DNA from: Euzebyales bacterium
GTDB lineage: Bacteria > Actinomycetota > Nitriliruptoria > Euzebyales > JAHELV01
Length of the DNA: 64,000 nt
Assembly (NCBI GenBank): GCA_036374135.1
Contig: DASUUK010000094.1
Span: forward strand, 156-64,155
Direction of reading: 5' to 3'
Program-made: the position numbers and the translations under genes
Shown: positions 1-64,000 of the stretch, piece after piece
Layout of the letters: each line of letters begins with the position of its first letter
Numbering within the stretch: the stretch's first letter is position 1
The notes under the pieces: generated by a model
Database searches by the model: none
Seen by the model: the letters and a program-made list of their open reading frames with translations, nothing else
Told to the model about the DNA's origin: nothing

Positions 1-67
1 GCAGCCCGCGGACGAGCAGCGTGACACCCAGGCCCATGCCCGCGCCGAGCAGCAGCACCGCGCTCAT
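1..67 (-). CDS. TadC-like (T2SS-F family) membrane protein, 5' end only, runs off window
   Basis: Reverse complement of 1-67 reads ATG AGC GCG GTG CTG... = MSAVLLLGAGMGLGVTLLVRGL (TM helix). Its ATG (65-67) overlaps the tadB stop (64-66) as ATGA. Position after tadA-tadB fits tadC. Only 22 codons visible. Confidence 0.4.
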   Translation of the reverse strand, partial: MSAVLLLGAGMGLGVTLLVRGL

Positions 68-909
68 GCCCGTCGTCCTCGGTCGGCGCGGGGCGTCTGG
101 GCCAGCAGTCGCGCCGAGGGCAGGTCGATGCGGTCCAGGCGCCCGAGGAGCGTGAGTGACGACGCGACGACGCCACCGACGACCGCGAGCCACAGCTGGC
201 CCTCGACCGTGCCGTACGGTGCGAGGTAGTCGGCACTGAACGTCAGCAGGGCGACGCAGAACACGGCCGTGATGATCAGGACCAGACGGGTCGCCGAGCG
301 GACGTGGGCGCGTCCCGCGTCGACGCTCGCGCGCATGGCGACCTGCGCCCTGGTGGCGTCGACGAGGGCGGCCAGCAACCGGCCGAGGTCCCGTGTCTCG
401 TGCTCTCCCGCGGTGATCAGTGCCGCAGCGAGCAGGTCGGCAGCCGGATCGTCGACGTCGTCGGCGAAGCCACGCATCGCGTCGGCCATCCGTTGGTGTT
501 CCAGTCGTCCCGCCAGCCTCGTGACGGCAGGCGCGATCGCGGGTGGAGGCCGGCGCGCGCTGACGACGATGGCCTCCTCGAGGCCGGCTGCGCCGGACAT
601 CGTGTCGCGCAACATCTCGATCCACTGGGCCACCGCGTCGCTGCGGGCCGCGGCTGTGCGGCGACGTCCGGCGGACAGCACCCGCGGCACGGTGACGGTG
701 GCGGTCCCAGCCAGTGCCGCGAGCACCGGCCAGCCGGTGACCGCGAACGTCGCCGCGGCGACAGCAGCGACGCCGAGCAGGCGGTTGACGGGGATCCTCG
801 GGCGCAGGCGGACGATGCCGCGCGCCGGCGGCGCCCCACGCACGCCGGAGGCGATCACCAGCAGTCCGAGCCCGACACCCGAACCCAGCAGCGCAGCGAG
901 CATGCTCAT
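64..909 (-). CDS. tadB: Flp pilus assembly membrane protein TadB (T2SS-F family)
   Basis: Last 281 codons of track ORF 64..1920. ATG 907-909 overlaps the tadA stop (ATGA). MSMLAALLGSGVGLGLLVIASG TM, soluble helical middle, C-terminal TMs (LVLIITAVFCVALL, LWLAVVGGVVASSLTLL). Sits directly after the CpaF/TadA ATPase. The upstream part of the ORF is Arg-rich shadow sequence. Confidence 0.8.
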   Translation of the reverse strand: MSMLAALLGSGVGLGLLVIASGVRGAPPARGIVRLRPRIPVNRLLGVAAVAAATFAVTGWPVLAALAGTATVTVPRVLSAGRRRTAAARSDAVAQWIEMLRDTMSGAAGLEEAIVVSARRPPPAIAPAVTRLAGRLEHQRMADAMRGFADDVDDPAADLLAAALITAGEHETRDLGRLLAALVDATRAQVAMRASVDAGRAHVRSATRLVLIITAVFCVALLTFSADYLAPYGTVEGQLWLAVVGGVVASSLTLLGRLDRIDLPSARLLAQTPRADRGRRA

Positions 910-2216
910 CGGGGCGCTCCGAGCAGGACATCCGACGAGAGACCCGCACGAAGGAGGTCGGCGCGCGTCGCGCTGCGCATCGGCGGTCTGTCCCCGCGCT
1001 GTGCGAGCCCGTCCGCATCGGTGGTGTACAGCTCGTTGGCCGTGATGGTCTGCCCCTCCGCGCCGACCACCTCGAGCACCGTCTGAACGGTCCGTGTCCG
1101 ACGGCCGTCGGTCCGCGCGCCGCTGTCGCCGACGAACACCACGAAGTCGACGGCGCTGGCGAACAGGTGCGCGCTCGCTTCGACCGGGAGGCCGTATGGC
1201 GGCAGGAGGCCGTACATCAGGGCGCGGTCGAACACGTGACGTGCGCTCGCAGCGTGGATCGTGCACATCGATCCGTCCCGGCCCTGGGTCATTGCCAGCA
1301 GCATCGGGACCAGCTCCGGCCCTCGCACCTCGCCGACCATCACCCGGTCGGGGTTCATGCGCAGCCCCATGCGGACGAGCTGTTCGAGCTCGATCCCGCC
1401 CCGGCCCTCGATGTTGGCCTGGCGCGCCTCCAACGCGACGACGTCCGGGTGCAGATCGTCGAACCGGTCGATGCTCAGCTCGAGGTTGTCCTCGACGGTG
1501 ACCAGCCGCTCGGCCGGGTCGATCTCGTTGACCAGCGCGCGCAGCAGGGTCGTCTTGCCGGCCCCGGTCGAGCCGCTGATGACGAGGTTCTTGCGCGCCC
1601 GCACGGCGCTGCGCAGCACGGCGGCGAGTTCGCGGCTGAGCATGCCGCGGTCGATCAGCTCGTCCAGGAACGACAGCGCGAACTTGTGCCGACGGATGCT
1701 CACACAGGGCCGGCCGGAGACGTCGCGGATCGCGTGCAGGCGCGAGCCGTCCGGCAGTTGCAGGTTCAGCTCGGGCTCGGCCGCGTCGAAGCGGCGCTCG
1801 GTGCGGCCCATCCGTGCGGCCGCGAGGCGGATCAGCTCGATCAGTTCGGCGTCGTCGTCGGCGACGGGGTCGTCGCGCACGCGGCGTCCGTCGCGGTAGG
1901 TCACGAACACGTTGTCGCATCCGTTGACCGCGATGTCGCTGACGTCGTCGTCGTCGAGCAGGGGCTGCAACCTGCCGAGCCCGAAGAGCCTGTCGTGGAC
2001 TGCGGCGGTCACCTCGACGTCCTCGGCGTCGGACGGCGGCGACAGCCCACGGCGCAACCGTGCCTGCGTCTCACGTTCCAGTGCCGCGTTGATCAACGCG
2101 TGCGCGTACGACCGTTCGTCGTCGCGGTCCATCCGCGCCTCGCCCGACGCGGACCGTTCCGACAACATGTCGGCCACCTCGCGGGTGAGCCGCTGCACGA
2201 GCACAGCGTCCGTCAC
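906..2216 (-). CDS. tadA: Tad/Flp pilus assembly ATPase CpaF/TadA
   Basis: 436 aa. Walker A GSTGAGKTT, LVTVEDNLEL Asp box, GSMCTIHA His-box region, overall VirB11/CpaF-like sequence. GTG start (2214-2216) overlaps upstream stop as GTGA. Confidence 0.95.
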   Translation of the reverse strand: MTDAVLVQRLTREVADMLSERSASGEARMDRDDERSYAHALINAALERETQARLRRGLSPPSDAEDVEVTAAVHDRLFGLGRLQPLLDDDDVSDIAVNGCDNVFVTYRDGRRVRDDPVADDDAELIELIRLAAARMGRTERRFDAAEPELNLQLPDGSRLHAIRDVSGRPCVSIRRHKFALSFLDELIDRGMLSRELAAVLRSAVRARKNLVISGSTGAGKTTLLRALVNEIDPAERLVTVEDNLELSIDRFDDLHPDVVALEARQANIEGRGGIELEQLVRMGLRMNPDRVMVGEVRGPELVPMLLAMTQGRDGSMCTIHAASARHVFDRALMYGLLPPYGLPVEASAHLFASAVDFVVFVGDSGARTDGRRTRTVQTVLEVVGAEGQTITANELYTTDADGLAQRGDRPPMRSATRADLLRAGLSSDVLLGAPR

Positions 2217-2974
2217 GGCACCGACACCTGCCGATCACTGCCGATCGTCGGGTCCGACGGCGGGCCGGCTCCGAGGACGTCCGCGACCATGCGTCGGGCG
2301 CTGCGCAGCAGTCGTGACCGCCCGAGGCGCTGGCGCGCGGCCTCCCCGTTGAGCGCGGCGGCTGTCCGGCGGTCCCCTGGGAGCACACCTGCGATCCGCG
2401 CACCGGCGGCGGCGGCGACATCCTCCGCGGCGTAGGGTCCGTCGTCGATGAGCACGACCTGCGGATCGACACGCGCGTGCCGTAGTGCCGGCACGCGAGC
2501 CTGCAGCAGCGCGACCTGATCCAGGCGTGGGCGCGCGGCGAGGAGCGTCACATCGGCGCACCGCGCAGCGTCGATCGCGGCGCTGTTGGCCCGCAGTCGC
2601 CCGCAGTCGACGATGACATCGCGGTCGTCGGGCGCGGCTCCGCCACGGGCGAGGACCATCCACCGTTCCTGGTCGACCGCTGCCAGAGTGGCGCACGCCT
2701 GCTCGGCTCCGGTCGGCGCGACGAGGATCCGGACGGTGTCACCCAGCGGCTGCGTGTGCTGGTCGATGTCACACCGGCCGCGCAGGAGCGATGCAACGGC
2801 ATCGACCAGGCCGGGTTGGGGATGCAGGCCGCGGCGGGCGGCCAGCACACCGCCGTCGGGATCGGCCTCCACCACCAGAAGTGGGCGATCGGCGGACCAC
2901 ACGGCCGCCAGTGCGAGCACCGTCGTCGTCGCACCGGGCGCGCCCGGCACGGCGCCCACCGCGATGGCGGTCAA
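2213..2974 (-). CDS. TadZ/CpaE-like ParA/MinD-fold pilus localisation protein with degenerate Walker A
   Basis: 253 aa. MTAIAVGAVPGAPGATTTVLALA...LLVVEADPDGG resembles a ParA/MinD N-terminus but lacks the P-loop Lys. TTG start overlaps cpaB stop (TTGA) and its stop overlaps the tadA start. Position between cpaB and tadA is the usual TadZ slot. Confidence 0.7.
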   Translation of the reverse strand: MTAIAVGAVPGAPGATTTVLALAAVWSADRPLLVVEADPDGGVLAARRGLHPQPGLVDAVASLLRGRCDIDQHTQPLGDTVRILVAPTGAEQACATLAAVDQERWMVLARGGAAPDDRDVIVDCGRLRANSAAIDAARCADVTLLAARPRLDQVALLQARVPALRHARVDPQVVLIDDGPYAAEDVAAAAGARIAGVLPGDRRTAAALNGEAARQRLGRSRLLRSARRMVADVLGAGPPSDPTIGSDRQVSVP

Positions 2975-3645
2975 CTTCCGGCTCCGTGCAGCAGGAGCCG
3001 CGCCCGGTCCTGGGCAGCGGCCGTCGTGACGGCGGTCGCAGACTGCGCACCGACCACGATCGAGACCAGGCGCGTCGCGGACCCGTCGACGACGGACTCG
3101 ACGCGCGCGACGACGGCGTCCTCTGCCAGCACCCTGCCCGCTCCGCCCGTGTCGACGATGGTGACCTGATCGCCCGGCGCGAGCGTGGACGTCGGGTACC
3201 CGCCGGGGTCGAGCAGCAGCCCGACCGTCCGTGCGGACGGACCGATGTCCACCGATGCGGCGGTGACCAGGTCGGGGGTCACGACGGCGCCCGCTGGCAG
3301 GGACGTCAGCAGGGTACGGCCGAGCAGACGCGCGCGGTCGTCAGCCGGCAGCGTCGCGATCGTGCTGTCAGCGGTCACCTGGGCGACGGCCAGATCCGCT
3401 TCGGTCAGCACCGTGCCGCGCGCGACGGGTCGCGACAGCGCGACGACCGGACGTTGCTCCGACAACGTCTGTGTGAGCACCGCGAAGCCCAGCGCACACC
3501 CGACCACGAGCAGCAGGCCGGCCAGCAGTGTGGGGACATGGACACGCCGACGCGCCGGAGCGATCCGTGGCGTCGGCTCACGCGTCGCCCGCGTCGCCAT
3601 CGCGGTCACGGCTGCACACCGCGACGTCCGGTGACGCCGCGACAT
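2971..3645 (-). CDS. cpaB: Flp pilus assembly protein CpaB/RcpC (SAF domain)
   Basis: 224 aa. Basic N-terminus, one TM (LLAGLLLVVGCALGFAVL), then a SAF-like segment (RPVARGTVLTEADLAVAQV) and an RcpC-like C-terminus. First gene of the tad operon here. Confidence 0.8.
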   Translation of the reverse strand: MSRRHRTSRCAAVTAMATRATREPTPRIAPARRRVHVPTLLAGLLLVVGCALGFAVLTQTLSEQRPVVALSRPVARGTVLTEADLAVAQVTADSTIATLPADDRARLLGRTLLTSLPAGAVVTPDLVTAASVDIGPSARTVGLLLDPGGYPTSTLAPGDQVTIVDTGGAGRVLAEDAVVARVESVVDGSATRLVSIVVGAQSATAVTTAAAQDRARLLLHGAGS

Positions 3646-3848
3646 CCGTCGCGCATGTTACGGTCCCCCTCGATCGCCCCCGACCAGCCCGCCCGCGGCG
3701 CGCAATTCATGCGCCATTTCGTACCAGACCACTGATCTGCGGTGTTTGTACCTTTGGACACGTCGGTGGTTCGGAGCTACGTGGTCGGGTGATTGCGGAA
3801 GCGCGATCCGCCCGACCCGGCACCGGTCATCTGTGCGACAGTGGCCAG

Positions 3849-4655
3849 ATGACACGCGGGCGTGACCCTGGACCAGCCTCCGTGGTCGATCAGACCCTTG
3901 GCCGGTTGGTCGTGCGCCGCGAGGCTGGTCATCCCTCGGTGCGGCTGCTCGAGGTCGACGGGCACGCCTACGGGGCGGTGGACCTCGACGATCCACGCCG
4001 GTTCGAGCTCATGTACCTGGCGCTGTTCGGCGCGGTCGTCGAGGCGCTGCTGCCGGCCGGGCCCTGTGATCTGCTGCACCTGGGTGGCGGCGCGTTCGCC
4101 CTGCCGCGTGCGTTGGCCGCACGCCGGCCCGAGCTGGGTCAGGTGGTCGTCGAATCGTCGGCGGCGGTCATCGAGCTGGCTGAGCGGGAGCTCGGCCTCG
4201 CACCGTTGCCGCGGCTGGCGGTACACCACGACGACGCGCGGCGTGTCGTGCAGCGCAGCGCCACATCCTCCGTCGACCTGATCGTGGGCGACGCGTTCGT
4301 GGGCCGTCGCACGCCCCGGCATCTGGCGACCGCCGAGTTCGCGGCCGAGGTCGCCGGCGTGCTGCGGCCGCGCGGCGCGTACGTGCTCAACGTCATCGAC
4401 GAACCACCCTGGTCCCATGTCGGCGTGCACGCGGCGACGCTCCGCACCGCCTTCCCGCACCTGCTGGCCGTCGGGCCACCGGCTGTCGCCGATCTGCGCG
4501 AGAGCGGCAACATGCTGCTGATCTCCTCCCGGCGCCCGCTGCACCGCGGGACGCTGCAGTGGCGACTGCGTGGCGCGCCGCTGTCGATCGATGTGCTGTC
4601 CTCGGCACGGCTGGCCGCGCTCGCCGCGGTCGCCGTGCCGCTGCACGACGGGTGA
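3849..4655 (+). CDS. Spermidine synthase-like class I methyltransferase-fold protein
   Basis: Inner ATG (3849) of ORF 3528..4655. LLHLGGGAFALPRALAARRP...VVESSAAVIELAEREL...VDLIVGDAF...HLATAEFAAEVAGVLRPRGAYVLNV is the spermine/spermidine synthase-like pattern. An alternative GTG at 3789 is possible. Confidence 0.7.
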   Translation: MTRGRDPGPASVVDQTLGRLVVRREAGHPSVRLLEVDGHAYGAVDLDDPRRFELMYLALFGAVVEALLPAGPCDLLHLGGGAFALPRALAARRPELGQVVVESSAAVIELAERELGLAPLPRLAVHHDDARRVVQRSATSSVDLIVGDAFVGRRTPRHLATAEFAAEVAGVLRPRGAYVLNVIDEPPWSHVGVHAATLRTAFPHLLAVGPPAVADLRESGNMLLISSRRPLHRGTLQWRLRGAPLSIDVLSSARLAALAAVAVPLHDG

Positions 4656-4839
4656 CGCGGGTCATGTTCCGGGCGTCGCGACCGCCCGCACGTCGCGCTC
4701 CACGCGCCGCGCGGTCGCCAAGGACGCGTCAGCCGGCCACCGCGGCCACGCCCGGGGCGACCACGCGCTCCGCCCGGCGCCGCAGCACTGCCGTCGGTGT
4801 GGCGCGGACGGCCGCCGGGTTCTGGTCTATGGTGCCCGC

Positions 4840-5364
4840 ATGGAGGAATCGAATCGACGTGTGCTGGTCGTCGGCGGTCTGGCGGGACTGCTCGCGCTCG
4901 TGCGCAGGCGCAAGAAGAGGAAGAAGACGACGAAGAAGAAGGACCGGTGCTGCGCGTCCGGCACCCTGGCCTGGCCGGACGCCCCTGCGTGGAACGACGC
5001 CGGGCAGATGACCAACGTCGACGACTTCAACGCGTTCGTCGAGGACGCGCGCCCCTGCTATCGGCACTATCCCGAGGCGTCCGCGCAGGCCGTGCTGGGG
5101 ATGGACCCGACCGGGGCGAGCCCGCAGACGCAGTTCCTCCTGCGCTACGGTCCCGGCGCCGGATCGGGCGAGACCGACGTGGTGAACACCGTCGAGAGCA
5201 TCGGCGACGACTCGGTCGAGGCGACGCGCTACCTGCTCACGTTCGGCGACGAGACGGTGCTCGGCGGCACGCCTGGCAGGCACCGGCTGCTGGCCGGCGT
5301 GCGTGAGTTCCGGTGCCACGAGGGGCGCGGCCACACGGACTGGGGTCCCGAACTGTGCCTGTGA
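4840..5364 (+). CDS. Hypothetical single-pass membrane protein with poly-Lys juxtamembrane tract
   Basis: Inner ATG of ORF 4570..5364. MEESNRRVLVVGGLAGLLALV (TM), RRRKKRKKTTKKKDR, then a 130-aa Cys/Trp/Tyr-containing globular part. High GC3 in this frame. The competing minus ORF 4729..5334 is Arg/Ala/Pro-rich. No family recognised. Confidence 0.5.
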   Translation: MEESNRRVLVVGGLAGLLALVRRRKKRKKTTKKKDRCCASGTLAWPDAPAWNDAGQMTNVDDFNAFVEDARPCYRHYPEASAQAVLGMDPTGASPQTQFLLRYGPGAGSGETDVVNTVESIGDDSVEATRYLLTFGDETVLGGTPGRHRLLAGVREFRCHEGRGHTDWGPELCL

Positions 5365-5399
5365 CCGGGCGGATGCCCGCGGCGGGGGCGTCCCGCCAG

Positions 5400-5925
5400 C
5401 GGATCCAGCCCGATCGATGACGGGCAGGGTCAGCCGGATGCGGATGCCCGGCGCGGAAGGTGTTGGCGGTCATGCGCACCGGCCCGACGGCACCGGGTCA
5501 CGTCGGTCGTAGCGGAAGGGTGTCGCCCGGTTCGTCGCCCGGTGTTCGGTGGACAGCCCGCCACCGGTCTGGCCCGCATGACCATCCGAGTGGAGGTACA
5601 GGTCGACCCACCGTGTCCCGGGCGGCGGCCAGTCGTCCGCGTCACGCCAGACGTCGTCGCCCATCACGAACACCCGCACCGGCGGGTCCCGGTCGACGCC
5701 GTTGTCTGCGCCCCGCAGGGCTGGACGACGACGGCGTAGCCGGCGCGGACCGCCCGGATGACGTCGAGTGTGTACAGCGCCGACGCCATGTCGGACGTGT
5801 CATGGCGCAGTCGTTGCAGCAGCGCCGGTGCCGGCTGGCGGTCGTCGGGTCGGTACACGTCGGTCGCGCAGCACGGTGCCGTCAGTCATCGGCACGGCCA
5901 CGTCTGTGTCGATGACGATGCGCAT
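5400..5925 (-). pseudogene. CocE/NonD-family (S15 X-Pro dipeptidyl-peptidase-like) hydrolase remnant
   Basis: Blocks in three minus frames match conserved parts of this family. MRIVIDTDVAVPMTDGTVLR starts at 5925. YRPDDRQPAPALLQRL...AGYAVVVQ lies in ORF 5664..5858. GDDVWRDADDWPPPGTRWVDLYLHSDG...FRYDRRDPVP lies in ORF 5470..5679. TANTFRAGH / IRIRLTL lie at about 5480-5400. Only about 0.5 kb is left of a normally ~1.7 kb gene. Confidence 0.7.
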
Positions 5926-5942
5926 GTCGGCGACGCACGGCG

Positions 5943-6620
5943 TCAGCTCGTGGGACGCTGTTCGGTCCACACGTAGTCGATCTGCGCGGCCGTTGCCTGT
6001 GCCAGCGCGCCGTCGACCAGGCGCTCGACCAGGTGCAACGCCATGGCGATGCCCGACGTCATGCCACCCGACGTCACGACGTGACCGGCGTCGACCCACC
6101 GGACGTCGTCGCGGGTCGACCCACCGTCCCGCAGTTCGTCGAGGACGCGCACGTCCTCCCAGTGCGTCGTGGCCGCCGCATCGCCGAGCACGCCTGCGGC
6201 GTGCAGCAGGAACGCGCCGGTGCACACCCCCACGACGATGTCGACCGAGGGGTCGAGAGCACACACGGTTTCGGTCACCTCGGCCATGTCCGCGATCGCA
6301 CCGAGGTCGATGAGACCTGGCACGATCAGCACGTCCAACGGCCCGGCCTCGGCAATGGCACCGCGGGACGGGCTGAGTCCGAGGCCGCCGAAGCCCGTCA
6401 CCGGCTCCCCGTCGACGCTGTGGGTGTCGACGGCGAACGGCGCGTCGCCGCCGCGACGGGTGACCAGCCGGTTGGCGGTCAGCAGGACCTCGTACGGGCC
6501 GGCGACGTCGATCACGTCGCAGCCGTCGAAGAGCAGCAGTCCGACGGACGTCACGCCGGCGCGCCGGTCGCGCCCGGGTACGTCGGTCCGGGGAGCTCGG
6601 GCGGGGGATGGTGGTGGCAT
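5943..6620 (-). CDS. DJ-1/PfpI family (type 1 glutamine amidotransferase-like) protein
   Basis: Inner ATG (6618-6620) of ORF 5943..6779. SVGLLLFDGCDVIDVAGPYEVL...LDVLIVPG...DIVVGVCTGAFLLHAAGVL...HWE...GHVVTSGGMTSGIAMALHLV has the nucleophile-elbow Cys and the family pattern. A GTG at 6554 is an alternative start. Confidence 0.85.
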   Translation of the reverse strand: MPPPSPARAPRTDVPGRDRRAGVTSVGLLLFDGCDVIDVAGPYEVLLTANRLVTRRGGDAPFAVDTHSVDGEPVTGFGGLGLSPSRGAIAEAGPLDVLIVPGLIDLGAIADMAEVTETVCALDPSVDIVVGVCTGAFLLHAAGVLGDAAATTHWEDVRVLDELRDGGSTRDDVRWVDAGHVVTSGGMTSGIAMALHLVERLVDGALAQATAAQIDYVWTEQRPTS

Positions 6621-6719
6621 CGCGGATGACCTCCGGGTCGACGGCGGGCGCGTCACAATGGGCGAGGGCCGTGTACCGACTGTCCGCCGTCGGCCGTGAT
6701 GACCGTACCGTGACCGCCC

Positions 6720-6978
6720 GCGTGCCGGTGGCCACGGTGCCCAGCGCAACCGCGTTGAGGCGGATGCCGGGGGCGCCAAGTGGCACCGACAGCGCCGTGA
6801 GCGAGGCGACGTCGGCCGGATTCGCGATGGCGGCGGGGGTGACGTGGTGGCGGCGGGCGGCCGTCCCGGGTGGCAGCGTCACCTGTGCGGCGGTGTCGAC
6901 GCCGATGACCGGATGCCCCGCGGCGAGCAGCGCCACGACGGCCGCATGCCCGATGTCATCGGACGCCCCCGTGACCAC
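6720..6978 (-). pseudogene. Short-chain dehydrogenase/reductase remnant (internally deleted, 5'-truncated)
   Basis: GTG-initiated MVTGASDDIGHAAVVALLAAGHPVIGVD (TGxxxGIG motif) with no upstream start before the sigma-factor stop. It jumps straight to LGAPGIRLNAVALGTVATG, a block that normally follows YxxxK. The NNAG, Ser and YxxxK segments are absent. The rest of ORF 5800..6978 is shadow sequence. Confidence 0.5.
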
Positions 6979-7056
6979 GACCCCGCCCCGCTGCCATAGG
7001 CCGCCAGCCCAGGTGGGTGCGGGGTCCCCGGTCGGCCATGAGTCGACCGAGGGGCG

Positions 7057-7944
7057 TCAGGCGGCCAGCGCCACCTCGTCGCGCAACGTCGCGAGCGCAT
7101 CGAGCTCGATGCGCCGCACCCGTTCGCGCGACAGGCCCAGCTCGTCGCCGATCTGGCGCAGTGATGCGCCGTCTCCGCCGTCGAAGCCGTACCGACGGCG
7201 CAGGATGTACTGGCTGCGCTCGTCCAGGGTCGCCTGGGTCGCGGCCAGCATGGCCTCGATCAGCAACCGCTGGCTGACCTCCTCGTCGGGCGCGTCGTCC
7301 GCGACGGCGACGAGGTCCTCTCGCACCGACGCATCCGGGTCGTCCGACAGCGGCTTCTGCAGCGAGTCGACGCGGTAGTCCGCACCGCGTGCGCGCTCGA
7401 CACGCGCCGGGGTGAGGCGGGTCGCCTCGGCGACCTCTTCGGTGGTCGGCTCGCGTCCGGTCTCGTCGCGCAGCCTGGCGGTGGCGGCGCGGACCTTGCC
7501 CAGCTCCTGGTGGACGCCCGCGGGCAGGCGGATGGCACGGTCGCCGCGGGCGATGCCGCGCTGGATCGCCTGGCGGATCCACCACGTGGCGTAGGTCGAG
7601 AACTTGCCGCCGCGCCGCCAGTCGAACTTCTCGACGGCGCGGATGAGCCCGAGGTTGCCCTCCTGGATGAGCTCGTCGAGGTCGAGGTCGGTGCGTGACA
7701 TGAACTGCGTCGCGATGCTGACGACGAGTCGCAGGTTGGCCTCCACGAACTGCCCGAACGCCTGCTGGCCGGCGGCGACGTCGCGCTCCAGGCGGTCGCG
7801 GTCGGCGGTGCCGGCGTCGTCGAGCAGCGCGGCGGCCTCGCGACCGGCCTCGATCTGCTTGGCCAGCCGCACTTCGTCGTCCGCGGTCAGCAGGTCGCGC
7901 CTGCCGAGCTCGTTGAAGTAGCGGTCAGCGGTCTGGATCGCCAT
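7057..7944 (-). CDS. RNA polymerase sigma-70 family factor (group 2/3-like, SigB/HrdD type)
   Basis: 295 aa. Regions 2-4 are clear: DLIQEGNLGLIRAVEKFD, FSTYATWWIRQAIQRGI, a region 3 segment, and SLRQIGDELGLSRERVRRIELDAL (4.2 HTH). No long region 1.1. Confidence 0.95.
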   Translation of the reverse strand: MAIQTADRYFNELGRRDLLTADDEVRLAKQIEAGREAAALLDDAGTADRDRLERDVAAGQQAFGQFVEANLRLVVSIATQFMSRTDLDLDELIQEGNLGLIRAVEKFDWRRGGKFSTYATWWIRQAIQRGIARGDRAIRLPAGVHQELGKVRAATARLRDETGREPTTEEVAEATRLTPARVERARGADYRVDSLQKPLSDDPDASVREDLVAVADDAPDEEVSQRLLIEAMLAATQATLDERSQYILRRRYGFDGGDGASLRQIGDELGLSRERVRRIELDALATLRDEVALAA

Positions 7945-8055
7945 GTCTCTCCCCTGCGGCGTTCTGTGTCCGGGTCGTCCGAGAAACCGGAACTCCCAGA
8001 TAGCAGAACTCCTGTACTATTGTTGCGAGGTCGAGAGTACCGTGGTGATACCCGA

Positions 8056-8568
8056 ATGTCTACACAATCCCAGGGTTCTGGTGGCGCGCCCATCGACGAA
8101 GCCCTTGCGCACGCGTTCGCGGCGTTCGGCCCTGCGTACAAGCGGTGGACGAAGACGCGGCTGACCGAACGTGACATCGGCTACACGCACGCCCGCGCGC
8201 TGCACCTGCTGCGCTGCAAGGGCCCCCAGATCATGAGTGAGCTGGGCAACGACCTCGGCATCACCCCCCGCTACGTCACGGTGCTCATCGATCACATGGA
8301 GGACGAAGGCCTGGTCACACGCCGACGCCACCCACGCGACCGGCGCGCCACGCTGATCGAGCTCACCGCCGCCGGCCAGCAGATGTGCGGCGCCACGGAT
8401 GACGAGCACGTGGAGGCGGCCGCCGAGCTGCTGCAGGCACTGTCACCGGCGCAGCAGCAGGCGCTGCTCGAGGCCATGGAGACGCTGCTGAGCGAGCTGC
8501 AACGCCGCGGGGCCTGCCCGAATCCGGACACCCTGCTGCACCCGCCGCACCCACCGTCGGTGGCGTGA
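8056..8568 (+). CDS. MarR family transcriptional regulator
   Basis: Inner ATG of ORF 7966..8568. HARALHLLRCKGPQIMSELGNDLGITPRYVTVLIDHMEDEGLVTRRRHPRDRRATLIELT is the winged-helix MarR signature. Divergent from the sigma factor gene. Confidence 0.9.
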   Translation: MSTQSQGSGGAPIDEALAHAFAAFGPAYKRWTKTRLTERDIGYTHARALHLLRCKGPQIMSELGNDLGITPRYVTVLIDHMEDEGLVTRRRHPRDRRATLIELTAAGQQMCGATDDEHVEAAAELLQALSPAQQQALLEAMETLLSELQRRGACPNPDTLLHPPHPPSVA

Positions 8569-8593
8569 CCGGCACCCGCTTCACGCCGCGCGC

Positions 8594-8992
8594 ATGACGG
8601 GCCTGGATGCGCGCCGGCGCCGCGAACTGCGGCATGCGCTGGTGCAACGGCACCCCTGGATCGACGACGTCGAGGTCGGGCCGCGAGCGGTCGAGGCCGG
8701 CGAGTGTGACCGGTGCGGCGCAGAGGCCCGCCTGGTCACCACCTGCGGGCCGATCCGCTGGGCCGAGCTGGGTCGACGCTGCGCCGCGGAGGTCGGCACC
8801 GATGCGTGGTGCGATGGGCACGCCGGTGAGGCCGCGGACCTCCTGCGACGTCTGCGCGATCTGCCGGACGAGGCCGACACCGTGGCCCGGCTGTGGTGGG
8901 TGGCGACCGGCGAGGTGCGCCTGGACGCCGCGGCGGTGACCCCCATGGTCGCCGCCGCGCTGCCGTCGCGCGCTGGTCTTGACCCACCCTGA
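8594..8992 (+). CDS. Hypothetical Cys-containing protein (possibly 3'-disrupted)
   Basis: 132 aa with high GC3 and a balanced composition (CDRCG...C...C...WCDGH). No family recognised. Protein-like sequence continues in two other frames downstream (see finding). Confidence 0.45.
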   Translation: MTGLDARRRRELRHALVQRHPWIDDVEVGPRAVEAGECDRCGAEARLVTTCGPIRWAELGRRCAAEVGTDAWCDGHAGEAADLLRRLRDLPDEADTVARLWWVATGEVRLDAAAVTPMVAAALPSRAGLDPP

Positions 8993-9220
8993 CCTTGACC
9001 CCGGGCCGCCCGCGATCTGGCCGGACGACCTCGATGGGTGGGCGAACGCCTCACGCGCACCGATGCCGTCTCGCTGCTCGGCGTGCTGGTCGGCGCCGAC
9101 GTGGGCATGGCGGTCGGCGCGCCGCATCACGACGACCCTGGACGAGACGGATGCCGCCGCCGCGCGACCACCTCACGGAGCACGAGCGGGCGCCACCGCC
9201 CGGCAGCTAGCATCGGCGCG

Positions 9221-9811
9221 GTGACCGTGACCAGCAGCACCGAGCCCACCGCGCCGCTGTCGGTCTGCGTCTACTGCTCGTCGAGCGACGACGTCTCGCA
9301 CGACCTGCGCGCCCTGGCCGAGGCGGTCGGCACAGGGCTTGCGCGCCGGGGTTGGGCCATGGTGTACGGCGGCGGAGCGGTCGGGCTGATGGGTGTCACC
9401 GCCCGCGCGGCGCTCGCCGGCGGTGCGCGCGTGACGGGTGTCATCCCCGACAAGCTCGTCGATCGCGAGGTTGCGCTGCACGACATATCCGAGCTCATTC
9501 GCACCCGCACGATGCGCGAGCGCAAGCAACTCATGGACGACCGCAGCGACGCCTTCCTGATCCTGCCCGGCGGCATCGGCACGCTCGAGGAGCTGATCGA
9601 GATGATGTCCCTGCGCCAGCTCGGGTACCACGACCGGCCGATTGTCGTGCTGGACGCCGACGGCTTCTGGGCGCCGCTGCGACGCCTGCTGCAGGCCATG
9701 GACGACCGCAGGATGCTGCACCAGCCGATGCACCGGCTGTGGACGTACGCCCACGACGTCGACGCCGCGCTCGACGCGTTGGGCAACGGCAGCGGACGAC
9801 GGAGTCGATGA
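9221..9811 (+). CDS. LOG family protein (cytokinin riboside 5'-monophosphate phosphoribohydrolase-like, TIGR00730 type)
   Basis: In-frame GTG at 9221 of ORF 9038..9811. VCVYCSSS, GWAMVYGGGAVGLMG, PGGIGTLEELIEM (PGGxGTxxE motif). The upstream part of the ORF is Arg-rich. Confidence 0.9.
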   Translation: MTVTSSTEPTAPLSVCVYCSSSDDVSHDLRALAEAVGTGLARRGWAMVYGGGAVGLMGVTARAALAGGARVTGVIPDKLVDREVALHDISELIRTRTMRERKQLMDDRSDAFLILPGGIGTLEELIEMMSLRQLGYHDRPIVVLDADGFWAPLRRLLQAMDDRRMLHQPMHRLWTYAHDVDAALDALGNGSGRRSR

Positions 9812-10515
9812 TGATCGTGACGGTGCTCCAGCACGGCCCATGGGGCGGGCCGGGTGTCATCGGTGATCAGCTGCGCGTACGTGGTGTGGAGCTCGACATC
9901 CGCCATGTGTACGCCGACGACCCGGTGCCCGACGAGCCGCCGGAGGCCCTGCTCGTCATGGGCGGCCAGATGTGCACCGACGAGGAGGGCGCGCACCCCT
10001 TCCTGCGGCACGAGTCCGACCTGCTCGCCAAGTGCGTCGCGGCCGACAGCCCGACCCTGGGCATCTGCCTCGGCGCACAGCTGCTGGCGGAGGTGACCGG
10101 CGGGACGGTGCGTCACGACACCCCTGAGATCGGCTTCGCCGAGGTCCGCCTGACCGACGCCGGACGCGACGATCCGCTGCTCGACGGGTTCGCCGACGGC
10201 ACGCCGACGTTCAACGCACACCGCGACTTCATCACCGCCGGTCCTGGCGCGGTCGTCCTGGCACGCAGCGATCGGGCGCCCGTCCACGCGTTGCGCGCCG
10301 GCGGCCGCGTGTACGGCGTCCAGTTCCATCCCGAGATGGATGCCGACCGGGTCGCGCGCTATGCGAACGCCAGCCAGCCGGGCGCGTACCTGCGTCGCCA
10401 TGGCTGGGAGCCGGCGGACCTGATCGCCCTGGCCGAGCAGCACCACGATGCGCACGCGCGCATGGGCCGCGAGCTGGCCGACCGCTGGCTGGACAGGATC
10501 GTCGCGCCCGTCTGA
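9808..10515 (+). CDS. Class I glutamine amidotransferase (GMP synthase-like GATase domain protein)
   Basis: ATG 9808 overlaps the LOG stop (ATGA). MMIVTVLQHGPWGGPG..., nucleophile GICLGAQLLA, and VQFHPE His/Glu dyad. Confidence 0.85.
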   Translation: MMIVTVLQHGPWGGPGVIGDQLRVRGVELDIRHVYADDPVPDEPPEALLVMGGQMCTDEEGAHPFLRHESDLLAKCVAADSPTLGICLGAQLLAEVTGGTVRHDTPEIGFAEVRLTDAGRDDPLLDGFADGTPTFNAHRDFITAGPGAVVLARSDRAPVHALRAGGRVYGVQFHPEMDADRVARYANASQPGAYLRRHGWEPADLIALAEQHHDAHARMGRELADRWLDRIVAPV

Positions 10516-10703
10516 CGACCCTCTGCCGGCGCGGCGCGCCGCCGTCCACACGTTGGCGCGGGTGTGCGCCCGGCGTGCGCTACGGTGCGAGTTCACTCCG
10601 GAAGTGCTAGCGTGCGCGGTTGCACTGTCCGCCTGCTCCCGCAGGTCGCCACAGCCGACCGCACCCCGGGGGCCGCCAGACCACAGGATCGGACGATAAC
10701 GCC

Positions 10704-11006
10704 TTGCGCACCTATGAACTGATGATCATCAGCCACGGCACGCTGTCGGAGGACGCGGCCACCAGCAACGTGGAACGCTTCACCGACCTGATCGGCCAGC
10801 TCGGCGGCAGCGTCGACCGCGTCGACCACTGGGGCAAGCGCGAGTTCGCCTACGAGATCGACCACCAGCGCGAAGGCTGGTACACGGTCGTCGATCTGCA
10901 GCTCGAGGGCGAACAGCTTCCCGAGCTCGAGCGGCAGCTGCGGCTGACCGACGCCGTCGTGCGTCACAAAGTGGTCCAGCCCGCCGCACGGGTCCGGCAC
11001 CTCTAG
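10704..11006 (+). CDS. rpsF: 30S ribosomal protein S6
   Basis: TTG at 10704 gives (M)RTYELMIISHGTLSED...HWGKREFAYEI..REGWY, the canonical S6 sequence. Followed by ssb-rpsR-rplI. Confidence 0.93.
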   Translation: MRTYELMIISHGTLSEDAATSNVERFTDLIGQLGGSVDRVDHWGKREFAYEIDHQREGWYTVVDLQLEGEQLPELERQLRLTDAVVRHKVVQPAARVRHL

Positions 11007-11102
11007 CACCGCCGGAGCCCGCGTCCGGCGACGAGCTCGTCGTCGATCGCGTGCGCCCACGCCGGTCGTGGGCGGCGGCTCCAGCGAAGAAAGGACCAGC
11101 CA

Positions 11103-11555
11103 GTGGCAACCGACAACGTCATCACCATCACCGGCAACCTCGCCGACGACCCCGAGCTGCGCTTCACGCCCAACGGCGTAGCCGTCACCAGCGTGCGCGT
11201 CGCTGTCAACCAGCGCCGCTACAACCGCGAGACCAACTCGTGGGACGAGCGTCTGGACGGGTTCTTCACCTGCAACGTCTGGCGTGACCAGGCCGAGAAC
11301 GTCGCGAGCTCGCTGACCAAGGGCGCCCGCGTCGTGGTCACCGGTCGCCTGCGCAGCCGGTCGTACGAGGACCGCGAGGGCCAGACCCGCTGGGTCACCG
11401 AGATCGAGGCGGACGAGATCTGCCCGAGCCTGCGGTGGGCGACCGCCAAGGTCGAGCGCAACCCCCGTGGTGGCAGCGGTGGCGGCGGCCAGGACACGTC
11501 ATGGGGAGCGCCCGCTCCCACAAGTGCCCCCGAACCTGAGGATGTGCCGTTCTAG
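11103..11555 (+). CDS. ssb: Single-stranded DNA-binding protein
   Basis: 150 aa. OB-fold N-terminus NVITITGNLADDPELRFTPNGVAV, a Gly-rich linker, and an acidic tip EPEDVPF. GTG start with GAAAGGA upstream. Confidence 0.95.
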   Translation: MATDNVITITGNLADDPELRFTPNGVAVTSVRVAVNQRRYNRETNSWDERLDGFFTCNVWRDQAENVASSLTKGARVVVTGRLRSRSYEDREGQTRWVTEIEADEICPSLRWATAKVERNPRGGSGGGGQDTSWGAPAPTSAPEPEDVPF

Positions 11556-11792
11556 ATGCCGAGAAACCGCGGACCGTCGGGTCCTCCCAAGCGCAAAGAG
11601 TGCTACTTCACCAAGAACAAGATCACCTACATCGACTACAAGGACGTCGAGCTGCTCCAGCGGTTCCTGAGCGAGCGCGGCAAGATCCGGTCGGCGAGGG
11701 TGACGGGTACGCGGCCGCAGTATCAGCGGATGCTGGCCCAGGCGATCAAGAACGCTCGCGAGATGGCGCTGCTGCCATACACGACCCGATGA
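11556..11792 (+). CDS. rpsR: 30S ribosomal protein S18
   Basis: 78 aa. [32 protein letters not shown] is the canonical S18 sequence. Starts directly after the ssb stop. Confidence 0.97.
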
Positions 11793-12235
11793 AGCTCATC
11801 CTGAAGCGCGACGTCGCGAACCTCGGTGAGGCCGGGGACGTCGTCGACGTCGCCGACGGCTACGGCAACAACTACCTGATGCCGCGTGGCCTGGCGATGC
11901 GCGCAACCAAGGGCGCGATGGCGGACGCCGAGGCGATCACGCGCGCCCGCCGCAAGCGCGAGGCACGCAACGTCGCCGAGGCACAGTCGCAGCGGGCGGA
12001 GCTCGAGCGCCGCCCTGTCACCGTGCGGGCGAACGCGGGCGAGGACGGCACGCTGTACGGCTCGATCGGGACCACCGCGATCGCGCGGGCCGTCTCCGAG
12101 CAGCTCGGCGTCGCCATCGATCGGCGCAAGATCTCGCTCGACCGACCGCTCAAGGAACTCGGCGAGCATCAGGTTCCGGTGCGGGTCCACCGAGACGTCA
12201 CCGCCCAGGTGCGCGTCGTCGTCGCCCAGAGCTGA
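11789..12235 (+). CDS. rplI: 50S ribosomal protein L9
   Basis: ATG 11789 overlaps the rpsR stop (ATGA). [36 protein letters not shown] is the canonical L9 N-terminus. Confidence 0.95.
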
Positions 12236-12248
12236 ACGCCGCCCGACG

Positions 12249-12279
12249 CGTCGGCCGGTCGACCATCGACCGGCCGACG
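12249..12279 (+). terminator. Perfect 14-bp stem / 3-nt loop hairpin between rplI and dnaB
   Basis: CGTCGGCCGGTCGA-cca-TCGACCGGCCGACG, all Watson-Crick pairs. It lies 14 nt after the rplI stop and is followed by TT. No long U-tract, which is common in high-GC genomes. Confidence 0.55.
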
Positions 12280-12356
12280 TTCGCGTGCCCAGGAGCACGG
12301 CGGAAGAGCCCGAAGCGAATGTGTGTTCGACGCGTGACATGCGTTAGGGTGACCGG

Positions 12357-13733
12357 GTGACCGCCGACCTCCAGCTCCCGGGCCCGCCGTCGCACGCCGG
12401 TTACGACCGCGTGCCACCCCACAACCTCGAAGCCGAGATCAGCGTCCTGGGCAGCATGCTGCTGTCCAAGAACGCGATCGCCGAGATCGTGGAGTTCGTG
12501 GGGCCTGAGGAGTTCTACCGGGGCGCTCACCGCACGATGTACGAGGCGATCCGCGATCTGTACGACCGCGGTGAGCCGGTGGACACGGTGACGCTGGCCG
12601 ACGAGCTCGAGCGCCGCGGGAACCTCGACAGCGTCGGCGGCCTGGTGGCCATCACCGATCTGATCTCCCAGGTACCGACGGCTGCCAACGCCGGCTACTA
12701 CGCGCGGATCGTGGCGGAGCACGCACTCCGTCGTCGGCTGATCGACGCGGGCACCGACATCACCCGGCTCGGCTACGACGCGGGCACCGAGGCCGACGCC
12801 GCCGTCGATCACGCCGAGGCGACCGTGTTCGCCGTCGCGCAACGCAGCTACGGGCGCGAGCTGTCGCCCATGAAGGATCTGCTGTCGCAGGCGTTCGAGC
12901 TGATCGAGAAGCGGTCAGAGACGCGTCAGGCCGTGACCGGTCTGCCGACCGGCTTCGCCGACCTGGACGAGCTGACGAGCGGTCTGCAGCCGGCGAACCT
13001 GATGATCCTGGCGGCGCGACCGGGCCTGGGCAAGTCGACGCTGGTGACCAACATCGCCACACACGTCGCGGTCGAGCTGCGCAGGCCCGTGGTGATGTTC
13101 TCGCTCGAGATGTCGCAGATGGAGCTGCTCGAGCGGGTGCTCGCGGCGCAGGCACGGGTCGACAGCAACCGCATCAAGACGGGCCGGTTGCGGGAGGACG
13201 ACTGGCCGAAGCTGTCGCAGGCCATGGGTCGCCTGCACGAGGCGAACTTCTACATCGACGACACGGCAGGCATCAACCTGATGGAGATCCGCTCCAAGTG
13301 TCGACGCCTCAAGCAACGCCACGGCCTGGACCTGATCGTCATCGACTACCTCCAGCTCATGCAGTCCCACCGCACGGTCGAGAACCGCGTGCAGGAGGTC
13401 AGCGAGATCAGCCGTGGCCTGAAGGTGCTGGCGAAGGAGCTGGACACACCGGTGATCGCGCTGTCACAGCTGTCGCGCAAGCCCGAGGACCGCGGCGACA
13501 AGAAGCCGCAGCTGTCGGACCTGCGTGAGTCCGGCAGCATCGAGCAGGACGCCGACATCGTGGCGTTCATCTACCGCGACGACGTGTACGACCCCGACGC
13601 GGTCAACAAGGGGCAGGCGCAGCTGATCGTCGCCAAGCACCGCAATGGACCGCTGGCGTCCATAGGGCTGGCGTTCATCGGCAACCAGGCGCGGTTCGGC
13701 ACCCTGGCACGCGGCGCGTCCGCCGCGCTGTAG
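12357..13733 (+). CDS. dnaB: Replicative DNA helicase DnaB
   Basis: 458 aa. PPHNLEAEISVLGSMLL N-terminal domain, Walker A ARPGLGKST, LIVIDYLQLM, SRGLK.LAKEL..PVIALSQLSR, ESGSIEQDAD. Uninterrupted (no intein). Confidence 0.97.
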   Translation: MTADLQLPGPPSHAGYDRVPPHNLEAEISVLGSMLLSKNAIAEIVEFVGPEEFYRGAHRTMYEAIRDLYDRGEPVDTVTLADELERRGNLDSVGGLVAITDLISQVPTAANAGYYARIVAEHALRRRLIDAGTDITRLGYDAGTEADAAVDHAEATVFAVAQRSYGRELSPMKDLLSQAFELIEKRSETRQAVTGLPTGFADLDELTSGLQPANLMILAARPGLGKSTLVTNIATHVAVELRRPVVMFSLEMSQMELLERVLAAQARVDSNRIKTGRLREDDWPKLSQAMGRLHEANFYIDDTAGINLMEIRSKCRRLKQRHGLDLIVIDYLQLMQSHRTVENRVQEVSEISRGLKVLAKELDTPVIALSQLSRKPEDRGDKKPQLSDLRESGSIEQDADIVAFIYRDDVYDPDAVNKGQAQLIVAKHRNGPLASIGLAFIGNQARFGTLARGASAAL

Positions 13734-13737
13734 CCGC

Positions 13738-13759
13738 CCGCCGCGGCCGGTCGCGGCGG
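13738..13759. terminator. GC hairpin between convergent dnaB and iclR-like genes
   Basis: CCGCCGCG-gccggt-CGCGGCGG (8-bp stem, 6-nt loop) 5 nt after the dnaB stop. Could act bidirectionally. No U-tract. Confidence 0.4.
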
Positions 13760-13830
13760 CGAGATCGTACCGGGGCGTCGGGTCGCCCGGACCACCGACC
13801 GCCGGTGCCGCTGATCCCACGTCGTGACGC

Positions 13831-14664
13831 TCAGCGCGCCGCGGATCCGGCCGGCTGCGCCACCGGCGGGTCGGATCCGGTGCCGTCGTCGGTGGCCATG
13901 AAGCCGAGCCGCCGCGAGATCTGCTGGGCGGCGTCCACCGCGAGACGGCCGACGTCGGGCAGCCGTTGCGGTGTGAGGCGGAACTTCGGTCCCGACACGC
14001 ACACCGTGGCGAGCACGGCGCCGTCGGCGCCGTGGATCGGCGCGGCGACGGCGTTCAGGCCGAGCTCCAGTTCCTCATCGGTCGCGCTCCACCCCTGAGC
14101 CCGGATCCCGGCCAACTGCTCACGCAGCACATCCGGGTCGGTGATGGTGTTGGGCGTCATCGGCGCGAGGTTGCCGCCGAGGATCTCGTCGCGAACCCGC
14201 TCGGGAAGGTGCGCCAGGAACACCTTGCCGGTCGAGGTCGAATGCAGGCCGGTGCGCCGGCCCAACCAGTCGACGCTGACGACCGATGACGAGAGGTTGA
14301 CCTGGTCGATGTTGACGACCTCTCCGCCCTCCAGCACCGCGATGTTGACGGTCTCGCCGGTCTGCTCGCTCAACCACTCGCACACGGGCCTGGCGGACCG
14401 GGTCAGGTCGAGGCCCGCGCGCACCGCACTGGCCAGGCGGACCAACGCGAACCCCAGCCGGTACTTCTGGGTCTCGACGTGCTGCTCGACGATGCCGCGC
14501 TGCTCCAACGTCGCCAGCAGGCGGAATGCCGTCGACTTGTGGATGCCGAGCTCGCGGGCCAGGGTCGTGACGCCCATCCAGCCCTCGCGCTCCAGGATCT
14601 CCAGGATCGTCAGCGCTCGATCCACCGACTGGACAGCAGGACGCGCTTCACCCGCGTTGCTCAT
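13831..14664 (-). CDS. IclR family transcriptional regulator
   Basis: Inner ATG (14662-14664) of ORF 13831..14745. VQSVDRALTILEILEREGWMGVTTLARELGIHKSTAFRLLATLE HTH plus an IclR effector domain (GLNAVAAPI...). Divergent from the Rieske oxygenase gene. Confidence 0.9.
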   Translation of the reverse strand: MSNAGEARPAVQSVDRALTILEILEREGWMGVTTLARELGIHKSTAFRLLATLEQRGIVEQHVETQKYRLGFALVRLASAVRAGLDLTRSARPVCEWLSEQTGETVNIAVLEGGEVVNIDQVNLSSSVVSVDWLGRRTGLHSTSTGKVFLAHLPERVRDEILGGNLAPMTPNTITDPDVLREQLAGIRAQGWSATDEELELGLNAVAAPIHGADGAVLATVCVSGPKFRLTPQRLPDVGRLAVDAAQQISRRLGFMATDDGTGSDPPVAQPAGSAAR

Positions 14665-14682
14665 GGAGCAACGATGACCGCA

Positions 14683-14701
14683 CATTGCGGAGAATGCAAT
14701 G
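14683..14701. promoter_or_regulatory. Short inverted repeat in the iclR / Rieske-oxygenase divergent promoter region (candidate operator)
   Basis: CATTGC-N7-GCAATG lies in the unusually AT-richer 187-bp intergenic region 14665-14851. Arms are only 6 bp, so support is weak. Confidence 0.25.
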
Positions 14702-14851
14702 CGTATGGAGAAACAACGCAAGAAAGATCGCCAAGGCTGCCGCATCGCGGCAAACAGGCAACCTCAGCATGCCACCCGCACGACCACATTGCCGACACCC
14801 CTTCTCGTGCGCGACCTGCGGCCGTAGCCTTGCGGCAGGTTCGACCTGGAG

Positions 14852-16168
14852 GTGACCATGCTCGCACCCCGTCACACGCCGGACGACTACCTGCGCGGGG
14901 AGACGTACGCGCCGACCCGGGCTCCGGTCGAGTACGCAAGCACCCTGCTGCCCGACGCGTACCGGTCCGAACAGTTCTTCGCGGTCGAGCAGCAGCAGGT
15001 GTTCTCGCGCGGGTGGTTCGCCGCCGCGCACACGACCGACGTGGCCGTTCCCGGCGCCGTTCGGACGGTCTCGATCGCCGGCCGGTCGATCATCCTGACG
15101 CGCGATCGGGACGGCGTGCTGCGCGCGTTCCACAACGTGTGCCGGCACCGCGCGGCGCAGCTCGTGACGGAGGAGTCGTGTCAGCTCAAGCGGTTCCGCT
15201 GCCCGTACCACAGCTGGGCCTACGCGCTCGACGGGCGGTTGCTCGGCGCGCCGCTGTTCGAGGGCTCGGGCATACCGGTCGACCAGCAGCCGATCTTCGA
15301 CACCGGTCGTCTGCCGGCGTTCGACATGGCCGACTACGGCCTGCTGCCCGTCAGCGTCGGGGCGTGGGCGAACCTGGTGTTCGTCAGCCTCGAACCCGAT
15401 CCGATGCCGCTCGATGCCTGGCTGGGGGACCTGCCCGACCGCCTCGCCGGCTACCGACTCGACGAGATGACGGTCGTCGCGGAGCAGACGTACGACGTCG
15501 CGGCCAACTGGAAGCTGGTGGCAGAGAACTTCATGGAGTACTACCACCTGCCGTGGGTCCACCCCGAACTGGTCAAGGTGTCGCGCATCGAGGACCATCA
15601 CCGCTTCCAGGGGCCCGGCCTGTACACCGGCATGTCGACGTCTCCGATCAACCGCGACACCGCGTCGGGCTGGACCGCGTTGACCGACGCGCCGACGCTC
15701 CGTGCTGACGACGCGGTCAGCGGGCGCTTCATCTGGATCCTGCCCAACGTCGCGCTGTCGGTCCTGCCCAACCACGTGTTCACGGTGCTGGCGACGCCGA
15801 TGTCGCACGACCGCACGCTCGAGCGCACCACGATCGGCCTCCCGCCGCACACGGCTGACGATCCGCAGATCGCACCGGCCCTCGACGAGTTGGCGACGTT
15901 CTGGGATCACGTCAACAGTGAGGACATCGCGATCGTCGAACGCGTGCAGCGTGGCATCGCCAATCCCGCGTACACCGGTGGACGGATGTGCTACCGCTTC
16001 GAGGAGCCGCTGCACCGCTTCCAGAACATGGTGATCGACCGGATGGTGGGTGTGGACCGGATCCCTGACGGCGACGGCGACGATCCGATGTTCGTCGACG
16101 TCGCCGCCGATCGGTTGTCGGCGGAGACGATGATCGAAGCGGCCGACGCCGCCGACGGGCGCACGTGA
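14852..16168 (+). CDS. Rieske [2Fe-2S] aromatic-ring-hydroxylating-type oxygenase alpha subunit (GbcA/choline monooxygenase-like)
   Basis: 438 aa. Rieske motif CRHR-x16-CPYHSW (CxH-x17-CxxH) and mononuclear Fe motif NFMEYYHLPWVHPE (H-x4-H). GTG 14852 or ATG 14858 start. Confidence 0.9.
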   Translation: MTMLAPRHTPDDYLRGETYAPTRAPVEYASTLLPDAYRSEQFFAVEQQQVFSRGWFAAAHTTDVAVPGAVRTVSIAGRSIILTRDRDGVLRAFHNVCRHRAAQLVTEESCQLKRFRCPYHSWAYALDGRLLGAPLFEGSGIPVDQQPIFDTGRLPAFDMADYGLLPVSVGAWANLVFVSLEPDPMPLDAWLGDLPDRLAGYRLDEMTVVAEQTYDVAANWKLVAENFMEYYHLPWVHPELVKVSRIEDHHRFQGPGLYTGMSTSPINRDTASGWTALTDAPTLRADDAVSGRFIWILPNVALSVLPNHVFTVLATPMSHDRTLERTTIGLPPHTADDPQIAPALDELATFWDHVNSEDIAIVERVQRGIANPAYTGGRMCYRFEEPLHRFQNMVIDRMVGVDRIPDGDGDDPMFVDVAADRLSAETMIEAADAADGRT

Positions 16169-16178
16169 GCGCTGCCCG

Positions 16179-16385
16179 CTACACCCGGTCGAGCGCGTCG
16201 TCGAGGGCCGACAGCAGGTCCGCGGCGTCCTCCATGCCCGTCGAGTCGGTGTCGACCAGCGCCACGTCGACATCCCAGGCCGACAGGAACCCGGTGAACA
16301 GCTTGCTCGTGCCGCCGTAGGTGTCGGTCACCGACACGACGCGGCGGCGCGGAGCCAGCAGGGCGTGCAGGGGTTGCCCCGCCAC
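16179..16385 (-). pseudogene. Fragment of a Cys/Met-metabolism PLP enzyme (cystathionine gamma-synthase/lyase family)
   Basis: The 68-aa ORF holds LLAPRRRVVSVTDTYGGTSKLFTGFLSAWDVDVALVDT. This matches the conserved '..GD.VV......YGGT..LF.......G..V..VD' block of that ~390-aa family. No N- or C-terminal remainder is present. Confidence 0.5.
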
Positions 16386-16584
16386 GGGCGCGGGCCTCGC
16401 CGCCCCACCCGGCGGTCGCGCCCGTCCCGGGTTCGCGCGGCGAGCGATCTGTCACGGTCGTTCTCTGTCGTCGGCGGTGCTCGCGCCGAATCGTATGTGG
16501 TGCATCCGGGCGGGGGTCCCGGGTCGTATCACCGGGTACGGCAGCGTCCGGACCACGGACACCAAGACAGACAAGGAGCATCGA

Positions 16585-16809
16585 ATGCGCAAGCGCCTCA
16601 TCGTCCTCGCCGCCACGATCGCGATGGCCCTCGCGGTGCCGGGCACGGCGATGGCCGGCTACGGCAAGACCATCAACGACGGTTGCGGGGCCAGCTACGG
16701 ACAGCTGGTGTCGCAGGCCCGGGCGATCGGCCACGTCACCGGCGCCGTCAGCGGCGCGAAGAACTTCGTCGAGAGCGGCCTGGCCGCGGCCCACGGCTGC
16801 GACGTCTGA
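16585..16809 (+). CDS. Small secreted two-Cys protein (74 aa precursor, about 50 aa mature)
   Basis: Inner ATG of ORF 16321..16809 with AAGGAG 7 nt upstream. Signal peptide MRKRLIVLAATIAMALAVPGTAMA|GYGK. The mature part has Cys near each end (DGCGASYG...AAHGCDV). No family recognised. Confidence 0.6.
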   Translation: MRKRLIVLAATIAMALAVPGTAMAGYGKTINDGCGASYGQLVSQARAIGHVTGAVSGAKNFVESGLAAAHGCDV

Positions 16810-16834
16810 CGCGACGCACCGCACACGATCCGAT

Positions 16835-16856
16835 GAGGCCCGCCCCGGCGGGTCTC
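16835..16856 (+). terminator. Hairpin after the small secreted protein gene
   Basis: GAGGCCCGC-cccg-GCGGGTCTC (9-bp stem with one G-U pair) 26 nt after the stop. No U-tract. Confidence 0.4.
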
Positions 16857-16960
16857 GTCGCATGTGGGAGGCGACCCGCCCACGCGTGCCAGCGGATTGA
16901 TCTCTGCGGCACGACCCCGTAACGTCCGCCGCACGATCCGTCGACGAGGAGTCTCCGGCC

Positions 16961-17713
16961 GTGGGTGACGCTCCGATCCGCACCGCGCACGACGGCCGGG
17001 TGCACACGATCACTCTGGCCTCCCCGCACAACCGCAACGCGTTGTCGCGGCCGCTGCTGACAGGGCTGCGCACGGCGCTGGGCGCCGTCGCCGCCGACGA
17101 TCAGGCCCAGCTGGTCGTGCTGCGTGCCGAGGGGCCGGCGTTCTGCGCCGGTGCGGATCTCCAGGAGGCTGCCGCAGCCGACGCCGCCGCACAGGCGGCC
17201 ACGTCCGACCGCATGCTCGGTGTGCTGCGCGCGATCGTGACGCTACCGGTGCCGGTGCTCGCGGTCGTGCACGGACCCGTGCGCGCCGGCGGGATCGGTC
17301 TGGTCGCCGCGTGCGATCTGGCCGTGGCGTCGGCCGACGCCACGTTCGCCGCCGGCGAGGTGCGACTCGGCCTGGCACCTGCCGTCATCTCGACCGTGGT
17401 GGTCCCCCGGCTGAGCGACCGCGACGCGTCCCTGCTGCTGCTGGGAGCCGGGACGATCGCCGCGCCGGAGGCGGCCGAGGTCGGACTGGTCACCGCCGCC
17501 GTCCCGCCGCACGACCTGGATGCGAAGGTCGCCGACGTCATCGAGCAGCTGTGTGCATCGCCCCGGCAGGGCCTGGTGGCGACCAAACGCCTGTTGAACC
17601 GGTCGCTGGTCGCCCGCATCGATGCCGACGGGCCGGCCATGGCCGAGCTGTCGGCCAATCTGTTCCAGTCCGAGGTCGCGCAGTCCCGCTTCCGACAGTT
17701 CCTCGGCGGCTGA
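16961..17713 (+). CDS. Enoyl-CoA hydratase/isomerase (crotonase) family protein
   Basis: 250 aa. VHTITLASPHNRNALS, GPAFCAGADL, VVHGPVRAGGIGLVAACDLAVAS (oxyanion-hole regions). GTG start. Confidence 0.85.
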   Translation: MGDAPIRTAHDGRVHTITLASPHNRNALSRPLLTGLRTALGAVAADDQAQLVVLRAEGPAFCAGADLQEAAAADAAAQAATSDRMLGVLRAIVTLPVPVLAVVHGPVRAGGIGLVAACDLAVASADATFAAGEVRLGLAPAVISTVVVPRLSDRDASLLLLGAGTIAAPEAAEVGLVTAAVPPHDLDAKVADVIEQLCASPRQGLVATKRLLNRSLVARIDADGPAMAELSANLFQSEVAQSRFRQFLGG

Positions 17714-17781
17714 GCGCTCGGACGATCCCGGCGACCGGCCCCGGTTGACGGGATCGGACGACGACACAGAAAGGCGAGGTC

Positions 17782-18513
17782 ATGAGTGACATGTCGAGCG
17801 GTGGGCCGCCGGCGCAGTACGGGGATCTGCGGGCGATCTACATCAACTGCACGTTGAAGCGGTCGCCGGAGGGGTCGCACACCCAGGGGTTGGCGGACCG
17901 GTCGATCGCGGTCATGGAGGCGCAGGGGGTGACCGTCGATCAGGTCCGTGCAGTCGATCATGAGATCGCGACGGGGGTGTGGCCGGACATGACCGAGCAC
18001 GGCTGGGACGCCGATGCGTGGCCCGGCATCTTCGAGCGGGTGATGGCCGCCGACATCCTGGTGTTGACGACGCCGATCTGGCTGGGTCAGCACTCGTCGG
18101 TGTGCACCCGGGTGATCGAGCGGTTGTACGGCAACAGCCATCTGCTCAACGACGCCGGGCAGTACGCGTACTACGGGCGGGTGGCCGGGTGCCTGGTGAC
18201 GGGCAATGAGGACGGGATCAAGCACTGCGCGATGGGCATCCTGTACTCGTTGCAGCACGTGGGGTACGTGATCCCGCCGCAGGCCGACGCGGGGTGGATC
18301 GGTGAGGCGGGTCCGGGGCCGTCGTATCTGGATGAAGGGTCGGGGGGTCCCGAGAACGACTTCACGAACCGCAACACGGCGTTCATGACGTGGAACCTGC
18401 TGCACACGGCGCGGATGCTCAAGGATGCCGGCGGCGTGCCGGCGTACGGCAACCAGCGGTCGGAGTGGGACGCGGGCTGCCGGTTCGACTACCCCAACCC
18501 CGAGCACCGCTGA
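17782..18513 (+). CDS. Flavodoxin-like NAD(P)H-dependent FMN reductase family protein
   Basis: 243 aa. LRAIYINCTLKRSPEGSHT...ADILVLTTPIWLGQHSS...VAGCLVTGNEDG is the NADPH_FMN_red / flavodoxin-2 pattern. Confidence 0.8.
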   Translation: MSDMSSGGPPAQYGDLRAIYINCTLKRSPEGSHTQGLADRSIAVMEAQGVTVDQVRAVDHEIATGVWPDMTEHGWDADAWPGIFERVMAADILVLTTPIWLGQHSSVCTRVIERLYGNSHLLNDAGQYAYYGRVAGCLVTGNEDGIKHCAMGILYSLQHVGYVIPPQADAGWIGEAGPGPSYLDEGSGGPENDFTNRNTAFMTWNLLHTARMLKDAGGVPAYGNQRSEWDAGCRFDYPNPEHR

Positions 18514-18546
18514 CCCCATCCCCCACAGTCGGGCGCACGGCGGGAG

Positions 18547-19488
18547 TCACCCGTCGCGGTGGGCGGAACGCCCGTCGAGCGGGCCACCATGCCAGCGCTC
18601 GATCAGCCGTCGCGCGATCGACACGCGCGGCGGCAGGATCACGTCCTCGCGTGCGACCGCGTCCCGCAGCGCCTGTCGTGTGAACCAGCGCGCGTCCACG
18701 ATCTCCTGGTCGTCGGTCGCGATGGTCGTGGTCGTGGCGTGCGCGATGAAGCCGACCATCAGGCTGCGCGGGAACGGCCACGGTTGGCTGCCCAGGTAGG
18801 TCATCCGGTCCACGGCGACCGATGTCTCCTCGTGGACCTCGCGGACCACGGCCTGCTCGAGCGACTCGCCGGGCTCGACGAAGCCGGCCAGCGTCGAGAA
18901 CCGCCGTGCGGGCCACCGCGCCTGGTGACCTAGCAGCAGGCGGTCGTCGTCGTCGACGACGGCCATGATCACCGCCGGGTCCACCCGAGGATGCTGCAGC
19001 GAGCCGTCGACGGGGCAGACCCGGAGCAGTCCGGCCTCGCGCACATCGGTCGCCGTTCCACACCGGGGGCAGTGACCGTGGGACGCGTGCCACGCCTCCA
19101 GCGCGACCGCGGTGGTCATCAGGCCCGCGTCGCGGTCCGACAGCAGCGCGCCGATCTCGCGCAGGGTGGCCGGCCGCCCTGTCGCCGGTGGACGACCGGC
19201 GATACCGAAGATCGCCGTGCCGTCGTCGTCGACGCCGAGCAGCCACGGCAGGGTGCCGCCGTCGACGGGCGCCTCGGCCGGGCTGACCAGCAGCAGTGCG
19301 GGCGGGTCACCGTCCACGGCGACCGAGCCGTCGTGGACCGCCAGGACGCGTGAGGCGGGATCGCTCCAGCGACGCGCGAGCCAGGCGTCGTCGGTGCGGT
19401 GGCGGGCGGCACGGTCGACCGTGCCACGCGCCAGTGACAGATCGGCCAACGGTTGTGTGGTCACCGCAGTCACGCTCCCCTGACGCAC
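18547..19488 (-). CDS. nudC: NAD(+) diphosphatase (NADH pyrophosphatase) NudC
   Basis: 313 aa. Zinc-ribbon CPRCG...VCP, Nudix box GFVEPGESLEQAVVREVHEETSV, and SQPWPFP, the motif typical of NudC. The GTG start is uncertain by a few codons. Confidence 0.9.
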   Translation of the reverse strand: MRQGSVTAVTTQPLADLSLARGTVDRAARHRTDDAWLARRWSDPASRVLAVHDGSVAVDGDPPALLLVSPAEAPVDGGTLPWLLGVDDDGTAIFGIAGRPPATGRPATLREIGALLSDRDAGLMTTAVALEAWHASHGHCPRCGTATDVREAGLLRVCPVDGSLQHPRVDPAVIMAVVDDDDRLLLGHQARWPARRFSTLAGFVEPGESLEQAVVREVHEETSVAVDRMTYLGSQPWPFPRSLMVGFIAHATTTTIATDDQEIVDARWFTRQALRDAVAREDVILPPRVSIARRLIERWHGGPLDGRSAHRDG

Positions 19489-19581
19489 GCCACCTCACGC
19501 CCGGTGTGCCCGTCACGCCGACGGCGGAAGATGGGGCCACGCTGGTGCGCCGGCGATCCCCTCGTCTAGGCTGACCGCCTG

Positions 19582-20841
19582 ATGCCACGGACAGCCACGC
19601 GGTACTCGGCGCTCGAACTGCTCCGCCGCGGCGTGACCGGGGCCGCCTGGCCGCGGGTGTGGCGCACGCCCGAGCTGCGGCCCACGGCCGACGTCGTGAT
19701 CATCGGTGGCGGCGTCCACGGCCTGGCCACCGCCTACTACCTTGCCGCCAACCACGGCATCACCGACGTCGCGGTGGTCGACAAGGGCTACATAGGGGGC
19801 GGGGGGTCGGGCCGCAACACCGCGATCGTCCGCTCGAACTACCTCACGCCGGAAGGCGTCACGTTCTACGACCGCTCCGTGGCGCTGTACGAGCGGCTGT
19901 CCGCGGAGCTGAACTTCAACGTCATGTTCTCCCAGCGCGGTCACATGACGCTCGCGCACAGCGACGCATCGCTGCGCACGATGCGGTGGCGGGCGGAGGT
20001 CAACAAGCTCGCCGGCATCGACTCGGAGGTCGTCGACGCATCGGAGGTCAAGCGGCTCGCGCCGCCGTTGGACACCTCGCGCCACACCCGCTACCCGATC
20101 CTCGGCGCCCTGTACCATCCGCCCGGCGGCATCATCCGCCATGACGCCGTCGTGTGGGGCTACGCCCGCGCCGCGACGGCGCTGGGCATCCGCATCCACC
20201 AGCACACCGAGGTGACCGGCATCACGGTGGCGTCCGGCCAGGTGCGGGGCGTCACGACGACTGCGGGCGAGATCGTCGCGCCGGTCGTCGTCAACTGCAC
20301 GGCCGGCTGGTCCTCGCTGGTGGCCGACATGGCCGGCGTCCGGCTGCCGATCAGCACGTTTCCCCTGCAGGCCGCGGTCACGGAGCCGGTGCGGCCGTTC
20401 CTGCCGACGGTGGTCGTGTCGGGCACAGTGCACGTCTACGTCAGCCAGACCGACCGGGGAGAGCTCGTGTTCGGCGCGTCGGTCGATCCGTTCACGTCGT
20501 ACGCCACCCGCGGCAGCCTGACGTTCCTCGAAGGGCTGGCGGGCCACGTGCTGCAGCTGATGCCCCAGCTGTCGCAGTTGCGGGTGCTGCGCCAGTGGGC
20601 CGGCCTGTGCGACATGACCCCCGACTTCTCGCCGATCATGGGCGTGACACCGGTCGACGGCTTCCTGGTCGATGTCGGCTGGGGAACCTACGGCTTCAAG
20701 GCCGCTCCCGTGGCGGGCGAAACGATGGCCCAGCTGGTGGCGACCGGCAGGACGCCGGAGCTCATCGCCGACTTCGATCTCGCGCGGTTCGCCGACGGAC
20801 GGCTCGTCGGCGAGAAGGGCGCGGCGGCCGTGGGGCACTGA
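19582..20841 (+). CDS. soxB: Sarcosine oxidase subunit beta
   Basis: 419 aa. FAD fold DVVIIGGGVHGLATAYYLA, GGGGSGRNTAIVRSNY, typical SoxB length and sequence. Followed by soxD and soxA. Confidence 0.95.
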   Translation: MPRTATRYSALELLRRGVTGAAWPRVWRTPELRPTADVVIIGGGVHGLATAYYLAANHGITDVAVVDKGYIGGGGSGRNTAIVRSNYLTPEGVTFYDRSVALYERLSAELNFNVMFSQRGHMTLAHSDASLRTMRWRAEVNKLAGIDSEVVDASEVKRLAPPLDTSRHTRYPILGALYHPPGGIIRHDAVVWGYARAATALGIRIHQHTEVTGITVASGQVRGVTTTAGEIVAPVVVNCTAGWSSLVADMAGVRLPISTFPLQAAVTEPVRPFLPTVVVSGTVHVYVSQTDRGELVFGASVDPFTSYATRGSLTFLEGLAGHVLQLMPQLSQLRVLRQWAGLCDMTPDFSPIMGVTPVDGFLVDVGWGTYGFKAAPVAGETMAQLVATGRTPELIADFDLARFADGRLVGEKGAAAVGH

Positions 20842-20926
20842 CCCGACCGGTGATGCGGATGACCGACGACCACGCAGGAGCTGCGGCCACGCCGGGCGCC
20901 GGCACCGGGCGGCCGGGGCGGCGACC

Positions 20927-21256
20927 GTGATCGAGCTGCACTGCCCGAACTGTGGGCCACGCAACGTCGATGAGTTCCGCTACATCGGCGAGCGGCGCGT
21001 ACGACCCGATCCCGCGACCGCGGATCAGGTGGCGTGGCGCACCTACCTGTACCTGCGCGTCAACCCGGCGGGATGGACCGACGAGACCTGGCTGCACCGC
21101 AACGGCTGCCGCCGCTACCTCGTGGTCGAGCGTCACACGGTGTCCAACGTGGTCCGCAGCGTGCGTGAGGCGGTCGGCGACGCGACCGGCGTGCACGCCC
21201 GAGCCGGACAGCCGGCGCACACCGACGGCGCAGCGTCGCCAGGGACGGGCGCGTGA
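20927..21256 (+). CDS. soxD: Sarcosine oxidase subunit delta
   Basis: In-frame GTG 20927 of ORF 20672..21256. (M)IELHCPNCGPRNVDEFRYIGE...WLHRNGCRRYLVVERHT is the SoxD zinc-binding pattern. Its stop overlaps the soxA GTG (GTGA). Confidence 0.85.
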   Translation: MIELHCPNCGPRNVDEFRYIGERRVRPDPATADQVAWRTYLYLRVNPAGWTDETWLHRNGCRRYLVVERHTVSNVVRSVREAVGDATGVHARAGQPAHTDGAASPGTGA

Positions 21257-24200
21257 GCACGGTCACCGGCCACGACGCCATGCGGCTGGGCGTGCAGCCC
21301 GGTGAGGTGATCGACCGCACACGCGAGGTCCGGTTCTCGTGGAACGGGGAGCCCCATCGCGGCTACGCCGGCGACACGATCGCGTCGGCCCTGGCCGCCG
21401 ACGGCGTGCGGGTGCTCTCGCGCAGCTTCAAGTACCACCGTCCGCGCGGGCTGCTGACGGCGAGCTTCCACGACCCGGGCTGCATCGTGCAGGTCGGCGA
21501 CGAGCCCAACGTCCGTGGCGCGCACCGACGTGTCGTCGATGGCATGGACGTACGTGCCCAGAACGCCTGGCCGTCGCTGCGCTTCGATGTCAAGGCGGTC
21601 AACCAGCTGCTGTCCCCGTTCCTGTCGTCCGGCTTCTACTACAAGACGTTCATGGCACCGCGGCCACTGTGGCCCGCGTACGCGCGGGTCCTGCGCCGGT
21701 TCGCAGCGGGCGGCCGCGTGCCGTCCACGCCGCCCCACGCGACCTATGACCAGCGTCATGCCCACGCCGACGTGGTCGTCGCCGGTGGCGGTCCCGCCGG
21801 CATGGCGGCGGCCGCGGCGGCCGCGGTCTCGGGAGCACGCGTGCTGCTCGTCGAGGAGGAGCACGCGCTGGGCGGGCACCTGCGCTGGAGCGGGCCCGAC
21901 GCGCGGGCGGCCCTGGCCGAGTTGCGCGACGCGGTCACGGCCGCGGGGGTCGAGGTGCTGACCGACGCCGTGGTGACAGGTCGCTACGACGGCAACTGGA
22001 TCGCGGTGCTGCAGCGCGGGCCGGAGCAGGCGACCGAGCGGCTGGTGAAGGTGCGCGCCGGCAGCCTCGTCGTGGCGCCGGGCCTGATCGAACGCCCGTA
22101 TGTCTTCGCCGGCAACGACCTGCCGGGCGTGCTGCTGTCGACGGCGGTGCGACGCCTGGTCAACCTGTACGCGGTGCGCCCCGGTACCGCTGCGGTCGTG
22201 CTGACCGCGAACGACGCGGGCGACGCCGCGGCCGACGACCTGGCCCGCGTGGGCATCGACGTCCGCGCCGTGCTCGACGCGCGCGCGGGCCGCGACGTCG
22301 TCCGCGCCCGTGGCCGTGGTGGGGTGCAGGCCGTCGAGTGCGGTGACGGCCGCACGATCGAGGCCGATCTGCTGGTCACGGCGACCGGTTGGACCGCGCC
22401 GACCGCGCTGCTCAACATGGCGGGCGCCGTTCCGACGTACGAGCCGCACGCGGCGCGGTTCCTGCCCGGCGACCTGCCGCCGGACGTCCAGGTGACCGGT
22501 GGGATCGCCGGTGACGGGCCGCTCGAGGACGTCGTCGACCACGGTCGGGCGACCGGTACCGCGGCGGCAGAACACGCGCTGACCCACCGTCGGCGGACGA
22601 CCGCGGCCTCGCGGAGGGATGTTCCCGATGACCAGCCGGTGCTGCGGGCGGCGGATCACCCTGCGCTGTTCCGTGCCCGCACGCACGGCTTCGTCGACTT
22701 CTCGGAGGACGTGACATCGAAGGAGCTCGTGGGCGCGGTCCACGAGGGCTACGACCACATCGAGCTGGCCAAGCGCTACACGACCGCCACGATGGGCCCG
22801 CTCCAGGGCAAGCTCGAGGTCGTCAACACCGTCGCCGTCGTGGCCGAGGCCACCGGCAGCGGCATCGCCGCGACCGGTACGACGGTGTGGCGTCCCCCGT
22901 ACGCGCCCATCAGCCTCGGCGCGCTCGCCGGACGCGTGCACGAGCCCGTGCGGCGCAGCCCGTTGCACGACTGGCACGTCGAGCACGGCGCGGCGCCGCT
23001 CATCGCCGGCGCCTGGATCCGTCCTGACCACTACGGTGACCCCGCCGGCGAGGCGCGCAACGTGCGGGAGGCCGTCGGCATCATCGACGTCACCCCGCTC
23101 GGCAAGCTCGACCTGCGGGGTCCCGACGTGCCGCGACTGCTGAACCAGCTGTATGTCAACAAGTGGTCGAAGCTGCCGGTCGGCGCCGTGCGCTACGGCG
23201 TCATGTGCACCGATGACGGCGTGGTGTTCGACGACGGCGTGACCGGCCACCTCGGCGACGACCACTACCTCATGACCACCACGTCGTCGGGCGCGCTCGC
23301 GGTGTGGGAGTGGGTCGAGAACTGGCTGCAGACCGAGCGGCCGGACTGGCGGGTCCACGTCACGCCGGTCACCACCGCGTACACCAGCATCAACGTCGCA
23401 GGTCCCCGGTCCCGCGAACTGCTGGCCCGGCTCGTCGACGGCGTCGATCTCGATCCCGACGAGTTCGGCTACATGCGGGTGCGTCGCGGGACGGTCGCAG
23501 GTGTCGCCGACTGCGTCATGTGGCGGATCGGGTTCACCGGCGAGCTGAGCTTCGAGCTGCACGTGCCGTCGGGCTACGGCCTGCACGTGTGGACCAGCCT
23601 GCTCACCGCGGGCGACGACCTCGGCATCCGGCCGTTCGGCGTCGAGGCCCAGCGCATCCTGCGGCTGGAGAAGGGGCACGCGATCGTCGGTCAGGACACC
23701 GACGGATTGACCCAGGCCTACGGTGCCGATCTGGAGTGGGCGGTCAAGCTCGACAAGCACGACTTCGCCGGCAAACCGGAGCTGGTGTGGCAGAAGGTGC
23801 GCGGCGACCACGACCACCTGGTCGGGCTGCAACCGGTCGACGGGTCGGTGGTGCCACCGGAGGCGAGTCAGATCGTCGAGTCCTCGACCACGATCGTGGG
23901 GCGGATCACGTCGAGCCGGATGTCCCCTACGCTGGGCCGATCGGTCTGTCTCGCCCACGTCGCGCCGCACCTCGCCGAGCCCGGAACGCTCGTGACCGTC
24001 GTCCTGCCGGACCGCCGTCGCATCCCCGCACGCGTGATGCCGCAGCTCGCGCACGTCGATCCCGACGGTGTGCGCCTGCGCGGCGAGCCGCCGTGGCGTG
24101 ACACTCCTCGCAGCGTCCCCATCGCGACGCCGCTGGCCCACCCGCCGGTCCCGGTGACCGGCCCGGCGGGTGTGATCGGTGGCTGGCGCGTGGGCACGGG

Positions 24201-24732
24201 CCGTAGCAACGCCGCGCTGCGGCTCGCCGACCACAGCGCGCTGGCCTGCACGTGGGTGCTCGCCCCGCGCGACGGCGCTGCAGCGGCGACGCTCGCGCCC
24301 GCGGGGCGCGCGGAACGGCGGTCGGATGGGGCCCTCGTGTGCGGCCTGGGTCCCGGCGAGTGGCTGATCGTCACCGCCGCCGGCGACACCGACGCGGTCG
24401 GACGCGTGCGCGCGGAGGTGCCCGGCCACAATGGGTTGGTGACGGTCATCGATGTCACCCACGGCCGGGCGCTGCTGCGGTTGACGGGCGAGGATGCACC
24501 CGCGGTGCTGGCGAAGGTGTGCGCGATCGACCTGCACGACGACGTCACCCCCGACGGCACCGCCCTGCGCACGAAGGTCGCGGCGGTCACCGCGGACCTC
24601 GTGCGTGACGACCGCGACGGCACACGCTCGTATCTCGTGGGCTGTGAGTGGTCGTCCGGGCGATACCTGTTCGACGAGATTCGACACGCCGGCGTCGAGT
24701 TCGCCGTCGCCGTGGACGGGTTGCACCCGTGA
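21253..24732 (+). CDS. soxA: Sarcosine oxidase subunit alpha with C-terminally fused gamma subunit (SoxA-SoxG fusion)
   Basis: 1159 aa in one frame. An N-terminal 2Fe-2S-like/NAD domain (DVVVAGGGPAGMAAA) is followed by a GcvT-like THF domain that ends ...HVDPDGVRLRG, the usual SoxA C-terminus (about aa 946). About 210 aa of SoxG-like sequence then follow (LRLTGEDAPAVLAKVCAIDLH...TKVAAVTADLVR). Confidence 0.88.
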   Translation: MSTVTGHDAMRLGVQPGEVIDRTREVRFSWNGEPHRGYAGDTIASALAADGVRVLSRSFKYHRPRGLLTASFHDPGCIVQVGDEPNVRGAHRRVVDGMDVRAQNAWPSLRFDVKAVNQLLSPFLSSGFYYKTFMAPRPLWPAYARVLRRFAAGGRVPSTPPHATYDQRHAHADVVVAGGGPAGMAAAAAAAVSGARVLLVEEEHALGGHLRWSGPDARAALAELRDAVTAAGVEVLTDAVVTGRYDGNWIAVLQRGPEQATERLVKVRAGSLVVAPGLIERPYVFAGNDLPGVLLSTAVRRLVNLYAVRPGTAAVVLTANDAGDAAADDLARVGIDVRAVLDARAGRDVVRARGRGGVQAVECGDGRTIEADLLVTATGWTAPTALLNMAGAVPTYEPHAARFLPGDLPPDVQVTGGIAGDGPLEDVVDHGRATGTAAAEHALTHRRRTTAASRRDVPDDQPVLRAADHPALFRARTHGFVDFSEDVTSKELVGAVHEGYDHIELAKRYTTATMGPLQGKLEVVNTVAVVAEATGSGIAATGTTVWRPPYAPISLGALAGRVHEPVRRSPLHDWHVEHGAAPLIAGAWIRPDHYGDPAGEARNVREAVGIIDVTPLGKLDLRGPDVPRLLNQLYVNKWSKLPVGAVRYGVMCTDDGVVFDDGVTGHLGDDHYLMTTTSSGALAVWEWVENWLQTERPDWRVHVTPVTTAYTSINVAGPRSRELLARLVDGVDLDPDEFGYMRVRRGTVAGVADCVMWRIGFTGELSFELHVPSGYGLHVWTSLLTAGDDLGIRPFGVEAQRILRLEKGHAIVGQDTDGLTQAYGADLEWAVKLDKHDFAGKPELVWQKVRGDHDHLVGLQPVDGSVVPPEASQIVESSTTIVGRITSSRMSPTLGRSVCLAHVAPHLAEPGTLVTVVLPDRRRIPARVMPQLAHVDPDGVRLRGEPPWRDTPRSVPIATPLAHPPVPVTGPAGVIGGWRVGTGRSNAALRLADHSALACTWVLAPRDGAAAATLAPAGRAERRSDGALVCGLGPGEWLIVTAAGDTDAVGRVRAEVPGHNGLVTVIDVTHGRALLRLTGEDAPAVLAKVCAIDLHDDVTPDGTALRTKVAAVTADLVRDDRDGTRSYLVGCEWSSGRYLFDEIRHAGVEFAVAVDGLHP

Positions 24733-24786
24733 CACCGTGCGGCTCCGCCCGCACCCGACGTCGGGGGAGATTGTGAGGCGCGTGCG

Positions 24787-25821
24787 ATGACACTGACACA
24801 ACGACTGGCCGATGGTCCGGTCATCTGTGCCGAGGGCTACCTGTTCGAGCTCGAGCGGCGCGGCTACCTCCAGGCGGGCGCATTCGTTCCCGAGGTGGTC
24901 GTTGACCACCCCGAGAAGGTGGCGCAACTGCACGAGGAGTTCGTCCACGCCGGATCGGACGTGGTGCAGGCATTCACCTACTACGCGCACCGTGAGAAGC
25001 TGCGGGTGATCGGCCGCGAGCACCTGCTCGAGCAGCTCAACCGCGACGCGCTGACCATCGCGGCACAGGTCGCCTCCGCGCACGGTGCGCTCCTCGCCGG
25101 CAACGTCTGCAACACCAACGTGTTCGACCCCGACGACCCGGTGCGCGTGCGCGAGGTCCGGGCCATGTTCGCCGACCAGGTGGGCTGGATCGCCGAGGCG
25201 GGCGTCGACGTGGTGATCGCCGAGACGCTGTGGTGGGGCCAGGAGGCGCTGCTGGCCCTCGACGTCATCCGCGAGGTCGGGCTGCCCGCGGTGGTGACCC
25301 TCGCGCCGCACCGGTCCGGGACGACCCGGGAGGGATGGAGCTATGCCGACGCATGTCGACGTCTCGCGGACGCCGGCGCGCGCGTCGTCGGGCTGAACTG
25401 CATCCGCGGTCCCGCGACGATGCTGCCGCTGCTCGACGACATCGTGGCCGCCGTCGATGTCCCCGTCGCCGCGCTGCCCGTGCCGTACCGCACGACGCCG
25501 GAGGAGCCGACCTTCCAGGCGCTGCGCGATCCCGGCTACGACGGTGCGCTACCGGGTGACCGCCCGTTCCCCACCGCACTGGACCCGTTCACGTGCCATC
25601 GGTACGAGGTCGCCGACTTCACGGCCGCGGCGCGTGACGCAGGTGTGCAGTGGTTCGGCCTGTGCTGTGGCGCGGGACCGCACCACCTCCGCGCCGTGGC
25701 CGAGGTGCTGGGACGCAGGCCGCCGGCGTCGCGGTACTCCCCCGACATGAGCCGGCACGCGTTCCTCGGCACCGACGCCAGGCTCCCGCGACAGGCGGAC
25801 GGCATCGGCGCCCAGCTGTAG
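24787..25821 (+). CDS. Betaine-homocysteine S-methyltransferase-like protein (Hcy-binding S-methyltransferase domain)
   Basis: 344 aa. N-terminus VICAEGYLFELERRGYLQAGAFVPEVVVDHPEKVAQLHEEFVHAGSDVVQAFTYYA closely resembles BHMT. Putative Zn ligands are GLNC and GLCCGAG. Confidence 0.85.
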   Translation: MTLTQRLADGPVICAEGYLFELERRGYLQAGAFVPEVVVDHPEKVAQLHEEFVHAGSDVVQAFTYYAHREKLRVIGREHLLEQLNRDALTIAAQVASAHGALLAGNVCNTNVFDPDDPVRVREVRAMFADQVGWIAEAGVDVVIAETLWWGQEALLALDVIREVGLPAVVTLAPHRSGTTREGWSYADACRRLADAGARVVGLNCIRGPATMLPLLDDIVAAVDVPVAALPVPYRTTPEEPTFQALRDPGYDGALPGDRPFPTALDPFTCHRYEVADFTAAARDAGVQWFGLCCGAGPHHLRAVAEVLGRRPPASRYSPDMSRHAFLGTDARLPRQADGIGAQL

Positions 25822-27381
25822 GTGCCCGGGTCAGGTTCCTCCGACAGGTCCGAGATGACAGCGACACCGGGACAACGCGAGCGGGTGGTGTGGCGTGATC
25901 TCGCCCGGACCGCGGTCGTGCTTGCTGCCGTGTGGTTGGCGACGCTGGCGGTGCCGGACGCGCAGATCGCGATCGTCAGTCCGTCGCTGCGGGTGGCGCT
26001 CGAGACGCTGCGCCTGTGCGTCGTCGGACTGGCCGCGCTCGTGCTGGCACTGCCCCACGACCAGCACGGCTCGGTCGTCCGCAGTGCGTTCGTCGCGGCG
26101 CTCACGGTGATCGCGGCATCGTCGGCGCTGCTCGGCGTGCTGCCCAACATCGTCGGCGAGACCACCGGCGCCTTCATGGCTCCCCCGGACCCCTTCTACC
26201 CGTGGCTCGCTTCCCGCTACGTCGCCGGCGCGCTGTTCGTCAGTGCGGCCGTGCAGTGGCCGCGTGCGCGGATGCGCGTGTACGTGATGGTCGCCCTCGC
26301 GGCGTTCATCGCGCTTGGTGCCGCGCTCACCGCGGTCATGCCGCCGATCGATGACACCGCCGCCCGCACGGCGATGTGGATGGTCAGCCTGGAGCTGCCT
26401 CCGCTCGTGCTGTTCGCCTTCGGCGCGTGGCTGGCCGCACGCCACGCCGCGGCTGACGGCAGTGCGCTGGAGCGCTGGTTGGCGCTGTCGCTGCTGGTCG
26501 GCGTGTTCACCCAGCTCCAGGCGATCCGGCAGCCAGACGTGCTGGGTCCCCTGGTCACCGGCACCGACCTGTTGCGGATGATCAGCACCGCCCTGCTGCT
26601 GGTGGGCGCCACGGCGCAGGTGCGGCAGATGTCCCGCGACAGGGTCCGCGTGATGCGCATGCAGCGCCACGAGCTGGATGAGCGCGACGCGATGGTGCGC
26701 GAGCTCGCGCGGTACGTGTCGCGCGAGGAGACGTTCCGGGCCGTCGTCCATCACGAGCTGTCCACGCCCGTCGCCACGATCCGCGCCTACGCCCACGTGC
26801 TCGGCCACGTCGACGCCGAGGACGGTCGGTGGCGCGACGCGCTGGCGGGCCTGATCGCCGAGGCGGCAAGGCTGCACGAGCTGATCGGGCGCATCGATGA
26901 GCTGCGCGCGCTCGAGTCCGCGGACCTGCGCTGCACGCTCCGGCCGGTGCGCGCTCTGCCGCTGCTGCAGGACCTCGCGCGCTACACCCGCGCGCTGCCG
27001 GGTCCCCACCACGTCGAGGTCCGCGCCGACGACGTGCGGATCCTGGCCGACCCGGTGCGCATCGGCCAGGCCCTGCGCAACGTGGCCACCAACGCGGTTC
27101 GCTACTCGCCGGACGGTGGTCGCATCACCATGATCGGCGAGGTCGCGGGCGACGATCGTTACCATCTGGCGGTCGTCGACGAGGGCATCGGCATCGATCC
27201 GGACGCGGTCGGCACCCTGCTTGCCTACGCCGGCCGCGGAGACAACGTCGCGACCATCGACGGATCGGGCATCGGGCTGTACGTCGCCCGGCGGGTCGCC
27301 GAGGCCCACGACGGCCGACTGAGCATCGAGCCCAACCTGCCCGCGGGCACGCGGGTGACGATCGAGGTGGGGTGCGCATGA
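25822..27381 (+). CDS. Sensor histidine kinase with polytopic (7-8 TM) membrane input domain
   Basis: 519 aa. About 270 aa of TM helices, H-box HHELSTPVATIRAY, N box LRNVATNAVRYS, and G boxes VVDEGIGI / GSGIGLYVARRV. The GTG directly follows the BHMT-like TAG. ATG 25855 is an alternative start. Confidence 0.85.
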   Translation: MPGSGSSDRSEMTATPGQRERVVWRDLARTAVVLAAVWLATLAVPDAQIAIVSPSLRVALETLRLCVVGLAALVLALPHDQHGSVVRSAFVAALTVIAASSALLGVLPNIVGETTGAFMAPPDPFYPWLASRYVAGALFVSAAVQWPRARMRVYVMVALAAFIALGAALTAVMPPIDDTAARTAMWMVSLELPPLVLFAFGAWLAARHAAADGSALERWLALSLLVGVFTQLQAIRQPDVLGPLVTGTDLLRMISTALLLVGATAQVRQMSRDRVRVMRMQRHELDERDAMVRELARYVSREETFRAVVHHELSTPVATIRAYAHVLGHVDAEDGRWRDALAGLIAEAARLHELIGRIDELRALESADLRCTLRPVRALPLLQDLARYTRALPGPHHVEVRADDVRILADPVRIGQALRNVATNAVRYSPDGGRITMIGEVAGDDRYHLAVVDEGIGIDPDAVGTLLAYAGRGDNVATIDGSGIGLYVARRVAEAHDGRLSIEPNLPAGTRVTIEVGCA

Positions 27382-28046
27382 TCCGTGTGGTGATCGTCGA
27401 GGACCACGTCAGCTACGCACAGGCACTGGGCGCGGTGATCGACCTCACGGAGGACGTCGAAGTCGTCGGAGCGACGACGAGCGCGTCCGATGCCACGTCG
27501 GTCGTCGCGCGGCTCGCGCCCGACGTCGCGATCGTCGATCTCGATCTGCCGGGGGGCAGCGGCATCGAGGTGATCGACGGTGTGCGGCGCGAACGACCGT
27601 CCATCGGATGCGTCGTGCTCACGGCCCTGACCGACGAGGCCGAGCTCGGACGCGCCGTCGAGGCGGGTGCCGCGGCAGTGCTGCACAAGTCGGTCGACGT
27701 CACCGAACTGCTCGACGTCGTGCGCCGTGTCGCGTCAGGGCAGACGGTGCTGCACGCGGGCCCGACCTCGGCCTGGCTGCGCACCTTGGCCGCCGAGCGC
27801 GAACGCGGCTGGTTGGCGCAGGCGATCGACGGCTCGCTGACGCGGCGGGAGCGCCAGATCCTCCGGTTGCTCGCAGCCGGGCAGGGCGGTCCCGTGATCG
27901 CCGCTGAGCTGGGCATCACCCAGGACACGGTGCAGACCCACGTGCGCAACCTCCTCGGCAAGCTCGGCGTCGGCACGCGGCTCGAGGCCGTGGCGCTCGC
28001 GCTACGCCTCGGTCTGGTGTCGTCGGAGGGCACGACGCCGCCCTGA
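27378..28046 (+). CDS. NarL/LuxR family response regulator
   Basis: ATG 27378 overlaps the kinase stop (ATGA). Receiver domain IRVVIVEDH...VAIVDLDLPGGSG...VLTA and a LuxR HTH LTRRERQILRLLAAGQGGPVIAAELGITQDTVQTHVRNLLGKLGV. Confidence 0.9.
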   Translation: MIRVVIVEDHVSYAQALGAVIDLTEDVEVVGATTSASDATSVVARLAPDVAIVDLDLPGGSGIEVIDGVRRERPSIGCVVLTALTDEAELGRAVEAGAAAVLHKSVDVTELLDVVRRVASGQTVLHAGPTSAWLRTLAAERERGWLAQAIDGSLTRRERQILRLLAAGQGGPVIAAELGITQDTVQTHVRNLLGKLGVGTRLEAVALALRLGLVSSEGTTPP

Positions 28047-28107
28047 CCCGGCGATCCGCAGACCGAACTCACTGGTTTCGGGTAGGTCCCCGCACGTTGG
28101 ATCGCGC

Positions 28108-28767
28108 ATGCTTGTGCCCATGACGCCCATCTCCGCGATGCCCGCTGCACGCCGCCACCGCCGGTGGCTGCTGTGTGGATGGGCGGCAGTCGCCGTCGCC
28201 GTCGCCGGGCTCGGGCTCCTGCCGCTGTGGCCCGGCCTCGCGGCGTGGATCGTCCTGGCCGGCGCCGTGACCGCCCATTGGGCCGGCCGGCAGGCGTCCG
28301 ACTGTGGTGTCCTGGCACAACGAGCAGGCCTGACCCTGAGTCAGGTCGCGGTGGTGCCTGCACGGGTCCGCCCACGGTCGTCGACTCCGGTGGCCGACAT
28401 CGCCCGCATGCGCGCCGCCGGCTGCGGGGTCGTGTCGGTCGCCGGGGTCGATCGCCTCCTGGCCCTGGAACGGATCGACCGCTACGACATCGAGACACTG
28501 CTCACCGGCCAGTGGGCGCATCTGGCCCGGGTCGCGTGCGAGCTCGACGGTGAGCTGCCCGTCGACCACCTCACGCGCCTGCCGAGCGAGGGCGAGGTGT
28601 GGCTGGTCCGCACCTCCGTCATCAACCTCGCCGTCGGCGCGGCCCAGCTGCGGCAGGGCCACCGGCGCGTCCGGCGGGGGCGCCGGGAGCCGGTGGGCCC
28701 CGTCGCGCCCGGCGCGGATCTTCGACATCGCGGGCGGAGGCGGGGCGAGCCGGTGCTGCGTCCATGA
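28108..28767 (+). CDS. Hypothetical membrane protein translationally coupled to the antiporter gene
   Basis: 219 aa. Two N-terminal TMs (WLLCGWAAVAVAVAGLGLL, LAAWIVLAGAVTA), then a soluble part. Its TGA overlaps the antiporter ATG (ATGA at 28764-28767). No family recognised, and the C-terminal 40 aa are Arg-rich. Confidence 0.5.
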   Translation: MLVPMTPISAMPAARRHRRWLLCGWAAVAVAVAGLGLLPLWPGLAAWIVLAGAVTAHWAGRQASDCGVLAQRAGLTLSQVAVVPARVRPRSSTPVADIARMRAAGCGVVSVAGVDRLLALERIDRYDIETLLTGQWAHLARVACELDGELPVDHLTRLPSEGEVWLVRTSVINLAVGAAQLRQGHRRVRRGRREPVGPVAPGADLRHRGRRRGEPVLRP

Positions 28768-30896
28768 CGGTCCTGGCCAGCGGCGGCCTGTCCTCGGAGC
28801 AGCTGCTGGTCTTCTGGGCCTCGCTCGCGACGTTGCTCGGCGTCGCGCACCTGCTCGGCGCCCTCGCGCGGCGTCTCGGGCAACCGACCGTCGTGGGCGA
28901 GCTGGCCGCCGGGATCATGCTCGGACCGTCCGTGATGGGCGGCATCGTGCCCGGGGCGCAGGCCTGGTTGTTCCCGGACGATGCGGTCCAGCGGGCGCTG
29001 CTGATGGCCGTGTCGTGGATCGGGGTCGTCCTGCTGCTGGTGTGCACGGGGTTCGAGACCGATCTCAAGCTCCTGCGACGCCTCGGACGCGCCAGCGCCG
29101 CTGTCGCGACCGGCAGCCTGATCGTGCCGCTGGCGGGTGGCGCGCTCCTTGGATGGCTGCTGCCGCGGACCTTCGTCGGTGACACCGGTACGCGCTCCAG
29201 CTTCGTGCTCTTCATCGCGATCGCGCTCAGCATCTCGGCGCTGCCGGTCATCGCCAAGGTGCTGTTCGACCTCGGCCTGATGCGCCGCGAGCTCGGGCAG
29301 ATCACGATCGCCGCCGGGATGACCAACGACCTCGTCGGCTGGATCCTCCTCGGCGTCGTCGCCGGCATGGCCAGCTCGGATGCGTTCTCGCTCGCCACCC
29401 TGCTCCGCGGCGTCGGCGGGCTCGCCGCGTTCGTCGTGGCCGCCTTCACGATCGGCCAGCGGGGCGTCGACCGACTGCTGCGACGGACCCGGGAGGCCGG
29501 GCGTCCGGCCACACTTGCCGCGGCCATGGTCATCGTCGTGCTGGCGGCGGGCGTGGTCACGCAGTGGCTCGGGGTCGAGGCGGTGCTCGGAGCGTTCATC
29601 GCGGGCATCGTGCTGGGCCGGTCGCGGTATGCGGACCGCCACGCGCAGGACGTGCTCGAGACCGTCACCCACGGCGTGTTCGCGCCGATCTTCTTCGCCG
29701 CCGCTGGCCTGTCGGTGGACCTGGGGCGTCTCGCCACGCCGACGGCGATGGCCTGGACGGCGGCGGTGATCGCGGCCGCCACGTTGACCAAGTTCGCCGG
29801 GGCGTACGTGGGAGGTCGGATCGGCCGCCTGACTGCCAGGCACGCCGCCGCGCTGGGCGCCGCGCTCAACGCGCGCGGTGCGCTCGAGATCGTCGTGGCG
29901 ACAATCGGCCTGAACCTGGGCGTGCTCAACGAGACGTCCTACGCCGTGATCGTGGTGATGGCACTGGTGACATCGATGGCCGCGGGCCCGGCGCTCACGG
30001 CCGTGCTGCGCGGCGAGCGCATCGCCGCGGGCGAGTCCGCGAGGCTCGCCCGCGAGGCACTGCTGGCCGGCAGCGTGGTCGGCGCGACGTCCGCGCTGCT
30101 GCCCACGCGCGGCGGGACGAACTCGATCCCAGCCGCGCGCGTGCTGGACGCCATCCTCGAGCCGGACGCCCGGCTGACCGTGCTCACCGTGCACGCCTCG
30201 AGCAACGACGTCGCCCGTCGGCAGGGCGCCGCGGCGGTCGGTGCGCTGTCATCGGTGGTGCGCGACCACCTGGTGGACTGGATCGACCGGGTGGAGGACG
30301 AGGCCGCGGGGGCGATCCTCGCGGAGGCGCGCCTGGGCTACGGGCTCATGGCGCTCGGGATGACCCGTGGCGCCGGGACGCCGGCGATGTCGCCGACGCT
30401 GCACCGCGTCATCGCGCATGCGCCCGTGCCCGTCGTGCTGGTCAGCCGCAGTCGGGCCGTTGACACGGTGGAACAGGAGATCCGTCACATCGTCGTCGCC
30501 TCGACGGGAACCAGGACGGGACGTGCGGCGCAGGACGTCGCCTTCGCCACCGCGGCCCGGCTGGGCGCGCAGGCACATGCCGTGCACGTGGTCGCCACAC
30601 CCGCGTCCCATGAGCCGGATCTCGCGGGCGTGGCGGCACCGTCGTCCGGAGACGAACTGCTCGCGGCCTCCGCGCACATCGCAGCGGGGTTCGGGCAGAC
30701 CGCAGCGCTGCACCGCGCCCACGGAACGATGCCGGCCCAGGAACTGCTGCGGCACGCCGACCGCGTCGACGCGGACCTCGTGGTCGCCGGCACCGAGTCG
30801 CACGTGTCCGGCGACAGGGTGTTCCTCGGCTACGACGCCGAGTACCTGCTCGCCCACTCGACCCGCACGCTCGCGTTGGTGCTGCTCCCACGCTGA
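28764..30896 (+). CDS. Cation:proton antiporter (CPA2/Kef-type Na+/H+ exchanger domain) fused to tandem universal stress protein domains
   Basis: Inner ATG of ORF 28599..30896, 710 aa. LGQPTVVGELAAGIMLGPS and about 12 TMs typical of the Na_H_Exchanger family. The C-terminal ~270 aa hold two USP-like units (LTVLTVH...PVPVVLVSR; IVVASTG...DLVVAGTE...TRTLALVLLP). Confidence 0.9.
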   Translation: MTVLASGGLSSEQLLVFWASLATLLGVAHLLGALARRLGQPTVVGELAAGIMLGPSVMGGIVPGAQAWLFPDDAVQRALLMAVSWIGVVLLLVCTGFETDLKLLRRLGRASAAVATGSLIVPLAGGALLGWLLPRTFVGDTGTRSSFVLFIAIALSISALPVIAKVLFDLGLMRRELGQITIAAGMTNDLVGWILLGVVAGMASSDAFSLATLLRGVGGLAAFVVAAFTIGQRGVDRLLRRTREAGRPATLAAAMVIVVLAAGVVTQWLGVEAVLGAFIAGIVLGRSRYADRHAQDVLETVTHGVFAPIFFAAAGLSVDLGRLATPTAMAWTAAVIAAATLTKFAGAYVGGRIGRLTARHAAALGAALNARGALEIVVATIGLNLGVLNETSYAVIVVMALVTSMAAGPALTAVLRGERIAAGESARLAREALLAGSVVGATSALLPTRGGTNSIPAARVLDAILEPDARLTVLTVHASSNDVARRQGAAAVGALSSVVRDHLVDWIDRVEDEAAGAILAEARLGYGLMALGMTRGAGTPAMSPTLHRVIAHAPVPVVLVSRSRAVDTVEQEIRHIVVASTGTRTGRAAQDVAFATAARLGAQAHAVHVVATPASHEPDLAGVAAPSSGDELLAASAHIAAGFGQTAALHRAHGTMPAQELLRHADRVDADLVVAGTESHVSGDRVFLGYDAEYLLAHSTRTLALVLLPR

Positions 30897-30899
30897 GCG

Positions 30900-30928
30900 G
30901 ACGCCCCGCAGCCGGGCGGCGGGGCGTC
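30900..30928. terminator. Perfect 10-bp GC hairpin between convergent antiporter and osmC genes
   Basis: GACGCCCCGC-agccgggcg-GCGGGGCGTC begins 4 nt after the antiporter stop and ends 14 nt before the osmC stop. Likely a bidirectional terminator. Confidence 0.6.
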
Positions 30929-30941
30929 GTCGTGGAAGGGC

Positions 30942-31367
30942 CTATGACTCGAGCGTCGCGTCCAGCGTGATCTCGGCGCCGGCCAGCACCTTCGACACCA
31001 GGCAGTTCTTCTTCGCGCCCTCGGCGAACTCCTGGAACGTGTCGGCATCGATGCCCGGGACGCGACCGGTGACCTCGAGGTGGATGGTCGTGATCCTGTT
31101 CTGACCGGGGTCGAGCGTGACGGTCGCGTCGGTCGCGACGCTCTCGGGCGTGTGGCCCTCGCGCGCGAGGTCGGCGGACAACGCCATCGAGTAGCACGCG
31201 GCGTGGGCGGCCGCGATCAGTTCCTCCGGGTTGGTCTGATCGCCGGACTCGAACCGCGACACGAAATTGTACGGACCCGAGTAGAGACCGCTGCCGAGGC
31301 TCAGCCGGCCCGCACCCTCCTTCAGGTTGCCCTCCCACCGGGCGGAGGACGTGCGCTGGAGCGTCAT
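30942..31367 (-). CDS. osmC: OsmC family peroxiredoxin
   Basis: Inner ATG of ORF 30942..31460, 141 aa. ARWEGNLKEGAG, the two conserved Cys contexts AAHAACYSMAL and KKNCLVSKVL. Confidence 0.9.
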   Translation of the reverse strand: MTLQRTSSARWEGNLKEGAGRLSLGSGLYSGPYNFVSRFESGDQTNPEELIAAAHAACYSMALSADLAREGHTPESVATDATVTLDPGQNRITTIHLEVTGRVPGIDADTFQEFAEGAKKNCLVSKVLAGAEITLDATLES

Positions 31368-31487
31368 CGGAGCACCTTTCGGGATTGCGGATCGTGAGAA
31401 GCGACCCCGGTGCCGCCCGGAGCCGCGAAGCGACATGTACCCCTGTCGCGGACCTCTCATCCGTTGGCCCAGCGGCTCGGGGGCGGC

Positions 31488-31921
<434 letters not shown>

Positions 31922-31925
<4 letters not shown>

Positions 31926-32590
31926 GCCCGATGGCTCATGCCCGACCCGTCAGGCAGCAGGCCGTCGAGCAGCGCGGACAGTCCGTGCAGGAACTGGTCG
32001 TGCGTCTGCGCGGTCGTCGTCTGGATGCTCAGGTCGTCGGCCCAGCGGTCGTGTGCCCCGTCGGTCCCGCCGTCGGCCCGGTCCGGCGCGGGCGGCGGTG
32101 ACCACGCGCGCGAGTGCCGCGCGGTCACCTCGCCGACCAGGTGGTGCCACACGACCTCGTGGGCGCGCGCGGCCGCGGCCGGGGACAGCCCGGCCGCCAG
32201 GAATGCGGCCACGACATCGTCGGTCACCCAGGCGACCGACCATCCCATGCGGTGCATCGGCAGCAGGTCGATCACCCACGCGTTGTCCACCAGCCAGTCG
32301 TGCGTCATGGTCATCACGCGGATCACGGTGCGGCGGGGGTCCTCCGACCTCGACGGTCGGCGCAGGGTCGGCGCGATCTCGTCGAGCAGGCAGCGCAGCA
32401 GATCGTCGCGGTCGGTCACATGGCGGTACAACGCCATCGGCGAGCAGCCCAGCTCCCGCGCGACCCGGCGCATCGACAGCGCGTCGATGCCCTCGCTGCG
32501 CACGACCGCACCCGCCGCCTCGACGATCCGGCCACGGGACAGCCGCGCACGACGTCTCCGCGATGTCGTCCCAGCGCTGCGCGTGTCCAT
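31922..32590 (-). CDS. TetR family transcriptional regulator
   Basis: Inner ATG (32588-32590) of ORF 31922..32620. [45 protein letters not shown] is the TetR HTH. Confidence 0.85.
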
Positions 32591-32655
32591 GCCACGTTCA
32601 TGTGTACACGATCGCCGCATCGTGCGGTCGGCGCGTCCGCAGCCGACCAGGGGGG

Positions 32656-33978
32656 TCAGGCGGGGGCGGCGCCCAGCGCCTCGCGCGCATCGCCGACCGT
32701 GTACAGCGATCCGGTGACCACCACCATCCCGTGACCACCGGCACGCTCCGCCGCCAGTCGCACGGCGGCGCCCGTGTCGTCGAGGCGGTCGTACACCGGC
32801 ACGCCCGCCGCGCGGCAGGCCGCGGCGACCTGATCGGCGCTGGCGGCCCGCGGGCTGTCGGGCGTCGTCACCACGACCTCGTCGACCGCCGAACCGACGA
32901 GGTCGGCGAACGTCTCCACGTCCTTGTCGGCCATCATGCCCAGGACGGCGACGCGCCGACGGTCGCCGTGCAGCTCACGCAGCGACCTGACCAGCACCCG
33001 CCCGGCGGCGGGGTTGTGGGCGCCGTCCAGCAGCACGGGCACGCCCGACGGTGTGGAGAGCAGCTCGAGCCGTCCGGGAGAGCGGACGGCCGCGAAGCCC
33101 TCCCGCACCGCGGCTGGCTCGACGGGGGTGGTGCGATGTGCCTGCACCGCCGCCAGCGCGCACGCCGCGTTGACCGCCTGGTGGGCGCCGTGCAGCGGGA
33201 GATCGACGGTGAACACACGGTCGTCGATGCCACGCAGGTTGATCCGTTGACCGCCCGGGGTCAGGGTGCGGCCGATCACGCCGAAGTCGCGATCGAGCAC
33301 GTGCAGGCGCGCGCTGCGTTCGGCGACCTCCTGTGCGATCACGTGCGCTGCCGGTCCCTCCGGGTTGGCGGAGACCACCGTCGCCCCGGTGCCGATGATC
33401 CCCGCCTTCTCCCACGCCACCTCGCCGACGGTCGCGCCGAGCTGCGGGTGGTCCATCTGCACCCGACCGAGCACGGCGACGCCGGCGTCGATGACGTTGG
33501 TCGCGTCGAACCGGCCCCCCATGCCCACCTCGATGACGCCCGTGCGTATCCGCGCACGCGCGAACGCCCACAGGCACAACGCGGTTGAGGCCTCGAAGAA
33601 CGTGACCATCTCGCCCGTGGCCTGCTCGACACGTTCGATGTGCGGGCCGAGCGCGTCGAGTCCGGCGAGCATGTCGTCCACGGCGATCGGTTGCGCGTCG
33701 ACCCTGAACCGTTCGCGCACGTCCTGCAGGTGCGGCGAGGTGTAGGTGCCGACCCGCTCGCCGCCGGCCATCAGCAGCGAGGTGATCATCCGCGCCGTGG
33801 TGGTCTTGCCGTTGGTGCCGGTCAGGTGGATCGACGGGAACGCCCGCTGCGGCGCGCCCATCGAGTGCACGAGCGCGCGTATCCGCCGCAGTCCCGGGAG
33901 CATGAGCTCGGGACGGCGGTCGAACAGGGCGGCGATGGCCAGTTCGTAGTGAAGGGCGGTGGTGTCGAGCGTGGTCAC
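32656..33978 (-). CDS. folC: Bifunctional folylpolyglutamate synthase / dihydrofolate synthase
   Basis: 440 aa. P-loop HLTGTNGKTTTA, YTSPHL, EVGMGGRFDATNV, LDGAHNP: Mur ligase/FolC pattern. Confidence 0.9.
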   Translation of the reverse strand: MTTLDTTALHYELAIAALFDRRPELMLPGLRRIRALVHSMGAPQRAFPSIHLTGTNGKTTTARMITSLLMAGGERVGTYTSPHLQDVRERFRVDAQPIAVDDMLAGLDALGPHIERVEQATGEMVTFFEASTALCLWAFARARIRTGVIEVGMGGRFDATNVIDAGVAVLGRVQMDHPQLGATVGEVAWEKAGIIGTGATVVSANPEGPAAHVIAQEVAERSARLHVLDRDFGVIGRTLTPGGQRINLRGIDDRVFTVDLPLHGAHQAVNAACALAAVQAHRTTPVEPAAVREGFAAVRSPGRLELLSTPSGVPVLLDGAHNPAAGRVLVRSLRELHGDRRRVAVLGMMADKDVETFADLVGSAVDEVVVTTPDSPRAASADQVAAACRAAGVPVYDRLDDTGAAVRLAAERAGGHGMVVVTGSLYTVGDAREALGAAPA

Positions 33979-34134
33979 TGTGCCTCTCGGTCAGGTGGGT
34001 CGTTGCGCGCCGACGTGGTCGTCCGTGGCGGGTCGGAAGCGGGCCCGACGGTTCGCGGCGGTGCCCGTCCGCGGGACGGCTGCACACCACCCCGACGTTC
34101 GTGCGTGAAGCTGTGGTGCGGATGCCGGGGTGGG

Positions 34135-35832
34135 TCAGGAGAGGCCGACGATCTGGCCGTCCTCGTCGATGTCGATGCGTTCCGCCGCAGGCGCCGATGA
34201 CAAGCCTGGCATCGTCCGCATGTCGCCGCACAACGGGTAGATGAAGCCGGCGCCGACCGACGCGCGGACCTCGCGGACCGGCAGCGTCCAGCCCGTGGGG
34301 GCGCCCTTGAGCGTCGGGTCGGACGAGATGGACAGGTGGGTCTTGGCGATGCACACCGGCAGGTCGCCGAACCCCGCCTCCTCGTACCGGTCGACCTGCC
34401 GTGCGGCCGCGGGCGTGTAGGACACGTCGTCGGCGCCGTAGACCCTGGTCGCCACCGCGTGGATCTTGTCGCGCAGGGTCAGCTCGTCCGGGTACAGCGG
34501 GGCGAAGGCCGTCGGTTCCTCGGCCGCCTCGGCCACCGCCTCGGCCAGTTCTGTCGCGCCGGCGCCGCCGTCGGCGAAGTGCGTGCTGACCGCGGCCCGC
34601 ACGCCCAGGTCCTCGGCGATCTCACGGATCGCGGCGTGCTCGCTCGGGTGGTCGGTGGGGAACGCGTTGATGCACACGACCGGCGACACGCCGTGCACGC
34701 GGATGTTGTCGACCTGTTTGCGCAGGTTCGCTGCACCGGCATGGACGTCGTCGGGGTTCTCGGCGAGCAGTTCGTCGGGCAGTGGACGGCCCGCCACGAT
34801 CCGGAACCGGCCCGAGTGGGCCTTGAGTGCTCTGACCGTCGTCACCAGCACCGCGGCGTCGGGCGACAGGCCTGACGTCCGGCACTTGATGTTGAAGAAC
34901 CGCTCGGCACCCATGTCCGCACCGAACCCGGCTTCGGTGACGAGGTAGTCGCCTCCGTGGATGCCGATCAGGTCGGCGACGACGGACGAGTTGCCGTGGG
35001 CGATGTTGCCGAACGGCCCGGCGTGGACCAGTGCAGGCGTGCCCTCGAGCGTCTGCATGAGGTTCGGCTTGATGGCATCGCGCATGATGACCGTCATCGC
35101 GCCGGCGGCGCGCAGGTCCTCGGCCGTGATCGGTTTGCCCTCGCGCGTCGTGCCGATCACGATGCGGCCCATCCGCTCACGCATGTCCGCCAGCGACGTC
35201 GACAGCGCCAGGACGGCCATGACCTCCGACGCCGCCGTGATGTCGAACCCCGACTGGCGTGTCACGCCATCGGCCTTCGGCCCGAGGCCGACGACGATGT
35301 TGCGCAGGGCGCGGTCGTTCACGTCGACCACACGTCGCCAGCTGACGCTGTCGACGTCGATGCCCAGCGCGTTGCCCTGGTGCAGGTGGTTGTCGACCAT
35401 CGCCGCCAGCATGTTGTGCGCGGCGGTGACGGCGTGCATGTCCCCGGTCAGGTGCAGGTTGAGCTGCTCCATCGGTACGATCTGGCTGTAGCCCCCGCCC
35501 GCGGCGCCGCCCTTGATGCCGAACGTCGGGCCCATCGACGGCTGGCGCACGGCGATCGCGGCCGACCTGCCGATGTGGCCGAAGCCCTGGCCCAGCCCGA
35601 CCGTCGTGGTCGTCTTGCCCTCCCCCAGCGGGGTCGGCGTGACCGCTGACACCAGGACGTACCTGGCGCGCGGGCGGTCGGCGAGATCGTCGATCGCGTC
35701 CAGCGAGATCTTGGCGACACCAGCGCCGTACGGCTCGAGGTGGTCGGGCCGGATCCCCATCTGAGCGGCGATGTCGGGCAACGGCTGCAGATCCGCGCCT
35801 CGGGCGATCTCGAGATCGCTGGGGAACGTCAT
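34135..35832 (-). CDS. fhs: Formate--tetrahydrofolate ligase
   Basis: Inner ATG (35830-35832) of ORF 34135..35871 with AAGGAG upstream. SDLEIA..., TPTPLGEGKTTTTVGL, AGFGADMGAEKF-like AGFGADMGAERFFNIKCR, and full-length FTHFS similarity. Confidence 0.97.
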   Translation of the reverse strand: MTFPSDLEIARGADLQPLPDIAAQMGIRPDHLEPYGAGVAKISLDAIDDLADRPRARYVLVSAVTPTPLGEGKTTTTVGLGQGFGHIGRSAAIAVRQPSMGPTFGIKGGAAGGGYSQIVPMEQLNLHLTGDMHAVTAAHNMLAAMVDNHLHQGNALGIDVDSVSWRRVVDVNDRALRNIVVGLGPKADGVTRQSGFDITAASEVMAVLALSTSLADMRERMGRIVIGTTREGKPITAEDLRAAGAMTVIMRDAIKPNLMQTLEGTPALVHAGPFGNIAHGNSSVVADLIGIHGGDYLVTEAGFGADMGAERFFNIKCRTSGLSPDAAVLVTTVRALKAHSGRFRIVAGRPLPDELLAENPDDVHAGAANLRKQVDNIRVHGVSPVVCINAFPTDHPSEHAAIREIAEDLGVRAAVSTHFADGGAGATELAEAVAEAAEEPTAFAPLYPDELTLRDKIHAVATRVYGADDVSYTPAAARQVDRYEEAGFGDLPVCIAKTHLSISSDPTLKGAPTGWTLPVREVRASVGAGFIYPLCGDMRTMPGLSSAPAAERIDIDEDGQIVGLS

Positions 35833-35872
35833 GTGGAGTCTCCTTGGATTCACTGATCTACCGCTCGCCACG

Positions 35873-36706
35873 TCAGGCGAAGCGCGCGAGCAGGTCCTGC
35901 CGCCACGCCTCCGTGCGGCGGATCTCGTTGAAGGTGAACAGATGCCATCCGGCGATTCCCATCTCCGGATCGGAGACGGTCGGCAACAGCCCCTCGACGA
36001 GGTCGTCGGGCGCGTAGCCGCCCACGATCCGCGCGACCGTCGCCCACTGCTTGCGCAGGAAGCGCATCGAGTCGCCGATGCCGACCCGTTTGGAGATGCG
36101 CAACAACCTGGCGAAGTCGACCGCGCCCGGGAGGCCGATGTAGATCGGCAGGCGCGTGCCCCGCGCCCGCACCGCGGCGATCCAGCGTGCCGTCACCGCA
36201 GGGTCGTAGCAGATCTGGGACACGATGTGATCGGCGTACGGCTCCTTGGCGTGCATCATGGTGACGGTCGTGTCGTCCGGGATGAACGCGTGGCTCTCGG
36301 GATAGCCGGTGATCCCGACGCGCAGTGAGTGGCCGATGTCGGCCATCGCCCGCAGCAGGTCCACGGTGCCCTCGAACGGCCCCGCGGGTTCATCCGCGTC
36401 GCCGGCGACGACGAAGATCTCGTCGATCCCCATGTCCGACAGCTGCTGCAGCAGGTCCTTGAGCTCGACCCGGTCGCCGATCAGCCGCGCCGCGATGTGC
36501 GGTACGACCCTGACGCGATGCCGGCGTCGTAGCAGTCCCGCCAACGCGAGGGTCGCGTCGGTCCCCTTCGTGGGCGATGACGTCACCGTGACGACGGCGT
36601 CCTCGGGCAGGTAGGCGAACTGCTCCTCCACCCCCTTCATCGGAATGATCTCGAAGCGGGGTGCGGAGAAGGACTCGTGGACGACCTGGCTGGTGGACCT
36701 TCCCAT
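35873..36706 (-). CDS. metF: Methylenetetrahydrofolate reductase
   Basis: Inner ATG (36704-36706, GGGAG upstream) of ORF 35873..36751. FEIIPMKG...VTVTSSP, IDEIFVVAGD, VGITGYPE, SQICYD, IYIGLPG: MTHFR family blocks. Confidence 0.88.
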   Translation of the reverse strand: MGRSTSQVVHESFSAPRFEIIPMKGVEEQFAYLPEDAVVTVTSSPTKGTDATLALAGLLRRRHRVRVVPHIAARLIGDRVELKDLLQQLSDMGIDEIFVVAGDADEPAGPFEGTVDLLRAMADIGHSLRVGITGYPESHAFIPDDTTVTMMHAKEPYADHIVSQICYDPAVTARWIAAVRARGTRLPIYIGLPGAVDFARLLRISKRVGIGDSMRFLRKQWATVARIVGGYAPDDLVEGLLPTVSDPEMGIAGWHLFTFNEIRRTEAWRQDLLARFA

Positions 36707-36769
36707 GGGCAACTCCCGACCGGGCGGGTGGCCGGCGTGCCTCGTTGCCACCCACCCGGTCCGACGCGA

Positions 36770-37969
36770 TCAGACGATGGCGGCGGCGTCCTGCTTGGGC
36801 TTGTCCTTCTTCGGGTCGACGAACGGCTTCTCGACCACGACGGCGCGGTTTCGGCCGTGCTGGGTCTCGACCACCAGCTCGGTGCCGTAGGGCTCGTAGC
36901 GCACCGGCACCATGGCGTACCCGATGTTGCGCTCCAACGCGGGCGACCAGGTGGCGGACGTGACCTTGCCGACCGTCTCACCGGAGTCGGGGTCGAACAC
37001 GGGGAAGAAGTCGGGCATCGAGCCGTCGCTGAAGAAGCCGACGTGCCCGCCGTCGATCTCGACGCCGACCAGCTTGCGCTTGACGCCCTCGGCCTTGATG
37101 CGCTTCAGCGCCTTCTTGCCGATGAAGTCGGCCTCCTGGTCGAGGTCGACCATCCACGTCTCCTCGAAGCCGTAACCGACCTCGAAGGGGTTGGTGTCGA
37201 AGTCCATGTCGTTGCCCTGCGACAGGAACCCGCCCTCGATGCGCCGGATGTGGCCGGGGCCGACGACCTGGATCTCGTGCGGAGCGCCCGCCTCGAGCAC
37301 GGTGTTCCACAGCTTGATGCCGTCGCGGGTCGCGTCGTGCAGGTAGATCTCGTAGCCGATCTCACCCGAGAACCCCGTCCGCGACACGACGGTGCGCAGG
37401 CCGTCCAGCTCGCGCTCCTCGGCGTGGTAGTAGGGGATCTCGAGGATGCTGTCGCCGAACAGGTCGCGGGCGACCGCGGCGGCGCGCGGACCCTGGATCT
37501 GGACGGGCGCCACGTCGGGCTCGGAGATCTTGACGTTCATGCCGGAGCTGTACGCCAGGCCCTTGCACCACAGCAGGATGTCACTGTCGGCGAGCGACAA
37601 CCAGATCTTGTTCTCCTCGAGCCGCAGGAGGATCGGGTCGTTGAGGATGCCGCCCTCGGGCGACGTGATGAACACGTACTTGCACTGCCCGACCTTGCAC
37701 TTGTTCAGGTCACGAGGCACGAGCATGTTGGCGAAATCGAATGCGTCAGGCCCGGTGATCTCGACCTGTCGCTCGACGCTGACGTCCCACAGGGTGACGC
37801 GGTTGACCAACGCGTCGTACTCGTCGAGCGGATCGCTGTACAGGCGCGGGTGGTACATGCGGTTGTACACGCTGTACAGCTTGACGCCGTGCTCGCGGTG
37901 AGCGTAGTAGTACGGCGTCCGGCGGATCCGCGGGTACAGCAGGATGCCGGGGTTCTCATTGATCGCCAA
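36770..37969 (-). CDS. GcvT-family tetrahydrofolate-dependent aminomethyl/methyl transferase (DmdA/LigM-like demethylase)
   Basis: 399 aa. TTG start with AAGGAGG 7 nt upstream. RIRRTPYYYAHREHGVKLYSVYNRMYHP...LWDVSVERQVEITGPDA...GGILNDPILLRL...SRTGFSGEIGYEIY. GcvT fold without an FAD domain. The N-terminal blocks resemble DMSP demethylase DmdA more than glycine-cleavage T protein. Confidence 0.88.
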   Translation of the reverse strand: MAINENPGILLYPRIRRTPYYYAHREHGVKLYSVYNRMYHPRLYSDPLDEYDALVNRVTLWDVSVERQVEITGPDAFDFANMLVPRDLNKCKVGQCKYVFITSPEGGILNDPILLRLEENKIWLSLADSDILLWCKGLAYSSGMNVKISEPDVAPVQIQGPRAAAVARDLFGDSILEIPYYHAEERELDGLRTVVSRTGFSGEIGYEIYLHDATRDGIKLWNTVLEAGAPHEIQVVGPGHIRRIEGGFLSQGNDMDFDTNPFEVGYGFEETWMVDLDQEADFIGKKALKRIKAEGVKRKLVGVEIDGGHVGFFSDGSMPDFFPVFDPDSGETVGKVTSATWSPALERNIGYAMVPVRYEPYGTELVVETQHGRNRAVVVEKPFVDPKKDKPKQDAAAIV

Positions 37970-38237
37970 CGCGATTCCTCCTTGGGTGGGGACGCGGGGC
38001 GACGGTCGTCATCCTCGCGGTCCCGGTCGTAGCCGATCGACCCGATGTGGTCTGCCGACCTCCGGCCACAGCGTCCCGGTCGCGGGCTGAGGCCAAGGTC
38101 ATCGTGCGCTCCGCCTGCGCCCGCGCGTGCAGGCCCGCCGACCGGCGGGTCCGGATACGCCGCCGAGGGCCGACGATGTCACGCACGCTCCAGGCTCGTC
38201 GTTGCTGTATGCGAAACACGAGAGCTAATGGCGCAAC

Positions 38238-38266
38238 AGTGTGTCCATCGCGGTGGGCCCCGTCAA
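38238..38266 (-). promoter_or_regulatory. Candidate sigma-70-type promoter for the demethylase-metF-fhs operon
   Basis: The minus strand reads TTGACG-17 nt-CACACT in the AT-richer stretch 40-65 nt after the DUF1015 stop. It would give a ~265-nt leader. The -10 element is weak and this is pattern matching only. Confidence 0.3.
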
Positions 38267-38304
38267 GAGCCCGTCTGGGAAATTCGGGGCGTGATCGGGC
38301 AACG

Positions 38305-39528
38305 TCATTCCGTGAGGCGGAGGACCACCCCTGCGCACGTCTTCGGAGAGAAGAGCGTCGACTTCGGAGGCATGACGCTGTCGGCGTCAGCGACCCTCAT
38401 GAGTTCGGCCATGGATGTCGGTCGCAGCATGAATCCGATCGACTGCGTACGCCGGCAGTGCTCGACGACCGCGTCGGCGTCGCCGGCCACGTACGTCAGC
38501 CGGGGGTCCAGGCGTGGTTCGTGGACGCCCAACGCCGGCTCGAGCACCTGGCGCTGGAGCACCGTGACGTCCAGGGCGTCGAGCGGTGCGTCCCCGATGG
38601 CCCCGACGTCGGCCCGCAGGCGGTACCACCCGCCGTCGACCCATGCGAGGAAGGTGTGCGGCGCGGCGGGCACACCTGCCGCCGCGACCGGCTCCACAGC
38701 GATGTGGGACGCGATCATCGCGACGAGTCGCTCCGTCGTCATGCCGTGCGGCCTCGTGACGGCGCGGTGGAAGGGCAGGATGCGCAGTTCGTCGTCGGGG
38801 AACAGTGCGGCGAGGACCCACTGGTCCGGAGCATCGACGTCGGCTCCGGCAGCGCGACCGTCCGCGGCGACACGTGACGCTGCCGCCAGCCGATGGTGCC
38901 CGTCGGTCACGTACAGCCGGTCGATCGTCGCCAACGCGTCCTGCACCTCGCCGATCACCGCGGGATCCGAGGTCGTCCAGATCGCGTGCTCCGTCCCGTC
39001 GTGACTCGTGAAGTCCACATGAGGTCGCATGGCGGTTGCGCGGCGCTGCAGGGCCCGCAGTCTCGCGTCGGCCCGGAACGCCAGCCCCACCGGGCTGGCG
39101 TCCGCCGGCACCGCCTGCTGGAAGGCTGCGAGGCGCTCCTCGCGATCCGCCCGGGTGTGCTCGTGGCGGATGATGCGGCCGTCGTCGTAGTCGCGGATCG
39201 CCACCTCGGCCACCAGACCGGTCTGGATGTGCCCGTCCGGCGTCGTCAGCCGGTACCACGCGAAGCGCGGCCCGGTGCCGGCGTCGAACACATCGCCACG
39301 CAACAGGCGTTCGAGCGCGCGGCGGTTGCGTCGCCGGTCGGGATCGCTGTCGGCCGCGCGCAGCACGTGCAGGAAGCTCAGCGGGTCACGCGCGCGGTGC
39401 GCCCGGGCCCACGCAGGCAGGGTGTCGTACGCGGGGGCGGCGACGCGGGACGCCACCCCAGGGGCGACGACGTGCAGGTGCGCGGGGCGGATGCCGAGCC
39501 GGACCGTCATCCGCGGCGCCTGGGTCAT
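38305..39528 (-). CDS. DUF1015 family protein
   Basis: Inner ATG (39526-39528) of ORF 38305..39618, 407 aa. IRHEHTRADREE, LYVTDGHHR, VMPPKSTLFSPK are the blocks I associate with DUF1015. The ATG shares one base with the serC stop (TGATG). Confidence 0.8.
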   Translation of the reverse strand: MTQAPRMTVRLGIRPAHLHVVAPGVASRVAAPAYDTLPAWARAHRARDPLSFLHVLRAADSDPDRRRNRRALERLLRGDVFDAGTGPRFAWYRLTTPDGHIQTGLVAEVAIRDYDDGRIIRHEHTRADREERLAAFQQAVPADASPVGLAFRADARLRALQRRATAMRPHVDFTSHDGTEHAIWTTSDPAVIGEVQDALATIDRLYVTDGHHRLAAASRVAADGRAAGADVDAPDQWVLAALFPDDELRILPFHRAVTRPHGMTTERLVAMIASHIAVEPVAAAGVPAAPHTFLAWVDGGWYRLRADVGAIGDAPLDALDVTVLQRQVLEPALGVHEPRLDPRLTYVAGDADAVVEHCRRTQSIGFMLRPTSMAELMRVADADSVMPPKSTLFSPKTCAGVVLRLTE

Positions 39529-40616
39529 CAGCCGGCCCGGTTCCGGAAGTCGTGCATGAACTCGGCGAGCGCGTCGGCGCCGGCCTGCGGCATCGCGTTG
39601 TACAGGCTTGCCCTGCACCCACCGACGCTGCGGTGGCCTTTGAGGCCGACGAAGTCACGATCCGCCGCCTCGGCCAGGAACCGCGCTTCGAGGTCGTCGT
39701 CGGGAAGCCGGAACACCACATTGGTGAGGGAGCGGCTCGCGCGGTCGACGGGGCACTCGTACCACCCGTCGCTCTCGTCGATCGCCCGGTAGACGACCCC
39801 GGCGCGGCGCTCCGCGGCCGCGGTCATCGCCTTCAGCCCGCCACCGTCGAGGATCCAGCGCAACACCTTGCCGGTGACCCAGATCGAGAACACGGGAGGG
39901 GTGTTGTACAGCGAGTCCTTCTGGACGTGGATCGCGTACCGCAGGTACGCGCCCTGGTCGTGGCGCATGGAGCCCAGCGTGTCCCGACGGAGGAAGACGA
40001 GCGCCAGGCCGGCCGGTCCGAGGTTCTTCTGCGCGCCGCCGTACACCAGGTCGAAGCGCTCCCAGGGCAGCTCACGTGTCGCGATGTCGCTGGACATGTC
40101 GGCGACGAGGGGGACGCCGACGTCGGGGAACTCGGCGAACCGGATCCCCTCGATCGTCTCGTTGGAGCACACGTGCAGGTAGCGCGTGCCCGCACGCACG
40201 TCGATCTCGTCGGCGGTCGGCATGCGCGTGTAGCGCTCGGGCTCGCCGTCCCAGGCGATGTAGGTCGTACCGTAGGCCTGTGCGTCCGCGAGCGCCTTGC
40301 GCGACCACGACCCTGTGCGCGCAACCGCGGCCGATGCACCGTCGGTCAGCAGGTTGGCGGGCGCCATCGCGAACTGCAGCGTCGCGCCACCCTGCACGAA
40401 CAGCACGTCGAAGTCGTCCGGCAGGGCGAACACCTCGCGGGCCAGCTGCATGGCCTCGGTGTGCACGGCGTCGTAGTGGGCTCCCCGATGGCTCATCTCC
40501 AGCAGCGACATCCCGCTGCCCCGGTAGTCGACCAACTCGTCGCGGACCTGCTCGAGGACCGGCAGCGGAAGCGTCGACGGCCCGGCGCTGAAGTTGTGGA
40601 CGCGGTGGGTGCTCAT
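39528..40616 (-). CDS. serC: Phosphoserine aminotransferase
   Basis: Inner ATG (40614-40616) of ORF 39528..41318, 362 aa. HNFSAGPSTLPLPVLEQV, MSHRG..Y, GGAQKNLGPAGL (PLP Lys), NTPP. The N-terminal 234 codons of the track ORF are shadow sequence. Confidence 0.95.
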   Translation of the reverse strand: MSTHRVHNFSAGPSTLPLPVLEQVRDELVDYRGSGMSLLEMSHRGAHYDAVHTEAMQLAREVFALPDDFDVLFVQGGATLQFAMAPANLLTDGASAAVARTGSWSRKALADAQAYGTTYIAWDGEPERYTRMPTADEIDVRAGTRYLHVCSNETIEGIRFAEFPDVGVPLVADMSSDIATRELPWERFDLVYGGAQKNLGPAGLALVFLRRDTLGSMRHDQGAYLRYAIHVQKDSLYNTPPVFSIWVTGKVLRWILDGGGLKAMTAAAERRAGVVYRAIDESDGWYECPVDRASRSLTNVVFRLPDDDLEARFLAEAADRDFVGLKGHRSVGGCRASLYNAMPQAGADALAEFMHDFRNRAG

Positions 40617-40740
40617 GTCTCGTACCTGTCGCCTCGTGCGCGGTCGATGTGTGGCCGCCAGCGGTGTCCGACGGCCGGTGTGGGCGATCCTGCCGGTCCC
40701 GCGGCCGGTTCGCCACGTCGGTGTGGGATCGCAGGCACGG

Positions 40741-41988
40741 TCAGCCCTCGCTCGCCCGCCGCACGCTCGCGTGCAGCACGCGGTCGATGGCGTTGACCCG
40801 GTCGGCGAGGTCGTCCGGGGTGGCACCGCTGGTGTGGATGGTGGCGACCGCGGCCGTCCGACCGGCGAAGATGGTGTTGTGCATCTGCTCGATGTTGAGC
40901 TCGCAGCCGCGCAGCACGTTGAGCACGTCTGACAGGACGCCGACCTGATCGAGGTGGCGCACCACGAGGGTCGCGTTGCCGACCGGCTGTGACTCGATGT
41001 TGACGCAGTTGCGGATCTCGCCGCGCTCGTAGGCATCGAGCATCGACACGACCTCAGCGGCGATCGCGCGCTGGGCCTGATCCGTGGACGCCCCGATGTG
41101 GTGGGTGCCGTACACGTTCGGGTGCTGGGCGAGCAGCGAGTCGAACGTGCCGGTCGAGGACGGCGGCTCGTCGTTGAACACGTCCAGTCCGGCCCGCAGG
41201 TCCTTGTCCTCGATCGCGTCGAGCAGGGCGTCGTCGTCGACGATCTCGCCCCGCGACGTGTTGATGATCCAGGCGCCCGGCGGGACGTGATCGAGGAGTT
41301 CGGCATCGACCATCCCACGTGTGTCCTCGTTCAGAGGCACGTGGAACGACAGGATCTGGCACGACGACGCCAGAGTCTGCAGGTCATCCACGAACGTGAT
41401 CCCCGCGCGTTCGGCGCGCGCGACGACGTCGGCGGGTCGACCTTCACGCGCGATCGCGTGCACGCGCATCCCGAAGGCCGCCGCCCGCTCGGCGAAGACC
41501 AGGCCGATGTCCCCCAGCCCGACGACGCCGACCGCGCGCCCGTACAGTCCGCCGGCCTGCGAGTAGCGCCTCTTGTCCCACCGGCCGTCCCTGAGGTCGG
41601 CGACGTTGTCGGGGATCCGGCGGTCCAGCGCCGCGACCAGGCCGAACGCCAGTTCGGCCACCGCGATCGCGTTGCGGCCCGGCACGTTGCACACGTAGAT
41701 CCCACGTTCGGCGGCGGCCGCCTTGGCGATCGTGTTGGTCCCCGCGCCGGCGCGGATGATCATGCCCAGCGAGTCGGCGGCGGCCACGGTGTCGGCGGTG
41801 ACCTTCGTGCTGCGGACCACGAGGACGTCCTGGCCCGCGATCGCCGTGGGGAGGTCATCGGACGACAGCCCCGGCTCGAAGGTGCACGCGTGGCCGCGGT
41901 CGCGCACCGCCTGAGCGTGGTCCGGGTGGAACGGGTCCGCGAACAACAGGTGCACGGCGACCTCCGGGCTGTGTGTTGCGTTCAACAC
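40741..41988 (-). CDS. serA: D-3-phosphoglycerate dehydrogenase (with C-terminal ACT domain)
   Basis: 415 aa. GVVGLGDIGLVFAERAAAFGMRV NAD fold, SFHVPL, NTSRGEIVD, HIGAST, ACT-like tail LVVRHLDQVGVLSDVLNVL. The true start may be the GTG at about 41955 (MHLLFADPF). Confidence 0.9.
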   Translation of the reverse strand: MLNATHSPEVAVHLLFADPFHPDHAQAVRDRGHACTFEPGLSSDDLPTAIAGQDVLVVRSTKVTADTVAAADSLGMIIRAGAGTNTIAKAAAAERGIYVCNVPGRNAIAVAELAFGLVAALDRRIPDNVADLRDGRWDKRRYSQAGGLYGRAVGVVGLGDIGLVFAERAAAFGMRVHAIAREGRPADVVARAERAGITFVDDLQTLASSCQILSFHVPLNEDTRGMVDAELLDHVPPGAWIINTSRGEIVDDDALLDAIEDKDLRAGLDVFNDEPPSSTGTFDSLLAQHPNVYGTHHIGASTDQAQRAIAAEVVSMLDAYERGEIRNCVNIESQPVGNATLVVRHLDQVGVLSDVLNVLRGCELNIEQMHNTIFAGRTAAVATIHTSGATPDDLADRVNAIDRVLHASVRRASEG

Positions 41989-42222
41989 AACCGTTGCCGA
42001 TGACGCGACGCATCGTGCCCCGCGGTGACAGCCGGGTCAAGCGTTGTGTCAGCGGTGGTGTCGGCGGTCGTGGGCTGCCCCGTCCAGACAGGGGTTCGTT
42101 CTTGCGTCGTACTCCACGATGCAGTGAACTGGCGCGAGCGTGCCGCAGGCACGCGGACCGCGCCAGCCGTCGCCCGGTGTGACGCGAGGGGCCAATCGAC
42201 ACGTCACAGCAGGAGGCCGATC

Positions 42223-43398
42223 GTGGTAGCGCTGCTGATGCTTGCGGCGGGGTTCGCACTCGGGTTGTTCTTCGGGTGGCTGCTGCACCGCGAGCGGGTC
42301 GAGCGCGCGCTGTACGAGGACGTCGCCCGTCACCGCGACCGGGCGACCGCGGCATTGGCGGAGACCTCGGCCCGGCTCGAGCTGGCGAACAAGGACATGA
42401 TCCGGCTCCGGAGCCAGCTCTCCGACTCCCAGCAACTGCTCGACGAACGGGACGCCACGATCGCCGATCTGCGCACGCGTCGCCCCGAGCGACCGACGGG
42501 CGACGACGAGGACGCGGACGTCGCCGAGGGAGTCACCGGCGGACCGGTCGACGCCGTCGCCGATGCCGCAACCACGCCGTCGGGCGTGACACGGCTCGAC
42601 GACGTCGACCGCACCGACATCACCGAGGAGGTCTCGCTCGCAGCACGCGGCCCGTCGAGGACCGAGTCGGCTGTCGACGCGGACCTCGGCGACGAGAACG
42701 ACCACACGATCGACGTGACGCCCCCCGCGAACGCCCGATCGGCGGGAGGAGTCGATGACGCCGCCTGGGACGAGCCGGTACGGGACGAACCGGCGGCGCA
42801 GGAGGTCGCTGCGCCGGTCGGTGGCGAACCGGCGGACGCCGGACCGGTCGCTGTGGAGCCCGTCGAGGACGAGGCCCCCGACGTCACTGCCGACGAGGCG
42901 GCCACGCCGGACGCCGGCGTCGCCGCTGAGGGCGCCCCCGCCACCGGGGACGCAGCGCCCGTCGACGAACCGGCCGGCGACCGCGAACTGTCGGAGGCTG
43001 GCGCCGATGCCGAGCTCGACCAGCGCGAGATCGGTGAGCCGCTCGTGGTCGACGAGCCTGCGGTCGGGACCGTCGTCGGCGGGGCGCAGGATCAACCGGA
43101 GATCGGTGAGCCGCTCGTGGTCGACGGGTCCACGGAACCGGCGGCCGAGACCACAGCCGCGTCCGAGCCGTCGGCCGGCCCCGACGATCTGCAACGCATC
43201 GCCGGGATCGGCCCCGCGCTCGAGTTGCAGTTGCGCGCCGAGGGCATCACGTCGTACCGCCGGCTGGCGCTGCTCGATGACGACACGATCGCCGACCTGC
43301 AGGCGCGTCGCCCGCAGCTCGTCACGCGGATGCGCCGTGGCGGTTGGGCCGCCCAGGCACGTAGGCTGCACGCCGAGATGCACGGCGAGTCGCTGTGA
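42223..43398 (+). CDS. Membrane-anchored coiled-coil / acidic low-complexity protein with C-terminal helix-hairpin-helix-like (DUF4332-like) motif
   Basis: In-frame GTG 42223 with AGGAGG 7 nt upstream (ORF 42025..43398). TM VVALLMLAAGFALGLFFGWLL, then coiled coil (ELANKDMIRLRSQLSDSQQLLDERDATIADL), then ~230 aa rich in D/E/A/P/V, then DDLQRIAGIGPALELQLRAEGITSYRRLA. Confidence 0.65.
   Translation: MVALLMLAAGFALGLFFGWLLHRERVERALYEDVARHRDRATAALAETSARLELANKDMIRLRSQLSDSQQLLDERDATIADLRTRRPERPTGDDEDADVAEGVTGGPVDAVADAATTPSGVTRLDDVDRTDITEEVSLAARGPSRTESAVDADLGDENDHTIDVTPPANARSAGGVDDAAWDEPVRDEPAAQEVAAPVGGEPADAGPVAVEPVEDEAPDVTADEAATPDAGVAAEGAPATGDAAPVDEPAGDRELSEAGADAELDQREIGEPLVVDEPAVGTVVGGAQDQPEIGEPLVVDGSTEPAAETTAASEPSAGPDDLQRIAGIGPALELQLRAEGITSYRRLALLDDDTIADLQARRPQLVTRMRRGGWAAQARRLHAEMHGESL
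43027..43126 (+). repeat. 28-bp perfect direct repeat (two copies 72 bp apart) inside the coiled-coil protein gene
   Basis: GAGATCGGTGAGCCGCTCGTGGTCGACG occurs at 43027-43054 and 43099-43126. It encodes EIGEPLVVD twice, with an in-frame 24-codon period. Confidence 0.9.
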
Positions 43399-43488
43399 CG
43401 ACGGTCAAGCGCGGACCGAGCGTGCCCCCGGCGTGGTCAGCGGCGGTTCGGTGGTGGATCCGCAACGTCACGTGGACCCGGGCCGGCG

Positions 43489-44316
43489 TCAGTCCATGTA
43501 CTCCGACAGCGGCAGCCGGCGGGCGCCCGCACGTCGCAGCCACTCGTTCAGGTGCTCGACGACGGTGACACCACCGGCCGTGAGCCCACGGTGCATCGCG
43601 CCGCCCAGCTCCATCTGCCAGCCATCCACGCGCCCTCCCGCCTCGGAGACCAGCAGGCTGCCCGCGCTGAAGTCCCAGCGGTGCATCGTGAACTCCGCGT
43701 ACCCGTCCCAGCGCCCGGCCGCCAGCCAGGCCAGGTCGAGCGCGGCCGAACCGAACCGTCGCACGTCGCGGACCGAGCCGATCAGGTCGGCCAGCAACCG
43801 GCCCTGATCCGCACGGGCCGCCGGGTCATACGCGAAGCCGGTGGCGACGAGGGCGTCGGCAGGGTCGTCCACCGTCCTCACCGACAGCGCCTCCCCGTTG
43901 TGATGTGCGCCGGCGCCACGAACCGCGGTGAACACGTCGCCCCGGCTGGGATCGTGGACGACACCCGCGAGCGGGCCTTCCGCGTCCTCGACCGCGATGC
44001 TGACCGACCACTGCGGGATGCCGTAGAGGTAGTTGACCGTCCCGTCGAGCGGGTCGACGACCCAGCGCAGGCCGGTCGAGCCCTCGCGGTCGCCGGTCTG
44101 CTCCTCGCCGAGTTGCCCGTCGTCGGGTCGCGCCGTGCGGATGCGCTCGCTGATGAGGTGTTCGCTCGCCTGGTCGGCGGCCGAGACCGGATCCGTCGCC
44201 GACGTCTTGGTGTCGACCGACAGGCCGCCGCGTTCGGCGTAGGCGCACAGCAGTTGCCCGGCCTGACGCGCCATGTCGGTCGCCAGCGCCAGCAGTTCGG
44301 AGGGATCGTGGTCCAT
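43489..44316 (-). CDS. Inositol monophosphatase family protein (SuhB/HisN-like)
   Basis: Inner ATG of ORF 43489..44526, 275 aa. GEEQTG, WVVDPLDGTVNY, RRFGSAALDLAWLAAGRWDGY, WDFSAGSLLVSEAGG. Confidence 0.85.
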   Translation of the reverse strand: MDHDPSELLALATDMARQAGQLLCAYAERGGLSVDTKTSATDPVSAADQASEHLISERIRTARPDDGQLGEEQTGDREGSTGLRWVVDPLDGTVNYLYGIPQWSVSIAVEDAEGPLAGVVHDPSRGDVFTAVRGAGAHHNGEALSVRTVDDPADALVATGFAYDPAARADQGRLLADLIGSVRDVRRFGSAALDLAWLAAGRWDGYAEFTMHRWDFSAGSLLVSEAGGRVDGWQMELGGAMHRGLTAGGVTVVEHLNEWLRRAGARRLPLSEYMD

Positions 44317-44452
44317 CTCGTTCCTCGTCGTGTCGCCTCGTGAGCACGGCACCCGGACGGCGTGCGGCGTTGCGACGTCCGCGGAGCATTGTCGTGCAGG
44401 TGGCGCCGCTCGTCGGACCATGTGGTGATGGCCGTCCGGGTACGCTGCGCCC

Positions 44453-45211
44453 ATGATGTTCAGAGGCGTCGGTGTCGCGCTGGTCACGCTGTTCGACGAC
44501 ACCGGGGAGGTGGATGCGGTCGCCACGGCCGATCACGCCGCGCGACTTGTCGGCCTGGGGGTGCGGGCCGTCGTCGTCGCCGGGACGACCGGTGAAGCGG
44601 CGACGCTCAGCATCGACGAACGCGACCGCCTGCTCGACGCCGTGCAGTCGGCCGTCGACGCACGCGTGCCGGTGATCGCGGGCACGGGCGCCCCGTCTGC
44701 GCGGCAGGCAGCCGACCTCACGGCCCGCGCCCGCGACGGTGGTGCCGACGCGGTACTGGTGCTGTCTCCGCCACAGGCGCCCGATCCACGGCCCTACTAC
44801 GAGCGCGTGGCTTCGGTCGCCGGCGACCTGCCCGTGCTCGCGTACCACTTCCCGAAGGTGTCGCCGCCGGGCCTGCCGGTCGACGTGATCGGCACGTTGC
44901 CCGTCGCCGGCTGCAAGGACTCGACCGGCGATCCCGAGCGGCTGCTCGGCACCCTGCGCGCGACATCGCTGCCGCTGTACACCGGCTCGTCGGCACTGCT
45001 GTCGTTCGCCGGTCCGCTCGGATGCGCCGGGGCCATCCTCGGACTGGCCAACGTGGAGCCCGAGCGATGCGCCGAGGCGTTCGCGGGGGATGCCGGCGCC
45101 CAGCGCGCGCTGACCGCTGGGCACTTCGCGATGAGCGATCCGTTCCCGCGGGGTCTCAAGGAGCTGATGGCCGACCGCTTCGGGACGTCGACGGCGACCC
45201 GCGCCGCGTGA
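44453..45211 (+). CDS. Dihydrodipicolinate synthase/N-acetylneuraminate lyase family protein (short)
   Basis: 252 aa. FRGVGVALVTLFDDTGEVD, VVVAGTTGEAATLS, AYHFP, Schiff-base Lys context VAGCKDS. About 40 aa shorter than typical DapA at the C-terminus. Confidence 0.75.
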   Translation: MMFRGVGVALVTLFDDTGEVDAVATADHAARLVGLGVRAVVVAGTTGEAATLSIDERDRLLDAVQSAVDARVPVIAGTGAPSARQAADLTARARDGGADAVLVLSPPQAPDPRPYYERVASVAGDLPVLAYHFPKVSPPGLPVDVIGTLPVAGCKDSTGDPERLLGTLRATSLPLYTGSSALLSFAGPLGCAGAILGLANVEPERCAEAFAGDAGAQRALTAGHFAMSDPFPRGLKELMADRFGTSTATRAA

Positions 45212-45259
45212 GGTCGCCCGTCCCGTGGCCAACCCGGCACGGAGCGACGCGGGTGATGC

Positions 45260-45712
45260 TCAGGTGCGGTCGAGCAGGCGGGACAGCGCCACCACGCTGC
45301 GGGTCTGGGTGACGATCGGCTCGGCCCGGATGCGCTCGAGCGCCGCCTCGAGGTGGGTGGCGTCGGCGACGCGCAGGTGCAGTAGGGCATCGGCGTCGCC
45401 GGTGATGGTGAACGCCGACACGACCTCGGGATGATCGGCCAGGGCATCGCGGATCTGCTGCGACGGTGTGCGCGGTGCGCAGAACAGTTCGATGAAGGCC
45501 TCGACCCGCCAGCCCAGCACGCGGGGGTCGACGGTGATGGTGAACCGCTCGATCAGCCCGGCGTCCCGCAGACGGTCGACGCGCCGCTTGACCGCGGGCG
45601 CCGACAGGCCCACCGCCTCGCCGATCGACGCGAAGCTGCGTCGACCATCCTGCAGGAGCTGCGCAATGATCTTGCGATCTATCTCGTCGATGCGCAACGA
45701 ATCGCTGGCCAC
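45260..45712 (-). CDS. Lrp/AsnC family transcriptional regulator
   Basis: In-frame GTG (45710-45712) of ORF 45260..45766. LRIDEIDRKIIAQLLQDGRRSFASIGEAVGLSAPAVKRRVDRLRDAGLI HTH plus an RAM domain. Divergent from rocD. Confidence 0.9.
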   Translation of the reverse strand: MASDSLRIDEIDRKIIAQLLQDGRRSFASIGEAVGLSAPAVKRRVDRLRDAGLIERFTITVDPRVLGWRVEAFIELFCAPRTPSQQIRDALADHPEVVSAFTITGDADALLHLRVADATHLEAALERIRAEPIVTQTRSVVALSRLLDRT

Positions 45713-45818
45713 TCCCGAACATCCCAACCTATTGGTCTGTCGTGTCGGGCCGTAGAGTACAGACATCGACCGTCACCCGACCCTGGCGGTGTGCCGTCAT
45801 ACAGGAAGGTCGCCGACA

Positions 45819-47018
45819 ATGACCACCTTCAGCACCGCCGAGCGGACCAGCTTCGAGGCGCCCAACTACGCGCCGTTGCCGGTCGTCATCACCGAGGCGG
45901 AGGGCGCCTGGGTCACCGACGTCGACGGTCGCCGCTACCTCGACGCGCTGTCGGGTTACTCGGCGCTGAACTTCGGCCACCGCCACCCTGCGCTGGTGGC
46001 TGCGGCCGAGGAGCAGCTGCACCGGGTCACGCTGACCAGCCGGGCGTTCACCCACGATCAGTTCAGCGGGTTCTGTCGCGAGGTGGCGGAGCTGTGCGGC
46101 ATGGAGATGGTGCTGCCGATGAACACCGGCGCCGAGGGCGTCGAGACCGCGATCAAGGTCGCGCGGCGCTGGGGCTACACGGTCAAGGGCGTGCCGGCCG
46201 GCCGGGCGAAGATCGTCACCTTCGCCAACAACTTCCATGGCCGCACGACCACGATCATCGGCTTCTCGACCGACCCCGACGCGCGCGAGGGGTTCGGGCC
46301 GTTCACGCCGGGGTTCGTGACGGTTCCGTATGCGGACGCCGACGCGTTGACCGAGGCAATCGATGCCGACACGGTCGCCGTGCTGATCGAACCGGTGCAG
46401 GGCGAGGCCGGCGTCATCGTGCCGCCGGACGGCTACCTGACTCGGGTCCGGGAGATCTGTGACCGCGCCGGCGTGCTGATGATCGCCGACGAGATCCAGT
46501 CGGGCCTGGGGCGCACCGGGCGCACGTTCGCCATCGACCACGAGGGTGTGGTGCCCGACATGTTCATCCTCGGCAAGGCGCTGGGCGGGGGCATCATGCC
46601 GGTCTCGGCCGTCGTGAGCCGACGGGACGTGCTGGGCGTGCTGACGCCCGGTTCCCACGGCAGCACCTTCGGCGGCAATCCGCTGTCGTGCGCCGTCGCT
46701 CGTGCGGTCGTCGCGCTGCTGCGCACCGGCGAGGTACAGGCCAACGCGGCGCGGATGGGCGCGCGCCTGGCGGCGGGCCTCGCCACGCTGCCCAGCCGCC
46801 ACGTCGACGGCATCCGCACGCATGGACTGTGGGCGGGCATCGACATCGCCGGGGGCCGCACCGCCCGCTCGGTGTGCGAGCGTCTCCTCGAGCTCGGCGT
46901 GCTGTCCAAGGACACCCACGGCAGCACGATCCGCCTCGGTCCCCCGTTGACCGTGTCGGCCGACGAGGTCGATCTGCTCGTCGACCGCCTCGGCGAGGCG
47001 CTGGCGACGACCGTGTGA
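45819..47018 (+). CDS. rocD: Ornithine--oxo-acid aminotransferase
   Basis: Inner ATG of ORF 45789..47018, 399 aa. NYAPLPVV, class-III aminotransferase blocks NFHGRT, LIADEIQSGLGRTG, GKALGGG (PLP Lys), STFGGNPL. The AsnC-rocD pairing is common in Actinobacteria. Confidence 0.88.
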   Translation: MTTFSTAERTSFEAPNYAPLPVVITEAEGAWVTDVDGRRYLDALSGYSALNFGHRHPALVAAAEEQLHRVTLTSRAFTHDQFSGFCREVAELCGMEMVLPMNTGAEGVETAIKVARRWGYTVKGVPAGRAKIVTFANNFHGRTTTIIGFSTDPDAREGFGPFTPGFVTVPYADADALTEAIDADTVAVLIEPVQGEAGVIVPPDGYLTRVREICDRAGVLMIADEIQSGLGRTGRTFAIDHEGVVPDMFILGKALGGGIMPVSAVVSRRDVLGVLTPGSHGSTFGGNPLSCAVARAVVALLRTGEVQANAARMGARLAAGLATLPSRHVDGIRTHGLWAGIDIAGGRTARSVCERLLELGVLSKDTHGSTIRLGPPLTVSADEVDLLVDRLGEALATTV

Positions 47019-47165
47019 CGGTGCAGGTCATCGACGCCGTCGGTGCGTCGTGGTCGTCAGCGCACGCAGTGATCGCGCGACACGCGTCGACGTCGTTTCT
47101 GCCCGACACCATCGACGGGCAGTAGGGTTCGTCACGATGCGAACGGATCGACTCCCCGACACCTC

Positions 47166-48035
47166 GTGATGAGTGGTTCGGTGGCGCTGGCCACCGCCGG
47201 GGAGGCCATCGGGCTCGACGACGACGCACCGGTGCTGCACGCGGCGCTCGAACGCCGCGGTCTGCGGCCGACGCTGGCGGTCTGGGACGACGGTGACGTC
47301 GACTGGGCCGGCTTCGATCTGGTGGTGCTGCGCTCCACGTGGGACTACCCGCGACGGCGCGATGCCTTCCTCGGCTGGGCCGCGGACGTGGCGGCCGTGA
47401 CCAGGCTCCACAACGGGACCGACGTGATCGCGTGGAGCAGCGACAAGCGCTACCTTGCGGAGCTCCACGGGCGGGGCGTGGCGATCGTGCCGACGACGAT
47501 CCTCGCGCCCGGCGAACCCGTGACGCTGCCGCCCACGGGCCCGTTCGTGGTCAAGCCCGCGGTGTCGGCGGGTTCACAGGACACCGAGCGGTTCAGCGAC
47601 CACGATGATCCCGCGGCGCGCGCGCTGGTCGGGCGACTGCACCACCAGGGGCGGGACGTCATCGTCCAGCCCTACGTCGAACAGGTCGATGACCGCGGCG
47701 AAACCGCTCTGGTGTACCTGGGTGGGCGCTTCAGCCATGCCATCCGCAAGGGCCCGATCCTCGCGGGCGCGACCGAGACGGTCGGTGGGCTGTTCGCCGC
47801 CGAGCAGATCGATCCGCGCACGCCCACCGACGCCGAGCGCGCCGCCGGGGAGGCGGCGCTCGACGCCGTGCCCTTCGACCGGGCGGAGCTGTTGTACGGG
47901 CGCGTGGATCTGCTGCCCGGTACCGACGGCGACCCGCTGGTGCTCGAGGTCGAGCTCGTCGAGCCGTCGCTGTTCCTGCGGTGTGACGATCACGCGGCCG
48001 ACCGCTTCGCGGAGCTGATCGCCCGAGCGATGTGA
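47166..48035 (+). CDS. ATP-grasp domain protein (RimK/glutathione synthetase-like)
   Basis: 289 aa. LRSTWDYPRRRDAFLGW...SDKRYLAELHGRGVAIVPT...FVVKPAVSAGS...VIVQPYV...YGRVDLL...LVLEVELVEPSLF is an ATP-grasp layout. Substrate unknown. Confidence 0.75.
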   Translation: MMSGSVALATAGEAIGLDDDAPVLHAALERRGLRPTLAVWDDGDVDWAGFDLVVLRSTWDYPRRRDAFLGWAADVAAVTRLHNGTDVIAWSSDKRYLAELHGRGVAIVPTTILAPGEPVTLPPTGPFVVKPAVSAGSQDTERFSDHDDPAARALVGRLHHQGRDVIVQPYVEQVDDRGETALVYLGGRFSHAIRKGPILAGATETVGGLFAAEQIDPRTPTDAERAAGEAALDAVPFDRAELLYGRVDLLPGTDGDPLVLEVELVEPSLFLRCDDHAADRFAELIARAM

Positions 48036-48214
48036 CGGTTGCCGCGTGCGGGCGCCAGCACCCGCCTGACGACCCGGGACACGTCACCACCGCCGGTGGC
48101 TACCGACGCCTTCGACGGGCGTTGACGGTCGAAGGCCGACATGGCGGCGATCGTGGTCCGTGTGGCTGGGTAGTCTCGGCGTCACGCACACCCGGATCCC
48201 AGGAGTTCCACCAG

Positions 48215-48538
48215 ATGAGTGACGAGCGCAGCCTTTCCGAGCAGGACATCGAGTCGGTCCACGGCGGTTCGAGCGAGCCGGGCGGTGACGAGGTTGCGAC
48301 CGACGCCGACGCGGTCGACGCCGACGCGGTCGACGGTGACGCGCTCGACGCGGTGGACGGCGACGCATCCGATGCGGATGCGGTGGATGCCGACGGCGCG
48401 GACGCTGACGCCGACGCGAACGACGGCGACGCGTCCGATGCGGTGGACGGTGACGCGTCCGACGCGGACGCAAGTGACGGTGACGCCACCGATACGGTGG
48501 ACGGCGACGCCGCCGACGCCGATGCCCACGACGCGTAG
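48215..48538 (+). CDS. Hyper-acidic Asp/Ala-repeat protein (107 aa), no recognised family
   Basis: Inner ATG of ORF 48032..48538 with AGGAG 9 nt upstream. MSDERSLSEQDIESVHGGSSEPGGDEV, then ~80 aa of D/A/V/G/S/T repeats (DAVDGDASDAD...). No K/R after residue 5, and no signal peptide or TM. Repeat units differ mostly at synonymous sites. All other frames are Arg-rich shadows. Confidence 0.6.
   Translation: MSDERSLSEQDIESVHGGSSEPGGDEVATDADAVDADAVDGDALDAVDGDASDADAVDADGADADADANDGDASDAVDGDASDADASDGDATDTVDGDAADADAHDA
48298..48535 (+). repeat. Imperfect in-frame GAC/GCG-rich tandem repeats encoding the Asp/Ala tract
   Basis: Units such as GACGCGGTCGACGCCGAC / GACGGTGACGCGTCCGAC recur with irregular length and GAC/GAT, GCG/GCC/GCA alternation. 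Confidence 0.85.
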
Positions 48539-48547
48539 CGGACCGAC

Positions 48548-49765
48548 GTGACCGACACCTGGGAGGGACCTGCGCCGGCGACGGACGCGCTCGCCCGGTG
48601 CGTGGGTGACGTGGACACGTTCGTCGAGCGCGCCTGGGGTCGGCAGGCCCTCCTGCACCGGCGTGCGGGTGATGACAGGTTCGACGACCTGCTGTCGCTC
48701 GATGACGTCGACCGCATCCTGACGGCCACGTCGCCGCGACGGCCCGCGATCCGGGTGGTGCGCGAGGGGCGTGAGGTCGCGCCGAGCCGCTACACGCGCA
48801 CCGGAACGCTCGGCTCCCGGACGTTGACCGACCTTCCTGACGTCGACCGCCTGCTCGGGCTGTTCGACGAGGGTGCGACCATCGTGCTGCAGGGGCTGCA
48901 GCGCACCTGGCCCGCCGTGGGCCGGCTGTGCCGCGGCATCGAGGCCGTCCTCACCCACCCGGTCCAGGCCAACGCGTACCTCACACCACCGAGCTCGCAG
49001 GGCCTCGACGTCCACCACGACACCCACGACGTGTTCGCGCTGCAGACGTACGGGCGGAAGCGCTGGGTGACGTATCCGCCGGTGATCGACCACCCGTTGC
49101 CGGGCCAGCACCGTCGTGTCGACGACGACGAGCTCGACCATCCCGACATCGACACCGACCTGGTGCCGGGCGACTGCCTGTACGTCCCGCGCGGCACGCT
49201 GCACGCCGCCGCGACCACGGGCGACGCGTCGCTGCACCTGACCATCGGTGTGCGGGTCGTGACCTGGTACGACCTCGCCCGCCGCCTGCTCGAGCGCACA
49301 CGCGACGTCGCAGCCTTCCGCGAGGCGCTGCCGGCCGGCTTTGCGCGCGATCCGCAGCTGCTCCGTGACGAGGTGCCGGGTCGGCTCAAGCAACTCGCCG
49401 ACCTGATCGCCGACACCGACCCGGATGCGGTGGCCGACCGGGAGGCCGATCGCCTGTGGCGGGGACTGCTGGCCCGTCCGGACGGCGCGCTGCGCATGCG
49501 CCTGGCCGACATCGACGACGACACGGTGGTCGAGCCGCGCGACGATCTGCCGTTTGTGATCTCCCGCGTCGGCGACCGTCTGCGGGTCCGTCGCGGCGGC
49601 ACGACGTTGCAGATGCCGGCCTGGGTCGAGCCCGCCCTCCGGGCGGTGCTGACAGGACCCACGCGGCTCGGCGCGCTGCCGGGTGGCCTCGACGCGCCGT
49701 CACGCGTCGTGCTGGCGCGGCGGTTGGTGCGCGAGGGCATGATCGTCGTTCGTGGGGCGGCGTGA
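48548..49765 (+). CDS. JmjC/cupin-4 family 2-oxoglutarate/Fe(II) oxygenase (ribosomal-oxygenase-like architecture)
   Basis: 405 aa. GTG start 9 nt after the acidic ORF stop. Facial triad candidates VHHDTHD (HxD) and PRGTLHAA, plus QANAYLTPP and FALQTYGRKRW blocks. The long C-terminal helical/winged-helix-like part resembles YcfD-type enzymes. Confidence 0.85.
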   Translation: MTDTWEGPAPATDALARCVGDVDTFVERAWGRQALLHRRAGDDRFDDLLSLDDVDRILTATSPRRPAIRVVREGREVAPSRYTRTGTLGSRTLTDLPDVDRLLGLFDEGATIVLQGLQRTWPAVGRLCRGIEAVLTHPVQANAYLTPPSSQGLDVHHDTHDVFALQTYGRKRWVTYPPVIDHPLPGQHRRVDDDELDHPDIDTDLVPGDCLYVPRGTLHAAATTGDASLHLTIGVRVVTWYDLARRLLERTRDVAAFREALPAGFARDPQLLRDEVPGRLKQLADLIADTDPDAVADREADRLWRGLLARPDGALRMRLADIDDDTVVEPRDDLPFVISRVGDRLRVRRGGTTLQMPAWVEPALRAVLTGPTRLGALPGGLDAPSRVVLARRLVREGMIVVRGAA

Positions 49766-50661
49766 CCGAACGCTTCCGCTGCGCCGCCGCCGCGCAGGCC
49801 GTGGGAGAGCCGCGGTACGCGACGGCCTCGACCGTGCGTCGGTGGGTGCTGGTCGAGCAACCGGGTCCGTGGGGCATCGACGCGGTCCGCGAGAGCCGCA
49901 TGCCGTCGGCGGCCTCCGAGGCGCTCGTCGACCTGGGCAAGCGTCTCGCCGCACGCGTGCTGCTGATCCGGCGTCCGGGCAACGTCGCGTCCGACGACAC
50001 ACGCGTGTACATCGCGTTCACGGGCGCGCGGGACCGCTGGCTCGAGTCATTCGTCGTTCACGGCGTGCCGGACGTGCTCGACCTCGACCTCGATCCACTC
50101 CGCAACGGTGGTCGGGTCGGTGGCGAGGTCACCGTCGGACCGCTGCTGCTGGTGTGCACGAACGGGCGGCACGACCCGTGCTGCGCCGAGTTCGGTCGAC
50201 CGGTCGCCGACGCGTTGGGCCGCGCCTTCCCGGACGCGACGTGGGAGGTGTCCCACATCGGTGGCGACCGCTTCGCCGGCAATGTCGTGACGTTGCCCGA
50301 CGGGATCTACTACGGCGGGCTCGACGCCGACCGTGCGGTCGCGGTCGCCGGGGCGCACCGCTCCGGCCACATCGTGCTCGACGCCTACCGCGGCCGCAGC
50401 GCCTACCCGTTCCCGGTGCAGGCCGCGGAGTTCTTCCTCCGGCGTGAGCGGCGCCTCGACGGGCTCGACGCCGTGCGCTGGACCGGGCGTCGGCGGCTCG
50501 ATGACGACCAGTGGCGCGTCACCTTCGCCACGCCGAGCGGCGCCGTCGACGTCGAGGTCGTCACCGGTCGTGAGCCGGTCGCACGGCAGCTGACCTGTCG
50601 GACCGAACAACTCGCCCGCGCACCCCGCTACAGCCTGGTGGCGATCGATGCCGCCGGCTGA
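49762..50661 (+). CDS. Sucrase/ferredoxin-like (Suc_Fer-like, thioredoxin-fold) protein
   Basis: In-frame GTG 49762 overlaps the cupin stop (GTGA), 299 aa. WVLVEQPGPWG, LLLVCTNGRHDPCCAEFGRP, SHIGGDRFAGNVVTLPDGIYYG are characteristic blocks. Confidence 0.8.
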   Translation: MTERFRCAAAAQAVGEPRYATASTVRRWVLVEQPGPWGIDAVRESRMPSAASEALVDLGKRLAARVLLIRRPGNVASDDTRVYIAFTGARDRWLESFVVHGVPDVLDLDLDPLRNGGRVGGEVTVGPLLLVCTNGRHDPCCAEFGRPVADALGRAFPDATWEVSHIGGDRFAGNVVTLPDGIYYGGLDADRAVAVAGAHRSGHIVLDAYRGRSAYPFPVQAAEFFLRRERRLDGLDAVRWTGRRRLDDDQWRVTFATPSGAVDVEVVTGREPVARQLTCRTEQLARAPRYSLVAIDAAG

Positions 50662-51457
50662 ACCGCACCCCCTGCACGACGTCGTCGCCGCGCTGCTTCG
50701 CCGCGTCGCCACCGAGGTGGTCCTCGTCCACTTCCGCTCGCTGTCGGACCACGACGTCCGGGAGAAGTCACCCGGCGATCCGGTCACCGTCGCCGACGAA
50801 CAGGCCGAGGCGCAGCTGCGCGCCGGCCTGCTCCAGGCGCTCCCCGCCGCCCGGGTCGTCGGTGAGGAAGCCGCCAGCGCCGACCCATCGCTGCTCGACG
50901 GGCTCGGCGAGGGCACCGTGTGGGTGGTCGATCCGATCGACGGCACGTCCAACTTCGCCGACGGAGTGAGCCCGTTCGCACTGATGGTCGCACTGGTCGA
51001 TGACGGCCTGACGACCGCCGGGTGGATATACGACCCCGTCGCCGAGCGGCTGTGTCACGCGCATCGGGGGCACGGCGCCTTCGTGGACGGCCGCACGGTC
51101 CTCGCACGCGCGAGCGGTGCGGACCCGCCGCGGGCGATGCTGGCGACGACGTTCACGTCCGCGGACGAGCGGGGTGACCGCGCGGCCCGCGCCGCCGGCA
51201 GGTTCACCGAGGTTCCGAATCCACGCTGTGCCGGCGAGCAGTACCCGCAGGTGGTGCTGGGCGAGACCGATGTCGCGCTGTTCCAGCGGGCGCTGCCGTG
51301 GGATCACGCGCCCGGCACGCTGTTCGTGTCCGAGGCGGGCGGGCGTGCGGCCCGCCCGGACGGCACGCCGTACCGGGTGGCCGACCGTCGTCCCGGCCTC
51401 CTGATCGCGGCGACCCCGCTACTGTGGGACAGCGCCGCGACGGTCCTGTTCGACTGA
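50648..51457 (+). CDS. Inositol monophosphatase-fold family protein (second paralogue in window)
   Basis: 269 aa. Overlaps the preceding gene by 14 nt. VTVADEQAE, VVGEE, WVVDPIDGTSNF, WDHAPGTLFVSEAGG. Confidence 0.85.
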   Translation: MPPAEPHPLHDVVAALLRRVATEVVLVHFRSLSDHDVREKSPGDPVTVADEQAEAQLRAGLLQALPAARVVGEEAASADPSLLDGLGEGTVWVVDPIDGTSNFADGVSPFALMVALVDDGLTTAGWIYDPVAERLCHAHRGHGAFVDGRTVLARASGADPPRAMLATTFTSADERGDRAARAAGRFTEVPNPRCAGEQYPQVVLGETDVALFQRALPWDHAPGTLFVSEAGGRAARPDGTPYRVADRRPGLLIAATPLLWDSAATVLFD

Positions 51458-51570
51458 ACGGTCCCCGGCCGCTGTCAGCCGCGGTCGTCGCCTGGCGCCA
51501 GCGTCGCCCAACGGCTCGTGATCCGTACCGGGAGATCGGCGTCGTCGCCGGCATCTGAGCCGCCCCAGGG

Positions 51571-52518
51571 TCACGGCGTCGCCCGGCCGAGTCGCCCGGC
51601 CATCGCGCGTACGGCGTCGGCCAGCTCAGGCGGGTCGAGCACGGTGAAATCAATGCCCAGCGCCGCGATGTGCGCGACGATGATGGCGAGATCGTCGGCG
51701 CCGGTCGTCAGCGCGGTCGTCGCGCCTTCTGCCTCCAGGACCGCGACGGTCGCCGGCACCCGGTCGGCGACGGCGTCGACCGGCGCGTGCAGGCGTACAC
51801 GCGCCGTCCACCTGTACGGCGCGGTCGACACGGCGCGTGACACCATGGCGGCGGCGTCGGGCTCGCCGCCCCGCGTGAACCGCCGGCCGGTCGTCACCAC
51901 GTGCGTGATGCGGTCGACCCGCAGCGTCCGCCACGCCTCGCGGTCGACGTCGTGACCGACGAGGTACCAGCGCCATCCGGAGTGCACCAGCCGATACGGC
52001 TCGACGAGGCGGCGGGAACGGACGCCGTCGTGGGTGCGGTAGTCGAAGCGCACCTGTTCCGGTGTCCGGCACGCCTGCGCGAGGGTCACGAGCAGGTCGG
52101 ACGCGACTGGGGTGCCCGACCTGCGGGGCAGCGTGACCGTCGCGTCGTCCACGGCTCGCGCGCGCGAGCGCAGGTGCGCGGGCAGCGTCTGCTCGAGCTT
52201 CGCCAGTGCCCTGGTCGCAGCCTCCTCGACACCCGTGACGGTGCCCGCGGCACCGGCGCGCAGGCACACGGCGACGGCCACGGCCTCCTCCTCGTCGAGC
52301 AGCAGCGGCGGGAGACGTCCACCACGACCCAGCCGGTAGCCGCCGCTCGGCCCGCGCACAGACTCGACGGGGTACGCCAGGTCGCGGAGACGACCGATGT
52401 CACGACGCACGGTGCGCTCGGTGACGTCCAGCGCATCGGCGAGCTCCGCGGCCGACCACCACGGCCGTGTGGTCAGCAACGCGAGCAGCTGCAGCAGTCG
52501 GGTCGAGGTGGAGCGCAC
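51571..52518 (-). CDS. HTH + WYL domain transcriptional regulator (YafY-like)
   Basis: In-frame GTG (52516-52518) of ORF 51571..52593, 315 aa. RLLQLLALLTTRPWWSAAELADALDVTERTVRRDIGRLRDLAYPVES HTH, WYL region VEPYRLVHSGWRWYLVGHD, and a WCX-like tail. Confidence 0.85.
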   Translation of the reverse strand: MRSTSTRLLQLLALLTTRPWWSAAELADALDVTERTVRRDIGRLRDLAYPVESVRGPSGGYRLGRGGRLPPLLLDEEEAVAVAVCLRAGAAGTVTGVEEAATRALAKLEQTLPAHLRSRARAVDDATVTLPRRSGTPVASDLLVTLAQACRTPEQVRFDYRTHDGVRSRRLVEPYRLVHSGWRWYLVGHDVDREAWRTLRVDRITHVVTTGRRFTRGGEPDAAAMVSRAVSTAPYRWTARVRLHAPVDAVADRVPATVAVLEAEGATTALTTGADDLAIIVAHIAALGIDFTVLDPPELADAVRAMAGRLGRATP

Positions 52519-52614
52519 ACGTGCAGTCTGCCGCAATTGCGGACTGTTTCTGACCGCAACGACGCGTATCGTCGCAGACGCACCGTGCGGCATCGAATGG
52601 AAGGGCCCCCGACC

Positions 52615-53217
52615 ATGTCACCGACGACGTCACTGCTGTTCGATCAGCTCGACTGGCACTGGACGACGCAGCTGCGTCCGCGGCTGGATCAGCTGTCCGA
52701 CCACGAATACCTGTGGGAGCCGGTCGCCGGCTGCTGGAGCATCCGACCGCGGGAGCAGGCGACGTCGGCACTCGCCGCCGGCGGCGGCGACGTCGTGATG
52801 GACTTCGCGCTGCCCGAGCCCGATCCGCCACCTGTCACGACGATCGCCTGGCGGCTGGCGCACATCGCCGTGGCGATCTTCGGCATGAGGGTCGCCGCGC
52901 ACTTCGACGGACCGGCGATGGACGTCCGAACCGTCGACTACCCGCTGACCGCCGCGGGCGGTCTCGCGTTGCTCGACGAGCACTACGGCGCGTGGGTGAC
53001 GCACCTGCGCACCGTCGACGACGACCGGCTGTGGCAGCCCTGCGGGCCCACCGAGGGACCGTACGCAGACCTGCCGTTCGCCGGCCTGATCCTGCATCTC
53101 AACCGCGAGGCGATCCATCACGGCGCCGAGATCGCGCTCCTGCGCGACCTGTACCGTGCATCCGACGGCGGCCGCGCGTTGGGCGCGGCGGCGCCGGATG
53201 GGAGTCATCGCTCATGA
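52615..53217 (+). CDS. DinB family protein
   Basis: Inner ATG of ORF 51901..53217 (alternative 52597). LDWHWTTQLRPRLDQLSDHEYLWEP..GCWSI...TIAWRLAHI...LNREAIHHGAEIALLRDL is a four-helix DinB pattern with His residues. Divergent from the WYL regulator. Confidence 0.8.
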   Translation: MSPTTSLLFDQLDWHWTTQLRPRLDQLSDHEYLWEPVAGCWSIRPREQATSALAAGGGDVVMDFALPEPDPPPVTTIAWRLAHIAVAIFGMRVAAHFDGPAMDVRTVDYPLTAAGGLALLDEHYGAWVTHLRTVDDDRLWQPCGPTEGPYADLPFAGLILHLNREAIHHGAEIALLRDLYRASDGGRALGAAAPDGSHRS

Positions 53218-53639
53218 GCGTCGGGTATCAGATCGTCGTCGACTGCCACGACCCGCATCGGCTGGCCGCGTTCTGGGCCGCCGCCATGGACCTGGAGGTG
53301 GAGGATCACGACGCCCAGGTCCGGCACGTGCTCGACCAGGGCCACCTGCCGGCCGACAGCGATGCGTACGTCGAGCACGAGGGCCGCCTGCGGTGGCGTG
53401 CGTTCGCCGCGTGCAGTGGGGACGGTGGTCGGACGCGGCTGCTGTTCCAGGTCGTCGACGACCCCACGGAGGGCAAGAACCGCGTGCACCTGGATCTGCG
53501 TGCCGGCGATGACCGCAGGGACGCGGAGGTGGCGCGGCTCGAGCAGCTCGGCGCGACCCGGCTGTGGGAGGGACAGCAGGGACCGCTGCGTTGGGTGACG
53601 ATGGCCGACCCGGAGGGCAACGAGTTCTGCGTCGGCTGA
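53214..53639 (+). CDS. VOC/glyoxalase-like domain protein
   Basis: ATG 53214 overlaps the DinB stop (ATGA), 141 aa. YQIVVDCHDPHRLAAFWAAAMD...KNRVHLDL...WVTMADPEGNEFCV. Confidence 0.8.
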   Translation: MSVGYQIVVDCHDPHRLAAFWAAAMDLEVEDHDAQVRHVLDQGHLPADSDAYVEHEGRLRWRAFAACSGDGGRTRLLFQVVDDPTEGKNRVHLDLRAGDDRRDAEVARLEQLGATRLWEGQQGPLRWVTMADPEGNEFCVG

Positions 53640-53658
53640 CCCGGCGGAGACCGAGCGG

Positions 53659-54099
53659 TCAGTCGCCGCCGGTGTCGGGCAGGGTGAGGCTGCCATCGTC
53701 GCCGAGCGGCCAGAACGGGTTCATGGCCACCTCCCACACGTGTCCGTCGGGATCGGCCCAGTAGCCCGAGTAGCCGCCCCAGAGGACTTCTTCGGGGTCC
53801 TTCAGGCGGGTGCCGCCAGCGGCCAGGGCGGCCTCGTAGGCCGCATCGACCTCGGCGGTCGTCGAGAAGTTCTGAGCCAGTGCGACCGCGCCGGTGCCCA
53901 GCGCCGCGCGCGGCCGTCCCTGGTCCTCGGCGAGCGCCTCGAGGCTGAACAGCCCGAGCACCGCCCCGTGCATCTGGAAGAACGCGACCTCGTCCTGGCT
54001 CTGGTCGTGCTCGCGCCATCCGAGAGCGGCATAGAAGGCACGTGCGCGGGCGAGGTCGGCGACGCCGAGGGTGATCAGGGTGACACGTTGCGGGGTCAT
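53659..54099 (-). CDS. VOC (glyoxalase) family protein
   Basis: Inner ATG of ORF 53659..54201, 146 aa. VTLITLGVADLARARAFYAALGW...GYSGYWADPDGHVWEVAMNP. Confidence 0.85.
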   Translation of the reverse strand: MTPQRVTLITLGVADLARARAFYAALGWREHDQSQDEVAFFQMHGAVLGLFSLEALAEDQGRPRAALGTGAVALAQNFSTTAEVDAAYEAALAAGGTRLKDPEEVLWGGYSGYWADPDGHVWEVAMNPFWPLGDDGSLTLPDTGGD

Positions 54100-54326
54100 G
54101 GTTGATCCTGTGGGTGGGTCGACGGCGTGCAGCGTAGTCGTGTCGTATGCGGCTCCGCGCACCGTGGTGTACCGCCCCGCCGATGCGTCTACCGGTGACA
54201 CGCTGCCGCAGCGAGCCGGGCCGGGTGCTCTGTGCTGGTGTCAGTCCGACCGACTCCAGCTCGTGGATCGACTGGCCCGACCGGTACCCGTGGCGGCCGG
54301 ACTGACACCCGGCGTAGCATGCAGGC

Positions 54327-54695
54327 ATGGCTGCGGCACCGCCGACGATCACCGGCCACGCCTGGGGGCGCGTCACTGTCGACGGTCGGACCTACAAGGA
54401 CGTCATGCTCATGCCCGGCCGCGCCCGCGCGTGGGACTGGAACCGGACCGGCACGTCGCACGGCGACGGTGTGCAGCCCGCCGACGTGACCGTGCTGCTC
54501 GACCACGGCGCGCGGCACGTCGTGCTGTCGCAGGGTCGGCACGGCCGTCTCCAGATCCACGCCGACACGCTCACGCTGCTCGCCGACCGCGGCGTCACCT
54601 ACGACGTGCTGATGACCGACGACGCGGTCGAACGCTACGAACAGCTGCGGGCGGCCGGCGAGGCGGTCGGTGCGCTGCTGCACACCACCTGCTGA
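54327..54695 (+). CDS. Mth938-like (DUF498/NDUFAF3-like) domain protein
   Basis: 122 aa. ITGHAWGRVTVDGRTYKDVMLMPG...W.W...H....ADV..LLDHGARHVVLSQG matches my recollection of the Mth938 family pattern. Moderate certainty. Confidence 0.65.
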   Translation: MAAAPPTITGHAWGRVTVDGRTYKDVMLMPGRARAWDWNRTGTSHGDGVQPADVTVLLDHGARHVVLSQGRHGRLQIHADTLTLLADRGVTYDVLMTDDAVERYEQLRAAGEAVGALLHTTC

Positions 54696-54798
54696 TCACC
54701 ACGCCCATCCACGGAGACGCTGAGGTGCCCGATCACGGCCGGCCGCGCCCCCACCGCACCAGCGCCTCCGGGCCGGTCCCGCCCCGAACGGCGACAGC

Positions 54799-55581
54799 GT
54801 GAGCGCCGACGCCGACCCGTGGGCGGCGCTGGCACCGGCGTTCGTCGACCGGCACTACGCCACGGCGCGCGGACGCACACGCACGCGTGTGATCGACGCC
54901 CACCTGCGGTGGCACCTGCCCGAGCCTCCCGCGCCGCTCGTCGACATCGGGGGCGGTGCGGGCACCCAGTCGCTGCCGCTGGCCCGACGGGGGCACCCGG
55001 TGACCATCGTGGACCCGTCGGAGGCCATGCTCGGACGTGCCCGGGCGGCCCTGGCCCGTGAGCCCGGCGCCGTCGCGGCGCGGGTCGAACTGATCCGAGC
55101 GACGGGCGTCGATGCCGTCGAGCTGCTCGGCGCGGGCCGGTACGCGGGCGTGCTGTGCCACGGGGTCATCTCCTACGTCGACGACCCCGCGCCGTTCGTC
55201 GCCGCGCTGTGCGCGCTCGTCCGGCCTGCCGGGGTCGTGTCGATCCTCGCCAAGAACGCCGCCACGATGGCCGTCCGCCCCGCCTTCGAGGGCCGCTGGC
55301 GCGACGCGCTGCGTAGCTTCGACGCCCGCGGTGAGATCAACGCGCTGGGCGTGGCGACGCGCGGTGACACCGTCGACGGGATCGCCGCGCTGATGGCCGC
55401 CCACGAGGTGCGGATGATCGACTGGTACGGCGTGCGGGTGTTCGTCGAGGCGTGGCCCGGCGACAGCGAGATCCCCGGGGACATCGACGACATCGTCGCC
55501 GTCGAGCTCGAGGCGAGCCGGCGCGAGCCGTACCGCCGCCTCAGCCGTCTGTTCCACGTCCTCGGCCGCCGGTCCGGATGA
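54799..55581 (+). CDS. Class I SAM-dependent methyltransferase
   Basis: 260 aa. Motif I LVDIGGGAGTQSLPLARRGHPVTIVDPSEAML, motif II GVLCHGVISYV, motif III VRPAGVVSIL. Confidence 0.8.
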   Translation: MSADADPWAALAPAFVDRHYATARGRTRTRVIDAHLRWHLPEPPAPLVDIGGGAGTQSLPLARRGHPVTIVDPSEAMLGRARAALAREPGAVAARVELIRATGVDAVELLGAGRYAGVLCHGVISYVDDPAPFVAALCALVRPAGVVSILAKNAATMAVRPAFEGRWRDALRSFDARGEINALGVATRGDTVDGIAALMAAHEVRMIDWYGVRVFVEAWPGDSEIPGDIDDIVAVELEASRREPYRRLSRLFHVLGRRSG

Positions 55582-55689
55582 CGACGGCATGCGCGGCGGA
55601 CCGCATCGGTTGACGTCGACAGCGTGCGATTGCGCTGGCGCCGCCCGATGCGTGGTTACCGGCATGCGGAAAGGGGGCATGGCACAACC

Positions 55690-56736
55690 ATGCGAATCGT
55701 CATGCTCATGGGCGGCGCCAACACCGAACGCGATGTGTCACTGGCGTCGGGCATCGAGGTTGCCAGCGCCCTGCGGGCGGCCGGGCACGAGGTCGCCAAC
55801 GTCGACCTCGCCACCGAGGTTGACGTCAGCAATGGCGTCGACGAGTTGTTCGTCTCGACGGATCCGCACGGGTGGGAACCCGACGTCCACCGCGAGCCAC
55901 CCACGCACGACGAGATCGCGGAGCTGCGCGACCGGTATCCGCACACGGTGTTCGCACCCGGCGTGCTCGACGTCTGCCGGGCCGCCGACCTCGTGTATCC
56001 GCTGGTGTACAGCGACGAGGGCGAAGGTGGATACATCCAGGCTGTGCTGGAGCTGTGCGACATCCCCTACGTCGGCCCCACGCCGCTCGGATGCTCGATC
56101 TCCTTTGACAAGCTGACGGCCAAGCGGTTGTGCCGCGACAGTGGGCTGGCCACACCGGAGTGGCGGGTCGTCCGCGATGACGACGACGTGGATGTCGTGG
56201 ACTTCGACGGTCCGTGGGTGGTCAAGCCGGTTCGTGGCGGCTCGACGATCGGGGTGACGCTGGCCAGCGACCGCAGTGAGCTGCACGAAGCGGTGGCGTC
56301 GAGCCGAGAATACGGCGCCGACGCGCTGGTCGAGGAGCGCATCGACGGGCGCGAGTTCAGCCTGGGCGTCATCGGTGAGGAGGCACTGGCGGTGGTCGAG
56401 ATCAGCACCGACCGCGAGCTGTTCGACTACGTGGCCAAGTACCAGGAGGGCAAGGCGGACGAGGTGTGCCCGGCGCCGCAGGCCGACGCGGAGCGCGACG
56501 AGCTCCAGGCTCTGGCGGTGCGGGCGCACGACGTGCTGGTCCAAGGAGACCACTCGGCGTCACGCATGGACTTCCTGCAGGACGGCGACGGACGCTTCTA
56601 CTTCCTGGAGTGCAACGGCCTGCCGGGCATGACCTCGACGAGCCTGTTCCCCAAGTCGGCGATGGGTGCGGGCATGGATCTGTCGCAGGTCTGTGACCGC
56701 ATCGCCCAGCTGGCGTACGAGGCACGCGTCGGCTGA
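55690..56736 (+). CDS. ddl: D-alanine--D-alanine ligase family protein (divergent N-domain)
   Basis: Inner ATG of ORF 55624..56736, 348 aa. MRIVMLMGGANTERDVSLASG, IPYVGP, FDKLTAKRL, VVKPVRGGSTIG, FDYVAKY, SRMDFL...FYFLECNGLPGMTSTSLFP. The usual HG..GEDG is YSDEGEGG here, and there is an insertion of about 40-45 aa ahead of it. Confidence 0.8.
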   Translation: MRIVMLMGGANTERDVSLASGIEVASALRAAGHEVANVDLATEVDVSNGVDELFVSTDPHGWEPDVHREPPTHDEIAELRDRYPHTVFAPGVLDVCRAADLVYPLVYSDEGEGGYIQAVLELCDIPYVGPTPLGCSISFDKLTAKRLCRDSGLATPEWRVVRDDDDVDVVDFDGPWVVKPVRGGSTIGVTLASDRSELHEAVASSREYGADALVEERIDGREFSLGVIGEEALAVVEISTDRELFDYVAKYQEGKADEVCPAPQADAERDELQALAVRAHDVLVQGDHSASRMDFLQDGDGRFYFLECNGLPGMTSTSLFPKSAMGAGMDLSQVCDRIAQLAYEARVG

Positions 56737-56913
56737 GCGCGGGTCTTCGCGCGATCCGCGTGTGACCACTACGCTGCTCGTGTCGCGCCGGTCGTCAGCC
56801 CGAGCGCGGGTCCGTCCTTCCGGGAGGTTGAGCGCGTGGACGGCCGGAACGCCCCGACGACGTCGGCTGCCTCCGCACGGCACGTGCTGCAGTCCGTCCC
56901 ACCCACGGGTTCC

Positions 56914-58392
56914 ATGCGCGTGGCCATCGCGGGTATATCCCACGAGAGCAACACATACGCGGTCGAGGCGTCCGGGCTGACGTTCGCCGACTGGTTCGAG
57001 TGCTTCCGCGGCGACGAGATCATCGCGCGCTACCGCGATACCGCGACCTACATCGGCGGCATGGTCGACGGGCTGGCGGCGCTGGGCGCGGTGGCCGTTC
57101 CGACGTTCTTCGCCATCGGCGAGCCGTCGGGCACCATCCGCGCCGCGGCGTACGAGCACCTGCGCGACGAGCTGCTGAGTCGCCTGCGTGCCGTCCTGCC
57201 GGTCGACGCCGTCGCACTCGAGCTGCACGGCGCCGGGGTCACCGAGACGACCGATGATCTCGAGGGCGATCTGCTCGCGCACGTTCGGGCGCTGGTCGGC
57301 ACCACGACGCCGATCGTCGTGACGCTGGACCTGCACGCCAACGTGACCGACCGCATGGCGGAGCACGCCGACGTTCTGCTGGGCGTGCGCCTCAACCCCC
57401 ACACCGACATGCACGATCGTGGCGTGGAGGCCGTCGAGCTGGTGCCCGGGCTCCTGCGGGGTGACATGCAGCCGACGGCCCACGTCGAGCGCCTGCCGAT
57501 GCTGCTGCCGCTGACGACGACCGACACTGGCCCGGCCGCGGACGTCAACGCGCGCTGCGCCGAGGTCGAGCGACGCCCGGGGATCATCGACTGTACCTTC
57601 TTCCACGGGTTCCCGTACGCCGACGGGTTCGACGTCGGCGCGCGGATCGTGTGCACGACCGACGACGCGGCCGAGCTCGCGAGGGACGCGGCGCGCGAGG
57701 TCGCCGCCCACGTGTGGGAACGTCGCGAGGACTTCCGGTCTGCGGGGCTGTCGCCGCCGGAGGCCGTGGCCGCCGCACTCGAGATCCCCGACGGGCCGGT
57801 GGTCATCAACGACACCGCCGACAACCCGGGGGGTGGGACCATGGGTGACGACGTCCAGCTGTTGCAGGCGCTGCTGGACCACCGGGTGGAGCGCGCCTGC
57901 TTCGGGTTCATCTGTGACGCCGAGACCGCCGCGCAGGCCCACCAGGCGGGGGTCGGGTCGACCATCGACGTCAAGCTCGGTGGCAAGAGCGACCGGCGGA
58001 TCCGGTCTCCGCTCGCGGCGACCGCCTACGTCAAGGGGTTGACCGACGGCCGGTTCCGGCTGTCGTTCTACGCGCCCGGCCTGCAGGTCGATCTGGGTCG
58101 CACGGCGCGGCTGCGCATCGACGGTGTGGACGTCATCGTCGTGTCGCGCGTGCAGCAGACGTTCGATCCCGAGGTGTTCCTGTTGCACGGCGTCGACGTC
58201 ACGCGGTGCCGCGTGATCGCGCTGAAGTCCAGCCACCACTTCCGTGCCGGGTTCCGCGATCTGGCCACCGCGATCATCACCGCCGACAGCGAGTCGGGCC
58301 TGACGACGCAACGCATCGAGCGGCTGCGCCGCCGGGCGGGCATGCTGCCGACGTGGCCGATCGACGTGACGGCCAGGTACGGCGACGGCTGA
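56914..58392 (+). CDS. M81 family metallopeptidase (MlrC/microcystinase C-like)
   Basis: Inner ATG of ORF 56836..58392, 492 aa. MRVAIAGISHESNTY, LELHGAG, TLDLHAN, FHGFPYAD, INDTADNPGGG, ALKSSHHFRAGF: N- and C-terminal MlrC domain blocks. Confidence 0.9.
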   Translation: MRVAIAGISHESNTYAVEASGLTFADWFECFRGDEIIARYRDTATYIGGMVDGLAALGAVAVPTFFAIGEPSGTIRAAAYEHLRDELLSRLRAVLPVDAVALELHGAGVTETTDDLEGDLLAHVRALVGTTTPIVVTLDLHANVTDRMAEHADVLLGVRLNPHTDMHDRGVEAVELVPGLLRGDMQPTAHVERLPMLLPLTTTDTGPAADVNARCAEVERRPGIIDCTFFHGFPYADGFDVGARIVCTTDDAAELARDAAREVAAHVWERREDFRSAGLSPPEAVAAALEIPDGPVVINDTADNPGGGTMGDDVQLLQALLDHRVERACFGFICDAETAAQAHQAGVGSTIDVKLGGKSDRRIRSPLAATAYVKGLTDGRFRLSFYAPGLQVDLGRTARLRIDGVDVIVVSRVQQTFDPEVFLLHGVDVTRCRVIALKSSHHFRAGFRDLATAIITADSESGLTTQRIERLRRRAGMLPTWPIDVTARYGDG

Positions 58393-58451
58393 GGGTCGAT
58401 TCAGGGACCTCCCCGACATCGGCGGCCGCCATGGCCGTCTACCGTGGTGGC

Positions 58452-59036
58452 ATGGAGAACATGCGCCACGAGACGAGGCCGTGCGCCCACTGCGGCGGGA
58501 TCATCGCACCCGACGACACGACGTGCGCGACGTGCGGCCGACCGTACATCCCGGACGCGTCGGCGACCGACGACGCGTCGTCGCCGGCCGCTGACGGCAC
58601 GGCGAGCGCTGACGTGCCACCCCCACCCAGCGACGTCGCGATGTCGTCTGCGCCGCCACCGCCGGCGGCGGCGATCACCGACGAGTCGCGGATGTGGGCG
58701 ATGGGTGCGCACCTCAGCGCGCTCGCCGGCGTGCTGCTCGGTGGTCTGCCGGCGTTCCTCGGGCCGCTCGTCGTCTGGCTGCTGCGTCGCGACGAGCACG
58801 ATCCGTTCGCGGCCGCCCATGCGCGCGAGGCGCTCAACTTCAACATCTCGGTGATCATGTACGCGGTCGTGGGCGTGCTGGTCACGATCCTGACGTTGGG
58901 GCTGGCGCTGCTGATTGTCGTCCCGGTGGGCATCATCCTGTTCATCCTCTACCTCGTCGTCACGGTACGGGGCGCGATCGCGGCATCCCGCAGCGAGTAC
59001 TACGACTATCCGCTGACCATCCGGCTGGTCCGCTGA
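58452..59036 (+). CDS. Zinc-ribbon + DUF4870 membrane protein
   Basis: Inner ATG of ORF 58206..59036 (alternative 58431). CAHCGG...CATCG ribbon, Pro/Ala linker, then ESRMWAMGAHLSALAG...PLVVWLLRRDEHDPFAAAHAREALNFNIS and two further TMs, typical of DUF4870. Confidence 0.75.
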   Translation: MENMRHETRPCAHCGGIIAPDDTTCATCGRPYIPDASATDDASSPAADGTASADVPPPPSDVAMSSAPPPPAAAITDESRMWAMGAHLSALAGVLLGGLPAFLGPLVVWLLRRDEHDPFAAAHAREALNFNISVIMYAVVGVLVTILTLGLALLIVVPVGIILFILYLVVTVRGAIAASRSEYYDYPLTIRLVR

Positions 59037-59097
59037 CGGAGACCGCCGACGAACGGTGACAGCGCACCGCCCCCGCTTGTGAAGCGGGCAACAATCT

Positions 59098-59121
59098 GTA
59101 CACGCGTCTAGACACGTGTAC
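59098..59121. promoter_or_regulatory. 24-bp near-perfect palindrome, candidate TetR operator
   Basis: GTACACGCGTCTAGACACGTGTAC (one mismatched pair, centre CTAG) lies 13 nt upstream of the tetR ATG and overlaps the track ORF's GTG at 59116. Confidence 0.6.
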
Positions 59122-59133
59122 GGTGGTGCGCCG

Positions 59134-59766
59134 ATGAGCAGCGTCACGCCCCAGGAAGAGACCCGCGATCGCCTGATCGCCGCCGCGCGCGCGGTGATCG
59201 ACCGGTCGGGACTGCGGGGCGCCCGCATGGAGGACATCGCGGCCGAGGCCGGGGTCAGCCGCGCCGCCGTCTACTACCACTTCTCGAGCAAGGACGCGCT
59301 CGCGGCGGCACTCGTCGACGACATCTTCCGCGGACTCGTCGCGACCGTGCGCACCGCGCTGTCCGACGGACCAGTCGACCAGGTCGTCCGCGCATCGGCC
59401 GCGTTCTTCAAGGACCAGGTCGCGCTGGCCCGCCTGCTGCTCACCGAGATGCCCACACCGGTCGAGCCCGAGCACATCATGGGCCGCCACCGTGACGAAC
59501 TGCTCGGCATGTTGCGTGAACGACTCCGGACCGACATGCGCGACGGTCGCGTGCGTCGCTGCGACGTCGACGTCGCGGCCGCCGCGCTCGCCGGACTGAT
59601 GCGCGTGGCTCCGTTCGAGATGCTGGCCGGCAGCCAGCTCGACCTCACGTACCTCACCGATGAGCTGTGCGCGTTCGTCCGTCACGCGCTCGCGCCACCG
59701 GACCGGGCCGTCGGGGAGCCCTCGGACGCCGGGGCCGACCCCGACCCGACACCAGCAGGGAGCTGA
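59134..59766 (+). CDS. TetR family transcriptional regulator
   Basis: ATG 59134 within ORF 59116..59766, 210 aa. RDRLIAAARAVIDRSGLRGARMEDIAAEAGVSRAAVYYHFSSKDAL HTH. Its stop lies 5 nt before the RND gene start. Confidence 0.9.
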   Translation: MSSVTPQEETRDRLIAAARAVIDRSGLRGARMEDIAAEAGVSRAAVYYHFSSKDALAAALVDDIFRGLVATVRTALSDGPVDQVVRASAAFFKDQVALARLLLTEMPTPVEPEHIMGRHRDELLGMLRERLRTDMRDGRVRRCDVDVAAAALAGLMRVAPFEMLAGSQLDLTYLTDELCAFVRHALAPPDRAVGEPSDAGADPDPTPAGS

Positions 59767-59771
59767 ACACC

Positions 59772-62700
59772 GTGCGCACGTTCACCCGCCTCGCCCTCGA
59801 GCATCGGACCGTTACGCTCCTGGGCATCGTCCTCGTGCTCGTGGCAAGCGTGGGCGCGGCCTTCGGGCTGCGCCAGGAGCTCTTCCCGTCGATCCAGCCG
59901 CCGTACCTCGTGACGGTCGCCACCCAGCCAGGCGCCGGGCCGGTGTCGGTCGTCGACAACCTCACCGAGCCCATCGAGGATGCGATCGAGTCGACGGCGT
60001 CGCTCGAGCAGGTGGCATCGACCAGCCTCGAGGGCGTCAGTGTGACGTTCGCCGAGTACACCTACGGCACCGACATCGAAGAGCGTGAGCGTGAGGTCCG
60101 CGACGCGGTGGCGACCGCCGACCTGCCCGCCGGCGTCGACGCGCCACAGGTCACGTCCGTCACACCGGACGCGCTGCCGATCTACTCCGTCGCGCTGACG
60201 GGCGAGAACATCGGCGAGGTCACCCAGATCGCGCGGGACGACCTCGTGCCCGAGCTCGAAGGCCTGGAGGGCGTCGCGGAAGCCACGCTCAACGGCGCCG
60301 GTGCCCGGATCGTCGAGGTCACGCTCGACCCGAAGCGGCTGGCCGACAACGGTCTGACGGGCAACGACGTCGTCACCGCCATCAACGATGCGGACCTCTC
60401 GTCCCCCGTCGGCGCCGTCACTGACGGCGACACGACACTGCCGGTCCGGGTCGTCGGTGCCAACATCGACGTCGCGGCGATCCGCGACATCGAGATCGTG
60501 CCGAACGCCGCCGCGGCGCAGGGCGCGGATGCCTCCGCCCAGGCGGATGGCGGTCAGGCACCCGGTGCCGCCCCGCAGAGCGACGGCGCGGCGTCCGGTC
60601 AGGCGCCGGTCGGGGATCCGGCCGTGGCAGCGCCGCGGCCCGAGCCTGTGCGGATCGCGCAGCTCGGCGAGGTCACGACCACGCGTGGCGACACCGAGAC
60701 CATCTCCCGGCTCGACGGTCGGCAGGCGGTCACACTGCAGATCCGCAAGGAGCAGGACGCCAACACGGTCGAAACCGTCGAGCGCATCGAGCAGGCCGTC
60801 GAGGACGTCGACCTGCCCACGTCGGTCGACACCGAGGTCATCGTCAACCAGTCGCCCGAGATCACCGACGGCGTGAGCGACGTCACCCGGGACGCCGTCA
60901 TCGGCGCCGTCCTCGCGCTGCTCATGATCATCATCTTCCTGCGCAGTTGGCGCGGCACGATCGTGGCGGGAATCTCGATCCCGCTGTCGTTGATCGCTGC
61001 GCTCGGCCTGATGCGGTTGACGGGCGTCACGATCAACATCCTCACGTTGGGCGCGCTCGCGATCGCCGCGGGACGGGTGGTCGACGACGCGATCGTCGTG
61101 CTCGAGAACATCTACCGCCAGCTCGAGCGCGGCCTGCCACTGCGGGAGGCCGTGCGCGTCGGCGCCAGCGAGGTCACCGGCGCCGTGACGTCGGCCACGC
61201 TCACGGCCGTCGCCGTGTTCGTGCCGCTGGCGTTCATCTCGGGCCTCGTCGGCGAGATCTTCATCGGCTTCGCGCTGACGACGACGTTCGCGCTCCTGGC
61301 CAGCCTGCTGGTCGCGACGACCGTCGTGCCGGTCGTCGGCTCGCTGCTGCTGCGTCGCGCGGAGGCCGACAAGGCCGATCCCGAGAACTCGCCGCTGCGT
61401 CGCATGGTGCGCCGGCCGCTGACGTGGGCGCTGGACCACAGAGCGCTGACGTTGACCATCGCCGTCGTCCTGCTCGGTGGGAGCATCGCCAGCCTGAGCC
61501 AGGTGCCGACCAACCTGTTCCCCACCGCCGATGCCGAGAACCTGGTGATCACGGTCGATGCCGATCAGGGAACGTCGCTGGAAGCGACGGGCGAGGAGGT
61601 CGCGCCGCTCGAGGACCGACTCGAGCGCGTGGACGGCGTCGACAGCTACACCACCGTGGTCGGTTCGTCCACCGACGGCGTGTCGGCCGCGTTCGGCGGT
61701 GGTGGAGGCGACTCGACGGCGACGATCACCGTCGACGTCGAGGACGGCACCGACACCGCGGAGCTCCGCGACGAGGTCAGCGCGGAGCTCGACGACCTCG
61801 GCCTCACCGGTTCGGTGACCGAGCAGTCCGCCATCCCCACCGGCAGCGAGGCCGTCGTGCAGATCAGCGGTGACGACTTCGAGGCGGTCAGCGCGACCGC
61901 GGACGAGGTCGAGGCCGAACTGGAGGCCGTGGACGGGCTCGCGAACCTCTCGTCGAACGTCACCGAGGCCCGCCCCGAGCTGACCGTCGACGTCCGTGAG
62001 GACGACGCCCGTGCGTCCGGTCTGAGCACGGGCGCGGTCGCCGGTCTGCTGGCCGGCACCCTCAACGCCACGACCGCGACGACGGTCGACCTCGACAGCG
62101 GTGAGCGCGACGTGCTCGTGCAGATCGATCCCGAGGCGGTCGACAGTGCACAGGAGCTACGCGACCTGCCGTTGCCGACCGGTCAGACCCTGGGCGACAT
62201 CGCCGACGTCGAGGAGGCCGACAGCCCGGTGGCGGTCACACGGGCCGACGGCACACGGTCGGCCGAGGTCAGCGCGACGATCACCGATGAGAACATCGGT
62301 CAGGTCACCACTGAGATCAACACCGCGCTCGATGACCTCGATTCACCCGACGGTGTCGACGTCACCCAGATCGGCAGCAACCAGGAGATCGGCGAGAGCT
62401 TCCAGGACCTGTTCGTCACGCAGGCGATCGCCGTGGGCCTGGTCTACCTGGTGCTGGTCGCCACGTTCGGCAGCCTGCTCACGCCGTTCGTCATCCTGCT
62501 GACCCTGCCGCTCGCCGCGATCGGCGCGTTCCCCGCGTTGGCCATCACGGGCCGCGAGCTCGGTCTCCCGGCGATGATCGGCCTGCTGATGCTCATCGGC
62601 ATCGTCATCACGAACGCGATCGTCCTGCTCGAGTTCGTCGAGCAACGCCGCGCGGCGGGCATGACGCTGCGGGAGGCCGTGATCGACGGCGCGGAGACCC

Positions 62701-63362
62701 GCGTGCGCCCGATCCTGATGACCGCACTGACGACGATGATCGGCCTGGTGCCCCTGGCGCTCGGGCTCAGCGAGGGTGCACTGCTGTCCGCCTCACTGGC
62801 GACGGTCGTGATCGGCGGCCTGCTCACGTCGACGCTGCTGACGCTGATCGTGATCCCGGTGGTCTACACGGTGTTCATGGGCATGCGCGACCGCGTGCGT
62901 GGCGGTCCCCGCGAGGACGGCGATGGTGGGGCCGACGGGCACGCGCGCGACGACACACCGGTGCCGGTCCGCACTCCCGAGGGCGTCAACGCGTCCTCCG
63001 GCACGGGCGGCAACGGCCGACGTGGTCGTGACGCGGCGTCGGTGGTCGGCGTCGCCGCCGACCTGCGCGTCGTCGGCCGGTTCCCCAGCCGGACGCAGGC
63101 GCAGGCGGCACTCGATCAGCTCGACCGCTCGGGGATGCGCATCGACCACCTGACGATCCGCAGTGCCGGTGCTTCGGCGCGGCCCGCGCGGGGCCGGCTG
63201 ACCCGCGCTGCCCTGGCGTGGCTGCGCGAGCACGAGCCCGAGCAGCTCACCGCACCGACCGACCCTGTGTGGGAGCTGGTCGCGCCGGCCGCGTACGCTG
63301 AGGCCGCCAGGGCCGTGCTGTCGGGCAACGGCCAGTCGTTCGCGCCCTACGTGCGCGGCTGA
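59772..63362 (+). CDS. RND-superfamily efflux permease (AcrB/HAE-type) with low-complexity loop insert and ~155-aa C-terminal extension
   Basis: In-frame GTG 59772 of ORF 59667..63362, 1196 aa. FTRLALEHRTVTLLGIVLV, SIPLSLIAALGLM, GALAIAAGRVVDDAIVVLENI, a second half with LPLAAIGAFPALAITG, IGLLMLIGIVITNAIVLLEF, and 12-TM RND topology. No MFP/OMF partner gene is adjacent. Confidence 0.9.
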   Translation: MRTFTRLALEHRTVTLLGIVLVLVASVGAAFGLRQELFPSIQPPYLVTVATQPGAGPVSVVDNLTEPIEDAIESTASLEQVASTSLEGVSVTFAEYTYGTDIEEREREVRDAVATADLPAGVDAPQVTSVTPDALPIYSVALTGENIGEVTQIARDDLVPELEGLEGVAEATLNGAGARIVEVTLDPKRLADNGLTGNDVVTAINDADLSSPVGAVTDGDTTLPVRVVGANIDVAAIRDIEIVPNAAAAQGADASAQADGGQAPGAAPQSDGAASGQAPVGDPAVAAPRPEPVRIAQLGEVTTTRGDTETISRLDGRQAVTLQIRKEQDANTVETVERIEQAVEDVDLPTSVDTEVIVNQSPEITDGVSDVTRDAVIGAVLALLMIIIFLRSWRGTIVAGISIPLSLIAALGLMRLTGVTINILTLGALAIAAGRVVDDAIVVLENIYRQLERGLPLREAVRVGASEVTGAVTSATLTAVAVFVPLAFISGLVGEIFIGFALTTTFALLASLLVATTVVPVVGSLLLRRAEADKADPENSPLRRMVRRPLTWALDHRALTLTIAVVLLGGSIASLSQVPTNLFPTADAENLVITVDADQGTSLEATGEEVAPLEDRLERVDGVDSYTTVVGSSTDGVSAAFGGGGGDSTATITVDVEDGTDTAELRDEVSAELDDLGLTGSVTEQSAIPTGSEAVVQISGDDFEAVSATADEVEAELEAVDGLANLSSNVTEARPELTVDVREDDARASGLSTGAVAGLLAGTLNATTATTVDLDSGERDVLVQIDPEAVDSAQELRDLPLPTGQTLGDIADVEEADSPVAVTRADGTRSAEVSATITDENIGQVTTEINTALDDLDSPDGVDVTQIGSNQEIGESFQDLFVTQAIAVGLVYLVLVATFGSLLTPFVILLTLPLAAIGAFPALAITGRELGLPAMIGLLMLIGIVITNAIVLLEFVEQRRAAGMTLREAVIDGAETRVRPILMTALTTMIGLVPLALGLSEGALLSASLATVVIGGLLTSTLLTLIVIPVVYTVFMGMRDRVRGGPREDGDGGADGHARDDTPVPVRTPEGVNASSGTGGNGRRGRDAASVVGVAADLRVVGRFPSRTQAQAALDQLDRSGMRIDHLTIRSAGASARPARGRLTRAALAWLREHEPEQLTAPTDPVWELVAPAAYAEAARAVLSGNGQSFAPYVRG

Positions 63363-63425
63363 CGGGACCACCCCCGCCCGTCGCCGACGTCGGACGCGCG
63401 CCACCTCGGGAAGGAAAGGGAGCCG

Positions 63426-64000
63426 GTGCCGGGCGGAGCACCCCTGCTCGACCTCGCCGGCGTCACCGTGACCGCAGGCGGCGCGACCCTGCTCCGCGAT
63501 GTCGACTGGCGCGTGCGGGCCGGCGAGCGCTGGGTCGTCATCGGACCCAACGGAGCCGGCAAATCCACGCTGCTGCAGATCGCGAGCACGTACCGCTTCC
63601 CGTCCCGCGGAGTCGCGTCCGTGCTCGGCCATCGTCTGGGCCGGGTGGACGTTCGCGCGTTGCGCCCCGGCATCGGCTACGCCAGCGCGGAGCTCGGCCG
63701 GATGCTCGATCCCCGCCTGACCGCACACCAGGCGGTGCTCGGCGCCCGCACGGCGACCCTCGTCCGGCTGCGTGCAGGCACGCGGTCGCATGGCCACGGT
63801 GCTGACGGTCCCCACGTCGAGGACCATCTGCGCGCGACTGACCTGCTCGAACGGCTCGGTGTCGGGCCGGGGGCCCACCGGGCGATCGCGACGCTGTCCG
63901 AGGGCGAGCGCCGGCGTGTCCAGATCGCGCGGGCGCTGATGACATCACCCGACCTGCTGCTGCTCGACGAGCCCGCCGCCGGGCTCGACATCGCGGGGCG
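63426..64000 (+). CDS. ABC transporter ATP-binding protein, 5' part (runs off window; not in ORF track)
   Basis: GTG 63426 with GGAAAGGGAG upstream. My own translation gives LLDLAGVTVTAGGATLLRDVDWRVRAGERWVVIGPNGAGKSTLLQI (Walker A), LSEGERRRVQIARAL (signature) and LLLLDEP (Walker B). No stop before 64000. Confidence 0.85.
   Translation, partial: MPGGAPLLDLAGVTVTAGGATLLRDVDWRVRAGERWVVIGPNGAGKSTLLQIASTYRFPSRGVASVLGHRLGRVDVRALRPGIGYASAELGRMLDPRLTAHQAVLGARTATLVRLRAGTRSHGHGADGPHVEDHLRATDLLERLGVGPGAHRAIATLSEGERRRVQIARALMTSPDLLLLDEPAAGLDIAG

Follow-up and report, generated by a model that had tools for sequence, protein, structure and literature searches.

A small, strongly acidic repeat-peptide gene and a gene for a JmjC-type Fe(II)/2OG oxygenase form a conserved pair, and the pairing of the oxygenase gene with one for a Suc_Fer-like ferredoxin is likewise conserved and frequent. 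The best explanation is that the window (the whole 64,000-nt stretch of Euzebyales bacterium DNA analysed here) harbours a single copy of a self-contained cassette found widely across Actinomycetota. We found no description of a peptide–JmjC cassette in the literature, and the peptide, the oxygenase and the usual ferredoxin together look like an undescribed system. Our leading but tentative reading, to which we assign a probability of about 0.45, is that the peptide docks on the oxygenase via its N-terminal motif and undergoes many hydroxylations, most likely at Asp C-beta, with the ferredoxin acting as a redox helper.

An acidic repeat peptide gene upstream of an oxygenase gene

The features of the region are as follows.

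48201–48205, + strand: Shine–Dalgarno sequence AGGAG of the peptide gene, read directly, 9 nt 5' of the ATG
48215–48538 (stop included), + strand: acidic repeat peptide gene, 107 aa (reading frame; conserved at 77/77 usable loci)
48233–48256, + strand: family-defining N-terminal motif, L-S-E-Q-D-I-E-S, aa 7–14 (motif logo, 77 loci)
48296–48535, + strand: repeat core, aa 28–107, DxDxx pentads (DADAV, DGDAS and similar), the proposed modified region
48548–49765, + strand: JmjC_2 ribosomal-oxygenase-type Fe(II)/2OG oxygenase, 405 aa (Pfam, PDB profile, AF2, Foldseek)
49762–50661, + strand: Suc_Fer-like protein with a thioredoxin-like [2Fe-2S] ferredoxin core, 299 aa (Pfam, AF2, Foldseek)
50648–51457, + strand: IMPase-family gene, 269 aa, a lineage-specific passenger (Pfam, NCBIfam)

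Direct reading places the ATG of the peptide gene at 48215 and its TAG at 48536–48538, and the coordinates and sequence-level statements of an earlier note on this DNA were all reproduced. That note correctly recognized a mixed stretch ahead of the repeats, which reads MSDERSLSEQDIESVHGGSSEPGGDEV, but its transcript left out two residues, 'AT', just before them. The 80-aa core (aa 28–107) consists of 31 D, 26 A, 7 G, 6 V, 4 S, 3 T and one each of H, L and N, and its Asp residues alternate strictly at spacings of two and three (DxDxx). K and R are absent beyond R5, Asn occurs once, and His is found at position 16 in the leader and once near the C-terminus. The thrombospondin-like DxDxDG motif to which the earlier note had likened the repeats does not occur in the window peptide.

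The ORF at 48215–48538 is a real gene rather than a frame left open by chance in GC-rich repeat DNA. Its GC content by codon position (0.84/0.48/0.82) resembles that of its neighbours (∼0.79/0.50/0.89), the repeat DNA is imperfect (65–88% matches), and L081, L082 and L084, all close relatives, retain the AGGAG-plus-ATG layout. In relatives, homologous ORFs have already been annotated by the JGI, ENA and NCBI pipelines. No family in Pfam or NCBIfam covers the peptide, which is best explained as an intrinsically disordered, very acidic protein in which a short conserved motif at the N-terminus precedes hypervariable, Asp-containing repeats in an array.

Conservation of the peptide–oxygenase pair

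The earlier note had asked whether an acidic ORF precedes homologous JmjC genes elsewhere. We surveyed 80 genomes that carry a homologue of the window JmjC gene, and 77 loci had usable upstream sequence. All 77 carry an Asp/Gly/Ala/Thr-rich, frame-conserved ORF of 46–155 aa on the same strand that ends right at the JmjC start, the distance from the peptide stop to the estimated JmjC start having a median of −6 nt. These loci span Nitriliruptoria, Acidimicrobiia, Egibacteraceae, Gaiellaceae, Solirubrobacteraceae, Nocardioides, Agromyces, Cryobacterium, Pseudonocardia, Gordonia, Mycolicibacterium and Streptomyces.

The family is defined by the N-terminal consensus L-x-D-[DE]-[DE]-[IM]-x-T, in which L is found at 66/77 loci, D at 75/77, [DE] at 77/77, [IM] at 76/77 and T at 66/77. 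The six-residue motif was matched 82 times in total when the comparison loci were translated in six frames (1.78 million residues), and ∼69 of the 82 are the upstream peptide ORFs themselves, making the background rate negligible. While this motif is near-invariant, the repeats that follow vary widely (DADAV, DADGT, DTDGVDTT, GEGPADGGSNPEGHDGGADGTA). Between L081 and L082, and between L084 and L085, repeat copy number shifts by in-frame 8-aa units and the JmjC products are identical. Overall the family is 24% D, with a pI of about 4 and Cys and aromatic residues nearly absent, and the C-terminal pattern is conserved among its ORFs. Members from Mycolicibacterium, Gordonia and Pseudonocardia are of a Gly-rich flavour with a near-invariant N-P-x-G-H-D-G-G-A-D-G unit, and in the Streptomyces members the tail is not repetitive. 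Many members carry a GG 4–6 residues past the motif, but this is not invariant. The synonymous bias proposed in the earlier note is borne out in the leader, where the window and L081 differ by 7 synonymous and 3 non-synonymous substitutions; the JmjC gene is similar (95:45).

Apart from JmjC and Suc_Fer, no conserved neighbours were found at the survey loci, and neither a leader protease nor an exporter is conserved near the cassette; this gives no support to a classical secreted RiPP or metallophore, and the cassette product may stay inside the cell. No metal-regulator boxes were found upstream of the cassette. In one sublineage (L003, L007, L008 and L010), a PGM1-like ATP-grasp peptide ligase gene lies directly 5' of the peptide gene. 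The docking-type motif, the Gly-rich flavour and the lack of a conserved protease or exporter are observations that go beyond the earlier note.

The oxygenase and its ferredoxin

Pfam profile matches agree with the three folds assigned earlier (JmjC_2, Suc_Fer-like and Inositol_P). The oxygenase gene starts with GTG at 48548, 9 nt past the peptide stop, and its product matches JmjC_2 at 4e-25 and no other Pfam family above threshold. A profile search against the PDB returned NO66 at 9e-32, and the AF2 model (pLDDT 91.4) matches NO66 in Foldseek at 1e-27 over about 450 columns. The architecture comprises a JmjC barrel, then a helical domain in the middle and, at about aa 327–401, a winged-helix domain that forms the C-terminus; the iron ligands H156, D158 and H219 and the 2OG-binding K171 (GRKRW) are all invariant among homologues. 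The oxygenase is a full three-domain, NO66/MINA53-like ribosomal-oxygenase protein with an intact Fe/2OG site. Its closest solved relatives are NO66, MINA53 and YcfD, which hydroxylate His or Arg side chains at C-3. It is not a plain orthologue of a ribosomal-protein hydroxylase in an unrelated context, a case raised in the earlier note.

The GTG start of the Suc_Fer-like gene at 49762 overlaps the JmjC TGA (GTGA). Its product matches Pfam Suc_Fer-like at 8e-17 and is identical to an NCBI entry named 'sucrase ferredoxin'; the AF2 model (pLDDT 95.7) finds Aquifex Fd4 in Foldseek with a probability of 0.98. Candidate cluster ligands are C132-X8-C141 and H165-X3-D169, and C7 and C279 are conserved too. 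The gene lies immediately 3' of JmjC at 68/80 survey loci (68/77 usable), and at about eight loci the peptide and JmjC genes occur without an adjacent Suc_Fer gene. A ferredoxin is not normally required by 2OG oxygenases, and any role for this one in the cassette is guesswork.

A proposed mechanism and its alternatives

We propose that translation of the JmjC gene is coupled to that of the peptide gene and that the peptide would dock on the oxygenase through its N-terminal motif, perhaps at the C-terminal winged-helix domain. RRE-like C-terminal domains have been reported in PF08007 JmjC proteins (PMC12710340); the winged-helix domain has a conserved basic helix, which is a generic signature of wHTH folds and so does not speak specifically for leader binding. 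The flexible repeat tail would thread through the active site and be hydroxylated at many positions. The likeliest target is Asp at C-beta, since no other residue is present in the repeat units of all flavours inspected by eye. The product would be a poly-(beta-hydroxy-Asp) polyanion of strong metal-chelating capacity, and metal binding or buffering could be its physiological function. The idea of the peptide as a possible substrate that becomes poly-beta-hydroxy-Asp was put forward in the earlier note and is now better motivated. The ferredoxin might keep the oxygenase iron as Fe(II), or return it to that state, over iterative turnover, or might supply iron. Ribosomal precursor peptides are acted on by the JmjC-type Fe/2OG enzymes CzlI (PMC11575548) and PbsQ/BpmG (PMC12257519), and SmaO, likewise an Fe/2OG enzyme, beta-hydroxylates Asp where a peptide offers Gly-rich 'DG/GD' contexts (PMC12186529). 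Two observations count against Asp as the target: the Gly-rich repeats also offer His, Asn and Pro, all known targets of 2OG oxygenases, and the closest solved relatives of the oxygenase are His hydroxylases. The non-repetitive tail of the Streptomyces members and the lack of metal-regulator boxes also weigh against the overall reading.

Alternatively, the peptide could be a dedicated partner of an oxygenase that hydroxylates another protein, which we consider unlikely but worth weighing. It might then serve as a polyanionic chaperone or decoy for a basic client, such as the ribosomal proteins on which ROX enzymes usually act, as an inhibitor or regulator, or as a tail delivering Fe(II) or another metal. 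The enzyme is a full-length member of the ROX family, whose characterized relatives act on ribosomal proteins; a RiPP-type protease or exporter is absent, the extreme negative charge fits basic proteins or cations, and the N-terminal motif would be an equally good binding handle. However, one would not expect a stoichiometric chaperone or regulator to vary its repeat number and sequence freely yet keep Asp, the pairing with the peptide is tighter than that of any known ROX enzyme, and a candidate client is not encoded nearby.

It is rather improbable that the peptide is a substrate for chemistry other than Asp beta-hydroxylation, such as hydroxylation of His, Asn, Pro or Thr, desaturation, cross-linking or a ferredoxin-dependent reaction beyond the simple hydroxylase cycle. 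The near-invariant unit of the Gly-rich flavour and the His hydroxylase activity of NO66 and MINA53 are in keeping with such chemistry, the conserved Fe-S partner hints at additional redox steps, and RiPP macrocyclization by 2OG enzymes has been reported (reference 45 in the list of PMC12710340). Most repeats of the window type, however, lack His, Asn and Pro.

The four-gene arrangement put forward in the earlier note did not hold. The IMPase gene overlaps the Suc_Fer-like gene by 14 nt and the same order is seen in L081, as would befit a single operon with a phosphatase step, and its product matches Pfam Inositol_P at 3e-43, falling under all NCBIfam equivalog cut-offs. Yet the gene adjoins the cassette only in the window and in the closest relative, L081, and is missing from L084/L085, from L001 and from all 80 survey loci. 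The real unit thus has two or three genes, and a functional four-gene operon is largely refuted and very improbable.

We give hardly any credence to the small ORF being a cis-regulatory upstream ORF, such as an Asp-codon-rich attenuator or leader peptide controlling JmjC, with a functionless product. Its position immediately 5' of JmjC, its translational coupling and its richness in one amino acid recall such elements, but at 46–155 aa these ORFs are far longer than known attenuator peptides; they show a conserved N-terminal protein motif, synonymous-biased substitutions and a conserved C-terminal pattern, and neither a terminator/attenuator structure nor an Rfam match was found. Finally, GC-rich tandem repeats tend to leave all three frames open, but a chance frame is refuted by the presence of ORF and motif at 77/77 loci, coding-like codon-position GC, a retained ribosome-binding site and exclusively in-frame indels.

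Comparison with known systems

The window leader, L7-S-E-Q-D-I-E-S-V-H-G-G18, matches the LSxxELxxIxGG spacing of double-glycine leaders, but the C39-peptidase ABC transporter of such precursors is absent from the window and not conserved at any locus. The Suc_Fer-like protein shares its Pfam family, the TLF core fold and the CX8C motif with Apd1/Aim32-type ferredoxins (PMC8482512). It differs from them in its second motif (H-X3-D rather than H-X3-H), in extra conserved cysteines (C7, C140 and C279), in about 200 further residues forming flanking domains without a structural match, and in its bacterial origin and its genetic linkage to a JmjC oxygenase.

As in the cassette, a JmjC-type Fe/2OG gene lies beside a precursor peptide gene in the curacozole (CzlI) and biphenomycin (PbsQ/BpmG) pathways, whose enzymes hydroxylate a precursor side chain and need core-flanking sequence for activity (PMC11575548, PMC12257519). 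There, however, the reaction is an accessory step comprising one hydroxylation within multi-enzyme clusters, which also encode class-defining enzymes, proteases and transporters; CzlI resembles YxbC, not NO66. The window cassette encodes a single enzyme, the oxygenase, and has a long polyacidic repeat as its putative core.

Fe/2OG-dependent C-beta hydroxylation of peptide Asp is carried out by CinX/DurX on cinnamycin/duramycin and by AspH on EGF domains. CinX and AspH are described as peptidyl-Asp beta-hydroxylases (PMC6817910), and the precursors of SmaO, from the graspetide aminomalonate pathway, present Asp in Gly-rich 'DG/GD' contexts like those of the cassette repeats (PMC12186529). All of these enzymes modify one or two sites, and a SmaX-type HD-domain partner is absent from the window cassette. 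Asp beta-hydroxylation is not an established chemistry of the ROX family, and we only infer it for the cassette.

With the ROX enzymes (human NO66/RIOX1 and MINA53/RIOX2, and E. coli YcfD/RoxA) the window protein shares Pfam JmjC_2 (PF08007), the three domains, the HxD...H triad and the 2OG-binding Lys, at only about 23% identity and in a distinct clade. Whereas the substrates of known ROX enzymes are basic ribosomal proteins, modified at C-3 of His or Arg, and partners of this kind are lacking there, members of the window clade always have a dedicated acidic repeat-peptide gene on the 5' side and usually a [2Fe-2S] ferredoxin gene on the 3' side.

The acidic ORF upstream of the JmjC gene

The acidic peptide gene and the genes that follow it in the window, which derives from a Euzebyales MAG, are arranged as listed below.

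48201–48205, forward strand: Shine-Dalgarno sequence AGGAG
48215–48538, forward strand: acidic peptide ORF of 107 aa (ATG at 48215, TAG stop at 48536–48538)
48548–49765, forward strand: JmjC oxygenase gene (GTG start at 48548)
49762–50661, forward strand: Suc_Fer-like gene
50648–51457, forward strand: IMPase-fold gene

The Shine-Dalgarno sequence and the peptide ORF were read directly in the sequence, and the ORF coordinates, AGGAG element, 107-residue length and gene junctions claimed in the earlier note were all reproduced. The peptide stop lies 9 nt before the JmjC start, and the JmjC and Suc_Fer-like genes overlap at GTGA (49762–49765). A 27-residue N-terminus of mixed composition (MSDERSLSEQDIESVHGGSSEPGGDEV) precedes a core of 80 residues made up of 31 Asp, 26 Ala, 7 Gly, 6 Val, 4 Ser and 3 Thr, with His, Leu and Asn occurring once each. 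Spacing between successive Asp residues alternates between 2 and 3, giving a DxDxx pentad rhythm. There is no Lys or Arg beyond residue 5; on this point and on composition the first description of the peptide holds, and the two residues ('AT') missing from its transcript are immaterial.

GC content at the three codon positions of the small ORF is 0.84/0.48/0.82, compared with about 0.79/0.50/0.89 in neighbouring genes, and its choice of Asp, Ala, Gly and Val codons agrees with theirs. The AGGAG-ATG start is common to four related contigs, whose JmjC proteins are 79–89% identical to that of the window, and the leader, MSDER(S/T)LS(E/D)(Q/E)DI(E/N)(S/T)V.GG, is kept in the same four. Independent pipelines (JGI, ENA and NCBI) annotated the peptide ORFs of these contigs as genes, of 113, 105, 83 and 75 aa. 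Homologues in relatives are named 'hypothetical protein' or, in one case, 'BatC protein'. Contigs L081 and L082 encode identical JmjC products and peptides of 113 and 105 aa, a difference of exactly one 8-residue repeat unit; the same holds for L084 and L085 (83 and 75 aa). Since these one-unit differences occur between contigs with an identical JmjC protein, we infer that repeat copy number is polymorphic within populations.

Leader substitutions between the window and L081 number 7 synonymous to 3 non-synonymous, similar to the 95:45 of the JmjC gene and in keeping with the bias to synonymous sites that had been suggested. The DNA repeats of the peptide gene are imperfect (65–88% matches). 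No exact match to the 107-aa product was present in a collection of 15 billion proteins, a promoter and terminator scan of the region detected nothing, and Rfam gave no match for the window region or for 11 loci. From the codon-position GC, the codon usage, the kept AGGAG-ATG, the in-frame length changes, the independent gene calls and the leader substitution ratio, we conclude that the small ORF is a genuine gene.

Conservation of the peptide–oxygenase pair

More than 3,000 proteins are related to the window JmjC protein at E<1e-10. When one genome was scanned for each species, at least 592 loci with a JmjC homologue were obtained, of which the best 80 (38–73% identity) were fetched with 6-kb flanks; JmjC starts in this survey are estimates from tblastn alignments, and peptide start codons were picked heuristically. 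Enough upstream sequence was available in 77 of the best 80 loci, and in all 77 a short acidic ORF precedes the JmjC gene on the same strand, which bears out the association raised in the earlier note. These ORFs encode 46–155 aa (median 81; pI about 4), and their stops lie −37 to +145 nt (median −6) from the estimated JmjC start. Their products contain 24% Asp, 20% Gly, 13% Ala, 12% Thr and 8% Ser, with Cys and aromatic residues nearly absent. Near the N-terminus they share the motif L-x-D-[DE]-[DE]-[IM]-x-T, with L in 66/77, D in 75/77, [DE]-[DE] in 77/77, [IM] in 76/77 and T in 66/77; LSEQDIES in the window peptide is a slightly divergent form. The strict six-residue motif occurs 82 times in 1.78 million six-frame residues of all loci, and about 69 of these occurrences are the upstream ORFs.

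A Suc_Fer-like gene lies directly downstream of JmjC in 68/80 loci (68/77 of those with downstream sequence). Since about eight loci (L012, L018, L026, L027, L041, L054, L058 and L070) carry the peptide and JmjC genes without an adjacent Suc_Fer gene, the peptide–oxygenase pair is, as judged from the surveyed loci, the invariant core of the unit and the ferredoxin a frequent third member. The genes found downstream in the Suc_Fer-less loci are unrelated to one another (SRAP peptidase, epimerase, Zn-dehydrogenase, Tn3 transposase and others), and the L018 peptide is unusual, with 155 aa and SADGTDQGVxGGTYGPRDA repeats.

All-against-all clustering of ORFs within 6 kb on each side of the 80 loci recovered only the JmjC and Suc_Fer families as conserved, a third large cluster being their antisense shadow. 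When Pfam families were tallied over the 103 flanking genes closest to the cassette, none occurred in more than five loci. By these two analyses no leader protease, exporter or regulator is conserved around the survey loci. WYL-regulator genes were found in 0/80 loci, no IdeR, Zur or Fur box was detected in the 300 nt upstream of the 77 peptide genes with up to 5 mismatches allowed, and PADLOC returned no defence-system match for any of the four window proteins. Mycobacterial-type loci (L080:~5640–5700, L078 and L065) share a non-coding stretch, GTTTCGATTGCCCGTTCTGCGGCAACAC(T/A)C.A.CGC.CGC, about 90–140 nt upstream of the peptide ATG. This conserved stretch matches no Rfam family and is possibly a promoter or operator.

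Full cassettes also occur on contigs assigned outside Actinomycetota, two binned as Acidobacteriota (L044 and L053) and one binned as Sandaracinaceae (L086). In type, their peptides hardly differ from those of Acidimicrobiia or Nitriliruptoria, and these cases may reflect horizontal transfer or mis-binning. The peptide ORF at L036:~5750–5977 looks frameshifted, with 47 aa after which DGTD repeats run on in another frame; since this is a long-read MAG, the frameshift is probably an assembly error and not a pseudogene.

Repeat flavours of the peptide family

The sequence after the motif is hypervariable, and at least five repeat flavours can be distinguished.

Repeat flavours of the acidic peptides and where they occur
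DADAV/DGDAS: the window and L001, a survey locus
DADGT/DGDAT: Nitriliruptoria and Egibacteraceae
DTDGVDTT: Acidimicrobiia
GEGPADGGSNPEGHDGGADGTA: Mycolicibacterium, Gordonia, Agromyces, Cryobacterium and Branchiibius, with a related form in Pseudonocardia and Motilibacter
Asp/Gly/His-rich tail without repeats: two Streptomyces species

On inspection by eye, Asp is the sole residue common to the repeats of all flavours, and the C-termini of the family follow the pattern D-x-D-x-x-D-[ASR]. Pfam and NCBIfam assigned no family to the window peptide or to ten peptides of other flavours, giving only spurious low-complexity matches to SD-repeat adhesins. When a profile built from 34 peptides was run against 1.84 billion representative proteins, only 52 matches were obtained. 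Peptides this short and variable elude HMM detection, and these 52 matches are not a useful measure of the family's distribution. Being short, low-complexity and hypervariable, the peptides escape profile databases, which makes their gene a useful case of a conserved small gene that can be found only through genomic context.

The oxygenase and the ferredoxin

All three folds named in the earlier note were recovered by Pfam. The window JmjC protein, identical to an NCBI entry named 'cupin domain-containing protein', matches JmjC_2 (PF08007) with 88 bits (cut-off 22; 4e-25), and in profile searches of the PDB it retrieves the ribosomal oxygenases (ROX) NO66 (9e-32), MINA53 (1e-27) and YcfD (1e-10). 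Since its AF2 model (pLDDT 91.4) can be superposed on NO66 across about 450 columns (Foldseek E=1e-27, TM 0.68), all three ROX domains, namely the JmjC domain, the helical dimerisation domain and the C-terminal winged helix, are present in the modelled structure. The HxD...H Fe(II) triad and the basic 2OG-binding residue align to the h-YD, GRKLW and PRGFIHQA segments of NO66. Residues H156, D158, H219 and K171 (in GRKRW) are invariant in alignments of 13 and 50 sequences, and the enzyme should therefore be catalytically competent.

RRE-like folds have been reported fused to PF08007 JmjC domains (PMC12710340). A search of the PDB with a profile of the JmjC C-terminus for RRE or PqqD relatives gave only a non-significant MarR-type wHTH match. 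The conserved VLVRRLVREG helix of the winged helix resembles a generic wHTH recognition helix, and for this reason we dropped this Arg-rich helix as specific evidence for binding of the acidic leader. Neither the JmjC nor the Suc_Fer family stands out in overall pI or net charge.

The window Suc_Fer-like protein, identical to an NCBI entry named 'sucrase ferredoxin', matches PF06999 with 62 bits (cut-off 34.9; 8e-17). Its model is confident (pLDDT 95.7), and the match to a solved fold is limited to the central 100 or so residues, which Foldseek aligns to the thioredoxin-like [2Fe-2S] ferredoxin Aquifex Fd4 (1m2b; probability 0.98, target TM 0.70). Of the candidate cluster ligands, C132-X8-C141 and H165 do not vary. 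At the position of the fourth ligand, the 68 survey loci have Asp except in a few members with Cys or Glu, and D169 never varies in the 50-sequence alignment; C7, C140 and C279 are further conserved cysteines. Compared with the CX8C...HX3H ligand motif of the Apd1/Aim32 ferredoxins (PMC8482512), the second His is thus replaced by Asp (D169) in the window protein. About 200 residues flanking the core are confidently modelled and have no convincing structural match in the PDB. They weakly resemble the ribosome hibernation factors HPF, YfiA and RafH (probability 0.3 or less), which probably reflects just a common alpha/beta topology.

A proposed function and its alternatives

The peptide gene is translationally coupled to a gene for a protein-hydroxylase-type oxygenase, and its variable, low-complexity, repeat-number-polymorphic tail retains only Asp and small residues. 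An N-terminal handle, a variable tail, coupling to an intact oxygenase and the lack of any other conserved gene are together what is expected if the enzyme has a peptide substrate of its own that it modifies iteratively. The site of hydroxylation by ROX enzymes is C-3 of the side chain, and this chemistry applied to Asp, the residue common to all flavours, would give beta-hydroxy-Asp. We therefore propose that the short conserved motif would serve as a handle for the oxygenase, which would hydroxylate Asp residues of the disordered repeat peptide iteratively. The ferredoxin might, as a guess, re-reduce or supply the catalytic iron over many successive, partly uncoupled turnovers, and the resulting poly-hydroxy-Asp polyanion would be a strong chelator of Fe(III) or Ca(II). 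Possible intracellular roles would be metal buffering, stress protection or O2-dependent regulation. Since there is no conserved exporter and no signal peptide, we consider a function inside the cell no less likely than that of a secreted metallophore.

Enzymes of JmjC type acting on ribosomal precursor peptides have been described (CzlI, PMC11575548; PbsQ/BpmG, PMC12257519), as has Fe/2OG-dependent hydroxylation of Asp in Gly-rich DG/GD contexts (SmaO, PMC12186529). Peptide and oxygenase are very probably direct functional partners. That the peptide is the substrate of the oxygenase is an even bet, and modification at Asp C-beta is plausible, on balance doubtful. For the reading as a whole we put the probability at roughly 0.3: the cassette would represent a widespread Actinomycetota class of ribosomally made, enzyme-tailored polyanions in which a ROX-type JmjC enzyme and a dedicated Cys2-His-Asp [2Fe-2S] ferredoxin make beta-hydroxy-Asp iteratively, without a leader protease or dedicated exporter, the product being a genetically encoded poly-(alpha-hydroxycarboxylate) that would chelate or buffer metals, or else a disordered protein switched in an O2-dependent manner.

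The peptide might instead be a partner that is not modified, such as an acidic chaperone, decoy, regulator or metal donor, with the ROX enzyme acting on a basic protein. We regard this as unlikely; gene context points toward the acidic peptide, and not a ribosomal protein, as the putative substrate. A substrate relationship with a different chemistry is a minority possibility that we rate lower still, and the Gly-rich flavour does offer His, Asn and Pro as further sites. The four-gene arrangement including the IMPase, as claimed in the earlier note, did not survive the comparison. The Suc_Fer-like and IMPase genes overlap by 14 nt, and the IMPase protein matches Inositol_P (3e-43), with NCBIfam hits only below threshold, near HisN and CysQ. 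An IMPase gene lies beside the cassette only in the window and L081; it occurs in 0/80 survey loci and is absent in L084 and L085, and the L082 contig ends at this position. A four-gene operon is accordingly most improbable. The same comparative data leave hardly any room for the small ORF being an attenuator uORF, and essentially none for a chance ORF.

If the peptide is the substrate, bacterial ROX-type JmjC enzymes gain a second kind of target, a dedicated and genetically linked peptide, and a ribosomal route to poly-hydroxy-aspartate is revealed, a motif otherwise known from NRPS siderophores and EGF domains. To our knowledge, bacterial Suc_Fer-like ferredoxins currently have no assigned function or partner, and they would gain both. 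Were the tailored-polyanion reading true, the peptide would be the first substrate of the ribosomal-oxygenase family other than a ribosomal protein, and the ferredoxin its first Fe-S partner. The cassette is directly testable, since it occurs in cultured Mycolicibacterium, Gordonia, Nocardioides, Pseudonocardia, Agromyces and Streptomyces.

Other neighbouring genes

Further genes in the window are listed below.

21253–24732, forward strand: 1159-aa fused sarcosine-oxidase-alpha-like protein (Fer2_4, FAD, GCV_T and a SoxG-like C-terminus)
34135–35871, reverse strand: formate-tetrahydrofolate ligase
42025–43398, forward strand: 457-aa ORF with coding-like codon-position GC and no Pfam match at 1e-5
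43489–44526, reverse strand: second IMPase-family ORF (WVVDPLDGTVNY)
45260–48035: AsnC-type regulator (reverse), class-III aminotransferase (forward) and DcsG-like (D-cycloserine-synthetase-like) ATP-grasp gene (forward, 47166–48035)

The first two form a one-carbon metabolism block, and the second IMPase-family ORF, which precedes the IMPase gene at 50648–51457 by about 6 kb, places two paralogues in one neighbourhood. The 45260–48035 block is syntenic in L082 and L084 and independent of the cassette; its DcsG-like protein scores 277 bits against NCBIfam NF058666, under the cut-off of 360. This ATP-grasp gene was rejected as a cassette member: another gene intervenes before the peptide gene in L081, L082 and L084, in relatives it stays together with the aminotransferase and AsnC genes, and among the best 80 of at least 592 loci it appears only in the closest one, 2 kb distant.

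In one sublineage (L003:2919–4373, L007:4102–5589, L008:1707–3161 and L010:4149–5636) the gene immediately before the peptide gene encodes a PGM1-like ATP-grasp ligase (Pre-ATP-grasp, ATP-grasp and PGM1_C domains). PGM1 itself is a ligase of pheganomycin biosynthesis whose substrates are ribosomal peptides, and the arrangement hints at extra peptide processing in this lineage; it is rare.

Comparison with known systems

Full-text literature searching, whose coverage leaves out many subscription-journal papers, found no description of the cassette. Compared with RiPP systems, a precursor-like gene is present, with its N-terminal motif kept in 77/77 loci and a repeat core hypervariable in sequence and copy number, and the putative modifying enzyme adjoins it in all usable loci (JmjC start −37 to +145 nt from the peptide stop); no leader protease or exporter is conserved within 6 kb of the cassette or among the 103 flanking genes. 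The window peptide and several relatives fit the LSxxELxxIxGG spacing of double-glycine leaders, but GG is not family-wide. Unlike PCAT-exported peptides, the cassette has no cognate C39-peptidase ABC transporter, none being found among the large ORFs of the 64-kb window or conserved in the 80 loci. The likeness to DxDxDG calcium repeats suggested in the earlier note did not hold: the window peptide has zero matches to D-x-[DN]-x-[DN]-G, its periodicity being DxDxx, and so differs from thrombospondin type 3 and EF-hand-like repeats in lacking their canonical loop. The window JmjC protein belongs with the ROX family by fold, Fe triad, 2OG residue and architecture, whereas its gene context is unlike that of any characterised member. 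We class the cassette as a putative 2OG oxygenase system that modifies a peptide or protein, with a ribosomally made substrate of its own.
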